Part shown: positions 1-32,000 of the stretch, piece after piece
Layout of the letters: every line of letters begins with the position of its first letter
How positions within the stretch are numbered: position 1 is the stretch's first letter
NCBI RefSeq assembly: GCF_001017655.1
Contig: NZ_CP010904.1
Location: 270,001 to 302,000, forward strand
Direction of reading: 5' to 3'
Source: Kiritimatiella glycovorans
Lineage (GTDB): Bacteria; Verrucomicrobiota; Kiritimatiellia; Kiritimatiellales; Kiritimatiellaceae
Length of the DNA: 32,000 bases
Made by a program: the position numbers and the translations under genes
Notes under the pieces: model-generated
What the model saw: the letters and a program-made list of their open reading frames with translations, nothing else
Databases searched by the model: none
What the model was told of the DNA's origin: nothing

Positions 1-784
1 ACCCAGCCGTCCTCCCGCATCCGGACCTCGGCGGCGGTCACGTGCTCGATCGTGGCACAGGCCTCGCGCACCGCCGCGGTTTCCGCGCGCAGTTCCGCCG
101 TGATGCGGGTGCCGGTTCCCAGGCGCCGGCGCAGATCGGCCGTCTTTTCGGACAGGAGGAGGCGTCCGGACTGCAGGATGAGCACCCGCTCGCAGACCGC
201 TTCCGCTTCCGGGAGCAGGTGGGTGGACAGCAGAACCGTGTGGCGGGAGGCCAGACCGGAGATCAGGTGGCGCAGCTCGCGCATCTGGGCCGGATCCAGG
301 CCCACCGAGGGTTCGTCGAGCACGAGCAGCTCCGGATCGGCGATCAGGGCGTCGGCCAGGCCCACCCGCTGGCGGTAGCCCTTGGACAGGCGTCCGATCA
401 CGGCACGCCCGCGGTCGGCGAGTCCGCATTGGGCGCGCACTTCACCCAGGCGGCGTTTCCGGTCGCGGCGCGGCACGCCCTTGATCGCGGCGCGGAACTG
501 AAGATATTCGTCCACGCGCATATCCGGATAGAGCGGACAGTTCTCGGGCAGGTAGCCGATGTTCCGTTTCACCTCGGCCGGGTGGACCCCGACCTCCGTG
601 CCGCCGATTTCCACCGAGCCGGAGGTTGCCTCCAGGAATCCGGTCAGCACCCGCAGCGTGGTCGTCTTGCCCGCCCCGTTCGGGCCGAGTACCGCGACGA
701 TCTCCCCGGCGCCGATCTCGAAGGAGAGATCGTCCACCGCGGTGACGCCGCCGGGGTAGCGCTTGACGAGGTTGGTTACGCGGA

Positions 785-788
<4 letters not shown>
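1..788 (-). CDS. ABC transporter ATP-binding protein (ABC-2 type); the C-terminal end runs off the window
   Basis: Own translation of the minus strand from the ATG at 788-786. It is absent from the ORF track because no stop lies in the window. Sequence: [51 protein letters not shown]... Walker A is GPNGAGKTT, the ABC signature is LSKGYRQRVGLA and Walker B is LLVLDEP. The ATG overlaps the TGA of the upstream transporter gene (ATGA). Confidence 0.85.
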
Positions 789-2365
<1,577 letters not shown>

Positions 2366-2399
2366 CGTATCCGCCTCCCGGTTCGGTCCGACGGGACGC

Positions 2400-2627
2400 T
2401 CAGCCCCGATAGCGGTAAGTGATCCGCCCCTTGGTCAGATCGTACGCCGAGACCTCCACGCGGACCTTGTCGCCGGTGGCGATCCGGATGAAATGCTTGC
2501 GCATCTTTCCCGATATGTGTGCGAGCACGACGTGACCGTTCTCCAGCTCGACCCGGTACATCGTGGCGGGAAGGACCTCTTTTACGACGCCCTCCACCTC
2601 GACTATGTCGTCTTTCTGCTTGGCCAT
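2400..2627 (-). CDS. infA: Translation initiation factor IF-1
   Basis: The internal ATG (2627) of ORF 2400..2708 gives 75 aa: [75 protein letters not shown]. This is a near-canonical IF-1 S1-fold sequence. A GGAGAA RBS lies upstream. Confidence 0.93.
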
Positions 2628-2723
2628 GCATTCTCCCTGTCTTGTCGCATGAATATGCCGCTGCGGGAACAGCGTGTCACGATAGAATAACGGGTGCTCC
2701 GCGCACAAGAGGAAACGGCGGGG

Positions 2724-2739
2724 AGGAAGGGAGAAGTCC
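2724..2739 (+). repeat. 16-bp direct repeat flanking the IS30-family element (left copy, AGGAAGGGAGAAGTCC)
   Basis: Identical 16-mer at 2724-2739 and 3948-3963. The bases immediately outside differ on both sides. Confidence 0.85.
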
Positions 2740-3947
2740 GGTAGGTTGTAAACCCAAATGCCGCATGTAGTGGTCTTGTTTCATTTATGAGATCGTTTTG
2801 AGTTCGTTCGTGAAGAGTTCGTGAGGGGTCATGAAGTCGAGGATCCGGCGCGGGTAGTTATTGATCCATAGCTCGATGTCGCGGATTTTCTGCTTGGTAA
2901 AGCGCGCGATATCCCGGCCCTTGGCCACGAACCGTCTGATCATCCTGTTGCCGTTCTCGTTCGATCCGCGTTCCCAGGATGAGTATGGGTGGGCGTAGAA
3001 GATCTGGGTTCGCTGTTGCTTCGAGAAGGAAGAGGCTTCTAAGGCTTCGAAGTCCAGGAACTCGCTGCCGTTGTCGACCGTGATGGTCTTGAAGATCTGA
3101 CGGAAGCAGCGGGAGCCATGTTCACGCTCGAGCCCTCTGAGAACTTTGAGCACGCTGGCTTGGCTCTTATCAGGCAGCTTGCGAATGATCGTGATCCGAT
3201 GTCTGCGTTCCACCAGGGTCAATAGGGCGGCATTGGACCCGCGCGTGGGGCCGGTCACCAGGTCCATCTCCCAGTGTCCGAACTCCTCGCGCGTCTCGGC
3301 TCCTTCGGGACGCTGGTCGATGCTTTTGCCTTTGGAAATCCGCTTCGCCAACCGCCGAGCGCCGCGTTTGCGCCGCTTGGCTCGCTTACGCTTCTCCCAC
3401 AGTGACTCGTTGCTGAGCCCGAAAATGACGCCTTTATCGATGTAGTTATAGATCGTCTTGGTGCACACCACCTCCTCCAGACCGGCCTGACGCATCCGAA
3501 AGGCGACTACATCGGGCGATTCCTTATGTTCCACAATGCGGCAACGGATGAATTCGGCCAGCGCATAGTTGCGGCCCAGCCTCAGACCGGGCCCCCTTGC
3601 GGTGGCGTGGTAATCATGGAGGTCCTGGCCGCGATCGCTGCTGTAGGTCCGGTATTCCCGCCACTCCGAGTCCCGGTGGGTCACCGTCCCGCGCTTGAGC
3701 TCACGCTGGATCGTACGCGGGTGACGCTCCAAGGCGGCCGCGATGTCCCGTGGGGGGATCCCCCCACGGGACATCCGCTCAATCACCATGCGCTCCACCC
3801 TCGTCAAGTGCTTGCCCTTCCTGCTATTCTGATTCTGTTCCATGCCGTCTCCTTCCTCTGTTGTCCTGTTGTAAGACCACAAAGGATAGCGAACCACGGC
3901 ATGGAACGCTCTCTCCTATACCTGCGGCATTTCACATTACACTTCTC
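2740..3947 (-). mobile_element. IS30-family insertion sequence, about 1.2 kb, single transposase ORF
   Basis: Bounded by the 16-bp direct repeats. It has imperfect terminal inverted repeats. The left end is GGTAGGTTGTAAACCCAAATGCCGCATGTAGTGG. The reverse complement of the right end is GAGAAGTGTAATGTGAAATGCCGCAGGTATAGG. They share the cores TGTAA and AAATGCCGCA, about 23 of 34 positions. The transposase ORF fills the interior. Confidence 0.8.
2785..3843 (-). CDS. IS30 family transposase (HTH plus DDE)
   Basis: The ORF is 2785..3897. The likely start is MEQNQNSRKGKHLTRVERMVIERM, with a GGAAGGAGA RBS 6 nt upstream. There is an N-terminal HTH (RTIQRELKRG). The catalytic core contains ITVDNGSEF and FYAHPYSSWERGSNEN motifs typical of IS30-type DDE transposases. 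Confidence 0.9.
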   Translation of the reverse strand: MEQNQNSRKGKHLTRVERMVIERMSRGGIPPRDIAAALERHPRTIQRELKRGTVTHRDSEWREYRTYSSDRGQDLHDYHATARGPGLRLGRNYALAEFIRCRIVEHKESPDVVAFRMRQAGLEEVVCTKTIYNYIDKGVIFGLSNESLWEKRKRAKRRKRGARRLAKRISKGKSIDQRPEGAETREEFGHWEMDLVTGPTRGSNAALLTLVERRHRITIIRKLPDKSQASVLKVLRGLEREHGSRCFRQIFKTITVDNGSEFLDFEALEASSFSKQQRTQIFYAHPYSSWERGSNENGNRMIRRFVAKGRDIARFTKQKIRDIELWINNYPRRILDFMTPHELFTNELKTIS

Positions 3948-3963
3948 AGGAAGGGAGAAGTCC
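3948..3963 (+). repeat. 16-bp direct repeat flanking the IS30-family element (right copy)
   Basis: Identical to 2724-2739. It overlaps the hairpin GAAGGG-agaagt-CCCTTC (3950-3967), which is followed by T8 (3968-3975). Confidence 0.85.
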
Positions 3964-4011
3964 CTTCTTTTTTTTGCCTCGCCGCCCCTTGGGGTTCTAT
4001 ACTGAGGCCGC

Positions 4012-4239
4012 ATGAAGTCGATCGCTACCACCATGATTCTGACGGGCGGCGTCCTGCTGGTGCTGGGTCTGCTGATGTTTTTTGCCGCGCGGCTCCCGTT
4101 CCCCTTCGGACGGCTGCCCGGCGATATCCACGTCCACGGCCGGAACACGACATTCCATTTCCCGGTGGTGACGTGTATCGTGGTCAGTGTCGTGCTGACG
4201 CTGATTCTGAATCTCCTGATGCGGATAGTAAACAGGTGA
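4012..4239 (+). CDS. Small membrane protein, DUF2905-like
   Basis: 75 aa with two hydrophobic helices flanking FPFGRLPGDIHV, the conserved central motif recalled for the DUF2905 family. A GAGG RBS lies 4 nt upstream of the ATG. Confidence 0.6.
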   Translation: MKSIATTMILTGGVLLVLGLLMFFAARLPFPFGRLPGDIHVHGRNTTFHFPVVTCIVVSVVLTLILNLLMRIVNR

Positions 4240-4439
4240 AATACTGAGGTAAACACCTGAACGGCGACCTCGCCCGCGCCTACGGCCGCGCCATGCGCCA
4301 GTGGGCCGAGTACATGGGTCATCTGCGCAAAGCCTATCCCTTCCTGTTCTCCTTCGCAGCGCGCAATAATCCGTTCCGCGAACAGCAGGACGTACGCGTG
4401 GGATGAGCCGCCCTTGCAATCGCTCACGTTCTTTGCATA

Positions 4440-7286
4440 ATGACGGGCCAAGAATGGCGGAGTGACGCTTCGTCGTTTCGGGGAGACGGACCGCAAAGGG
4501 AACGGGGGTGCGGTGTGACGTGCAGGGAACGGCAGCTCAGGGTGCAGCGCGATCTGGCGCTGGCGCTGACGCAGGAACGGGGACTCGACGAGACACTGAA
4601 ACTCTGTCTCGAAGGCGCCTTCGAGGTTTCGGGTACGCAGGCGGGGGGCGTCTACCTCTTTCAACCCGACACCGGCGAGCTGGCGATCGCCGCGCATCAG
4701 GGCCTGTCGGAAGATTTCCTGCGCACGGTACGACGCCTCGGGCCCGACGAAAAACCCGTCCGGCTCGTCCGCGAAGGCACCCCGCTCTATACCCGCTACA
4801 GCGAACTGCCCTATGAGCGCCCTCCGGAACGGGACCGCGAGGGACTCCGCAGTGTCGCGATCGTCCCGATCCTGCACGGCGACGAGGCCATCGGCTGCCT
4901 CAACGTCGCCTCCCGCGAAGCGGACCGGATCGAGGAATCCGATCGCGAGTCGCTGGAGACACTCGCCGGGGTCATGGGGCAGGTGATCGCGGCAAAACAG
5001 GCCGAAATCGCCCTTCAGGCGAGCGAAGAACGGTTCCGGAAGATCGTCGACCACCTCCCGCAGTTCGTGGCGTTTGCCGATACCGACCTCCGCTACCGCT
5101 ACGTCAACCGGACGTACGAGAAGGTGTTCGGGATGGACGCCGAAGCGATCCTGGGGCGCAGCGTGCCCGAGTTTATCGGCGAAGAGGCCTTCGAGCGGGC
5201 GCGACCGCACGTCGAGCGCGTGCTCGAGGGCGAAAAGGTTCACTACCGTGAACAGTGCTCCTGCCTTCACAACGGGTCGCGGCACATCGAAGGCGTCCTG
5301 CTGCCCGAACGCGACGAGCACGGCCGCGTCCACGGCTACTACGCCGTTCTGAACGACGTCACTCATTACGTAGAAGCGCTGGCACAGCTTGAAGCGACCT
5401 CGGCGCGGATGGACGCCGCCGTGCACGCGGGAAGGATCGGGATCTGGGAGCGCGACTTCAGGACGGGTACCGTATTCTACTCCGCCGAGTGGAAACGCCA
5501 GCTCGGATATGCGGATGACGACGTGGGCGGGGCGCTGGAGGAGTGGACCGGCCGGCTGCATCCGGATGAGGCTTCGCGCGTGCTGGAGGAACTGCAAGCG
5601 TTCATGGAGAGTGCGAACACCGAGTACGAGTTTGAATTCAGACTGCGCCACCGCGACGGATCGTACCGGTGGCTGGAGGCTCGTACGGTCATCTATCGCG
5701 AAGACGACGGAACGCCGCGGCGGATGCTGGGTACGCATGTCGACGTCACCGAGCGCAGGCAGGCCGAACGGGAGCGGGAACACCTGCTGCACGCGGTGGA
5801 GCAGGTGGCCGACATCGTCGTGGTCACCGACACCGAAGGCGCCATCCGGTTCGTGAACTCCTCGTTCGAGCGGATCACCGGGTACGGCAGGGACGAGGTC
5901 CTGGGTGAAAACCCGCGCATTCTCAAGAGCGGGGAGCAGTCGGACGATTACTACCGCGACCTCTGGGAGACGATCTCCGGCGGCCGGACCTGGCACGGTC
6001 GGTTCGTCAATCGGAAGAAGGACGGCGAGCACTACACGGAATCCGCCACCATCTCGCCCGTGTTCGATCAGAACGGGACGATCGTGAGCTATGTCGCCGT
6101 CAAGCGCGACATCACGGAACAACTCCTGCTCGAGGAGCAGTACCTGCACGCCCAGCGGCTGGAGGGGGTGGGCAAGCTCGCCGGGGGGATTGCGCACGAT
6201 TTCAACAATATCCTGCAGGTGATGATGGGCAACGCGCAGATCGCGCGCACGGAGGCCGAGGAGGGGTCCTCGCTCCAGACTTCGCTCGACGAGGTGCTCA
6301 AGGCCGGCAAGCGGGCGCGCGATCTGACCCGCGAGCTGTTGACGTTCACGCGGCGGCACGACACCGAACGCCGGCCGGTCAACATCAATGAACTCATTGC
6401 CAACATGGAGGGCATGATCAGGACCGCGCTCAGTGAACGCGTGGGCTACGAATCCCGCCTGACCGACGGCCTGCCCGCGGTCAGCGCCGATCCCGGCCAG
6501 ATCGAGCAGGCCCTGCTGAATCTGGTGACCAACGCGCGCGATGCCATGCCCGAGGGCGGGAGCTTCCGCATCGAGACCTCGACCCAGTATCTCGATGAAT
6601 GGTTCTGTACGTGGCACAGCGAAGCCTCGCCCGGAGAATACGTGCGGATCGATGTCAGCGATACGGGATGCGGGATGGACCGTGACACCTGCGAGAAGGC
6701 GTTCGACCCGTTTTTCACCACCAAGGAAGTGGGAGCGGGAACGGGCTTGGGGCTCTCCTCGGTCTACGGCATCGTGTCGCAGCACAAGGGATTCATATCC
6801 CTGTACAGTGAGCCGGGCCGGGGCGCGACCTTCCGGCTTTATCTGCCCGCGAGCGAAGAGTCGTGCGAAGCTCCCGAAGCGCCCCGCCTCGAAGGCGATC
6901 CGGTACCGGGCGGGACCGCGACCGTGCTGCTGGGCGAGGACGACCCCGGCGTGATGACCTGGCTGCGTCACATACTCGAGCGAGCGGGGTACCGCGTGAT
7001 CGCCGCCGAGGACGGGGCCGCGGCTTTGGAGCTCATCGACGCCGGCGGCGAAAAGATCGATCTGGCCGTGCTCGATGTCGTCATGCCCCGTTACGACGGA
7101 AGCGAAGTGGCCCGCCGTTTTCGCGAAAAGCATGGCGAGGAGGCCCCCGTCGTTTTTCTGAGCGGGTACAGTCGCAATTATCTCAGCGGGTTCCGCGAGC
7201 GCGACTCCGCCACGCGCATCCTGTCCAAACCCTGCTGCGAGGAAGATCTCCTGCGCGCCATGCATTCGTTGCTGGAGAAGAGGTGA
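4440..7286 (+). CDS. Hybrid sensor histidine kinase (GAF - 3x PAS - HisKA - HATPase_c - receiver)
   Basis: 948-aa ORF. It has a GAF-like N-terminal region and repeated PAS signatures (e.g. FRLRHRDGSYRWL, VAVKRDITEQ). The H-box is GGIAHDFNNIL, the N/G boxes are NLVTNARDAM and DTGCGM...GTGLGLS, and the C-terminal receiver is VLLGEDDP...LAVLDVVMP. The true start is uncertain; an in-frame GTG at 4515 is an alternative. Confidence 0.9.
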   Translation: MTGQEWRSDASSFRGDGPQRERGCGVTCRERQLRVQRDLALALTQERGLDETLKLCLEGAFEVSGTQAGGVYLFQPDTGELAIAAHQGLSEDFLRTVRRLGPDEKPVRLVREGTPLYTRYSELPYERPPERDREGLRSVAIVPILHGDEAIGCLNVASREADRIEESDRESLETLAGVMGQVIAAKQAEIALQASEERFRKIVDHLPQFVAFADTDLRYRYVNRTYEKVFGMDAEAILGRSVPEFIGEEAFERARPHVERVLEGEKVHYREQCSCLHNGSRHIEGVLLPERDEHGRVHGYYAVLNDVTHYVEALAQLEATSARMDAAVHAGRIGIWERDFRTGTVFYSAEWKRQLGYADDDVGGALEEWTGRLHPDEASRVLEELQAFMESANTEYEFEFRLRHRDGSYRWLEARTVIYREDDGTPRRMLGTHVDVTERRQAEREREHLLHAVEQVADIVVVTDTEGAIRFVNSSFERITGYGRDEVLGENPRILKSGEQSDDYYRDLWETISGGRTWHGRFVNRKKDGEHYTESATISPVFDQNGTIVSYVAVKRDITEQLLLEEQYLHAQRLEGVGKLAGGIAHDFNNILQVMMGNAQIARTEAEEGSSLQTSLDEVLKAGKRARDLTRELLTFTRRHDTERRPVNINELIANMEGMIRTALSERVGYESRLTDGLPAVSADPGQIEQALLNLVTNARDAMPEGGSFRIETSTQYLDEWFCTWHSEASPGEYVRIDVSDTGCGMDRDTCEKAFDPFFTTKEVGAGTGLGLSSVYGIVSQHKGFISLYSEPGRGATFRLYLPASEESCEAPEAPRLEGDPVPGGTATVLLGEDDPGVMTWLRHILERAGYRVIAAEDGAAALELIDAGGEKIDLAVLDVVMPRYDGSEVARRFREKHGEEAPVVFLSGYSRNYLSGFRERDSATRILSKPCCEEDLLRAMHSLLEKR

Positions 7287-7367
7287 AGCGGGGTCAGAAA
7301 CAGATGGTCGCTTGCGTTTCGGGATGCTGTGCGATAAACAGGGATCTTCAGTCAGGGAGGACGGATC

Positions 7368-8048
7368 ATGAATCGCATCGTTATCGCCTTATGCGCTGTT
7401 TTCGTCGCTTTTCCGGTGTGCGCGGAAGAGTGGACTGAGCTGTTCAACGGCAGGGACCTCGAGGGGTGGACCGCGAAGGGCGGCGAGGCGAGCTACGAGG
7501 TCGTGGACGGCATGTTGGTCGGGACCACGAAGCCGAACACCCCGAACACCTTTCTTTGTCCCGACAGGTCATACGCCGATTTCGAGCTGCGGTTCGAGGT
7601 CAAGTGCGACCCGCAACTCAATTCCGGTATTCAGATCCGGTCCGCCGACAAGCCGAAAATGATCCCGGACGCCCTGGGGCCGGTAGTGCGCGAGAAGGCG
7701 CGCCGCCGCGTGCGCAGCGGATCGCTCTGCGGACCGCAGGTGGAGATCGCCGCCAACGGGAACGCCGGCGGACTCTGGTTCGAGGGCGTAGGCGGATGGA
7801 CGCTCAAGCCGAAGCCGGAGCTGGCGAACGAGGTGTACCAAAAGGATGGCTGGAACGAGTACCGCATCCTGGCCGACGGCCGGCGCGTCGCCGTATGGAT
7901 CAACGGCACGAAGATCAGCGATGGTCCCGACGACCGTTCCGGAATGAGCAGCGGCTATCTCGGATTCCAGGTCCACGGCGTAGGCGCCCGCAAAGACCCG
8001 TTGCGCGTGCGCTGGCGGAACATCCGCATCCGGACGCTGGACGACTGA
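7368..8048 (+). CDS. Secreted DUF1080 (3-keto-disaccharide hydrolase-like) domain protein
   Basis: Signal peptide MNRIVIALCAVFVAFPVCAEE. Typical DUF1080 motifs are LFNGRDLEGW, FELRFEVK, NSGIQIRS, GWNEYRI and YLGFQVHG. A GGGAGGA RBS is present. Confidence 0.8.
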   Translation: MNRIVIALCAVFVAFPVCAEEWTELFNGRDLEGWTAKGGEASYEVVDGMLVGTTKPNTPNTFLCPDRSYADFELRFEVKCDPQLNSGIQIRSADKPKMIPDALGPVVREKARRRVRSGSLCGPQVEIAANGNAGGLWFEGVGGWTLKPKPELANEVYQKDGWNEYRILADGRRVAVWINGTKISDGPDDRSGMSSGYLGFQVHGVGARKDPLRVRWRNIRIRTLDD

Positions 8049-8093
8049 CCGCATCCTTCGGGCTCGCCTGCTTCAATGGTGTATCGGAAGAGA

Positions 8094-8123
8094 ACCACCG
8101 ATTACACCGATCGCACGGATGAT
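8094..8123 (+). repeat. 9-nt periodic module (CACCGATTA CACCGATCG CACGGATGA) of the extragenic element family; intron-free paralogue of the group II intron insertion site
   Basis: Three 9-nt units read directly. The minus strand of 8094-8121 matches the exon sequence flanking the intron at 24 of 28 positions. Confidence 0.7.
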
Positions 8124-8151
8124 GATAAGAAGGAAAAAGGGGCAGCCCAGG

Positions 8152-8236
8152 TTGTCGGTATGGCGAAGCGGCTACGGAAATGGAAAGAGATCGGAAGCAG
8201 AGTTTCTGAAACCGGCATGACTTCGGCCTTTTCGTG
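8152..8236 (+). repeat. 85-bp direct repeat, copy 1
   Basis: 82 of 85 positions identical to 11835-11919 (TTGTCGGTATGG..GGCTACGGAAATGGAAAG.GATCGGAAGCAGAGTTTCTGAAACCGGCATGACTTCGGCCTTTTCGTG). Confidence 0.9.
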
Positions 8237-8275
8237 TTCACCCTTGTCCCTTTTCGCTCACCCTCCCCCTGGTCC

Positions 8276-8345
8276 GTGAGGCTTCCCGCCCACTAAAACC
8301 CTGAAGATGCAGGGAAGACATGACGCAACTGGGCGGGCCTCTCAC
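8276..8345 (+). other. Nested inverted repeat / hairpin upstream of the antitoxin gene
   Basis: GTGAG..CCCGCCCA (8276-8292) pairs with TGGGCGGG..CTCAC (8330-8345). The loop contains a second hairpin, CCCTG-aagatg-CAGGG. Confidence 0.4.
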
Positions 8346-8459
8346 CTCGGCCGCCGAGTATAGAATACGCTGACCTGACAGCCGAATTTGGGCAAAAGAT
8401 AAGCTTGAATACCATGCCCGACGTGGTTCAGTTCCAAAGTAATCAAGCGTGAGGTGACT

Positions 8460-8687
8460 ATGCCAAGCACAGCCGAGATCATACACGAAGCGGAGTCCCT
8501 GCCCGTGGAGGAACGTGCGGTCGTGGTCGACTCTCTATTGCGTTCCCTCAATCCCCCGGACCCGGAGATCGACCGGAAATGGGCGGCTGTCGCCAAACGG
8601 CGACTTGATGAACTCCGTTCAGGCCGCGTCAAGCCCGTCCCGGGAGAGGAAGTTTTCGCAGAGATCCGCCAGCGATTCGCGGTATGA
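8460..8687 (+). CDS. Type II antitoxin, putative addiction-module component (TIGR02574-like)
   Basis: 75 aa: MPSTAEIIHEAESLPVEERAVVVDSLLRSLNPPDPEIDRKWAAVAKRRLDELRSGRVKPVPGEEVFAEIRQRF. The pattern (LP.EER...L..SL....DPE.D..W..E..RR..E..SG....P.EEVF) is the one I recall for this antitoxin family. A GTGAGG RBS is present. The stop overlaps the next ATG (ATGA). Confidence 0.7.
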   Translation: MPSTAEIIHEAESLPVEERAVVVDSLLRSLNPPDPEIDRKWAAVAKRRLDELRSGRVKPVPGEEVFAEIRQRFAV

Positions 8688-8712
8688 CATTCTCTTTCCA
8701 TCCTGTAAGCAG
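8684..8712 (+). pseudogene. Remnant N-terminus of a RelE/ParE-type toxin (MTFSFHPVS...), truncated by AT-rich DNA
   Basis: It is translationally coupled to the antitoxin. M..F.FHP is the usual start of the RelE/ParE partners of this antitoxin family. Base composition drops sharply after about 8712, and the rest of the toxin fold is absent. Confidence 0.4.
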
Positions 8713-8899
8713 GGGAGGTTGTAAAATGTACTGTAGAAAAACAAGCCCTATTAGTTACTTCGTCATAGCAGCCTTATTCAGCTTATTAGTGTTTGTGTCA
8801 TTTGGAATATCATCCTGGTTATTCAGCGGTAAATGGTGTGGTGGCATGGATTGGCGGGATTTAATTACTAAGTCGGAAAGAGAAATGATATTAGAATAA
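8684..8899 (+). CDS. Chimeric small ORF: toxin remnant fused in frame to a hydrophobic single-helix peptide (an internal ATG at 8726 is an alternative start)
   Basis: 71-aa ORF. Residues 20-45 (ISYFVIAALFSLLVFVSFGISSWLF) form a predicted TM helix. The DNA is AT-rich, about 38% GC in the 60-nt line I counted. No family was recognised. Confidence 0.35.
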   Translation: MTFSFHPVSRGGCKMYCRKTSPISYFVIAALFSLLVFVSFGISSWLFSGKWCGGMDWRDLITKSEREMILE

Positions 8900-8974
8900 T
8901 GCGGATTAAGTAGGCACTGCAGTGATGAAAGATTTTATGGATCTGTATGTGATTACTTAGTCAATAGAATCATT

Positions 8975-9427
8975 ATGAATCCTGAAAATGGTGATTTTGA
9001 TGAGGATCTTCTACTGCGGTTTAAATCCTATTGTGCCACGCGAAAAGGGGAGGAAGACGAGTACAGAGCCGGTCTTTCCTATACTTTAGCGACGATGCTT
9101 CTCAAGGCCAACAAAAAGCGGTCTGAATGCAGGCGGGAACTTGATCACGTAGAATCTGCGGATTATTCTTTTTATAAATATGGGAAGCCGGCTCGGCCTC
9201 TATCCAATCGCGATGGACATCATGCAGGGGATTCTGATTGGGCGGAAGAGTGGCGGGAATACTATCGTGATCAGGAATTCCGGCGACGGAGGAATATGCG
9301 TAATGTGTCGGAGGTGAAGCGGTTCAGGGGACAGTGTATAAATGGCCGAGGGGAGGACTATGTTAGTCAGAAAAAAAGTGAATGGAATAGATATTTAAAT
9401 GAAATAATAGTGAATAGTAGAAATTAA
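8975..9427 (+). CDS. Hypothetical protein in the AT-rich cassette (150 aa, charged, no family recognised)
   Basis: Longest ORF in the low-GC stretch. It is a hydrophilic protein rich in E, R and K (MNPENGDFDEDLLLRFKSYC...). I recognised no similarity to any family. Confidence 0.5.
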   Translation: MNPENGDFDEDLLLRFKSYCATRKGEEDEYRAGLSYTLATMLLKANKKRSECRRELDHVESADYSFYKYGKPARPLSNRDGHHAGDSDWAEEWREYYRDQEFRRRRNMRNVSEVKRFRGQCINGRGEDYVSQKKSEWNRYLNEIIVNSRN

Positions 9428-9545
9428 ATAAATCAGTAGCATCCTATAGGGCCCCATATCGGGGCATAGAGCTTGTGGCGGGACAGAAGGGTCCGCCTAA
9501 TGCATTATTGGCGATTGGAAAGGATCGTTGATGTTTTTCATGTTC

Positions 9546-9828
9546 AGTTTTTGAGAAGGCGGTCGCGAATAGAAAGTCGTTCGGGGAAAAGGGCGGGGTG
9601 CGGAAGATCAGGGAAAGCGTAGAATCGAGATCGTGGGGAGAGAATGGGATTCACCATGAAGGCCATGAAGAGCATGAAGGGGTGAACACAATTCGTACTC
9701 TTACTCGTACGCGTACTCGGAGCGCCGAAGGCGCGATCCCCCTCCCCGTGTTCAAGGAACTCGAGTACGAATTATGTTCTCTCTGAATCCCGATTTCGAG
9801 TTCCCATCCGTGTCCTCGGTGTAATCCG
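9546..9828 (+). repeat. Composite extragenic element: purine-rich 6-nt periodic tract, 3 x 9-nt block, GTAC-rich palindromic core, then an inverted 9-nt module interrupted by the intron
   Basis: An AGTTTTTGAG start at 9546. ATGAAGGCC ATGAAGAGC ATGAAGGGG at 9656-9682. Perfect 11-bp arms AATTCGTACTC (9690-9700) and GAGTACGAATT (9763-9773) enclose the hairpin GCGCC-GAA-GGCGC (9722-9734). About 62 of 68 aligned positions are identical to 22604-22671. Confidence 0.75.
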
Positions 9829-10306
9829 GTGCGCCAAGCAAAGCTTGGCTGTTTCTAACTGAATGAAAGGAGTCAGTCGTGTGAATTGATCGTTGCACAT
9901 GTAGCCGACCCAGCGGTGATCGGGGGTAACCCCGGCGTCGAAGCCTGGGAAGGCGAACGCGTGAGCCGTAGCGAAAGCGAACTTGATTCAGCCTCGTTAC
10001 ACAAGCCGAGGGCGGCCAGCCTATCGGATATGATGAAGCCAGCACTTGTCGGGAAGGAACGGTCATAAGCACCGGCAAGGCCCTCCGGGGTAACAAGAGA
10101 CGGCGCGCGCAGAAAGAACAGCCAGGAACTTGGGAGGCCCGCCGTGATGTCGGGTAAGCCGACAAGCCCGTGGGGGAATCAATAACCTCGGGGGTGATCG
10201 CGTGCGGGAGTCGGAGAGGCTCGTAGTAGTGATGAAGCGGGGTAATGCCCGTGGAGCGAAGGGGTCTCGGCGGAAGACGAGCTGAGTAAGAAGCGCGGGG
10301 GACTGA

Positions 10307-11650
10307 TTGGTGAAACCTATGACAGAAGAAGCGACGGAGTACTATCGCATTGACGACAGACTCTTGCCGCCGAAACTCGCCGCGCTGAGACAGAAGCTGA
10401 GTCAGAAGGCCAAACAGGAGAAGCGGTTTCGCTTCTACAGTCTCTATGGCCACATTGGCCGGGCCGACACTCTGCTGGCGGCATGGAAACATGTACGCGC
10501 CAACGGCGGAAAAGAAGGCCCCGATGGTGTGACCATCGAGGACATCGAACAGAGTCAAGGAGGAGTCGAAGCCTTCTTGGCGGATATTGAACGCAGCCTG
10601 AAGGATCGAACCTACCGTGCTGGAAAAGTGCGGCGGGTCTACATCCAGAAGGTGAACGGGAAACTCCGTCCCTTGGGAATACCCTCGGTGCGGGATCGGG
10701 TCGTGCAGACCGCTACGGTTCTGATATTGGAACCGATCTTTGAAGCTGACTTCAAGGATTGCTCCCATGGGTTCCGGCCTGAGCGCTCGGCGCATGATGC
10801 GTTGAAGGCGATTGGACAGGAGCTCCGGCAAGGGCGGTGTGCGGTGTATGATGCGGATCTGGCCGGCTATTTCGACAGTATTCCACACGACAAGCTCATC
10901 GCTTGTGTGCAGATGCGTGTCACCGACCGGTCCGTGCTGAAGCTGATCCGAATGTGGCTGAAAGCGCCGGTAGAGGAAACGGAGAAAGGCAAACCGCCGA
11001 CCGTGAAGCGCAACGACAAGGGCACGCCGCAAGGCGGGGTCATTTCGCCGCTTCTGGCCAACATCTATCTGCACTGGTTCGATGCGGTGTTTTACCGCAA
11101 AGACGGACCGGCACGGTGGGCGAAGGCCAAACTGGTGAGGTACGCCGATGACTTCGTGGTCCTCGCCCGGTATATCGGTCCGCAACTCGAAGCGTTCATC
11201 GAAGCCAAGATAGAAGGGTGGCTCGGGCTGAAGATCAACCGGGACAAGACCCGGATACTCGATGCTCGGGAACCGGGGCAGACGCTGGACTTTCTCGGAT
11301 ATAGCTTCCGCTATGACCGGGACCTCGGCGGACGCCCGTGCCGGTACTGGAACCTGACACCGTCGCGGAAAGCGCTCCAACGGGAACGTGATCGGCTTCG
11401 GGAGATGACCGGACCGGAACAATGCTTCAAACCTCTGCCGACGGTGATCGACGAACTCAACATGCAAATGCGAGGATGGGCAAACTACTTCTCGCTGGGT
11501 TATCCGCGTGTGGCATTCCGCCACGTCAATGGATACGTGCGACAGCGTCTCACGCGACATGCGAAACGACGCAGTCAGCGCGGCTACTGGCCCCCTGAAG
11601 GTATGAGCTACTACGCGCATTTCAAGAACATGGGACTGATCTACCTGTGA
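10307..11650 (+). CDS. Group II intron reverse transcriptase/maturase (no endonuclease domain evident)
   Basis: RT motifs [54 protein letters not shown] and the YADD box ([11 protein letters not shown]). The C-terminal X/maturase region has RGWANYF. The ORF opens at TTG 10307; ATG 10319 (MTEEATEYY) is the likelier start. Confidence 0.93.
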
Positions 11651-11676
11651 AACCATCCAACAAATGCCTTCCGCGA

Positions 11677-11709
11677 GAGCCGGATGCGGGAAATCCGCAT
11701 GTCCGGTTC
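11677..11709 (+). ncRNA. Group II intron domain V (catalytic hairpin)
   Basis: GAGCCGGAUGCGGGAAAUCCGCAUGUCCGGUUC. It has the AGC triad, a 2-nt bulge on the 3' strand, a GAAA-type loop and a canonical length of 33-34 nt. Confidence 0.8.
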
Positions 11710-11834
11710 GACGAGGGGGAGGGCAGTCCGCGGTCATTGGCTATACGCCTCTCATCCCGTGGCTCCCTCTCTACTCTACTGGTCGAAAACACAAGAAAGG
11801 TCTTACTTACAGGGGTCCGATCCCGTTTAGTTTA

Positions 11835-11919
11835 TTGTCGGTATGGGGAGGCGGCTACGGAAATGGAAAGGGATCGGAAGCAGAGTTTCTGAAACCGGCA
11901 TGACTTCGGCCTTTTCGTG
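11835..11919 (+). repeat. 85-bp direct repeat, copy 2
   Basis: 82 of 85 positions identical to 8152-8236. Confidence 0.9.
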
Positions 11920-11941
11920 CGCCTGATGGTTCTGCCGTCCG

Positions 11942-12265
11942 TCAGAGGTCCAGCTGCGTCGCGACTGCCTGCGCAACACGCTCCATATCGGCGGGCGATA
12001 GTGCTCCTGATTTCTTGATCAGGCGTTTCTTGCTGACCGTGGTCAACTGATCTGCCATCGCCTTGGATCGGTTGCTGCGGTACGTCACGTATGCTTCGCT
12101 TGGGTAGAGCTTTCCGGTTGAACTTGTCAGCGGCACGACTTGCACACGATTCAGAAATCTGTTGGCCGCGTCGTTGCTGACGATGACGGCCGGACGCTGC
12201 TTGCGTATCTCCCCGCCGACTGAGGGATCGAAGTTGATCCACCAGACTTCAGCTCTCTTCATCAC
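11942..12265 (-). CDS. Type II toxin, MazF/PemK family endoribonuclease
   Basis: MMKRAEVWWINFDPSVGGEIRKQRPAVIVSND...VVPLTS...AMADQLTTVSKKRL. This is the canonical PemK/MazF signature. The gene overlaps the upstream antitoxin gene by 17 nt. Confidence 0.88.
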   Translation of the reverse strand: MMKRAEVWWINFDPSVGGEIRKQRPAVIVSNDAANRFLNRVQVVPLTSSTGKLYPSEAYVTYRSNRSKAMADQLTTVSKKRLIKKSGALSPADMERVAQAVATQLDL

Positions 12266-12479
12266 TCACGTCCCCGCAGGTCGACTCTGCCCACTCCAGA
12301 GCTTCAGATTCCCGGACGCGGTCTGCACCCATGGTGCGGTAGCCCTCGTACAAGTCTTTCTCCAGCACATGCGGCCGCACGAGATCCTCCACGAAGTGGC
12401 TTATCTTGCGCGGGCCAACGACCCGCCGCAGGCCATCGTACACCTCCTCGTCAATCGTAAGAGTCAGCTTTTTCCGCAT
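12249..12479 (-). CDS. Cognate antitoxin (MazE-like partner, probable RHH-type N-terminus)
   Basis: 76 aa. The N-terminus MRKKLTLTIDEEVYDGLRR is typical of small DNA-binding antitoxins, and the C-terminus is acidic. It sits immediately upstream of the MazF-family gene and overlaps it. An AGAGG RBS is present. Confidence 0.7.
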   Translation of the reverse strand: MRKKLTLTIDEEVYDGLRRVVGPRKISHFVEDLVRPHVLEKDLYEGYRTMGADRVRESEALEWAESTCGDVSDEES

Positions 12480-12508
12480 TGAACATCACCTCTTTTGTGT
12501 TTACACGT

Positions 12509-12537
12509 ATAATACACGTGCACGGTGGGTGCGTCAA
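12509..12537 (-). promoter_or_regulatory. Candidate sigma70-type promoter with operator repeats for the mazEF-like operon
   Basis: The minus strand reads TTGACG - 17 nt - TATTAT. ACGTGT hexamers lie on both sides of the -10 (ACACGT at 12503-12508 and 12514-12519 on the plus strand). The -10 is about 30 nt upstream of the antitoxin ATG. Confidence 0.5.
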
Positions 12538-12694
12538 AAGGGGAAAGGTTCCAGATCTGCAGCCCAAGTGCTTTCGCGGCATCGAGGGAGGAGTTCTTTG
12601 TCTGCCCCCCTCGATTCGCGCCGGATATGACCGCAATGGAATATCACCGCTCCCGCATCTTCCGCGACTGATCGCTGGCGGCGGAGGTGGGTTA

Positions 12695-12767
<73 letters not shown>

Positions 12768-12774
12768 GCGCGAG

Positions 12775-12803
12775 AATGTAAGGATTCCGTTCGGAGGATG
12801 CAA
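12775..12803 (-). promoter_or_regulatory. Candidate sigma70-type promoter of tRNA-Lys
   Basis: The minus strand reads TTGCAT - 17 nt - TACATT, then 7 nt to the first tRNA base. Confidence 0.5.
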
Positions 12804-12815
12804 CCCGGAAGGGGG

Positions 12816-13060
12816 GAGTTTTTTGAGTGGGAGGGTGTTTTGAGTGGGAGGGCTGAAACCTGAAACCTGAGTAAGAAGTTAGAGTCAGAATCAGAGTCAG
12901 AGTCAGAATCAGAGTCAGAGTAAGAGTAAGAGGGAGTGAGAAGCCTGAGTTTTTGAGTGGGAGGGCTGAGACCTGAAACCTGAGTAAGAAGTTAGAGTCA
13001 GAATCAGAATCAGAGTCAGAGTAAGAGGGAGTGAGAAGTCTGAGTTTTTGAGTGGAGAAT
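12816..13060 (+). repeat. Tandem repeat block: units of about 95-112 bp (GAGTTTTTGAGTGGGAGGGCTGA.ACCTGAAACCTGAGTAAGAAGTTAG...), each containing a variable hexamer array (AGTCAG/AATCAG/AGTAAG)
   Basis: Unit starts were read at about 12816 (short unit), 12836, 12947 and 13042 (truncated). Unit 1 has 8 hexamers before AGGGAG and unit 2 has 5. The plus strand is strongly purine-rich. Confidence 0.85.
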
Positions 13061-13065
13061 AAGAG

Positions 13066-13132
13066 CTATCGGAATCGAGTTTCACTGCAGAGATCACAGA
13101 ACACGGAAAGAGCAGAGAACATTTTGATTCCG
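13066..13132 (+). repeat. TTCAC / 9-nt periodic module closed by a GGAATC...GATTCC stem
   Basis: CTATCGGAATCGAG-TTTCACTGCAGAGATCACAGAACACGGAAAGAGCAGAGAACAT-TTTGATTCCG. It parallels CTATCGAAATCGGG-CTTCACCACAGAGAACAT-GATTCG at 22571-22608. Confidence 0.65.
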
Positions 13133-13139
13133 GCGCGGC

Positions 13140-16100
13140 TCATTCGTCCAGCGTTTCGCGGACGCGTTCGGCGAGGGTCTGAATGGAGAAGGGTTTGGGG
13201 ATGAAGCGGACGCCTTCGTCCAGCACGTGGTGGTGGGCGATGGCGTTGGCGGTGTAGCCGGACATATAGAGCACCTTGATCCCGGGGTGCAGGCGCTGAA
13301 CTTTTCCGGCCAGGTCCTTGCCGCTCATGCCGGGCATCACCACGTCGGTCAGCATCAGATCGACCTGTTCGTTGTGGTCTGCGAGCACGGTCAGCGCTTC
13401 ATCCCCGCCGTGCGCCGTGAGTACCTCGTATCCGAGCTGAGCCAGCATCGTCGATCCGAACTGTAAAACGGAGGTGTCGTCTTCGACGAGCAGGATCGTC
13501 TCGCCGCCGCGGGGGGCCTGCCGGTCGTCCTCCGACGGGGTGTGTTCGGCGGCGTCGCCTTTGTGACGAGAGAGATAGATTCTGAAGGTCGTACCCTCTT
13601 CGGGTTCGCTGTAGACGTTGATGAATCCGTTGTTCTGCTTCACGATCCCGAATACCGTGGCCAGCCCCAGGCCGGTGCCTTCGCCGACGCCCTTGGTGGT
13701 GTAGAACGGATCGAAGATGTGTTCCCGGGTCTCCTCGCTCATCCCGCAGCCGTTATCGCTTACCCCCAGCATCACGTAGTCGCCCGGTTTGAATCCGGGA
13801 TGCTCGTCGCAGTAGGTCTCGTTAAACGAGACGTTTCGCGTCTCGATCGTGACCATGCCCACCCCGTCGATCGCATCGCGCGCGTTCACGCAGAGGTTGG
13901 CCAGAATCTGGTCGATCTGGGTGGGATCGAGGTTGACGGGCCACAGCTTCTCCGACGGCTGCCAGGCGAGGTCGATATCCTCGCCGATCAGGTGGCGCAG
14001 CATCTTCAGCATCCCCGTGATGGTGTCGTTGAGGCTGATCACTCTGGGGACGATGGTCTGGCGGCGCGCGAAGGCGAGGAGCTGGCGCGTGAGGTCCGCG
14101 GACCGCTCCGCGGCGCGGCGCAGTTCCTCGAGGTGCTCGCGCAGCTCGAGATGGTCGCCGGCCTCGGCCAGCGCCAGTTCAGCGTACCCCATGATCGACT
14201 GCAGCTTATTGTTGTAGTCGTGCGCGACGCCACCTGCCAGGCGGCCGATCGACTCCATCTTCTGGGCCTGGCGGTACTGGTTTTCCAGTGCGATCTCGCT
14301 GGTGATGTCCCGCTTGACGGCCACGTAATTGACGATGTTTCCGCGCGGGTCCAGTACCGGCGAGATGGTGGCCTCTTCCGTATACTGCGTCCCGTCTTTA
14401 CGCTGGTTGACGAAGTTTCCCTGCCACGTCCGCCCTTCCGTAATCGTGGCCCAAAGGGTCTCGTAGAAGGCCCGGTCGTGTTTCCCGCTCTTGTGGATGG
14501 CGGGGGTCTTCCCGAGGGCCTCGTCGCGGGAGTAGCCGGTGACCCGTTCGAACGCGGGATTCATATAGAGGTAGTGCGCGTCCGCATCAGTGACGACGAT
14601 GCTTTCCTCGGTATGCTCGATCGCGGTCATCAGCCGTTCCAGTTCCATTTCGCGCTTCCGGCGTGCGGTGATGTCCGTAGTGAACCCGTCGATCGTGAAC
14701 GGGCCGTCCTCGCGCCGACCCGAGATGCGTGCGTTCATCGAGAGCCATAGCTCTTTCCCCCCTTCGCCGCGGGCCTCATATTCGAAGTTTTCCACGTGTC
14801 CGTGTTTTTTCAGCAGGTGGAGGAATTCGGCCCTTCGTTCGGGACGGGCGTAGAGTTCGGCCCCCAGGTCCCGGAGTTCTTCGACGGCCTGCCGCCCCGA
14901 GTGAAACCCAAGCATCCGGGCCATGGCCGGGTTGGCGGCGAGGACATTCCCGACCGAGGTGGTGGTAAAGATCCCGATCGGCGCCGTCTCGAAGAGGGTT
15001 CGGAATCGCTGTTCGCTTTCCTCCAGCGCCTCGCGCGCGCGCCGTTCCTCGGTCTGGTCGCGGAAGACGAGCACGACGCCCGATACGGTTCCTGCGTCAT
15101 CACAGATCGGCGCGCCGGAGTCGGCGATCGGGCGTTCGGTGCCGTCGCGGGCGACCAGGACGGTATGGTTCGCGAGCCCCGCCACCTTATTCTCGCGCAG
15201 CACGCGGTCGACGGGATTCTCGACCTCCGCGCGCGTATGTTCGTTGACGATCTGAAAGATGTCGTGGAGATCCCGCCCCAGAACCTCGTCCTGTGTCCAG
15301 CCGGTGAGGGTCTCGGCCACGGCATTCACCAGTTCGATGCGGCCTTCCGCGTCCGTCACGATAACCCCGTCGCCGATACTGCGCAGGGTGGTCCCGTAGC
15401 GCGTTTCGCTGCGCCTTCTCGCGCGCTCCGCCTCGTAGCGCGCGCGGTAGTGGAGCTTCCGTGAGCGCTGGACGACCACGTAGCCGCCGATGACCACCCC
15501 CGCGGCGAGCCCCAGCGTCAGCAGAAAGACCATCAGCGTCTCGCGGCGCATGGTGGCGAAGGCCTCGGCGGTGTCGATTTTGGCGACCATGGCCCAGGGG
15601 GAGTCAGGAATAGTCCGCGTCACCGAGAGCACATCCTCGCCGCGGTAATCCTTTCCGCGCATCACGCCCGAGTATCCCTGCAGCGCCCGGGTCGCCGGGA
15701 GGTTGGTGCGGCTCATCGGCAGCCGGAAGTTCAGCGCGGTATTTTCCCGGTGGCGGAGTTCGTTCAGGAACAGGACCTGGTCCCCTTGCCGCCTGACCAG
15801 GACGATCTCGGCGGTCTCGCTCGGCGTGGGCCAGGACTGGATGAGCGGGTAGAGGTAATCGCGGGCGTCGCAGATGAGGATCACGGCGCCGAACGGGGGG
15901 GCGTCTTCGCCGTGATCCGGGAAGAGCGGGGCCACGACGCTCAGGTGGGGGGTATCGACGAGCTGGCCGCGGTGCATGCCCAGGATTTCCGGCCTGCGTT
16001 CGCGGGCGGCCAGCCGGAACGTATCGCGCGCGGCCTCCAGGTTGGACGCCGGCCACTCGCCGAGGCGGAAGCGCACCCGGAGATTGGTGTCCACGAGCAG

Positions 16101-16424
16101 TACCTCGGAGTAATCGTATCGCTCGGACAGGCTTCTGAATAAGGTCTCCAGCTCCGCGCGTCCGCCGCCGTCCGGGTCCCTGATCCACCGTTCGGCATGT
16201 GCGGTGAAGAAGGGGTTTTCCATGAGCACGCCCCCGTCGCTGACGCGTTCCTTGAGCCACAGGGAAAGCTCGAACACCTTGAGGTCCGCGATCGCGGTGA
16301 GGTCCTTCTCGACTTCGCGGCGGAGGTCCTGCCGGAAGCTGTGCACGAAAGCTGTGCCGGTCAGTGCGAGCGCCAAGAGGGACACGGCCACGATCACTTT
16401 TATCCAGGACACCACAGGTTTCAT
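13140..16424 (-). CDS. Membrane-bound hybrid sensor histidine kinase (TM - periplasmic sensor - TM - 3x PAS - HisKA - HATPase_c - receiver)
   Basis: 1094 aa. The N-terminal TM helix is VIVAVSLLALALTG and the second is LMVFLLTLGLAAGVVIGGYVVV. The H-box is GGVAHDYNNKL, the ATP-binding boxes are NLCVNARDAI and DNGCGM...GTGLGL, and the receiver is ILLVEDD...LMLTDVVMPGMSG. Confidence 0.9.
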   Translation of the reverse strand: MKPVVSWIKVIVAVSLLALALTGTAFVHSFRQDLRREVEKDLTAIADLKVFELSLWLKERVSDGGVLMENPFFTAHAERWIRDPDGGGRAELETLFRSLSERYDYSEVLLVDTNLRVRFRLGEWPASNLEAARDTFRLAARERRPEILGMHRGQLVDTPHLSVVAPLFPDHGEDAPPFGAVILICDARDYLYPLIQSWPTPSETAEIVLVRRQGDQVLFLNELRHRENTALNFRLPMSRTNLPATRALQGYSGVMRGKDYRGEDVLSVTRTIPDSPWAMVAKIDTAEAFATMRRETLMVFLLTLGLAAGVVIGGYVVVQRSRKLHYRARYEAERARRRSETRYGTTLRSIGDGVIVTDAEGRIELVNAVAETLTGWTQDEVLGRDLHDIFQIVNEHTRAEVENPVDRVLRENKVAGLANHTVLVARDGTERPIADSGAPICDDAGTVSGVVLVFRDQTEERRAREALEESEQRFRTLFETAPIGIFTTTSVGNVLAANPAMARMLGFHSGRQAVEELRDLGAELYARPERRAEFLHLLKKHGHVENFEYEARGEGGKELWLSMNARISGRREDGPFTIDGFTTDITARRKREMELERLMTAIEHTEESIVVTDADAHYLYMNPAFERVTGYSRDEALGKTPAIHKSGKHDRAFYETLWATITEGRTWQGNFVNQRKDGTQYTEEATISPVLDPRGNIVNYVAVKRDITSEIALENQYRQAQKMESIGRLAGGVAHDYNNKLQSIMGYAELALAEAGDHLELREHLEELRRAAERSADLTRQLLAFARRQTIVPRVISLNDTITGMLKMLRHLIGEDIDLAWQPSEKLWPVNLDPTQIDQILANLCVNARDAIDGVGMVTIETRNVSFNETYCDEHPGFKPGDYVMLGVSDNGCGMSEETREHIFDPFYTTKGVGEGTGLGLATVFGIVKQNNGFINVYSEPEEGTTFRIYLSRHKGDAAEHTPSEDDRQAPRGGETILLVEDDTSVLQFGSTMLAQLGYEVLTAHGGDEALTVLADHNEQVDLMLTDVVMPGMSGKDLAGKVQRLHPGIKVLYMSGYTANAIAHHHVLDEGVRFIPKPFSIQTLAERVRETLDE

Positions 16425-16603
16425 TACCGAATCCCTTCCGCCGGGAATCCTCCCCGCGGGAGGATGTCATCATGCATGCTCATTATTTCCGGCCCGCCCC
16501 CCCGGCGTCAAGCGTGCGCGTCCGCCGCTTGCGGTGCGGCGCGGCAGATTCGAGGGAACGGATGAGATTAACCATAAGGGCAGGCTCGATTTCGCATTGT
16601 GCG

Positions 16604-16631
16604 TTGACGAAAAAAGGAATTGGTATAAGAT
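16604..16631 (+). promoter_or_regulatory. Candidate sigma70-type promoter upstream of the first GspE/PilB gene
   Basis: TTGACG (16604-16609) - 16 nt - TAAGAT (16626-16631), about 50 nt upstream of the TTG start at 16684. Confidence 0.4.
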
Positions 16632-16683
16632 GGATGTTTCGTTAATCATCACGTAAAGCGTTTTCTAACGGGGGTTCGCAGCC

Positions 16684-18393
16684 TTGAGCAACAACGACGA
16701 CTACATAGTGGAAATCCTTCAGAACGTGGGGATGATCGACCAGGGCAAGGGGGATGAGGCGCTTCAGACCGCGCGCAGCCAGGACAAGGATGTCGTCGAT
16801 GTGCTCTGCCGGGACACCGACCTCTCCGAAGAGGACATTCTGAAGACGCTGGCGCACCAGTTCGGGATGGAGACCCTCTCGCTCCGCGAGCAGGATATCC
16901 CGCAGGAGACGCTGGACATGGTTTCCGGCGAGGTGGCGCACCGTTACCGGATCATTCCCGTCTCGCTGAGCGGCGACACGCTGACGGTGGCGCTGGCCGA
17001 TCCCCTCGACATCGAGACGCTGGACAGTCTGCGTTACATCCTCAAACGCAATGTCGAAGGCGTGGTCACGACCTCGGAGGAGATCGAGATCGCGCTTTCG
17101 CAGTATTATCCGGATACCGGGCCGGGCATGGATTCGATGATGGAGGAGATCACCGAGGGCTCCATCCAGATGCCCTCCGAATCGCAGCGCAACATCATCG
17201 ACGAGGCCGAGGTTTCCGAGTCCGACGAGCCGATCATCAAGCTGGTGAACCTGATCATCCTGGAGGCCTTCCGGAACCGCGCCTCCGACATACACCTCGA
17301 GCCTCTGAGCCGCAAGTTCCGCGTGCGCTACCGGATTGACGGCGTATTGCAGGAGGTGGAGGGGCCTCCGCGCCGGCTGCATCCCACGGTGATCAGCCGG
17401 ATCAAGATCATGGCCGACATGAAGATATCCGAGAAGCGGCTCCCGCAGGACGGCCGTATCGCGATCAACGTCATGGGTCGCGAGCTGGACCTGCGCGTGT
17501 CCTCGATTCCCTCCAACCACGGCGAGAGCATCGTCATGCGTATCCTCGACAAGGAAGGCCTGATGCTCGGTCTGCCCAAACTCGGATTCTTTTCGGACGA
17601 CCAGCAGCGGTTCGAGCGGCTCATCTCGCTGCCCGACGGCATTCTCCTGGTCACGGGTCCCACGGGTTCGGGGAAGACCACCACGCTCTACGCCTGCCTG
17701 AACTACGTCAACCGCCCGGACCGCAAGATCATCACCGTGGAGGACCCGGTCGAATACCAGCTTTCCGGGATCAACCAGGTCCAGGTGCGCAGCGATATCG
17801 GGCTGACGTTCGTAGGCGCGCTGCGTTCGATCCTGCGCCAGGCGCCCAACATCATCATGATCGGGGAGATCCGCGACTACGAGACGGCCGAAATCGCCGT
17901 GGGGGCCTCGCTGACCGGTCACCTCGTGTTCAGCACGCTGCATACCAACGACGCGCCGAGCGCGATTCCGCGTATGATCGACATGGGCGTGAAGCCGTTT
18001 CTGGTCGCCTCGTCCACGCGCGCGATCATGGCGCAGCGGCTGGTGCGGCGGGTGTGCGATTCCTGTAAGGAAGAGTATGAGCCGACCGAGACCGAACTGA
18101 ACATGCTCGGGCCGGCGGCGAGCCAGGTGAAGGGGGCCAGTCTCTACCGCGGGCGCGGGTGCAGTCACTGCAGCAACACCGGGTACCGCGGCCGCGTCGG
18201 CATTTTCGAGATTTTCGAGATCAACGACGAAGTGCGCGAAATGGTCGACACGGAGATCAGCGCCTCCGAGTTACGGATCAAGGCCCGCGAGCTGGGCATG
18301 CGCAGTCTGCGCGAGGACGGCATTCGCAAGGCGCTGGCGGGGAACACGACGCTGGACGAGGTGTTCCGTGTGACGATGGGAGATCTCGACTGA
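16684..18393 (+). CDS. GspE/PilB-family secretion/pilus assembly ATPase (paralogue 1)
   Basis: 569 aa, TTG start. It has a T2SSE_N-type N-terminal domain (YRIIPVSLSGDTLTVALADPLD), Walker A GPTGSGKTTTLYA, Asp/His boxes, Walker B IIMIGEIRD and a tetracysteine motif (CDSC...CSHC). Confidence 0.9.
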   Translation: MSNNDDYIVEILQNVGMIDQGKGDEALQTARSQDKDVVDVLCRDTDLSEEDILKTLAHQFGMETLSLREQDIPQETLDMVSGEVAHRYRIIPVSLSGDTLTVALADPLDIETLDSLRYILKRNVEGVVTTSEEIEIALSQYYPDTGPGMDSMMEEITEGSIQMPSESQRNIIDEAEVSESDEPIIKLVNLIILEAFRNRASDIHLEPLSRKFRVRYRIDGVLQEVEGPPRRLHPTVISRIKIMADMKISEKRLPQDGRIAINVMGRELDLRVSSIPSNHGESIVMRILDKEGLMLGLPKLGFFSDDQQRFERLISLPDGILLVTGPTGSGKTTTLYACLNYVNRPDRKIITVEDPVEYQLSGINQVQVRSDIGLTFVGALRSILRQAPNIIMIGEIRDYETAEIAVGASLTGHLVFSTLHTNDAPSAIPRMIDMGVKPFLVASSTRAIMAQRLVRRVCDSCKEEYEPTETELNMLGPAASQVKGASLYRGRGCSHCSNTGYRGRVGIFEIFEINDEVREMVDTEISASELRIKARELGMRSLREDGIRKALAGNTTLDEVFRVTMGDLD

Positions 18394-19472
18394 TGGCAGA
18401 GGCGACGGCCGGCATTCCTCCGCTCCGCGAACTGATGCAGTTCGCAGTGGACCAGTACGCTTCGGACCTTCACCTGACCGTGGACGCCCCGCCCGTGTTC
18501 CGGATCAACGGCGCGCTGCGGCCGTTGGACACCCCGGTGCTGAAGGCCGGCGACACGGAGTTTTTTTTCGGGGAGCTGGCCGGCGACGAAGAGATCCGGG
18601 TGGTGCGCGAGGAGGGCGGCACCGATTTCGGCTACACCTTCGGCGACCAGGCCCGTTTCCGGGTCAGCGTATTCCGCCAGCGCGGCGATCTGGCGCTGGT
18701 ATTGAGGCAGATTCCCTCCCGTAAGATGACGCTCGAGGAAATCGGCCTTCCGCCGCAGATCCGCGACCTCCTTTTCAAACCGCGGGGCCTGATCCTCGTC
18801 ACGGGCCCCACCGGGTCGGGCAAGACGACGACACTCGCGAGCATGATCGACATCATCAACCGCGAGCGCGACTGCCACATTCTCACCGTCGAGGACCCCA
18901 TCGAATACCGGCATGAACACCTGCGGAGCATCGTGAACCAGCGTGAGCTGGGGCGGGACGTGCCGACCTTCAGCGATGCGTTGAGGCGGGGGCTACGCCA
19001 GGACCCCGACGTCGTGCTGCTCGGCGAGATGCGGGATCTGGAGACGATGGCCGCCGCCCTCACGGCGGCCGAGACCGGCCACCTGGTGCTCGCCACACTG
19101 CACACGACCGGTGCGGCGAGGACTGTGGACCGGATCGTGGACGCATTCCCCTCCGACCGTCAGTCGCAGATCAGGATCCAGCTCGCCTCCAGCCTGACGG
19201 CGGTGATTTCGCAGGTGCTGCTGCGGCGCGCGGACGCGGAGGGGCGTGTCGCGGCGTTCGAGGTGATGATCAGCACGCCCTCCATCCAGGCATTGATCCG
19301 GGAGAAGAAGACCTTCCGGATCACTTCCGATATCCAGACCGGGGCGAAACACGGTATGGTGGAGATGGATGCATCGCTGCTGAAGCTCTACCGCGAGGGG
19401 GCCATCGCGCGGGACGACCTGCTCGCCTTTGCCCAGAGCGCGGGAAGCATGAAACAGGAAATCGGCGAATAA
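18393..19472 (+). CDS. pilT: Type IV pilus retraction ATPase PilT
   Basis: 359 aa from the ATG overlapping the preceding TGA (TGATG). Motifs are ASDLHLTVDAPPVFRINGAL, GPTGSGKTTTLASMID, VLLGEMRD and the PilT-specific AFPSDRQSQIRIQLASSL. There is no N-terminal T2SSE_N domain and no Cys motif. Confidence 0.9.
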   Translation: MAEATAGIPPLRELMQFAVDQYASDLHLTVDAPPVFRINGALRPLDTPVLKAGDTEFFFGELAGDEEIRVVREEGGTDFGYTFGDQARFRVSVFRQRGDLALVLRQIPSRKMTLEEIGLPPQIRDLLFKPRGLILVTGPTGSGKTTTLASMIDIINRERDCHILTVEDPIEYRHEHLRSIVNQRELGRDVPTFSDALRRGLRQDPDVVLLGEMRDLETMAAALTAAETGHLVLATLHTTGAARTVDRIVDAFPSDRQSQIRIQLASSLTAVISQVLLRRADAEGRVAAFEVMISTPSIQALIREKKTFRITSDIQTGAKHGMVEMDASLLKLYREGAIARDDLLAFAQSAGSMKQEIGE

Positions 19473-19496
19473 CATGGCCTACACGAGGTGAACGAC

Positions 19497-21221
19497 ATGC
19501 CGGACTCGACATTCCAGATTGAAGACCCGCTTCTGCAGCAGCTCCACGACGAAGGCAAGCTGCGGCCGGAGCAGTGCGAGGAGATTTTCGACGAGCACGA
19601 GCGGACCGGGAAATCCATCCGCAACGTGGTGCTCGACATGGAGGCCCTCAAGGAAGAGGACTATCTGAAAGCGGTCGCGAACCACCTCGGCTGCGAGATG
19701 ACGCATGTCGACCAGGAGATCGATCCCAAGCTGATCAAGTCCGTCCCCGTGGGCGTGGCCCGCATGTACAACGTCATCCCGTACCGGGCCGACGACGAGA
19801 CCGTGACGCTGGCCGTCTGCGACGTTCCCAGCCCCGCCGCGGTGGATGAACTGCTCTTCGTGCTCTCCCGCGACGTCTCGTTCGTCGTGGCTCCGCACGA
19901 GGACATCGAGGCCGCGATGACCCGCTACTACGGCGAGGAGAGCGGGTCCGTCAACGACCTGCTCTCGGCGCTGGAATCGGAGCTGGAGGAGACCGGCGAC
20001 CGTGTCGAAAACCGTTCCATCGACGCAGACACGGTCGACCTCGAAGACCTCCAGGAGGCCGCCAGTTCGGCCCCGGTCATCCGCTTCGTCAACCTGGTGC
20101 TCTACCAGGCGGTGAAGGACCGCGCCTCGGACGTCCACTTCGAGCCGTTCGAGGACGAGTTCAAGATCCGCTACCGGGTCGACGGCGCGCTGTACGAGAT
20201 GTCGCCGCCTCCGAAACACCTGGCGCTGCCGATCATTTCCCGCGTCAAGGTGATCGCGGGACTGAACATCGCCGAGCACCGGCTTCCGCAGGACGGGCGC
20301 ATCCAGCTCAACGTCGCCGGGTCCACCATCGACTTCCGCGTGTCGTCGCTTCCCACCCAGTTCGGCGAAAGCGTGGTGCTGCGTATTCTGGACAAGACCA
20401 ACGTCTCGCTCGATCTCGACAACATCGGGCTCCCGGAGGACATCTACGACAGTTTCACCGACGACATCGAGAAGCCGAACGGGATCATTATCGCCACCGG
20501 TCCGACGGGGTCCGGAAAGACGACCACGCTCTATTCCGCGATGCGCCGCGTCAACAGCATCGACCGCAAACTGCTGACGGCGGAGGATCCGGTGGAATAC
20601 GATATGGAGGGGATCATTCAGGTGCCCATCAACGAGGGGATCGGGCTGAGCTTCGCCGGGATTCTCCGAAACTTCCTGCGCCAGGACCCCGACATAATCC
20701 TCGTGGGGGAGATCCGCGATCTCGAAACCGCACAGATCGCCATTCAGGCGTCGCTGACCGGTCACCTCGTGTTCAGTACGCTGCACACCAACGACGCGCC
20801 CGGAGCCATCACGCGCCTGATCGATATGGGCGCCGAGCCCTTCCTGATCTCATCGACGCTCGAAGGGGTGATCGCGCAGCGGCTGATCCGTACGATCTGT
20901 CCCGGCTGCAAGAAGCCGTACACCCCCGAAGACGCGCTGCTCGAGGAGTTGAATCTCAGCCGCGCCGATGTGGGCGACAATCCGTTCTATTTCGGGGAGG
21001 GCTGCAACATGTGCAACTTCACCGGCTACCGGGGACGGCGCGGGATTTTCGAATACCTGCGAATGAATGAGCCGCTGCGCGAGCTGGTGAATCAGCGCAG
21101 CGCGACGGTGAAACTGCGCAACAAGGCCACCGAGCTGGGTATGCGGACCTTGCGCGAAGACGGAATCCGGTGCATTCTGGACGGGTATACGACACCGGAC
21201 GAGGTTTTGCGTTATACGTAA
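19497..21221 (+). CDS. GspE/PilB-family pilus assembly ATPase (paralogue 2)
   Basis: 574 aa from ATG 19497, with a GAGG RBS 8 nt upstream; the ORF opens at GTG 19488. It has a T2SSE_N domain (YNVIPYRADDETVTLAVCD), GPTGSGKTTTLYS, ILVGEIRD and CPGC...CNMC. Confidence 0.9.
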   Translation: MPDSTFQIEDPLLQQLHDEGKLRPEQCEEIFDEHERTGKSIRNVVLDMEALKEEDYLKAVANHLGCEMTHVDQEIDPKLIKSVPVGVARMYNVIPYRADDETVTLAVCDVPSPAAVDELLFVLSRDVSFVVAPHEDIEAAMTRYYGEESGSVNDLLSALESELEETGDRVENRSIDADTVDLEDLQEAASSAPVIRFVNLVLYQAVKDRASDVHFEPFEDEFKIRYRVDGALYEMSPPPKHLALPIISRVKVIAGLNIAEHRLPQDGRIQLNVAGSTIDFRVSSLPTQFGESVVLRILDKTNVSLDLDNIGLPEDIYDSFTDDIEKPNGIIIATGPTGSGKTTTLYSAMRRVNSIDRKLLTAEDPVEYDMEGIIQVPINEGIGLSFAGILRNFLRQDPDIILVGEIRDLETAQIAIQASLTGHLVFSTLHTNDAPGAITRLIDMGAEPFLISSTLEGVIAQRLIRTICPGCKKPYTPEDALLEELNLSRADVGDNPFYFGEGCNMCNFTGYRGRRGIFEYLRMNEPLRELVNQRSATVKLRNKATELGMRTLREDGIRCILDGYTTPDEVLRYT

Positions 21222-21252
21222 GTAGAGTGTTCCATGCAGGAGGGGATAAACG

Positions 21253-22533
21253 ATGCCTAATTTTCATTACATCGCACTCGACGCCAAGGGCAACGAGGTG
21301 GAGGGAACGGTGTCGGCCGACAACCAGTCGGCGGCCATCAGCAAGGTGCGCGAGAAGGGACTGTACCCCTCGAACGTGTCCCTGAGCGAAGGCGGCGGGG
21401 GCAAGAAGAAGAGCAAGCCGAAGAAGGGCGAGTCGGACGGTAAATCCGGCGGCGGCATGAAGACGGAGATCAAGCTCCCGCTGCCGGCCGGACGCGTGAA
21501 GCCGAAACAGCTGATGACCTTCACGCGCCAGCTCGCCACGCTGGTTCACGCCGGCATGCCGCTGGTCAGGGGACTGCAGGTGCTGGAGCGGCAGGAGCGG
21601 AGCCCGCGGCTCAAGAAGGCGATCGGCGAAATCATCGAATCGATCCAGGGCGGCCAGACGTTTGCCGAATCACTCGCCCAGCACGGAAAGATCTTCGACC
21701 GCCTCTACGTCAACATGGTCAAGGCCGGCGAACTCGGCGGTGTGCTGGACGTGGTGCTCGACCGTCTGGCGCTGTTTATGGAGAAGGCGCAGAAACTGAA
21801 GAGCACGATCATCAGTTCGATGGTCTACCCGGTCGTCGTGCTGATCGTGGCCGCCGGTATCGTCGGCTTCCTGATGACCTATATCGTGCCGCGGTTCGAG
21901 CAGATCTTCAACGATCTCCTGCAGGGAGCCAAGCTGCCTGCGCTGACCCAGTTCGTGATGAATCTGAGCGAGAAGCTGACCACCGGTCTGCTGCCGACGA
22001 TCGGAGTGATCGTGGGGATCGTCGTGCTCGTCAAGCTGCTGGGCAAACTGCGTGCCGGGCGTTATGCGGTCGATTACATCAAGCTGAAGATACCGCTGTT
22101 CGGCAAGCTGCGTCGTCTCAGTTCGATTTCGCGTTTTTCGCGTACGCTGGGCACGCTGATGGCATCGGGCGTGCCGGTGCTGCAGGCCCTGACCATCGTG
22201 CGTGAAACGGCCGGCAACATCCTGATCGAAAACGCGATTAACGAGGTGCATGACGCGGTCAAAGAAGGGGAGAACATGGCGCCTCCGATCGAGGCCTGCG
22301 GACTGTTCCCGCCCATCGTGGTGAGTATGGTCGAGGTCGGCGAAGAAACCGGTGAGCTTCCCAATATGCTCATCAATATTGCGGACGCCTACGACGACGA
22401 AGTCGACAATGCCGTGACGGCGCTGACTTCGATCATCGAGCCGCTGCTGATCGTCATGCTCGCGCTGGTCGTGGGCACGATCGTCATCGCACTCTTCCTC
22501 CCGATGATCAATATTATCGGCAAGCTGGGCTGA
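21253..22533 (+). CDS. Type IV pilus / T2SS inner-membrane platform protein (PilC/GspF family)
   Basis: 426 aa with two T2SSF repeats (FTRQLATLVHAGMPLVRGL and FSRTLGTLMASGVPVLQAL). A Lys/Gly-rich linker (GGGGKKKSKPKKGESDGKSGGG) follows the N-terminal domain. Confidence 0.9.
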   Translation: MPNFHYIALDAKGNEVEGTVSADNQSAAISKVREKGLYPSNVSLSEGGGGKKKSKPKKGESDGKSGGGMKTEIKLPLPAGRVKPKQLMTFTRQLATLVHAGMPLVRGLQVLERQERSPRLKKAIGEIIESIQGGQTFAESLAQHGKIFDRLYVNMVKAGELGGVLDVVLDRLALFMEKAQKLKSTIISSMVYPVVVLIVAAGIVGFLMTYIVPRFEQIFNDLLQGAKLPALTQFVMNLSEKLTTGLLPTIGVIVGIVVLVKLLGKLRAGRYAVDYIKLKIPLFGKLRRLSSISRFSRTLGTLMASGVPVLQALTIVRETAGNILIENAINEVHDAVKEGENMAPPIEACGLFPPIVVSMVEVGEETGELPNMLINIADAYDDEVDNAVTALTSIIEPLLIVMLALVVGTIVIALFLPMINIIGKLG

Positions 22534-22712
22534 GTGGAATCAGAGTAAGTGGGAGTGGGAATCGCTGTCGCTATCGAAATCGGGCTTCACCACAGAGAAC
22601 ATGATTCGTACGCGTACTCGGAGCGCAGGAGGCGCGATCCCACTCCCCCGATTCAAGGAACTCGAGTACGAGTACCGCTTCGCTGAGTACGAGCACGAGT
22701 ACGAGTACGATA
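22531..22712 (+). repeat. Composite extragenic element, second full copy (purine-rich hexamer tract, TTCAC module, palindromic core, GTACGA-type hexamer array)
   Basis: TGAGTGGAATCAGAGTAAGTGGGAGTGGG starts at the pilC stop. CTTCACCACAGAGAACAT lies at 22585-22602. The core 22604-22671 aligns to 9691-9771, and hexamers GAGTAC/GAGCAC/GAGTAC run to about 22710. Confidence 0.75.
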
Positions 22713-22715
22713 TTT

Positions 22716-22746
22716 CCCTGAGTGTCCCAATGCGGTGAACTCAGGG
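22716..22746. terminator. Perfect 8-bp stem-loop between convergent genes (CCCTGAGT - 15 nt - ACTCAGGG)
   Basis: The inverted repeat was read directly. A second palindrome, GACCGG-c-CCGGTC, abuts the regulator stop codon. Neither has a clear U-tract, so terminator function is only a guess. Confidence 0.3.
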
Positions 22747-22770
22747 GTCGAAGAGGTCGGACCGGCCCGG

Positions 22771-24129
22771 TCAATCCGACAGCTTGCGGTAGAGCGTGGC
22801 GAGGCTGATGCCGAGGGCCCTGGCCGCCTCTTCCTTGTTTCCGCCGGTGCTGTCGATCACGTTCTGGAGGTATTCTTTCTCCTTGGAGCGGAGAAAGGCC
22901 TTGAGCGACTTGCCCTTGTACTCCTCCGCACGGCTGGGGGACTCGACGCCCTCCTGCTGTACGGACTCGACGATCTTGGCCGGAAGGCTCTCGCGGGTGA
23001 TCACGCCCTCCTTCTCAAAAGTGAGCGCGTGTCGGATCGCGTTTTCCAGCTCGCGCACATTGCCGGGCCAGCCGTAGTTCTCCAGGATATGCCGCGCTTC
23101 GTGGTCCAGCGTAGGCAGTTCCCGGTCCGGCCCGATTTCGCGTCGCATCAGGTACTTGGCGAGCGGCAGCAGATCTTCCGGGCGGTCGCGCAACGGCGGG
23201 ATTTCGATCGTGATTACACTGAGGCGGTAGTAGAGATCCTCCCGAAACCGTCCCTCGCGGATCAGATCCTCGAGCGGGCTGTTCGACGCCGCGACCAGAC
23301 GGACGTCCACCTCCACGTTTTTCGTTCCGCCCACCTTGCGCACGACCTTGTCCTGCAGGGCGCGCAGGAGCTTCGACTGGATATTGAGCGGCATCGCGCC
23401 GATTTCGTCGAGGAAGAGCGTGCCGCCGCTGGCGGCTTCGAAGAGGCCGGTCTTATCGGAGCTCGCACCGGTGAAGGCTCCCTTCACATGACCGAACATC
23501 TCCGACTCCATGAGATTTTCGGGGAGCGCGGCGCAGTTGACCGGCATGAATTCATTATTCGCGCGGGGGCTGTGACTGTGGAGCGCCCGGGCGACCAGTT
23601 CCTTGCCCGTGCCGCTTTCGCCGTAGATCAGCACCGTGGTGCTGGTCGGCGCCACCCGCTCGACCATGTCGCACACCTTGCGCATCGCGGGGCTTTCGGC
23701 GATGATGTTGGTGAGGCGGGTCTTGGTTTCGAGCTGATTTTTGAGCCCCTTGTTCTCGATGAGGACCGAGTAGTACTCGAGCGCGCGCTGCACGGTCACC
23801 AGCAGTTCGTCCAGCTTGAAGGGCTTGGTGATGTAATCGAAGGCCCCCTCCTTCATCGCCTCCACGGCGCTGTTCACCGACCCGTAGGCCGTCAGCATGA
23901 TGACGCCGGTGTCCGGGGACATGTTGCGGGCGCGGCGGAGCACTTCCATGCCGTCGATTGCTTCCATGCGGATATCGGAGACCAGCAGGTCGTAGGCGTT
24001 CTGCTGCAGTTCCGCGAGGGCCGCCTCTCCGTTATCGACCGGCGTCACCTCATATCCCTCCCCGCTGAGAATCTTGTTCAGCAGATTCAGCACCACCGGT
24101 TCATCGTCGACTACAAGTATTCTGGCCAT
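22771..24129 (-). CDS. Sigma54-dependent response regulator (NtrC/PilR-like: REC - AAA+ - Fis-type HTH)
   Basis: 452 aa. The receiver is ILVVDDEP...LLVSDIRM. The AAA+ domain has GESGTGKELVARALH, the GAFTGA motif (VKGAFTGA) and an ESELFGH-like SEMFGH. The C-terminal HTH is AARALGISLATLYRKL. A GGAGGG RBS is present. Confidence 0.9.
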   Translation of the reverse strand: MARILVVDDEPVVLNLLNKILSGEGYEVTPVDNGEAALAELQQNAYDLLVSDIRMEAIDGMEVLRRARNMSPDTGVIMLTAYGSVNSAVEAMKEGAFDYITKPFKLDELLVTVQRALEYYSVLIENKGLKNQLETKTRLTNIIAESPAMRKVCDMVERVAPTSTTVLIYGESGTGKELVARALHSHSPRANNEFMPVNCAALPENLMESEMFGHVKGAFTGASSDKTGLFEAASGGTLFLDEIGAMPLNIQSKLLRALQDKVVRKVGGTKNVEVDVRLVAASNSPLEDLIREGRFREDLYYRLSVITIEIPPLRDRPEDLLPLAKYLMRREIGPDRELPTLDHEARHILENYGWPGNVRELENAIRHALTFEKEGVITRESLPAKIVESVQQEGVESPSRAEEYKGKSLKAFLRSKEKEYLQNVIDSTGGNKEEAARALGISLATLYRKLSD

Positions 24130-24159
24130 AAGACCGGGTTCCCTCCGTGGGCTGTGCGC

Positions 24160-25416
24160 TTACGAGGACTTTACATCGAGATCCAGCTCGAGGATCCGCT
24201 GCAGATCGTCCCGCGAAAATTCCGCATAATCGAGAAAACGCTGGATAATGCTATCGATTTTCGCCGATTGCGAGAAGATCTGTTCGAGCAATTCCTTTTC
24301 TTCCCGCGCCGAATCGTTAAGCGGGTCAAAAGTTTCTTTGTCCATGCGGTTCAGAATCTGGACGGCGCCGGAGATCGCGGTGAGGGGGGTGCGGATCTCG
24401 TGGGCGACGTCGGCGGCCATATCGGCGGCCGCGCGCATGCGCTCGACCTGCTGGGCCTTGTCCTGCATCTCGATCAGTCTGGAGATGTCGTTGAAGATCA
24501 TGAGCTGCCCGTGGAGGGGTTCCGAGTGGAGCCGCACGCCGGGCACCGCCTCTGCGGGCAGCTCGAGGCTGGAGGTCTCGTAGGTCGCGGGAAAGGCGGT
24601 GCCGTCGGGCCGTTCCATGTAGACCGCCGGCGAGATCGAGATCGTCCGGTCTTTCGGGACGGGCCTCTGGAGATCGGAGAGATTCCGTCCCTGCAGGTCG
24701 CGCGGCGGCGTACCGAGCAGTTCCGCGGCGCGTCCGTTGGCGAGGAGGACACGGTCTTTTTCATCGAGCAGCAGCAGCCCCGCGCGCACGTGGCGGAAGA
24801 TCAGCTCGGTGAGCTGGCGGAACTGGCGCTTCTTGCGCGTGATGTAGTTGCAGCGTTCGGAGACGTAGGCGCTCGCGATGCCGAAGAAGAGGAATACGAA
24901 GACGCGCAGGGTCAGCGAGGGCGCGACGGAGGCGAGTTCGTACCCGGGAGGGACCCCGCCGGGGGGCACCAGTACCCCGTGGGTCATCAGCACGATCAGG
25001 AGGATATAGACGAGGATACTGAGCAGCGTGATCTGCAGGGCGCGGCGCGGGGTTGACACGACCCCCGCCGACAGGATGACGAGCGGGTAGAGCATATTCA
25101 GTTCGCTCTCGATCCCGCCCGTAAAGTAGACCAGCCCCGAGACGAGGGTGATGTCCACCAGGAACTGGAGGGGCGCGAAGCGCAGGGCGTGCTCCTGGTT
25201 TCGCAGCCAGAGCGAGTAGGGGATCGTGATGATGAACGCAAACCCCATGAACGCGTAGAAGGCGATATTGTCGCCGGGCAGGATGAGCGAGAGCATGATC
25301 AGGAATCCGCACAGGGCGGCCAGCCGAAGCAGCAGGATCAGCACCAGTTCCGGCCAGGAGGTGGGAGCGCTCAGGGAGAACAGCAGTTTTCTCGGGGTCA
25401 TCGAACGGCTCCGCAT
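24160..25416 (-). CDS. PilS-like membrane sensor: multi-TM - PAS - HisKA (DHp), with no HATPase_c catalytic domain
   Basis: 418 aa with about 6 N-terminal TM helices and a PAS-like segment. The H-box is DVAHEIRTPLTAISGAVQIL. The protein ends about 80 aa after the His, and no N, G1, F or G2 boxes are present. The stop lies only 30 nt from the regulator ATG. The start overlaps the stop of the upstream gspF-like gene. Confidence 0.8.
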   Translation of the reverse strand: MRSRSMTPRKLLFSLSAPTSWPELVLILLLRLAALCGFLIMLSLILPGDNIAFYAFMGFAFIITIPYSLWLRNQEHALRFAPLQFLVDITLVSGLVYFTGGIESELNMLYPLVILSAGVVSTPRRALQITLLSILVYILLIVLMTHGVLVPPGGVPPGYELASVAPSLTLRVFVFLFFGIASAYVSERCNYITRKKRQFRQLTELIFRHVRAGLLLLDEKDRVLLANGRAAELLGTPPRDLQGRNLSDLQRPVPKDRTISISPAVYMERPDGTAFPATYETSSLELPAEAVPGVRLHSEPLHGQLMIFNDISRLIEMQDKAQQVERMRAAADMAADVAHEIRTPLTAISGAVQILNRMDKETFDPLNDSAREEKELLEQIFSQSAKIDSIIQRFLDYAEFSRDDLQRILELDLDVKSS

Positions 25417-26513
25417 TACATCGAGACCACTTCGCTCATCTTGAAGATCGGCAGGAACATGCAGATCACGATACCGCCGATCACCGTGCCGATAAAGACC
25501 ATTAACAGGGGTTCAATCATCGAAGTCAAGCCCTCGAGCATCGCCTCGACCTCCTCTTCGTAAAAACGCGAAAGACGGTCCATCATATCATCAATCTTGC
25601 CCGTCTGTTCTCCCGCGGAGAGCATGTGAATCGCCATGCGCGGGAAATAGGGGTTCTGAGCGAGGGCCGAAGAAAGGGTGTCGCCGCCCTCCACGACCCC
25701 GCGCGCGTGGATGATGGTACGGCCGATCACCTTGTTGCCGGTCGCGACGCCGACGATATCCAGCGCCTGCAGAATCGGCACGCCGCTGTGCAGCAGCTGG
25801 GCGAAGGTCGACGAGAAACGGCTCACGGACAGCTTCCGGGCGAGTTCGCCCAGGATGGGGAAGCGAAGCTTGGCGAGATCGACGATGTACCCTCCGCGCT
25901 CGGTGGCGGCGAAGCGGCGGAAGGCGAACCCCAGCCCGACGAGCGCACCGAGCACGATCAGCCCGTTCGCCCGCAGCCAGTCGCTCAGGTCCAGCAGAAA
26001 CTGCGTCGGACCGGGAAGCCCCTGACCGAAATCCGCGAACATCGACGCGAACGTCGGCAGCACGAACATGATCAGGGCGGTTGCCAGGATGATGGCCACG
26101 CAGATCACGACGAGCGGATACATCATCGATGACTTCACCTTGCGCCGCAGCTTGTTGCTCGATTCCAGAAATCCGGCTACGCGTGCGGCCACGTCCGCCA
26201 GGATGCCGCCCGTCTCGCCCGCGCGCATCATGCTCACGTAGAGTTCGCTGAATATGGAGGGGTACATCTTCAGTGCGTCCGAATACATCGAACCGCCCTC
26301 CACCTTCATCCGCACGGTTCCGATCACCTTCTTGAAATGGGGCTCATCCGTCTGTTCCTCCAGGGCGACCAGCACCTGCACGAGCGGCATCCCGGATTCC
26401 AGCATGGCGGAGAGCTGACGGGTGAAGACCGGCAGCTCCTTGATCCGTATCTTGCCCGCCTTGGGCACCTTGCGCGTTTTGATCCCCTGAGTCGATGCGC
26501 CGCGATCAGCCAT
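25416..26513 (-). CDS. T2SS/T4P platform protein (GspF/PilC family, paralogue 2, short N-terminus)
   Basis: 365 aa with two T2SSF repeats (FTRQLSAMLESGMPLVQVL and FSSTFAQLLHSGVPILQAL). It lacks the N-terminal roughly 60-aa domain present in the 21253 paralogue. Confidence 0.9.
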   Translation of the reverse strand: MADRGASTQGIKTRKVPKAGKIRIKELPVFTRQLSAMLESGMPLVQVLVALEEQTDEPHFKKVIGTVRMKVEGGSMYSDALKMYPSIFSELYVSMMRAGETGGILADVAARVAGFLESSNKLRRKVKSSMMYPLVVICVAIILATALIMFVLPTFASMFADFGQGLPGPTQFLLDLSDWLRANGLIVLGALVGLGFAFRRFAATERGGYIVDLAKLRFPILGELARKLSVSRFSSTFAQLLHSGVPILQALDIVGVATGNKVIGRTIIHARGVVEGGDTLSSALAQNPYFPRMAIHMLSAGEQTGKIDDMMDRLSRFYEEEVEAMLEGLTSMIEPLLMVFIGTVIGGIVICMFLPIFKMSEVVSM

Positions 26514-26531
26514 GAGTGTGCTCCGTGGGTG

Positions 26532-28241
26532 TCATTCCGAGGTGACCCTCAAGATTTCCTCCACGGTCGACACCCCTGCGCGCACGCGGTTCAGGCCCAT
26601 TTCGCGCAGGGTGACCATGCCGTTCCGGACCGCCGCCTCGCGCAGCGCCCCGGCCTCGGTGGTCTGGAGGATCAGTTTCTTGAGATCTTCGTTCAGCAGC
26701 ATGATTTCCATCAGCGCCCCGCGGCCCTTGTAGCCGATGTTGTTGCACTTGGGGCAGCCTACGGCCGTGTAGAAGTCGGAGTCCGCAAACTCGTCCGGAT
26801 CGAGGTGGTTGCGGCGGAGGATGTCTTCGGGGAGTGCGATCTTTTTTCTGCACACGGGACAGAGTTTGCGGAAGAGGCGCTGGGCCTGCGTCATGAGCAG
26901 CGAGGAGGAGAGCATGAACGGCTCGATGCCCATGTAGGCCAGGCGCGCGACCGCCCCGGGGGCGTCGTTGGTGTGAAGCGTGCTCAGCACCAGGTGGCCG
27001 GTCAGCGCGGCCTGCACCGCGATCCCCGCCGTCTCCGCGTCGCGGATCTCGCCGATCAGCACGATGTCCGGATCCTGGCGCAGGATCGAGCGCAGACCGG
27101 CGGCGAAGGTGAGACCCACGTTCGGGTCGGCCTGGACCTGGTTGATCCCCCCGAGCTGGTATTCGACGGGGTCCTCGACCGTGATGATATTGACGTCCTG
27201 GTTGTTGAGGTCCTGCAGCGCGGAGTAGAGGGTGGTGGTCTTGCCGCTGCCGGTCGGTCCCGTGATGCAGATCATCCCGTGCGGTTGACTGATGGCGTAA
27301 CACAGGTTCTCGTAGGCCTTTTCCTCCAGGCCGAGCGACTCCAGACTGGGCGCGAGGGCGCTCTTGTCGAGGATGCGCATCACGATCTTTTCGCCGTGCA
27401 CGGTGGGCAGGAAGCTGATGCGCATGTCCACTTCCTTGCCCAGTGCGCGGATCTTGAACCGGCCGTCCTGCGGTTTACGCCGCTCGGCGATGTCCAGGTT
27501 GGACATGATCTTCAGCCGCGAGGTGATCGCGGGCTGCAGACTCTTCGGGGGGCTCGGATTCTGATGCAGTACGCCGTCGATGCGGTACCGCAGCCGCAGC
27601 GCTTTTTCCATCGGCTCGACGTGGATATCGCTGACGCCCTTGCGCAGCGCCTCGATCAGGATCGAGTTCACGATGCGGATCACCGGCGCGTCTTCGGCGA
27701 TTTCCAGCATCTCGTCGAGATTGACGTCCTCGGCCTGGTTCTGGCCCAGCTCCACCTCGCTCTCGTCCGCCATGTCCTTGAGAATGTCCTCGAGCCCCTG
27801 CCCGGACTCCTCCTCGGACTGCTGGTTGAGCGCCCGCATGATCTCGGCTTCCTCGGCCACGACGGGTACGACGCTCATTTCCGTCTCGGCCTCCACCTTC
27901 TCGGTCTGCAGCACGTTGAAGGGATCGGCGACGGCCACCGTCAGCGTCCTGCCGGTCTTGGCGAGCGGGAGCATCTTCAGTCGACCCCACATCTCCGTGG
28001 GCAGAAGATTGAGCAGCGTCTCGTCGGCTCTGAACTGGGCCAGCGAGATCGGCGGCGACTGAAGATAGTCGGCGTAGGCGAGCACGAGATCCGCGGAGGA
28101 GAGCACATTGCGCTCGACCAGGATCTGCTCCAGCGGTTTGTGCTGCTCGTCGGCGGCCCGGCGGGCGTCTTCAATCACGGCGTCTTCAAGACGGCACCGT
28201 TCCTGAAGTGTTCTTGCGAGACTTTTGCCCTGTGATATCAT
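26532..28241 (-). CDS. GspE/PilB-family secretion ATPase (paralogue 3)
   Basis: The ORF extends to 28523, but the family-consistent start is MISQGKSLARTL at 28241, with an AGAAGG RBS. It is 569 aa with a T2SSE_N domain (LKMLPLAKTGRTLTVAVADPFN), GPTGSGKTTTLYS, VLIGEIRD and CPVC...CPKC. Confidence 0.9.
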   Translation of the reverse strand: MISQGKSLARTLQERCRLEDAVIEDARRAADEQHKPLEQILVERNVLSSADLVLAYADYLQSPPISLAQFRADETLLNLLPTEMWGRLKMLPLAKTGRTLTVAVADPFNVLQTEKVEAETEMSVVPVVAEEAEIMRALNQQSEEESGQGLEDILKDMADESEVELGQNQAEDVNLDEMLEIAEDAPVIRIVNSILIEALRKGVSDIHVEPMEKALRLRYRIDGVLHQNPSPPKSLQPAITSRLKIMSNLDIAERRKPQDGRFKIRALGKEVDMRISFLPTVHGEKIVMRILDKSALAPSLESLGLEEKAYENLCYAISQPHGMICITGPTGSGKTTTLYSALQDLNNQDVNIITVEDPVEYQLGGINQVQADPNVGLTFAAGLRSILRQDPDIVLIGEIRDAETAGIAVQAALTGHLVLSTLHTNDAPGAVARLAYMGIEPFMLSSSLLMTQAQRLFRKLCPVCRKKIALPEDILRRNHLDPDEFADSDFYTAVGCPKCNNIGYKGRGALMEIMLLNEDLKKLILQTTEAGALREAAVRNGMVTLREMGLNRVRAGVSTVEEILRVTSE

Positions 28242-28347
28242 AAGGAACCTTCTCTCACTTATGCGAAGTATATCGCCGCGGTGCAAGCGGTAAAAAAATA
28301 TCCCGTCGGCTGACCCGGGTCCGCCGCTCCGCCTGACAGGGAATATT

Positions 28348-28363
28348 AGCAGGATGCGTTCCA
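28348..28363 (-). promoter_or_regulatory. Candidate sigma54 (-24/-12) promoter for the gspE-gspF-sensor-regulator operon
   Basis: The minus strand reads TGGAAC-GCATC-CTGCT. GG and GC are at the consensus spacing of TGGCAC-N5-TTGCW. It lies about 105 nt upstream of ATG 28241 and is near-identical in form to the site at 30920. Confidence 0.55.
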
Positions 28364-28489
28364 GACTGCGAAAGGGAAACGAACCGGGCGGCGGATGGCA
28401 CCCCGTGGCCGCCGCGCACGATTTCTGCTGGAGAGAGAACGGAATGATGCGTGCGCCGCCTGCGGACGGCGCGCAACCTGGAGAACGCC

Positions 28490-29323
28490 ATGGCTGAAGA
28501 ACCGGAAAAATACCCGAACGCACAGGACTCCCGCGAGTCGACGGAAATCTTCGAGCAGATTCTCGAAGTCATGCCCCACGATCAGTTCGCGCTGCGGATG
28601 GTCTACCTCGCCCACTTCAACCGCGGCGATCGGGAAAAGGCTTTCGAGTACCTTAAACGAGCCGCGGAAACGGCCCTGACGGAGTCGGGCGACGACGAAT
28701 TCCTGGAGTTTGTACGGTCACAGGCCGCGCATTTTGAAGATGTGATGGACGAAGAGAGTCGCAGGCTCTGGTCCCGGCTCGAGGAGAAGACCGGCGCGGC
28801 GGCGGGGCAGGAGACCGCGCCCGGGGCGCCGCAGCCCCGAACCCGCGGATCGAGCCCGCACCTCGACGCGGAAATGAACCTCGCGTGGCGCCTGTACCGC
28901 GCGGAGCAGATCGACCAGTCCGAGTACTCCGACATCGTCCACGACCTCGCCGAGATGGCCAACCGCCAGGTGGATGTGCCCACGACGGTGCTGCACGTCA
29001 TCAGCGATCGCGGCTTCTCGCAGTTGAACCGGATCATGCAGTATCTCGTCTCGGAGAGCGGCACTCCCTACATCGCGCTCCCGAACTTCGATATCCCTGA
29101 AGAGCTGACCGGTCTTATCCCGGAGGAGTTCCCCGCCCGGCGCGGGCTCCTTCCATTTGCGGAGAAAGGAAACGAACTCATGGTGGCGGTGCTCAACCCC
29201 TTTAACGGGGAGCTGCTCGCGGAGGCCGAAGTGGCCTCCGGACGGCGCTGTCATCCTTTTCTGGTCGATCCGCAGGCCTACGATGAAGCCGTGGCACGCT
29301 TGAAGTCAAAAGCGGAGGCATGA
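28490..29323 (+). CDS. Stand-alone T2SSE_N (GspE/PilB N-terminal) domain protein with a helical N-terminal half and a low-complexity linker
   Basis: 277 aa from ATG 28490 (GGAGA RBS). The C-terminal 110 aa resemble the N-domains of the three ATPases (TPYIALPNFDIPEELTGLIPEEFPARRGLLPFAEKGNELMVAVLNPFNGELL). No ATPase core follows. Confidence 0.7.
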   Translation: MAEEPEKYPNAQDSRESTEIFEQILEVMPHDQFALRMVYLAHFNRGDREKAFEYLKRAAETALTESGDDEFLEFVRSQAAHFEDVMDEESRRLWSRLEEKTGAAAGQETAPGAPQPRTRGSSPHLDAEMNLAWRLYRAEQIDQSEYSDIVHDLAEMANRQVDVPTTVLHVISDRGFSQLNRIMQYLVSESGTPYIALPNFDIPEELTGLIPEEFPARRGLLPFAEKGNELMVAVLNPFNGELLAEAEVASGRRCHPFLVDPQAYDEAVARLKSKAEA

Positions 29324-29341
29324 CGAAGTCGGGTTCCGGCT

Positions 29342-29983
29342 TCAGTGCTTGCCGGTTCCGATCCGGCGGGTCATGCTGCGATATTCGACCACGATCTCAC
29401 GCTTTTCGACGGCGCGGAGCGTGACTCCGTCGACGGTATCACCCACGGAGAGCACATCTCCGTTGATGATCGCCCAGCCGCCCTCCGTGCCGGAACCGAA
29501 CCCCTCGACCCGCAGCGCCGGCCACCCACCGCTTCGGGATTCACCGCCCGCGCGGGAAAGAAGCTTGTCGATGGCCGATGGCGGCTCGTCTTTTTCAGGA
29601 GCTCCGGCTTCGGCGTCTTCTCCGGTTTCTTCCGCCGGCTCCGCCTTCTGCGGGGCCGGAGCGGGAGCCTGCGGCTCTGCCCCGGCCGCGTCCGGTTCCG
29701 CACGCGGCTGCCGGATGTCACGGGCCACATGCTTCGAGATGGCGGAGGAAAAGTCCTCGGTCGTATTGCGGACCCGGCCCCGCAGCCAGAGGTAACCGCC
29801 CGCACCCGCGGCCAGGAGCAGCAGGACGATCAGCAGCGCGACCCGCGGCCCTTTCCGGGAGCGGCCTCCTCCCGGCGGGAGGGGTGGCGGGGTCGGAGGT
29901 GTGGCGGATCCGTCTTCCCCCGAACCTTCTCCGGCGGCCCCCTCTTCGGATTTGCGTTTCAGGGCTTCCTGTATGAGGCTCAT
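29342..29983 (-). CDS. GspB-like protein (single TM, Pro/Ala-rich linker, GspB-type C-terminal domain)
   Basis: 213 aa. The MSLIQEALKRKSEE start resembles GspB/ExeB N-termini. The TM helix is VALLIVLLLLAAGAGGYLWL. The C-terminus LRVEGFGSG..GGWAIINGDVLSVGDTVDGVTLRAVEKREIVVEY matches the pattern recalled for the T2SSB domain. It lies directly downstream of the ExeA-like gene. An AAGGAG RBS is present. Confidence 0.65.
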   Translation of the reverse strand: MSLIQEALKRKSEEGAAGEGSGEDGSATPPTPPPLPPGGGRSRKGPRVALLIVLLLLAAGAGGYLWLRGRVRNTTEDFSSAISKHVARDIRQPRAEPDAAGAEPQAPAPAPQKAEPAEETGEDAEAGAPEKDEPPSAIDKLLSRAGGESRSGGWPALRVEGFGSGTEGGWAIINGDVLSVGDTVDGVTLRAVEKREIVVEYRSMTRRIGTGKH

Positions 29984-30020
29984 GCGTGCTCCTTACATGT
30001 CCTACGCCATGGTAATCGGA

Positions 30021-30830
30021 TTACAGCCATTCCGCAAGTTCCTCCACCGCCTTGCGCGCGTCGGCTTCGATCACCTCGCGTCCGCCGCGCACGTAGGCGG
30101 CCAGCATCGCGCGGTCGCACAGCGTATTGATCCGGCGCGGCACGCCTTCGCCGTACTCCGAGACGAGCGCTTCCGCCTGCGGGTGGAAGCGGACCTCCGG
30201 AGGGGCTCCGGCCGTGCGGAGGCGGTGGTTGATGTAGGCGGGAACCTCTCCCGGCGGGAGGGTCGTCAGCTCGCAGGCGAGCATGATGCGCTGCCGCAGC
30301 TGCCGCAGTTCCGGTTGCAGGAGGCGTTCGCGCAGCTCCGGCTGGCCCGCGAGAATAATCTGCATCAGCTTGTGCCGGTCCGTTTCCAGATTCGAGAGCA
30401 GGCGCACCTGCTCCATCGCGGCCGTGGAGAGGTCCTGGGATTCATCGATGATCACCGCCGCATTCTCGCCGCGGTCGAGGCATTCGAGCAGAAACCCGTT
30501 GAGCTGCTCGATGCAGGTCAGCCGGTCGCGCCCGCGCGGAGGGAGGCCCAGGTCGGAGAGGATGGCGCGGATGATCTGGGTTTCGGTGAGCGCGGGATTG
30601 AGGATCAGCGCCGAATGCGTGCCCTCCGGCAGGCGGTCGAGCACGGCCCGGCAGACCGTGGTCTTGCCGCAACCGACCTCGCCGGTCAGCGTCATGAATC
30701 CCTTGCGCGACTCGATCCCGTACCGGAGCAGATCGAGCGCCCGGCGGTGCGCGGCGGAGGCGTAGAGAAAACGCGGGTCGGGCGTCACGTTGAAAGGCTC
30801 TTCATCCAGTTGAAAGAATGTTCGATACAT
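30021..30830 (-). CDS. ExeA/GspA/MshM-family AAA+ ATPase
   Basis: The ORF runs to 30938, but the family-typical start is MYRTFFQLDEEPFNVTPDPRFLY at 30830. Walker A is GEVGCGKTT and Walker B is VIIDESQ. Confidence 0.85.
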   Translation of the reverse strand: MYRTFFQLDEEPFNVTPDPRFLYASAAHRRALDLLRYGIESRKGFMTLTGEVGCGKTTVCRAVLDRLPEGTHSALILNPALTETQIIRAILSDLGLPPRGRDRLTCIEQLNGFLLECLDRGENAAVIIDESQDLSTAAMEQVRLLSNLETDRHKLMQIILAGQPELRERLLQPELRQLRQRIMLACELTTLPPGEVPAYINHRLRTAGAPPEVRFHPQAEALVSEYGEGVPRRINTLCDRAMLAAYVRGGREVIEADARKAVEELAEWL

Positions 30831-30841
30831 GGTTTTCGTCC

Positions 30842-30865
30842 GGGTGCGCCCATAATGGGTGCGCC
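30842..30865 (+). promoter_or_regulatory. Direct repeat GGGTGCGCC - 6 nt - GGGTGCGCC, a candidate activator (UAS) site
   Basis: Two identical 9-mers at 30842-30850 and 30857-30865, 55-80 nt upstream of the sigma54-type promoter. The related GTGCGCCG occurs at 28451-28458, upstream of the other sigma54-type promoter. Confidence 0.35.
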
Positions 30866-30919
30866 GGAAGGTCTTGACAAGCGCGGGCGGGATGCTGTTC
30901 CGGGAATTTTTCTCGAAGC

Positions 30920-30935
30920 TGGAACGGGATTTGCT
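30920..30935 (+). promoter_or_regulatory. Candidate sigma54 (-24/-12) promoter for the prepilin-type gene operon
   Basis: TGGAAC-GGGAT-TTGCT fits TGGCAC-N5-TTGCW, with GG and GC correctly spaced. It ends 15 nt before ATG 30951. Confidence 0.6.
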
Positions 30936-30950
30936 CACTATTCAGGCACC

Positions 30951-31361
30951 ATGTACCCGAGCACACGAAAAAACGGCGGCTTTACACTGGTGGAGGTCAT
31001 GGTGTCGATTGGGCTGATCGGCACGGTGGTCGCCATCTTTGCGGGGGCCATGATTACGGCCTACCGTTCACTGACCGTTTCCCGCGGGCGCCTCGACGCG
31101 CAGGGGATCGCCTTCGACCGACTGTGGGAAGTCTATCAGGAATCTTACGAATCGCTGCAGGATTCGGACATCCGCACCCCGGAGTACAGCAGTTTTTCGA
31201 CAAACGGGTGGGTGCGCGTGCGCATTCTGCCGCATACGGATCACCGCGAAATTGTAGTCCAGGTCTGGGCCCCGCGCGACATGGCGGGGCGTTCGGCCCT
31301 TGCGGGGGTGCCGGCGGCGGAGTTTCGCGTGCTCCGCTATCCCGGCGAGCGACTGGAGTGA
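30951..31361 (+). CDS. Prepilin-type N-terminal cleavage/methylation domain protein (pilin or pseudopilin)
   Basis: 136 aa: MYPSTRKNGG|FTLVEVMVSIGLIGTVVAIFAGAMI. It has the class III signal peptide with G-1, F+1 and E+5. Confidence 0.85.
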   Translation: MYPSTRKNGGFTLVEVMVSIGLIGTVVAIFAGAMITAYRSLTVSRGRLDAQGIAFDRLWEVYQESYESLQDSDIRTPEYSSFSTNGWVRVRILPHTDHREIVVQVWAPRDMAGRSALAGVPAAEFRVLRYPGERLE

Positions 31362-31382
31362 CCCGCTGGGACGGGGGTATTT

Positions 31383-31946
31383 ATGAACGCAGGTAAAAGC
31401 GGATGCCGCGGCGGAAGCCGTGCCGGATTCACCGTGATGGAGGTGACGATTGCCTTTGCTATCGGAATCATGGTGTTGGCCACGGTCTCCGTGCTGCTCG
31501 CCGACTCCTTTCGATTGTGGCGCGATGCCGCCGGCGCGTGGCACCTCGCGCGCCAGGCGAAATTTACCCGCGAACGCATTTTGCGGGGGCGCGCCTTCGG
31601 CGGCGACGGCCTCAGATCGGCGACGACCAACGTTACGGTCACCGAGGGCAGTGGCAGCATGTACAACCTTGGATACCGCGCCCCGGACAACGACCATTAC
31701 GGCATCTATTCCTACGATGGCAGCTTTTTGTACCTGCTGGACCAGAGCGGTTCGCTGGCGTGGTGGGTCGGCGGGTACGATGACTGGATATACGGTCTCG
31801 ACCAGCCTCTGCGGGTCAGCGGCATGGACAACACGGTCGTGAACGGCCGTGAGGTGAGGCTCCGCTACGAAGTCTATTACGACGAGGGCGGCAAGCGGTT
31901 TTCAAACCGGCAGGAAATCAGGACGATGCTGATCAATGAAAACTGA
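31383..31946 (+). CDS. Prepilin-type N-terminal domain protein (minor pseudopilin-like)
   Basis: 187 aa: ...GSRAG|FTVMEVTIAFAIGIMVLATVSVLL, with a prepilin motif that has E at +5. Confidence 0.8.
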   Translation: MNAGKSGCRGGSRAGFTVMEVTIAFAIGIMVLATVSVLLADSFRLWRDAAGAWHLARQAKFTRERILRGRAFGGDGLRSATTNVTVTEGSGSMYNLGYRAPDNDHYGIYSYDGSFLYLLDQSGSLAWWVGGYDDWIYGLDQPLRVSGMDNTVVNGREVRLRYEVYYDEGGKRFSNRQEIRTMLINEN

Positions 31947-32000
31947 GCGGTCTTCAGAACAAGGTGGATTCGTACTGGCGGCGGTGCTGCTGCTGCTGTT
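31936..32000 (+). CDS. Start of a further pseudopilin/GspK-like gene (partial, runs off window)
   Basis: The ATG at 31936 overlaps the preceding gene end. The sequence MKTERSSEQGGFVLAAVLLLLL has a GG-F hydrophobic N-terminus without E+5, as in GspK-type proteins. Only 21 codons are visible. Confidence 0.4.
   Translation, partial: MKTERSSEQGGFVLAAVLLLL

Follow-up and report, generated by a model that had tools for sequence, protein, structure and literature searches.

A probably decaying type II toxin-antitoxin module in Kiritimatiella glycovorans, with a low-GC block of ORFan sequence in place of its ParE-like toxin

What has become of a type II toxin-antitoxin (TA) module in which an intact antitoxin gene still overlaps the start of its toxin gene, and in which the DNA that follows this start is of an entirely different composition? 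In the 32,000-nucleotide stretch of DNA analysed here (hereafter, the window), the initial annotation had described such a case, namely an antitoxin of the TIGR02574 type whose toxin has given way to an AT-rich cassette of two ORFs, and had offered two outcomes for it: either foreign DNA destroyed the toxin and left an orphan antitoxin behind, or the cassette supplies a new effector, held in translational coupling with the antitoxin. Our analysis favors the former. Namely, the locus is best read as a decaying type II TA module, made of a PF09720/TIGR02574 antitoxin and a ParE-like toxin, which carries passenger DNA, a reading to which we assign a probability of roughly 0.8. In what follows, we trace this reading from the antitoxin through the remains of the toxin to the foreign block, and weigh the alternatives at the points where the evidence touches them.

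The antitoxin gene itself (8460-8687, + strand, 75 amino acids) is intact, and its assignment to the family is borne out by profile matches. In particular, the Pfam profile PF09720 (Unstab_antitox) matches it over positions 1-54 of 54, with E=7.6e-19 and 67.9 bits against a cutoff of 23.3, and TIGR02574 ("putative addiction module component") matches it with 41.5 bits against a curated cutoff of 31.9, both scores lying above the curated cutoffs. The protein is 85-95% identical to the members of at least 120 protein clusters, and its subclade comprises 1492 homologues. Immediately upstream lies a conserved leader (8416-8459, + strand), which forms the left limit of the TA-derived segment and whose homology to the related loci L040 and L044-L049, as seen by blastn, begins at 8416-8418. 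A search of the + strand of this leader gave no sigma-70-like promoter. At its other end, the antitoxin gene terminates in ATGA (8684-8687), such that its stop codon overlaps the ATG of the toxin frame. This is the arrangement of an antitoxin gene that lies upstream of, and overlaps, its toxin gene, with the qualification that the downstream gene is here present as a stub only.

The nature of the usual partner can be read from 52 loci with related antitoxins, 22 of which came from a scan of one genome per species and 30 from exact-protein look-ups of seven close antitoxin homologues. At the intact loci, the antitoxin is followed, across the same ATGA overlap, by a protein of 97-103 amino acids with the N-terminal pattern M-x-F-x-F-H-P-E-A-E; in the closest relatives, this protein is 102-103 amino acids long and starts MTFSFHPEAEEEF. 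A profile of ten such partners (alignment A1) matches the ParE2 protein 8c26_A in the PDB with E=2.2e-6, and the partners carry ParE_toxin (PF05016) flags that are marked as weak in the precomputed Pfam annotation. It should be noted that a single partner sequence stays below the E=1 level in Pfam and NCBIfam. Judged by this comparison, the usual partner is a ParE-like toxin, and the suggestion that the first residues of the ORF in the window, MTFSFHP, are the N-terminus of such a partner has held up well. The intact PF09720/TIGR02574 and ParE-like modules in L023, L041, L047, L051 and L004, whose antitoxins are 89-95% identical in protein sequence to that of the window, have in common with the window locus the ATGA overlap, the first seven toxin codons and a leader of approximately 40 nt. 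What sets the window locus apart from them is that about 90 toxin codons are missing, and it can therefore not be counted as a functional two-gene member of the group.

What survives of the toxin gene is a 5' stub of approximately 12 codons (8684-8718, + strand), recognized by its DNA homology and carrying a 1-nt insertion after codon 7. In nucleotide alignments, the insertion is a T at approximately 8705/8706, and it is because of this single nucleotide that the protein encoded by the stub leaves the family at codon 8. The toxin-like DNA (AAGCAG..GAGG) remains recognizable to about codon 12, homology to the relatives then stopping at 8718, and all homology between the window and the 52 related loci is confined to 8416-8718. 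In other words, the ParE-like toxin gene is down to about 35 nt. When three intact toxins were searched with tblastn against the whole 32-kb window, nothing was found beyond residues 1-7: the missing 3' part of the gene is absent both downstream of the low-GC block and downstream of the intron that lies further on, and there is no second ParE-like gene in the window. Since tblastn and DNA homology find the stub alone, about 90 toxin codons have been deleted or replaced, and not merely interrupted. Finally, if one takes as the mark of a complete type II TA module an intact toxin ORF of about 100 amino acids with the conserved core, whose invariant positions in alignment A1 include R57, R63-F64-P65, H86-R87 and W92, no such toxin is present here.

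Is such a loss peculiar to the window? In the close subclade, which we define by antitoxins at least 87% identical in protein sequence and of which approximately 12 lineages were sampled, there are at least seven different toxin lesions, each with the 5' stub kept. Namely, the toxin is truncated at codon ~9 in L001, frameshifted at codon ~20 in L002 and L033-L039 (a lesion seen on 10 contigs), truncated at codon ~22 in L003, affected by an internal deletion in L040, truncated at codon 66 in L044-L046, where it is joined to other sequence, truncated at codon 13 and followed by a DUF4143 gene on the opposite strand in L050 and L052, and, in the window itself, reduced to a stub that extends to about codon 12. 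Intact toxins are found in the same subclade behind P0003, P0004, P0034, L004 and L051, and one identical antitoxin, P0033, occurs with an intact toxin in L051 and without one in L050 and L052. The DNA that follows the stub is different in every decayed case, and all seven decayed forms retain the ATGA overlap along with the first codons of the toxin. Because the decayed loci all keep the stub, the retained "translational coupling" is a by-product of the loss of the toxin from its 3' side. It follows automatically from the retained first codons and is no evidence that a new gene downstream is under selection.

Orphan antitoxins are, in fact, a documented and common class among the remnants of degraded TA systems (PMC7354431). 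The degraded type II loci treated there (section 4.2) resemble the window in having an intact antitoxin and a truncated or absent cognate toxin, in that remnants of the toxin are recognizable beside the antitoxin, and in their setting among other TA modules and mobile DNA. The window differs from them in two ways: the body of the toxin is replaced by a compositionally foreign block with an ORFan frame, and what survives of the toxin start runs in frame into a foreign ORF. Taken together, the sequence comparisons indicate that the antitoxin is an orphan after toxin loss, and the first of the two outcomes proposed for the locus is thereby upheld, with some 35 nt of the toxin remaining and with the same decay recurring independently in relatives.

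Could it be that the orphan has been domesticated, with a role of its own, be it anti-addiction against incoming ParE toxins or transcriptional regulation? We regard this as a tentative proposition, possible and yet on balance unlikely. What speaks for it is the antitoxin frame, which is intact and, when compared with L001-L004, gives dN/dS values of 0.02-0.05 at saturated dS (> 1.4), and this in lineages whose toxin losses all differ. In addition, a decayed state with a 28-aa stub next to an intact antitoxin occurs on 10 contigs from several samples. An anti-addiction role of orphan antitoxins has also been discussed in the literature (PMC7354431). That said, the signal of selection may predate each of the toxin losses, and the window has no second ParE-like gene. 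The constraint on the antitoxin is, by these substitution rates, strong, and may have acted before the loss of the toxin; the orphan may still act as a repressor, or as a neutralizer of related ParE toxins. Note that a function of its own for the antitoxin would not depend on the foreign block, and that it agrees with the reading of the locus as a decaying module. As for a functional link between the antitoxin and the foreign ORFs, nothing was found.

In place of the toxin body stands a low-GC block of 721 bp (8719-9439), delimited by the GC profile and purine-rich on the + strand. The drop in composition, noted already in the initial annotation, is pronounced: the block has a GC content of 41.2%, compared to 62.4 +/- 3.3% for the other 721-nt windows (z = -6.5), the average of the window being 62%. 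In a 40-nt GC profile, both edges are sharp at the 40-nt resolution, and they lie 7 nt before the ATG of the first ORF in the block and 12 nt after the stop codon of the second. The block has no homology to the 52 related loci and no blastn or tblastn match to phage and plasmid records, and Rfam returned nothing on it at gathering thresholds or at E<=1, save for a chance snoRNA-like match. An origin as an IS or a MITE seems unlikely, as neither terminal inverted repeats at 8719/9439 nor a transposase turned up.

Integron gene cassettes resemble the block in being compact, promoterless-looking and tightly bounded, with a foreign composition and an ORFan frame. The block differs from them in that it has no attC-like core pair and no integrase seen nearby. 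Namely, a regular-expression scan for R'' (RYYYAAC) and R' (GTTRRRY) cores at a spacing of 40-130 nt gave 0 core pairs (RYYYAAC ... GTTRRRY) on both strands of the whole window, and an integron cassette was rejected on this account. The sole candidate for a target-site duplication is an imperfect direct repeat of 9 nt at the junctions of the block, CATCCTGTA (8699) / CATCCTATA (9440), whose probability of arising by chance we estimate at about 0.1 and after which the toxin gene does not resume. It may at most represent microhomology used in illegitimate recombination.

Two ORFs lie within the block, both on the + strand, and both had been located correctly. The first, ORF57 (8726-8899), is seen in the sequence and in the ORF list; it encodes 57 amino acids with one strongly hydrophobic helix, the Kyte-Doolittle maximum being 2.33 over residues ~8-31, in agreement with what had been predicted for it. 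The 71-aa chimera (8684-8899) is nothing other than the same frame, read from the toxin ATG. A GGAGG motif at 8713-8717 lies 8 nt before the ATG of ORF57 at 8726, and the period-3 signal of this ORF is weak (p=0.03). The second, ORF150 (8975-9427), encodes a charged ORFan of 150 amino acids and has no Shine-Dalgarno motif upstream. With the good Shine-Dalgarno motif of ORF57 and the toxin ATG in frame, translation beyond the antitoxin could yield a membrane peptide.

ORF71/57 and ORF150 are in one frame, separated by a single TAA (8897-8899, + strand), as seen by frame translation, and by a stop-free linker of 25 codons; for a shared frame with a single TAA, we estimate from the local base composition a chance probability of ~0.035. 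Because the frame is shared, because the edges of the block are tight, and because GGAGG is present before ORF57 and absent before ORF150, both ORFs may be parts of one foreign gene of approximately 233 codons that was broken by a nonsense codon. The description of the block as a cassette of two ORFs is thus accurate as to the ORFs, which are both present, and may not be so as to the genes.

The searches for relatives of these ORFs were extensive. A word-indexed search of 5.8 billion clusters gave no homologue of ORF150 or of ORF71/57, and an exhaustive phmmer (HMMER) search of 1.84 billion representatives gave a single match, P0001, which is spurious: it is a eukaryote-like repeat protein, its E-value sums four copies of a short DWAEE motif, and its best single alignment of 32.7 bits is not significant at that database size. 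ORF57, the 71-aa chimera, ORF150 and the merged 233-aa sequence have no match in Pfam, PHROGs, PADLOC or NCBIfam and, in PADLOC-DB, ORF57, ORF150 and the merged sequence find nothing at E<=1. No PDB sequence matches either ORF. Viral and metagenome contigs contain no credible homologue of either ORF, a 17-residue match in the contig scans (L053) having been rejected, as it crosses the ORF boundaries. Finally, an AF2 model of ORF150 made without an alignment is all-helical with a pLDDT of 50, and a Foldseek search with this model against the PDB gave nothing below E=2.

Are both ORFs, then, chance open frames in non-coding debris? We consider this rather improbable. It is true that the lack of homologues in about 15 billion proteins, the missing Shine-Dalgarno motif of ORF150, the low-confidence model of its structure and the marginal periodicity of ORF57 would all be expected of debris. 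On the other hand, the stop-free run of 175 codons (8900-9424) is unexpected in DNA of 41% GC, with P~0.004 against composition-matched Markov-1 shuffles, and the period-3 power of ORF150 is 3.77 against 0.75 +/- 0.43 in the shuffles, a value reached by 0/2000 of them. What is more, GC at its codon positions 1/2/3 is 0.53/0.40/0.42, and a GC1 higher than GC2, together with a purine-rich sense strand, is typical of genes, and the frame fits closely between the two edges of the block. By its open-frame and period-3 statistics, ORF150 looks like coding sequence. These coding-like statistics are a counterpoint to any description of the block as simply junk. The initial annotation had itself held that a lack of conservation in any other genome, together with a lack of transcription, would point to junk DNA; the homologues are indeed lacking, which tells against a new effector, and ORF150 is nonetheless coding-like, which tells against junk. 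Even with no homologues, the ORFs of the block may have a function.

Downstream of the block, GC is back to 0.5-0.68 in host-type intergenic repeat DNA (9440-9828). It includes a hairpin element (9684-9800, with an inverted repeat at 9684-9700/9763-9779), which is present again at 22574-22671, the match to 22606-22671 being 66 nt long with 91% identity. There follows a group II intron (~9829-11780), which is supported by matches to the Rfam families RF02005 and RF00029 and contains an ORF whose product has domains of a reverse transcriptase and a maturase. Also downstream of the block are a MazF gene on the - strand, preceded by a small ORF, and a tRNA-Lys, and all three neighbors are as initially annotated. 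The notion of a defense hotspot fares less well, as there is no PADLOC match and the vicinity holds just TA modules and the intron. An 85-nt direct repeat, 96% identical between its copies at 8152-8236 and 11835-11919, brackets the segment made of antitoxin, block and intron. Beyond these two copies it does not recur in the window, in the fetched loci or in metagenome contigs, and its fold is unremarkable (z = 0.08); as the ends of an island, the two copies are tentative candidates.

The neighborhood also bears on the question whether the low-GC piece could come from another organism and have been joined to this genome by the assembler or in binning. An abrupt switch in composition at both edges of the block would be expected of such a chimera, as would its absence from every public collection searched, and neither the 75-aa antitoxin nor the 226-aa hydrolase is on record, so that there is no independent assembly to compare. 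We nevertheless judge it very improbable: the block is internal, with sequence of the same genome on both sides, and the 85-nt repeat (8152-8236 / 11835-11919) and, likewise, the dispersed repeat (9684-9800 / 22574-22671) tie both flanks to one genome. In addition, a chimeric join normally leaves one junction and not an insert of 0.7 kb, and the stub that holds the left junction is degraded, with a 1-nt insertion and substitutions, which fits an old event.

There remains the second outcome originally proposed, that of a new effector. Small hydrophobic membrane toxins include Hok, TisB and Fst of type I TA systems, and ORF57 is like them in that its peptide is short and has a single, strongly hydrophobic helix. 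It is unlike them in that no profile of a small membrane toxin family in Pfam, NCBIfam, PHROG or PADLOC matches the 57-aa, 71-aa or merged sequence, that no antisense RNA partner is evident, and that it is conserved nowhere. Small hydrophobic membrane toxins are not known to be neutralized by PF09720 proteins. Least probable of all the readings, in our opinion, is that the block supplies a replacement toxin (the membrane peptide, possibly with the 150-aa protein) coupled to the antitoxin: the retained ATGA overlap with the toxin ATG in frame with the hydrophobic ORF, the GGAGG that precedes the internal ATG (8726) by 8 nt, the strong transmembrane helix of ORF57, the coding-like ORF150 and the fact that small membrane peptides are a known toxin type would all suit it, and against it stand the lack of any homologue of either ORF, so that co-occurrence with any antitoxin is not demonstrable, the lack of PADLOC, Pfam, PHROG and NCBIfam matches, the retention of stub and overlap as a rule in decayed loci which lack such a cassette and carry unrelated DNA in the toxin slot, the pairing of PF09720 antitoxins with ParE-like proteins in all intact relatives, the fact that nothing suggests that PF09720 antitoxins could bind a membrane peptide, and the TAA that interrupts the frame. 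Equally remote, we believe, is the more specific form of this idea, in which a lineage-specific membrane-anchored effector (57/71-aa plus 150-aa, or ~233-aa) was captured in the toxin slot and is controlled by the antitoxin via termination-reinitiation.

Returning to the decaying module with passenger DNA, which we prefer, one can outline how the locus may have come about. Approximately 90 codons of the toxin are gone, and the sharply bounded 721-bp low-GC block stands in their place. Since there is no transposase, no inverted ends, no attC site and no convincing target duplication, the block probably arrived by illegitimate recombination or in a deletion-replacement event. Its frame (8726-9427) looks like coding sequence, genuine now or until recently, for a protein restricted to its lineage, with a predicted N-terminal membrane helix and a helical, charged remainder of approximately 175 residues, and this foreign frame would by now have been split by the TAA into the 57-aa and 150-aa ORFs. 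The ATGA overlap and the 71-aa "chimera" owe their existence solely to the survival of the toxin's start codon, which happens to share the frame of the foreign ORF. What is left is an orphan antitoxin.

If this is correct, the locus is one more example of the decay of type II TA modules, in which the toxin is lost first and the antitoxin persists, and the ATGA overlaps and chimeric ORFs found at such sites are by-products of decay. In different lineages, the toxin slot accepts DNA of unrelated kinds. Were the foreign ORF toxic and controlled by the antitoxin, the locus would be a case of effector swapping behind a fixed antitoxin; no evidence points in that direction. The subclade of the 75-aa antitoxin (85-95% identity, >120 clusters, saturated synonymous divergence) loses ParE repeatedly and independently. 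As these losses are repeated and independent, they would provide a usable natural series in which to ask whether orphan antitoxins are kept for anti-addiction.

The 71-aa and 150-aa ORFs of the low-GC block share one reading frame (window 8684-9427), and all that lies between them is a single TAA (8897-8899) and a 25-codon linker without stops. The two ORFs may, in other words, be a single gene of approximately 233 codons that was split by a nonsense mutation. As for the edges of the block, both carry an imperfect 9-nt direct repeat (CATCCTGTA at 8699-8707 and CATCCTATA at 9440-9448), for which we estimate a chance probability of about 0.1, and which may be microhomology left by a recombination event.

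On a larger scale, two copies of an 85-nt direct repeat (8152-8236 and 11835-11919, 96% identical) enclose the entire segment from the antitoxin through the low-GC block to the group II intron. These are the only two copies in the window; further copies are absent from the fetched loci and the metagenome contigs, and the RNA fold of the repeat is unremarkable (z=0.08). Possibly it is one of the host's dispersed repeats; alternatively, the segment in between may have been duplicated or inserted, with the two copies as its ends.

The 5' end of the intron lies close to two further repeats. In particular, it is found about 30 nt downstream of the end of one copy of a dispersed hairpin-type repeat (9684-9800 and 22574-22671). 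The two sites match at 91% identity over 66 nt, and an internal inverted repeat is located at 9684-9700/9763-9779. What is more, the second arm of a 22-nt inverted repeat (GATTACACCGATCGCACGGATG at 8100-8121 and CATCCGTGTCCTCGGTGTAATC at 9805-9826, 86% complementary) ends 3 nt before the presumed 5' end of the intron (GTGCG at 9829). A repeat element of the host may have served as the homing target of the intron. Further downstream, the tandem and nested short repeats at 12820-13060, which adjoin tRNA-Lys(CTT) at 12695-12767 (113-nt units, 95% identity; examples AGAGTCAGAATCAGAGTCAGAG and TTTTTGAGTGGGAGGG), are low-complexity intergenic repeats. Upstream of MazF, a 70-aa ORF on the minus strand (12267-12479, starting MRKKLTLTIDEEVYDGL) is presumably the MazF antitoxin; its sole Pfam match is a 13-residue one to DUF6364 (E=0.1).

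The closest intact relative, L023 (ena:ERZ24794671 NODE_74508), itself sits inside a dense array of toxin-antitoxin modules (1374-4922), comprising a MazF pair, PF09720 with ParE, a second PF09720 gene, another MazF and HicB. The second PF09720 gene is followed by a 39-aa stub, and it looks like another orphan antitoxin with a truncated partner. The subclade of the 75-aa antitoxin is very abundant, with 1492 homologues at E<=1e-20, and very conserved: at least 120 clusters fall within 85-95% identity, and dN/dS is 0.02-0.05 at saturated dS. Within this subclade, the ParE-like partner has been lost repeatedly (at least 7 distinct lesions are seen across about 12 lineages), and one and the same antitoxin protein (P0033, that of loci L050-L052) occurs both with and without the toxin.

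Follow-up and report, generated by a model that had tools for sequence, protein, structure and literature searches.

The window, meaning the whole 32-kb stretch of Kiritimatiella glycovorans DNA that was analyzed, holds four intergenic repeat loci, here called A to D in order of position, all of them at gene 3′ ends (Table 1). A group II intron interrupts locus B. Locus C is antisense to the genes on either side and upstream of tRNA-Lys, and the first word of locus D contains the stop codon of pilC (TGA at 22531-22533, closing ORF 21253-22533, which encodes a T2SSF protein). The tandem arrays that TRF detected in B, C, and D are all outside credible genes. The K. glycovorans genome paper makes no mention of these repeats (PMC5148204). 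Two other features of the neighborhood were considered and rejected: an island attached to tRNA-Lys, as the window contains no repeat of the tRNA 3′ end, and ORF 8461-8688 as an addiction-module antitoxin, which found no Pfam or NCBIfam support.

Table 1. Repeat elements, their parts, and the intron (positions in the 32-kb window)
Feature	Position	Strand	Description
A hairpin	8078-8121	+	Small hairpin GGTGTATCGG...CCGATTACACC overlapping nonamers ACCACCGAT TACACCGAT CGCACGGAT
85-nt direct repeat, copy 1	8152-8236	+	Separate from the B/D element; z 0.08, no fold signal
Element B	9546-9828 and 11780-~11800		Halves split by the group II intron 9829-11779
B left part	9546-9649	+	AGTTTTTGAG start, then purine-rich tract; C-rich, G-poor on the - strand
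B nonamer block	9650-9685	+	TTCACC + ATGAAGGCC ATGAAGAGC ATGAAGGGG + TGA
B nested hairpin	9684-9779		Outer arms GAACACAATTCGTACTC / GAGTACGAATTATGTTC from TCGTAC/GAGTAC hexamers; inner GCGCC-GAA-GGCGC
Conserved core, copy 1	9705-9770	+	66 nt, 91% identical to 22606-22671
B 3′ arm	9762-9800	+	CGAGTACGAATTATGTTCTCTCTGAATCCCGATTTCGA, reverse complement of D 5′ arm
B pyrimidine-type nonamer array	9805-9828, resuming 11780-11783	+	CATCCGTG TCCTCGGTG TAATCCG|TG; intron homing site
Group II intron	9829-11779	+	GTGCG...CTAC ends; RT/maturase ORF 10307-11650; interrupts B
B right end and spacer to 85-nt repeat	11780-11834	+	TGGTCGAAAAC...
85-nt direct repeat, copy 2	11835-11919	+	96% identical to copy 1
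C tandem units	12816-13062	+	2.3 units (113, 95 nt): GTTTTTGAGTGGGAGG + heptamers GGCTGAA ACCTGAA ACCTGAG + GAGTCA/GAATCA/GAGTAA hexamers (repeat families D2, D5)
C right end	13065-13135	+	Hairpin GCTATCGGAATCGAGTTTCAC...ACATTTTGATTCCGG closed by CGGAATC/GATTCCG; homologous to D 5′ arm
Element D	22528-22770		Second full-length copy, uninterrupted
D left end	22528-22561	+	CTGAGTGG AATCAGAGTAAGTGGGAGTGGGAA
D 5′ arm	22570-22614	+	GCTATCGAAATCGGGCTTCACCACAGAGAACATGATTCGTACG; reverse complement of B 9762-9800, resembles C 13065-13093
Conserved core, copy 2	22606-22671	+	66 nt; outer stem and GCGC/GCGC inner stem kept
D GAGTAC hexamer array	22664-22710	+	Longer than in B; GAGTACGAGTAC matches
D 3′ hairpin	22713-22757	+	CCCTGAGT...ACTCAGGG then GGTCGAAGAG; uninterrupted homologue of the B intron target

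A sequence-only reading of this DNA had assembled the four loci from the same three sub-modules: (a) a start word with a purine-rich tract, (b) a TTCAC-led block of 9-nt units, and (c) a GTAC-rich core within inverted arms. We found all three in B and D only, (a) and (b) in C, and neither (a) nor (c) in A. The repeat family is real, non-coding, modular, hairpin-prone, intergenic, and placed at gene ends, but its loci are not equivalent copies. Loci B and D are full-length, diverged copies of one non-coding element of ~240 nt. Aligned over that length without the intron, they agree in 144 of 218 columns, compared with 87±12 for shuffled sequences (maximum 110); their overall divergence is 34%, and the indels are word-sized. 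The core (9705-9770 versus 22606-22671) is the same at 60 of 66 positions (E=3.7e-20; repeat family D6), with a 12-nt gap of two hexamers immediately upstream, confirming the near-identity and the two-hexamer indel proposed earlier. The 14- and 20-mers flanking the core were restricted to the B and D sites, and in 2.8 Mb of comparison DNA, searched by nhmmer with a core profile and by BLAST with every locus, no further core copy was present. Full copies in the window number two, ~13 kb apart. Three element-specific strings had no match in the viral collection, a scan of the genome collection with TTCAAGGAACTCGAGTAC gave 15 chance matches (the two that were checked are coding DNA), a metagenome scan with CTCGGAGCGCNNNNGGCGCGA gave GC-rich chance matches that did not extend, and literature searches by sequence and peptide strings returned nothing relevant.

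The left part of B aligns with D 22528-22586, and its start word GTTTTTGAG, read with its extension as GTTTTTGAG(TGG), is present solely at B and C in a string search of the window. At the nonamer block that follows (9650-9685), B has a 35-nt insertion relative to D; TRF reports a period-9 array of 3.0 copies (9654-9680), which is missing from D, and locus L369 has the same word array, TTTACC-ATGAAGAGC-ATGAAGCTC-ATGAAGGAC-TAA. Period-9 units had also been claimed for 13080-13122 and 22585-22602, where no regular 9-nt array was detected. The 6-nt periodicity is found at 9693-9719 (period 6, 4.5 copies), 12877-12932 (9.3 copies), 12990-13027 (6.3 copies), and 22685-22710 (4.3 copies). The outer arms of the B hairpin (9684-9700 and 9763-9779) match at 16 of 17 positions and include the perfect 11-mers described before, and the GCGCC-GAA-GGCGC inner hairpin is present in B. 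The 3′ arm of B (9762-9800) matches the reverse complement of D 22574-22614 with a local score of 46 (null maximum 25), and the TTCACCACA-AGAACA of this D arm occurs again in locus L139 at 9370-9392. Across the intron junction, the B array at 9805-9828 aligns with D 22713-22757: B ...TAATCCG|TGGTCGAAAAC corresponds to D ...AACTCAGGGGTCGAAGAG and to the reverse complement of A, ...TAATCGGTGGTTC. The 3′ hairpin of D is missing from B.

Locus C has only the 5′ part of the element, modules (a) and (b), tandemly duplicated. Its two units differ by three hexamers, or 18 nt (counted by hand), and a heptamer array (period 7, 2.6 copies) lies at 12853-12870. The segment 13013-13037 is 88% identical to the left end of D (score 35, null maximum 25; repeat family D8, resembling D 22537-22561), and 13065-13093 is identical to D 22570-22598 at 24 of 29 positions by our own count, with a matching TCGRAATCG.G.TTCAC motif; the hairpin at this right end folds with z -2.15. 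Clustering of GANTC (CcrM/HinfI) sites was rejected as a common feature, since locus A has none and the enrichment is due to the GAGTCA/GAATCA hexamers in C alone. What A has in common with B is an inverted 28-nt nonamer array and an unrelated 85-nt direct repeat. The array (8094-8121) reads CACCGATTA CACCGATCG CACGGAT and had been taken for a homologue of the ATGAAG block of B; it is instead the reverse complement of the B 3′ end (9805-9828 plus 11780-11783; score 36, null maximum 28). The A hairpin folds at -13.5 kcal/mol (z -1.75), and its nonamer word also occurs in L139 (9330-9363) and in L069. The 85-nt direct repeat of A and B had not been singled out in the earlier reading.

Taken together, these comparisons show that B and D are dispersed copies of a ~240-nt element, that C is the 5′ half of this element in tandem, and that A is a separate nonamer hairpin. 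The four loci belong to the simple-sequence-repeat or STRR type of non-coding intergenic element: short words repeat in tandem, and where the same words recur inverted they pair as the arms of nested hairpins. We saw hexamers (GAGTCA/GAATCA/GAGTAC), heptamers (NNNCTGA), and nonamers (ATGAAGNNN, CACSGATNN), set as direct arrays and inverted arms, and the copies differ by whole-word indels. The copies probably diversify by replication slippage, which would produce these indels (12 nt in the arm of the core, 18 nt separating the two C units, and the three 9-nt units of the B block), and probably also by local duplication or recombination.

The resumption of B at 11780 is explained by the segment between its halves, since 9829-11779 is a group II intron. 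It has the 5′ GUGYG and 3′ AY ends, domain V/VI, and an RT/maturase ORF in domain IV that characterize such introns. Rfam models matched at 9869-10101 (RF02005) and 11675-11779 (RF00029), and the ORF matched Pfam RVT_1 and GIIM as well as TIGR04416 (364 bits, cutoff 300). The GTGCG...CTAC boundaries are common to 16 homologues, and 11 of the 16 junctions read ...YCYG|TG... within nonamer arrays; the other five are that of L140 (...ATTCG|TAG), three tandem-intron junctions, and that of L381. These junctions mark the pyrimidine-rich arm of the nonamer hairpin as the natural homing site of the resident intron lineage, and this is why B is interrupted. Group IIC introns are known to insert downstream of inverted repeats, terminator stem-loops among them (PMC1702495). 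The resident intron, whose RT has no endonuclease-domain match in Pfam, similarly occupies the 3′ side of an inverted repeat. It differs from insertions at terminator stem-loops and attC sites in that it interrupts the final units of the 3′ arm itself (...YCYG|TG...) rather than following the stem, and any unit of the array can be used.

The position of the elements suggested a role at transcript ends. Two relatives of PilC (69-70% identical) have a classic hairpin and T-run terminator after pilC and no such element, and their loci are not syntenic downstream. No T-run follows the hairpins of B or D, and a scan for intrinsic terminators returned none in D, only weak sites in B at 9711-9694 (- strand) and 11812-11824 (+ strand), and few across the window. 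T-runs do follow some of the equivalent hairpins at other loci (L235, with T10, and L378/L380). A Rho rut site is an unstructured stretch of at least 80 nt, rich in C and poor in G, on the transcript past a gene; here the - strand has C 39% and G 13% at 9546-9690 (57 G and 19 C per 145 nt on the + strand), C 35% and G 9% at 12816-13062, and C 33% and G 19% at 22534-22600. With such a composition, and lying past the genes for the histidine kinase and the sigma-54 regulator, these tracts could also load Rho.

Short-period intergenic hairpin repeats have already been described in other bacteria, so it would be too strong to call this architecture undescribed, even though the function of the described families is also unknown. 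In cyanobacteria, STRRs are short-period intergenic tandem repeats that form hairpins; their function is unknown, with proposals that range over transcript stabilization, translational coupling, and termination (PMC2670836). Our loci similarly combine an intergenic tandem array with an inverted copy that makes a hairpin, often near the 3′ end of the upstream gene: TRF places tandem units of 6, 7, and 9 nt in their non-coding DNA, and the B and D cores have arms built from (TCGTAC)n and (GAGTAC)n. They differ in that STRR units are 7 bp and belong to filamentous cyanobacteria, whereas here units of 6, 7, and 9 nt in a member of the Kiritimatiellota are strung into a ~240-nt composite that occurs twice. 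TAACTGA heptamer direct repeats are known from Beggiatoaceae, Cyanobacteria, and Bacteroidetes, together with "long simple sequence repeats" of 5-11-nt units; slippage was proposed as their origin, and their patchy distribution across phyla suggested horizontal spread (PMC4679880). The likeness lies in intergenic heptamers ending in CTGA, with forward stop codons (TGA recurs every 7 nt, therefore a stop falls in all three + frames), a gene-boundary position, and a patchy distribution across phyla. However, the units at 12845-12872 are GGGCTGA and GGCTGAA/ACCTGAA, not TAACTGA, and the GGGCTGA/AACCTGA words come as three to four units, mostly after a stop codon instead of before a start, and are combined with hairpin arms.

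Two further classes offer structural parallels. The BOX elements of Streptococcus pneumoniae and the enterobacterial BIMEs are modular intergenic repeats with fixed ends, variable internal units, and stable structure. They resemble our elements in being modular, structured, and located in 3′ UTRs or between genes, but there is no sequence relationship, and the modules here are micro-tandem arrays. REPs are 20-40 nt long, with a conserved 5′ tetranucleotide and an accompanying RAYT gene, and REPs and REPINs are mobilized by RAYT transposases. They too are extragenic imperfect palindromes at gene ends, in inverted pairs; the hairpins here are instead built from tandem words, and we saw no 5′ tetranucleotide unit and no RAYT among ten window ORFs compared with Pfam.

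The elements probably act as terminator-like 3′-end hairpins of the simple-sequence-repeat/STRR type, a reading in which we have moderate confidence. They lie directly after stop codons and, when transcribed, would be 3′-end or intercistronic hairpins that resemble terminators or protect the transcript 3′ end, and they would be unlike a sequence-specific riboregulator. Points that weigh against this reading are the missing T-runs in B and D, the shuffle-level fold of the D core, the lack of covariation (of which two copies can show little), and the antisense placement of C ahead of tRNA-Lys.

It is unlikely that B and D are instead transposed copies of a non-autonomous element (MITE) whose inverted arms are transposase-binding ends, with C and A as fragments. 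This would account for two dispersed copies 13 kb apart with 91% identity in the core and for the inverted arms TCGAAATCGGG.TTCA...GAACAT.ATTCGTAC, and the surroundings are rich in mobile DNA (the intron, the gene of a MazF toxin, and an insert of low GC); the genome paper counts 75 transposase genes, along with 12 putative islands (PMC5148204). However, the arms are internal, and the element extends past them on both sides. By eye, its outer ends are not complementary, and we saw neither terminal inverted repeats nor direct repeats or target-site duplications at the homology boundaries; the left boundary of D coincides with a stop codon, the 34% divergence with word-sized indels is unlike recent transposition, and no related transposase was found among ten window ORFs compared with Pfam. 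A REP/MITE-like element was nevertheless the closest of the three readings that had been offered, the others being a structured RNA and a protein-binding array.

The same words occur far beyond this genome. Many viral and metagenomic contigs with no relation to it contain the nonamer CACRGATTA, the heptamer NNNCTGA, or TTCACC-(ATGAAGNNN)n, and there too the words mostly make hairpins directly behind genes. L139 has hexamer hairpins with four copies of CACGGATTA and with TTCACCACAAAAGAACA, and L069 and loci L141 to L260 have hairpins of the form (CACRGATTA)n...(TAATCYGTG)n. Two consecutive CACRGATTA units gave at least 120 matches, compared with 54 and 36 for two permuted controls, and arrays of at least three units made up 36 of 104, compared with 6 of 52 and 7 of 30. 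In a small sample with crude ORF calls, CACRGATTA hairpins lay in ++ (five), -- (four), and +- (one) gene contexts and never in -+; the flanking genes were thus co-directional or met at their 3′ ends, and in no case divergent. The heptamer word of C occurs in 20 viral contigs, where we estimate that about one would be expected by chance, and it falls 0-40 nt past a co-oriented gene in 9 of 13 resolvable viral cases (again with crude ORF calls and a small sample). The contigs span GC contents from 0.41 to 0.67, and the hexamer word varies by genome (GAGTCA/GAGTAC here, GATTAC/GATTAG in L139). Slippage alone is not enough to explain the recurrence of identical words in distant genomes.

Tentatively, the recurring words may represent a class of elements, located after stop codons or between cistrons, that is widespread but has not yet been described and that draws on a common vocabulary spread by horizontal transfer, an idea that we regard as possible but speculative. 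The class would comprise TTCACC-(CAC/ATG + purine nonamers)n ... (complement)n-GGTGAA hairpins and (NNNCTGA)n three-frame stops, from Kiritimatiellota to viral contigs, with a conserved function, either as a distinct terminator class or as a platform to which a common protein binds through RNA or ssDNA, and with a dedicated group II intron lineage homing to the pyrimidine arm. A related proposal, which we consider doubtful, is that the words are binding arrays for a sequence-specific protein, acting as cooperative sites on DNA, RNA, or ssDNA. The heptads of the omega repressor and MetJ boxes are models for cooperative DNA binding arrays. Identical words in unrelated genomes (CACRGATTA, GGGCTGA/AACCTGA, and TTCACC-ATGAAGNNN) and a fixed place immediately past a stop codon or ahead of the following start are consistent with this proposal, as is a strict purine-arm-first orientation (14:0), although that bias comes in part from the symmetry of any inverted repeat. 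Protein binding, by S1, Csp, or CsrA-type binders, was also proposed by MacGregor for the TAACTGA repeats (PMC4679880). However, no candidate protein was identified, the hexamer word differs between genomes, and the spread across GC contents and viral contigs would need a near-universal binder.

That the nested stems are the functional unit of a specific structured ncRNA, either a cis-regulatory RNA or an sRNA, is very unlikely. The B hairpin is very stable, at -34.3 kcal/mol on the + strand (z -4.03) and -42.3 kcal/mol on the - strand (z -4.53), with none of 200 shuffles as stable, and the D 3′ hairpin folds at -17.2 kcal/mol (z -3.51). The description of the elements as structured holds for these two parts; the D core (z -1.07 and -0.88) and both whole elements fold at shuffle level, and the D 3′ hairpin is absent from B. 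The stems are retained between copies as had been claimed, with 13 pairs of the two stems (15 predicted) unchanged and all six substitutions outside them. However, by our own estimate six substitutions (about four events) would all fall outside the stems by chance with a probability of ~0.05-0.13, and none of the 15 pairs is compensatory, although two copies can show little covariation. Rfam searches of the elements at gathering and E<10 thresholds matched only the intron and a tRNA, and equivalent hairpins at other loci gave only sub-threshold matches to microRNA precursors. The hairpin is equally good on either strand, as expected of a DNA-level palindrome, and no promoter-like site precedes D, the one element checked in this respect.

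Small proteins or mini-ORFs (MKAMKSMKG at 9657-9686, a 62-aa ORF at 9598-9786, and 45-aa ORFs in D) are the least probable explanation: both copies have open frames and an (ATG AAG NNN)3-stop recurs in L369 as MKSMKLMKD, but D lacks the ATGAAG block, a 23-nt difference between the TTCACC block and the core shifts the frame from B to D, the C-terminal parts are unrelated, the putative starts are not homologous, the L369 array has a complementary arm and is thus a hairpin, and, in agreement with the earlier judgment that these ORFs are not credible, none of ten candidates is present in a collection of 15 billion proteins or matches a Pfam or PHROGs family.

In genome annotation, the ORFs predicted across these loci should be dropped and the loci labeled as non-coding repeats. 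STRRs, TAACTGA repeats, and the long simple sequence repeats still lack a function, decades after they were first recognized. What our analysis adds is the presence of the same words in very different genomes, their fixed place relative to stop codons, their occurrence in place of the pilC terminator of relatives, and their specific targeting by a group II intron lineage. These observations now provide handles on whether such repeats are terminators or transcript stabilizers, protein-binding platforms, or neutral products of slippage.

When the group II intron is removed, locus B aligns with locus D across ~240 nt, with 144 of 218 columns identical against 87±12 (maximum 110) for shuffled D, and the alignment passes unbroken over the intron insertion site, marked here and below by a caret (B TAATCCG^TGGTCGAAAAC, D AACTCAGGGGTCGAAGAG). 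The similarity of their 66-nt cores is real (9705-9770 against 22606-22671, 91%), and the inverted arms, the inner GCGCC-GAA-GGCGC hairpin, the 12-nt indel and the threefold ATGAAGNNN array were each found as the sequence-only reading had described them. The intron, whose ends (GTGCG...CTAC) are the same in homologous introns elsewhere, accounts for the continuation that this reading placed from 9828 to 11780. As the 5′ arm of D (22574-22614) is the reverse complement of the 3′ arm of B (9762-9800), the core sits within a long imperfect palindrome. Reading these elements as MITEs is improbable, as their inverted arms lie inside the element and inspection by eye showed no duplication of the flanks.

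Four equivalent loci had been proposed, and this equivalence fails: locus C has the left half only, and locus A has neither the purine-rich tract nor the core. The earlier observation is real yet over-unified. C and D share only the left half (13013-13037 is similar to 22537-22561, and 24 of 29 positions agree between 13065-13093 and 22570-22598). C is also a tandem duplication (12838-13045) with units of 113 and 95 nt, the difference being exactly three GAGTCA-type hexamers, and is likely a variable-number locus immediately upstream of tRNA-Lys. GANTC sites cluster at 12783-13126, 13 within 372 nt compared with ~3.9 per kb elsewhere, as a consequence of the GAGTCA/GAATCA hexamers; GAGTC is in addition a recognition site of nicking or restriction enzymes. 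In A, the array CACCGATTA CACCGATCG CACGGAT aligns in reverse complement to the final 28 nt of B, intron site included. A and B also have in common an 85-nt direct repeat (8152-8236 and 11835-11919, 96% identical) that lacks a fold signal, matches nothing in the other fetched DNA and is a feature separate from the elements. This pair flanks 3.6 kb in which small unassigned ORFs and a low-GC stretch lie together with element B and its intron; the segment may be an insertion or a duplication junction. The low-GC part is probably foreign DNA, and its 150-aa ORF had no Pfam or NCBIfam match and was absent from the protein collection. A motif search found no further copies of any module elsewhere in the 32-kb window, and all that is said here of K. 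glycovorans in particular is drawn from those 32 kb.

All parts of the elements are short-period arrays, and the copies differ by indels of whole words, the 6-, 7- and 9-nt tandem units, which is a signature of slippage. The left tracts are purine-rich on the + strand, and their - strand has 33-39% C and 9-19% G. That such arrays serve to bind proteins is a reading to which we give little credence.

Coordinates of window features and repeat words (L-numbers are loci fetched from other genomes or viral contigs)
Feature	Position	Strand
3-keto-disaccharide hydrolase	7368-8048	+
Locus A	~8076-8236	
76-aa ORF, no family assigned	8461-8688	+
Low-GC stretch (8.7-9.5 kb), GC 46-47% vs 63% genome	8690-9500	
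150-aa ORF inside low-GC stretch	8975-9427	+
Locus B	9546-9828, 11780-~11800	
Intron site	9805-9828^11780-11790; homologous loci L138-L140, L370-L383	
Group II intron	9829-11779	+
MazF	11942-12265	-
tRNA-Lys	12695-12767	-
Locus C	12816-13135	
Heptamer word GGGCTGA/AACCTGA, TGA in three frames	12845-12872, 12958-12985; L235, L351-L369	
Hybrid histidine kinase	13140-16424	-
PilC	21253-22533	
Locus D	22528-22770	
Sigma-54 response regulator	22771-24129	-
Post-pilC terminators of relatives (element D in K. glycovorans)	L136 3930-4010; L137 4040-4095	
Hexamers GAGTCA/GAATCA/GAGTAA	C tract, D left end	
Hexamers TCGTAC and GAGTAC	core arms	
Heptamers GGCTGAA ACCTGAA ACCTGAG, TGA placed in all three frames		
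Nonamers ATGAAGNNN and CACSGATNN		

By following homologues of the reverse transcriptase (RT) of the window intron, we found contigs in which the intron flanks show the same word grammar. L139, which covers 21 kb from another organism, contains hairpins of AATCCT and GATTAC/GATTAG hexamers, an array ACCACGGAT TACACGGAT TATACGGAT ATCACGGAT that begins with 14 nt identical to the end of B in reverse complement, and TTCACCACAAAAGAACA, comparable to TTCACCACAGAGAACA in D. Its three GATTAC/GATTAG/AATCCT arrays (981-1015, 9249-9275 and 11493-11600), one of them a long hairpin, have a density similar to that of the window, with a different hexamer.

In viral contigs, CACRGATTACACRGATT occurred in at least 120 stretches, against 54 and 36 for two permuted, composition-matched tandem nonamers; among the matches listed, arrays of at least three units made up 36/104 against 6/52 and 7/30, and an exact inverted unit lay downstream of the nonamer arrays in 14 and upstream in 0. 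Typically the units make up a hairpin, (CACRGATTA)n ... (TAATCYGTG)n; a TTCACC...GGTGAA bracket and an inner GC hairpin are frequent, and in some cases a T-run follows. These hairpins are widespread, at the 3′ ends of genes or between genes that run in the same direction (viral L141 to L260; L069 898-1005; L139 9330-9363), and long ORFs flanking 21 of them were oriented ++ in 5, -- in 4, +- in 1 and -+ in 0. Their translations (TDYTDYTD, HGLHGLHG, NPCNPCNPW, ICVICVICG) matched no protein family.

The locus C heptamer, GCTGARACCTGAAACCTGA, was found in 20 viral contigs (~1 expected by chance, by our estimate), mostly as AGGGCTGAGGGCTGA[AG]ACCTGAAACCTGA and 0-40 nt 3′ of a co-oriented ORF. It is followed in L364 by 9-nt periodic CACGGAG/CGCAGAGAA words and in L369 by TTTACC ATGAAGAGC ATGAAGCTC ATGAAGGAC TAA, a near-match to the TTCACC array of B; in L359 the word forms a tandem duplication much like that of locus C. 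This recurrence indicates that the purine-rich tract and the TTCAC-led block are words of a vocabulary common to many unrelated genomes; unlike them, the hexamer word is genome-specific.

A specific structured RNA, one of the functions first suggested, is very unlikely. The core of B (fold z -4.0/-4.5) and the 3′ hairpin of D (-3.5, with no counterpart in B) stand out, but whole elements (-0.45 to -1.9) and the core of D (~-1) fold weakly, covariation is zero because all 15 predicted pairs are invariant between B and D, and no match to a known RNA family was found. Mini-ORFs can practically be dismissed, as already judged from sequence: the frame that joins the TTCACC block with the core is displaced by 23 nt in one copy relative to the other, the ORF ends are unrelated, and the candidates were absent (0/10) from a 15-billion-protein collection and matched no Pfam or PHROG family. 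A terminator scan of B and D revealed no canonical terminator. Directly after pilC, two relatives (PilC 69-70% identical) have a classic hairpin and T-run terminator and no element of the D type. The sole convincing canonical terminator of the window is at 3948-3969 (AGGAAGGGAGAAGTCCCTTCTT then T6). The largest repeats of the window (D1, D3 and I1-I5, 70-75% identity, at 16.6-22.5 kb and 26.5-28.5 kb) have no relation to the intergenic elements and, from gene position alone, look like paralogous secretion/pilus ATPase genes.

We examined 16 homologous intron copies (RT 76-92% identical), and 11 were inserted at ...YCYG^TG... within (NNCTCYGTG)n arrays, usually in the final unit, ahead of GGTGAA/GGTTAA (L380 cctctg^tgcctccgtggtgaatattc; L139 ctctccg^tggttaaac). 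The window junction, taatccg^tggtcgaaaac, agrees with this pattern. The other five are L140 (...attcg^tag), three junctions between tandem introns (...ttcg^tgt) and L381, for which no 3′ boundary was identified. Tandem introns separated by a single 10-nt unit are present in L370, L372 and L373 (ctac^tgtccattcg^GTGCG), each successive unit being occupied by an intron copy. In Pfam searches the window RT showed reverse-transcriptase and maturase domains only, and no endonuclease domain. IIC introns are known from positions 3′ of inverted repeats such as terminator stem-loops (PMC1702495), and the window intron likewise sits on the 3′ side of an inverted repeat. The junction pattern and this precedent indicate that the interruption of B was targeted rather than accidental. 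Judging from the junctions, introns of this lineage home into nonamer-repeat hairpins, specifically into the pyrimidine-rich arm, and by analogy such hairpins would behave like terminator-like stem-loops.

The sequence-only reading knew of no described function for this architecture; the kind itself is already known, and the modular BOX and BIME elements have a comparable design. Cyanobacterial STRR sequences are 7-bp tandem repeats forming intergenic hairpins, with stabilization, coupling or termination proposed and function unknown (PMC2670836); the match here is in short tandem repeats that form intergenic hairpins. TAACTGA heptamers and 5-11-nt long simple sequence repeats, with slippage as their proposed origin, are patchy across phyla and carry stop codons in forward orientation (PMC4679880). 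Searching the limited searchable literature by sequence string returned nothing relevant, and the composite family in Kiritimatiellota, several different words common to distant genomes, the TTCACC...GGTGAA nonamer hairpin form and the homing of an intron lineage into it seem not to have been previously described.

On balance, we lean toward a hairpin element at gene ends, of the STRR or simple-sequence-repeat type. Its copies would diversify through slippage and local duplication, it probably works as a terminator-like or 3′-end-protecting hairpin, and the - strand tract may load Rho.

Follow-up and report, generated by a model that had tools for sequence, protein, structure and literature searches.

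The plus strand of the window (the whole 32-kb stretch of Kiritimatiella glycovorans DNA analysed here) carries a complete IIB-type group II intron of 1951 nt at positions 9829–11779. Very probably, this is an intact, class F-like and endonuclease-less element that retrohomed into an extragenic repeat made of 9-nt units, such repeats being a niche shared by its whole clade, whose EBS sequences are retargeted to them. The mechanism itself is known; a lineage-wide 9-nt target niche was not found described, and the literature searched (on repeats and intergenic targets) contained no association of group II introns with 9-nt periodic repeats. The intron is composed of the following features:

9829–11779, plus strand: group II intron with an ORF in domain IV (termini, RF02005 and RF00029 matches, homology to L001)
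9869–10101, plus strand: domain I core, including the EBS2 and EBS1 loops (RF02005)
9997–10002, plus strand: EBS2, UUACAC, pairing with GUGUA(A) at 9819–9824 (unpaired internal loop, Rfam alignment)
10025–10029, plus strand: EBS1, CGGAU, pairing with AUCCG at 9824–9828 (hairpin loop, Rfam alignment)
10093, plus strand: EBS3, A, partner of T11780, where the 3′ exon starts (column covariation)
10319–11650, plus strand: intron-encoded protein, reverse transcriptase and maturase (Pfam, translation)
11677–11709, plus strand: domain V with the 5-nt terminal loop GAAAU (RF00029 alignment, MFE fold)
11713–11779, plus strand: domain VI, long, with the branch-point A bulged at 11773 (MFE fold)

The sequence begins with GTGCG (GUGCG) at 9829 and ends with …CTCTACTCTAC (CTAC) at 11779, in keeping with the GUGYG and AY termini of group II introns. 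The domain I model RF02005 (group-II-D1D4-6) was matched over its full length at 9869–10101 (73.6 bits, gathering score 49, E-value 6e-19), and the model of domains V and VI, RF00029, scored 50.5 bits (gathering score 40) and ended exactly at 11779. As is characteristic of group II introns, the catalytic domain V is followed by a domain VI with a bulged branch-point A; the lone unpaired nucleotide of domain VI in the MFE fold (z = -4.2) is A11773, the seventh from the 3′ end. A related intron, L001, is 90.6% identical over 1007 nt, and the homology stops exactly at 11779. The initial annotation had placed the intron boundaries at these positions on the strength of domain V and the bulged A11773, and both ends were thereby confirmed. 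Judging from these signatures, the intron appears to be structurally intact.

The encoded protein, located within domain IV as in other mobile ORF-containing group II introns, comprises 443 aa from an ATG (447 aa from TTG 10307), with an uninterrupted reading frame and the YADD motif in its translation. Pfam assigned RVT_1 (3.6e-32, residues 109–329) and the maturase (X) domain GIIM (2.2e-13, residues 354–422) and no other domain; a DNA-binding/endonuclease domain is absent. Homologues number in the thousands, and relatives of the intron at 92% identity are present elsewhere. By the criteria of class F (IIF), which we take to be those of Simon 2008, Toro & Martinez-Abarca 2013 and Nagy 2013, the intron resembles this class in the lack of a DNA-binding/endonuclease region in its 443-aa protein, in the 5-nt loop of domain V (GCGG-GAAAU-CCGC, conserved in relatives) and in a long structured domain VI (67 nt, and about 150 nt in L003-type relatives). 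Replacement of the usual domain V tetraloop by 5 nt is a hallmark of IIE and IIF introns (PMC3753933). The best rhizobial matches (42–45%) are of the g3 type with a D1D4-4 domain I; Ni.ha.I1 (F/g3), with 43% protein identity, likewise has D1D4-4 by Rfam, yet the window intron has D1D4-6, and the assignment to class F is accordingly tentative. Class C (IIC) does not describe the intron, as EBS2 is present, EBS1 has 5–7 nt and insertion is inside a repeat arm.

Complementarity between domain I and the 5′ exon extends over 10–11 contiguous nucleotides of EBS1 and EBS2; in group II introns these two elements pair with the final 10–12 nt of that exon. The placement of these two elements, UACAC at 9998–10002 and CGGAU at 10025–10029, had been proposed beforehand from complementarity; in the Rfam structural alignment both fall in unpaired D1 segments, and covariation among relatives backs the pairings. 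Approximately 12 EBS1 variants each fit their own exon, among them CGGAU/AUCCG, CAGGAU/AUCCUG, CAGAGA/UCUCUG, CGAAGA/UCUUCG and CAAAGA/UCUUUG, giving 5.31 of 6 pairs on average; permuted sets gave 4.38 and in 0 of 5000 cases equalled the observed fit, a count that overstates independence because the relatives' sites share descent. EBS1 is already divergent in relatives at 84–92% identity, each again fitting its own exon (CAGAU/aatctg, CGGAGAG/ctctccg, CAAAAGG/ccttttg), and pairs are weak in some others (L105, L113, L116, L100, L104). The EBS2 triplet types track the exon triplets (CAC-GTG, CGC-GCG, UAC-GUA and AAC-GUU); a permutation test on the whole EBS2 hexamer, with the most favourable of three offsets chosen, gave no more than a marginal result (102/5000), the signal lying in the 3′ triplet. 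EBS2-IBS2 pairing is not needed for IIF self-splicing in vitro. The EBS3 column (intron position 265, window 10093) covaries with the +1 base as A-T and G-C in 32 of 33 relatives, and such a separate EBS3 within domain I, pairing with +1, is the mark of structural class IIB.

Once the intron is removed, the joined exons read CATCCGTGTCCTCGGTGTAATCCG/TGGT (the slash marks the junction); the reverse complement of this is ACCA-CGGATTACA-CCGAGGACA-CGGATG. The interrupted module consists of these parts:

9802–9828, minus strand: 5′-exon part, CGGATTACA CCGAGGACA CGGATGGGA (sequence, lag-9 score)
11780–11790, minus strand: 3′-exon part, IBS3 T11780 and the head TGGTCGAAAAC (reverse complement TTTTCGACCA) (sequence)
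9806–9811, plus strand: second exact copy of IBS1 (ATCCG, next base T), 18 nt or two units farther upstream (sequence)

The 5′-exon part holds both IBS2 (9819–9823/4) and IBS1 (9824–9828), and its lag-9 score is 11/18, a value of at least 11 being reached in 1.3% of the background. The second IBS1 copy at 9806–9811 may, by analogy with Ge.ur.I1-1 (PMC3753933), offer an alternative register for 5′ splicing or for insertion. The spliced junction is not spanned by any credible ORF. No gene is interrupted; the intron, as had been suggested, lies antisense inside a 9-nt repeat module rather than in a gene. One intron copy is present in the 32-kb window. GC skew is positive throughout the window, which places the intron in leading-strand orientation, as expected for insertion on a lagging-strand template, and lends slight support to that route. 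Further signs of decay or mobility are seen around the intron: one toxin gene is truncated, and toxin-antitoxin genes and an insert of low GC content are present. Exact-protein look-ups made in search of intron-free alleles, with the MazF toxin, the 3-keto-disaccharide hydrolase and the intron-encoded protein as queries, found none of the three on record.

Repeats of similar construction occur nearby, without an intron:

8094–8121, minus strand: intron-free paralogous module, CATCCGTGCGATCGGTGTAATCGG/TGGT (sequence)
9645–9795, no strand assigned: adjacent palindromic repeat element (TRF period 9, repeat family D6, fold)

The module at 8094–8121, oriented on the opposite strand to the interrupted one, matches the joined exons at 24 of 28 positions with IBS2 and IBS3 intact and IBS1 matching at 4 of 5, the single difference being a G·G at -2. 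The paralogue reported in the initial annotation is thus real; its reading as an unoccupied homing site at 8097/8098 (minus strand) holds as far as the site is intron-free, but the G·G at IBS1 -2 and its location on the other strand make it suboptimal. The 11-nt core GTGTAATCCGT was matched with at most one mismatch in two places of the window, the occupied site and the paralogue, against 0.31 expected, and a search of the whole window for the 27-nt module pattern with at most three mismatches found the occupied site alone, the paralogue differing at 4 positions. An exact empty homing site, the 14-mer GTGTAATCCG/TGGT, is present on the minus strand of the related metagenomic contig L168 (3328–3341), within a four-unit CGGATNNNA array. 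The element at 9645–9795 carries a separate 9-nt array detected by TRF (CCATGAAGG x3, 9654–9684) and a 66-nt copy of repeat family D6 (9705–9770, matching 22606–22671). A hairpin between the array at 9654–9684 and the interrupted one was considered and rejected, as the two are not complementary and folding gave z-scores no stronger than -1.3 and -1.8. Rfam searches of 7900–13300 with permissive E-values assigned neither the repeat modules nor the 85-nt repeat to a known RNA family, and a full-text literature search with typical unit strings of the 9-nt family yielded no relevant paper.

The flanks of other copies carry the argument beyond this locus. We compiled 48 distinct insertion sites of relatives with 59–92% protein identity; the genomes and metagenomes that supplied them span several phyla. 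Many of the flanks derive from 2-kb metagenome contigs, and boundaries were called by BLAST and motifs (RF00029 agreed on L003, L161 and L168). The 5′ exons of the first 22 loci read were periodic. Over 32 flanks, identity at lag 9 was 0.535 against 0.25–0.29 at lags 4–14, and the final pair of 9-nt blocks was identical at 5/9 positions or better in 62% of the 48 sites, compared with 6–10% for other lags and 27% for lag 8. Periodicity is low in about one-third of the flanks, where arrays are short or irregular (L161, L162 and L173 are poor), and no lag-9 excess is seen in relatives whose identity does not exceed 48%, L005 possibly excepted. An 8.78-Mb contig (ERZ25072979 contig_2) harbours six copies with an identical protein and all flanks different, five of the six in arrays. 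The P0036 intron occurs on 21 contigs, of which 10 were read; all ten copies lie in arrays, with a register of 0, 1 or 2 units counted from the head. The relatives share 3′ exons of the TGGT/TGGY type or with other head-like sequence. Other copies and relatives of the intron thus sit mostly in 9-nt periodic modules and not in unrelated sequence, the outcome on which the original proposal had been made to depend. As relatives are almost always found in 9-nt repeats, the lineage appears to use these as harmless landing pads.

We propose that the intron arrived by retrohoming, in which the intron RNA would reverse splice into DNA and then be reverse transcribed, and that it entered a short extragenic repeat of 9-nt units on the pyrimidine-rich strand. 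Targeting would be by ordinary base pairing fitted to a periodic target: within one unit the variable core (AUCCG) would be read by EBS1, the G-Y-G skeleton and tail of the unit before it (GUGUAA) by EBS2, and the Y just after the insertion site by EBS3. Given the 9-nt period of the target, the fifth position of EBS2 and EBS3 would read the same place in consecutive units. The clade (at least 59% protein identity) would keep the 9-nt niche while EBS1, EBS2 and EBS3 change to fit the unit variant of each host, and since arrays are multicopy and intergenic, insertions would do little harm and several registers would be available per array. We infer that the window copy is still mobile and splicing and that its insertion was neutral; with a protein devoid of an endonuclease domain, cDNA synthesis was presumably primed from replication-fork strands, as in RmInt1.

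Doubt as to present activity is the most tangible: the copy might have homed into the module in the past and now be an immobile or non-splicing relic. We regard this as unlikely, though worth keeping in mind given the single copy in the window, the truncated toxin gene, low-GC insert and toxin-antitoxin genes around it, and the decay seen in clade members L170 and L171, whose 5′ end is GAAAGCG instead of GUGCG. Against it, the ORF is uninterrupted with YADD intact, the GUGCG end, domain V, branch A and EBS1-3 are canonical, EBS1-3 are fully complementary to the flanks and relatives at 92% identity exist elsewhere. That the landing in a repeat was a mere accident of ectopic insertion, with no general meaning in the link between intron and module, would agree with the single visible copy, the known ectopic retrotransposition of group II introns and the short target core (11 nt); it is very hard to reconcile with the enrichment for 9-nt arrays among 48 distinct relatives' sites in several phyla, the covariation of EBS1, EBS2 and EBS3 with the arrays and the loss of the signal in distant relatives, and we give it hardly any credence.

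Guidance by structure is improbable for other reasons. Here a DNA hairpin formed by a palindromic repeat would be recognised as in class C, with pairing only fine-tuning the position. The spliced target indeed forms a long hairpin in 8 of the 14 loci examined, with purine-rich and pyrimidine-rich 9-nt arrays as arms, bounded by TCACCA...TGGTGA, and the intron in the 3′ arm close to the stem base; moreover, a protein lacking an endonuclease domain probably needs single-stranded DNA. However, the two arrays of the window are not mutually complementary, the hairpin partner is absent at L164, L165, L003 and L096, a stem would conceal rather than expose IBS1 and IBS2, and EBS1 of full length (5–7 nt) and EBS2 covary with the target, unlike in class C. 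Two further readings make the arrays more than a passive target. In one, the intron itself generates the arrays or brings them along, as part of the mobile unit or as its footprint; in the other, arrays and clade are co-evolving partners, the arrays seen in different phyla being maintained as landing pads or even grown in 9-nt steps by intron- or RT-linked events. The clade would then depend on them as an obligate specialist, its EBS2 and EBS3 reading the same position of consecutive units. Both could draw on the two L084 copies exactly 9 nt apart and on the palindrome of L087, whose hairpin arms differ by one extra 9-nt unit. The former is most improbable, since identical-protein copies have unrelated distal flanks and differing unit sequences, intron-free arrays are common (8094–8121, 9654–9684, L003 and L168 among others, most arrays being intron-free) and retrohoming produces no target duplication. 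Co-evolution seems to us a speculative extension with little likelihood. Retrohoming into a pre-existing repeat by ordinary pairing thus remains our preferred reading.

The nearest precedent by description is Ge.ur.I1-1, a class IIF intron of Geobacter uraniireducens whose in vitro splicing made use of two alternative 5′ sites lying 9 and 19 nt upstream, both preceded by a variant of IBS1 (Nagy et al. 2013, PMC3753933). Like the window intron, it has an endonuclease-less protein (522 aa, versus 443 aa here), an IIB-like RNA, a 5-nt domain V loop, a long domain VI and a non-coding location. Its IBS1/IBS2 variants 9 and 19 nt upstream amount to a 9-nt periodic 5′ exon; the upstream sites were treated as cryptic binding sites of one intron, with no link made to a repeat family or a lineage (PMC3753933). 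By this analogy, Ge.ur.I1-1 appears to be an unrecognised single instance of 9-nt repeat targeting. RmInt1 of Sinorhizobium meliloti (class D/IIB3) reportedly homes into the multicopy insertion sequence ISRm2011-2 using the lagging-strand template at replication forks (PMC1802570, PMC8914252). It shares with the window intron a protein without endonuclease domain, EBS1/2/3 pairing and a multicopy dispensable target, whereas its target is one long unique site in the transposase gene of a mobile element and that of the window intron a short periodic extragenic repeat. To our knowledge, family-wide retargeting within a repeat class has not been described for RmInt1.

Class C introns, which insert downstream of intrinsic terminators or into the attC sites of integrons, also use a generic multicopy extragenic target with many harmless landing places (PMC4424553). 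They lack EBS2, have an EBS1 of 3–4 nt and recognise a DNA stem-loop, whereas the clade has full, covarying EBS1-3 and inserts inside the repeat; the comparison with class C drawn in the initial annotation is therefore apt for the logic of a multicopy extragenic target but fails for the mechanism, which involves full EBS1/EBS2/EBS3 pairing covarying with the target. Ni.ha.I1 (class F, g3), on plasmid 1 of Nitrobacter hamburgensis, is the best characterised protein relative found and also has no endonuclease domain, yet it sits in an IS4 transposase gene, and loci at its distance are without the 9-nt periodic flank. Thermosynechococcus introns reportedly proliferate by target divergence with diversified EBS. 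The nested introns of Methanosarcina acetivorans have perpetual or multiple harmless homing sites and likewise diversified EBS (PMC4424553). The targets of these last two are other introns or diverse sites and not a dedicated periodic repeat family.

The target modes of bacterial group II introns given in reviews are unique homing sites, terminators and attC sites (PMC4424553). The clade would add a fourth, in which normal EBS/IBS pairing is aimed at multicopy periodic extragenic repeats and retargeting proceeds via small EBS changes as the unit sequence varies between hosts. This would account for the odd alternative 5′ splice sites of Ge.ur.I1-1, and for metagenome assemblies broken into approximately 2-kb contigs at these introns. 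It also draws attention to widespread 9-nt periodic repeats, often palindromic and with a TCACCA-type head, for which we found no description, and the clade would offer natural cases of rapid EBS reprogramming.

The interval 9829-11779 is confidently identified as a group II intron, a new one of a known type, with the following components:

9829-11779, plus strand: complete group II intron of 1951 nt, beginning GTGCG and ending CTCTACTCTAC
9869-10101, plus strand: full-length match to Rfam group-II-D1D4-6 (73.6 bits, E 6e-19)
9998-10002, plus strand: EBS2, UACAC (UUACAC from 9997), in an unpaired internal loop of the Rfam D1 alignment
10025-10029, plus strand: EBS1, CGGAU, in a hairpin loop of the same alignment
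10093, plus strand: A10093 (intron position 265), assigned as EBS3 and pairing with T11780
10319-11650, plus strand: intact ORF in domain IV, 443 aa (447 aa from TTG 10307)
11675-11779, plus strand: match to the RF00029 domain V/VI model, stopping on the last intron base

In the fold of 11675-11779 (z = -4.2), domain V has a 5-nt loop (GCGG-GAAAU-CCGC) and the long domain VI a sole bulged base, A11773, seventh from the 3′ end. The encoded protein has an intact YADD motif and matches RVT_1 and GIIM but no other Pfam family, and thus has no DNA-binding/endonuclease region. Among the IIE/IIF hallmarks examined, taken from PMC3753933, the missing endonuclease domain, the 5-nt domain V loop and the long domain VI are present. 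Ni.ha.I1, a class F/g3 intron, is the best characterised relative at the protein level (43% identity), with a domain I of another Rfam family (D1D4-4, that of the window intron being D1D4-6). Class C was ruled out: unlike class C introns, the window intron has an EBS2 and a long EBS1, both co-varying with the target. It uses EBS1/2/3 pairing like any IIB intron; its splicing, current mobility and priming mechanism we infer.

The interrupted repeat reads, in module sense, TTTTCGACCA before the insertion point and CGGATTACA CCGAGGACA CGGATGGGA after it. No credible ORF spanning the joined exons was found at the spliced junction, so that no gene is interrupted, as the initial annotation had proposed when it placed the intron inside a 9-nt repeat module; homing into this module is borne out by the flanks of relatives and by the EBS/IBS covariation described below. 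EBS2 is the complement of GUGUA(A) (9819-9824) and EBS1 that of AUCCG (9824-9828), and a second exact IBS1 (ATCCG, then T) lies at 9806-9811 on the plus strand, 18 nt upstream in the interrupted array.

Relatives were searched by protein in one-genome-per-species contigs, metagenome contigs and a large protein collection. A clade with 59-92% protein identity was found, mostly on contigs of about 2 kb, as expected of a multicopy element that breaks assemblies; its labelled MAGs belong to Verrucomicrobiota, Desulfobacteraceae, Syntrophobacterales, a 'delta proteobacterium' and one Anaerolineales bin. All members share the 3′ terminus CTACTCTAC, which fixes their 3′ boundaries, and RF00029 independently confirmed those on contigs L003, L161 and L168. 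On first inspection of the junctions, a 9-nt periodic tract stood immediately 5′ of the intron in almost every clade locus, with units varying by host (5′ flanks ending, for example, catcctgttgatcctgtaaatcctg, cttcgtgctcttcgtgtccttcg, cctttgcgcccttagcgtcctttg or catctgcgaaaatctgcgtaatctg). Across 32 distinct flanks, base identity was 0.535 at lag 9 versus 0.25-0.29 at all other lags from 4 to 14. The last two 9-nt blocks were at least 5/9 identical in 62% of 48 distinct insertion sites; at lag 8 the same criterion gave 27%, because some units are irregular, and at lags 6, 7 and 10-12 it gave 6-10%. The 3′ exon mostly finishes the unit (TG or CG) and continues into head-like sequence, such as TGGTGAGA, TGGTTAAA and TGAGAGAA (reverse complements TCTCACCA, TTTAACCA and TTCTCTCA). 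In relatives of at most 48% identity, among them introns of rhizobia and Ni.ha.I1 (located in an IS4 transposase), the lag-9 excess was absent (mean maximum 10.1 versus 9.6 at control lags), and the 9-nt niche is therefore a property of the 59-92% clade. Where the 5′ junction is expected in L005 (Hyphomicrobiaceae MAG, 48% identity), about 510 nt before the start codon of the intron protein, a 9-nt-like tract, cagtgtgctcggtgtgcctgg, was seen; judging by this tract, the niche may reach past the clade. In a Verrucomicrobiota copy of 68% identity (L170/L171, ~1930-1950), GAAAGCG replaces the 5′ GUGCG and EBS1/2/3 still match the flanks; this is probably a decaying copy.

The EBS/IBS pairings were checked by covariation across homologues. 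About a dozen EBS1 variants occur in the clade, each fitting its own 5′ exon: CGGAU/AUCCG in the window intron and, in relatives, CAGGAU/AUCCUG, CAGAU/AUCUG, CAGAGA/UCUCUG, CGAAGA/UCUUCG, CAAAGA/UCUUUG, CUGAGA/UCUCAG, CGGAGAG/CUCUCCG and CAAAAGG/CCUUUUG. Pairs with the own exon average 5.3/6 versus 4.4/6 when permuted, and 0/5000 permutations reach the observed value, in counts that ignore shared descent. EBS1 already differs between introns with 84-92% identical proteins, which argues for numerous recent changes in it. The 3′ triplet of EBS2 follows the exon (CAC/GTG, CGC/GCG, UAC/GUA, AAC/GUU); a cruder permutation test of the whole hexamer was marginal (102/5000). Intron position 265 matches the first 3′-exon base (A with T, G with C) in 32/33 relatives, and EBS2 position 5 co-varies with that base likewise (32/33) because, with this periodicity, -9 and +1 are one unit position. 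By this equivalence the intron reads two successive units: the tail of n-1 as IBS2, the core of n as IBS1 and the tail of n as IBS3. The EBS1 and EBS2 positions originally proposed are thus unpaired in the D1 alignment, complementary to the exons and co-varying.

Inspection of other copies' flanks, which the initial annotation had recommended, again revealed 9-nt arrays. On the 8.78-Mb contig ERZ25072979 there are six copies that encode the same protein, 5/6 in 9-nt arrays and with distal flanks all different. The protein of another relative, P0036 (76% identity), occurs identically on 21 contigs, and in the 10 examined all copies (10/10) lie in arrays, separated from the head by 0, 1 or 2 units. 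The 2080-nt contig L084 is a circular permutation of an intron, in which the 3′ end is followed by 9 nt (TGTTCTCTG) and the next 5′ end. A circular DNA form could give such a permutation and is less likely; from the order of 3′ end, 9 nt and 5′ end, L084 must represent two copies inserted in adjacent 9-nt units and spanned by reads.

Additional arrays built of the host's type of unit and free of introns lie in the flanks of clade loci (four in L003, for example). In L168 (intron protein 84% identical), an array of four units, TTTGACCA-CGGATTACA-CGGATTATA-CGGATATCA-CGGATAAGA, reads on its minus strand GTGTAATCCG before the insertion point and TGGT after it; this matches the homing site of the window intron exactly over 14 nt and is empty (chance expectation ~0.005 in the sequence searched). 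The paralog at 8094-8121 (minus strand; CATCCGTGCGATCGGTGTAATCGG, then TGGT), put forward as an unoccupied homing site, is real, intron-free and 24/28 identical to the joined exons, with IBS2 and IBS3 intact, but with its G·G clash at position -2 of IBS1 it is a suboptimal site. Nowhere else in the window, apart from the occupied site, is the 11-nt core matched with at most one mismatch (0.31 expected); the paralog lies on the strand opposite to the occupied site. GC skew is positive in 8/8 4-kb bins, which over these 32 kb hints that the occupied site is leading-strand oriented, as expected for insertion into the lagging-strand template, reported for RmInt1 (PMC1802570, PMC8914252), with the paralog opposite.

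The repeat itself had no matching Rfam family, and our literature search found no paper describing these modules; Geobacter genome papers list 'multicopy nucleotide sequences' generically, with introns unmentioned. Among 14 relatives examined, 8 have a spliced target that forms a long hairpin; one arm is a purine-rich array and the other a pyrimidine-rich one, TCACCA...TGGTGA bounds them, and the intron sits in the 3′ arm near the stem base; such complementarity between the window's own arrays was looked for and is absent. Array heads in unrelated contigs (3′ flanks of L165 and L166; L107, L114) have a conserved GC-rich hairpin, GGTTGCGGCTRTGCCGCGCT, at a distance of 10-30 nt, which suggests that the arrays belong, as one module, to a larger composite repeat common to different phyla. 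In L168 (3326-3480) and the 5′ flanks of L098, L114 and L087, hairpin arms differ by G-to-A transitions, with G·U pairing possible only in the purine-rich-first orientation (for example CGGAGAGCA versus CACAAAAGA in L168); a one-strand function at the RNA level would fit. The L087 5′ flank is a near-perfect palindrome of ~140 nt with one arm exactly one 9-nt unit longer (AAGGTCACG), so arrays change length by unit steps.

The surroundings of the intron comprise:

8152-8236 and 11835-11919: 85-nt direct repeat, 96% identical, without Rfam match
8454-8687: antitoxin gene Unstab_antitox, then the first codons alone of its partner gene
8700-9430: low-GC (37-45%) insert cutting the partner gene; two ORFs without Pfam match
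9645-9795: palindromic element adjoining the interrupted repeat; array CCATGAAGG x3 and a 66-nt repeat recurring at 22606-22671
11942-12479, minus strand: MazF/PemK toxin pair
12695-12767, minus strand: tRNA-Lys
12838-13060: dense hexamer/12-mer arrays (AGTCAG/AATCAG) and duplicated 77-nt blocks, between tRNA-Lys and the next gene
~13083-13125: further 9-nt-type module (TTTCACTGCAGAGATCACAGAACACGGAAAGAGCAGAGAAC)
16684-18393, 19488-21221, 26532-28523 (-): three paralogous GspE/PilB-like ATPase genes (73-75% DNA identity in ~220-240-nt blocks)

The intron lies within a small island of accessory DNA beside a tRNA gene. The copies of the 85-nt repeat are 30-55 nt from each CGGAT-type module, the two modules having opposite orientations relative to it. 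The ATPase genes, with a PilC-like gene also in the window, make up a cluster for a pilus or for secretion that has no relation to the intron finding.

A 2015 review lists three bacterial target modes, namely homing sites, terminators and attC sites (PMC4424553). The closest published parallel to the window intron is the class IIF intron Ge.ur.I1-1. Besides its canonical 5′ splice site it employs in vitro two others, 9 and 19 nt further upstream, and an IBS1 variant (AUUCG or CAUUCG, with the IBS2 CGUGU) stands before each (PMC3753933). Such sites are predicted by a 9-nt periodic 5′ exon; that paper did not relate them to a target in a repeat family. Specialisation of the whole intron lineage, across phyla, on 9-nt periodic repeats, of which we found no description in the literature, represents a variant of target selection by group II introns, characterised by co-varying EBS1/2/3 and multiple registers per array.
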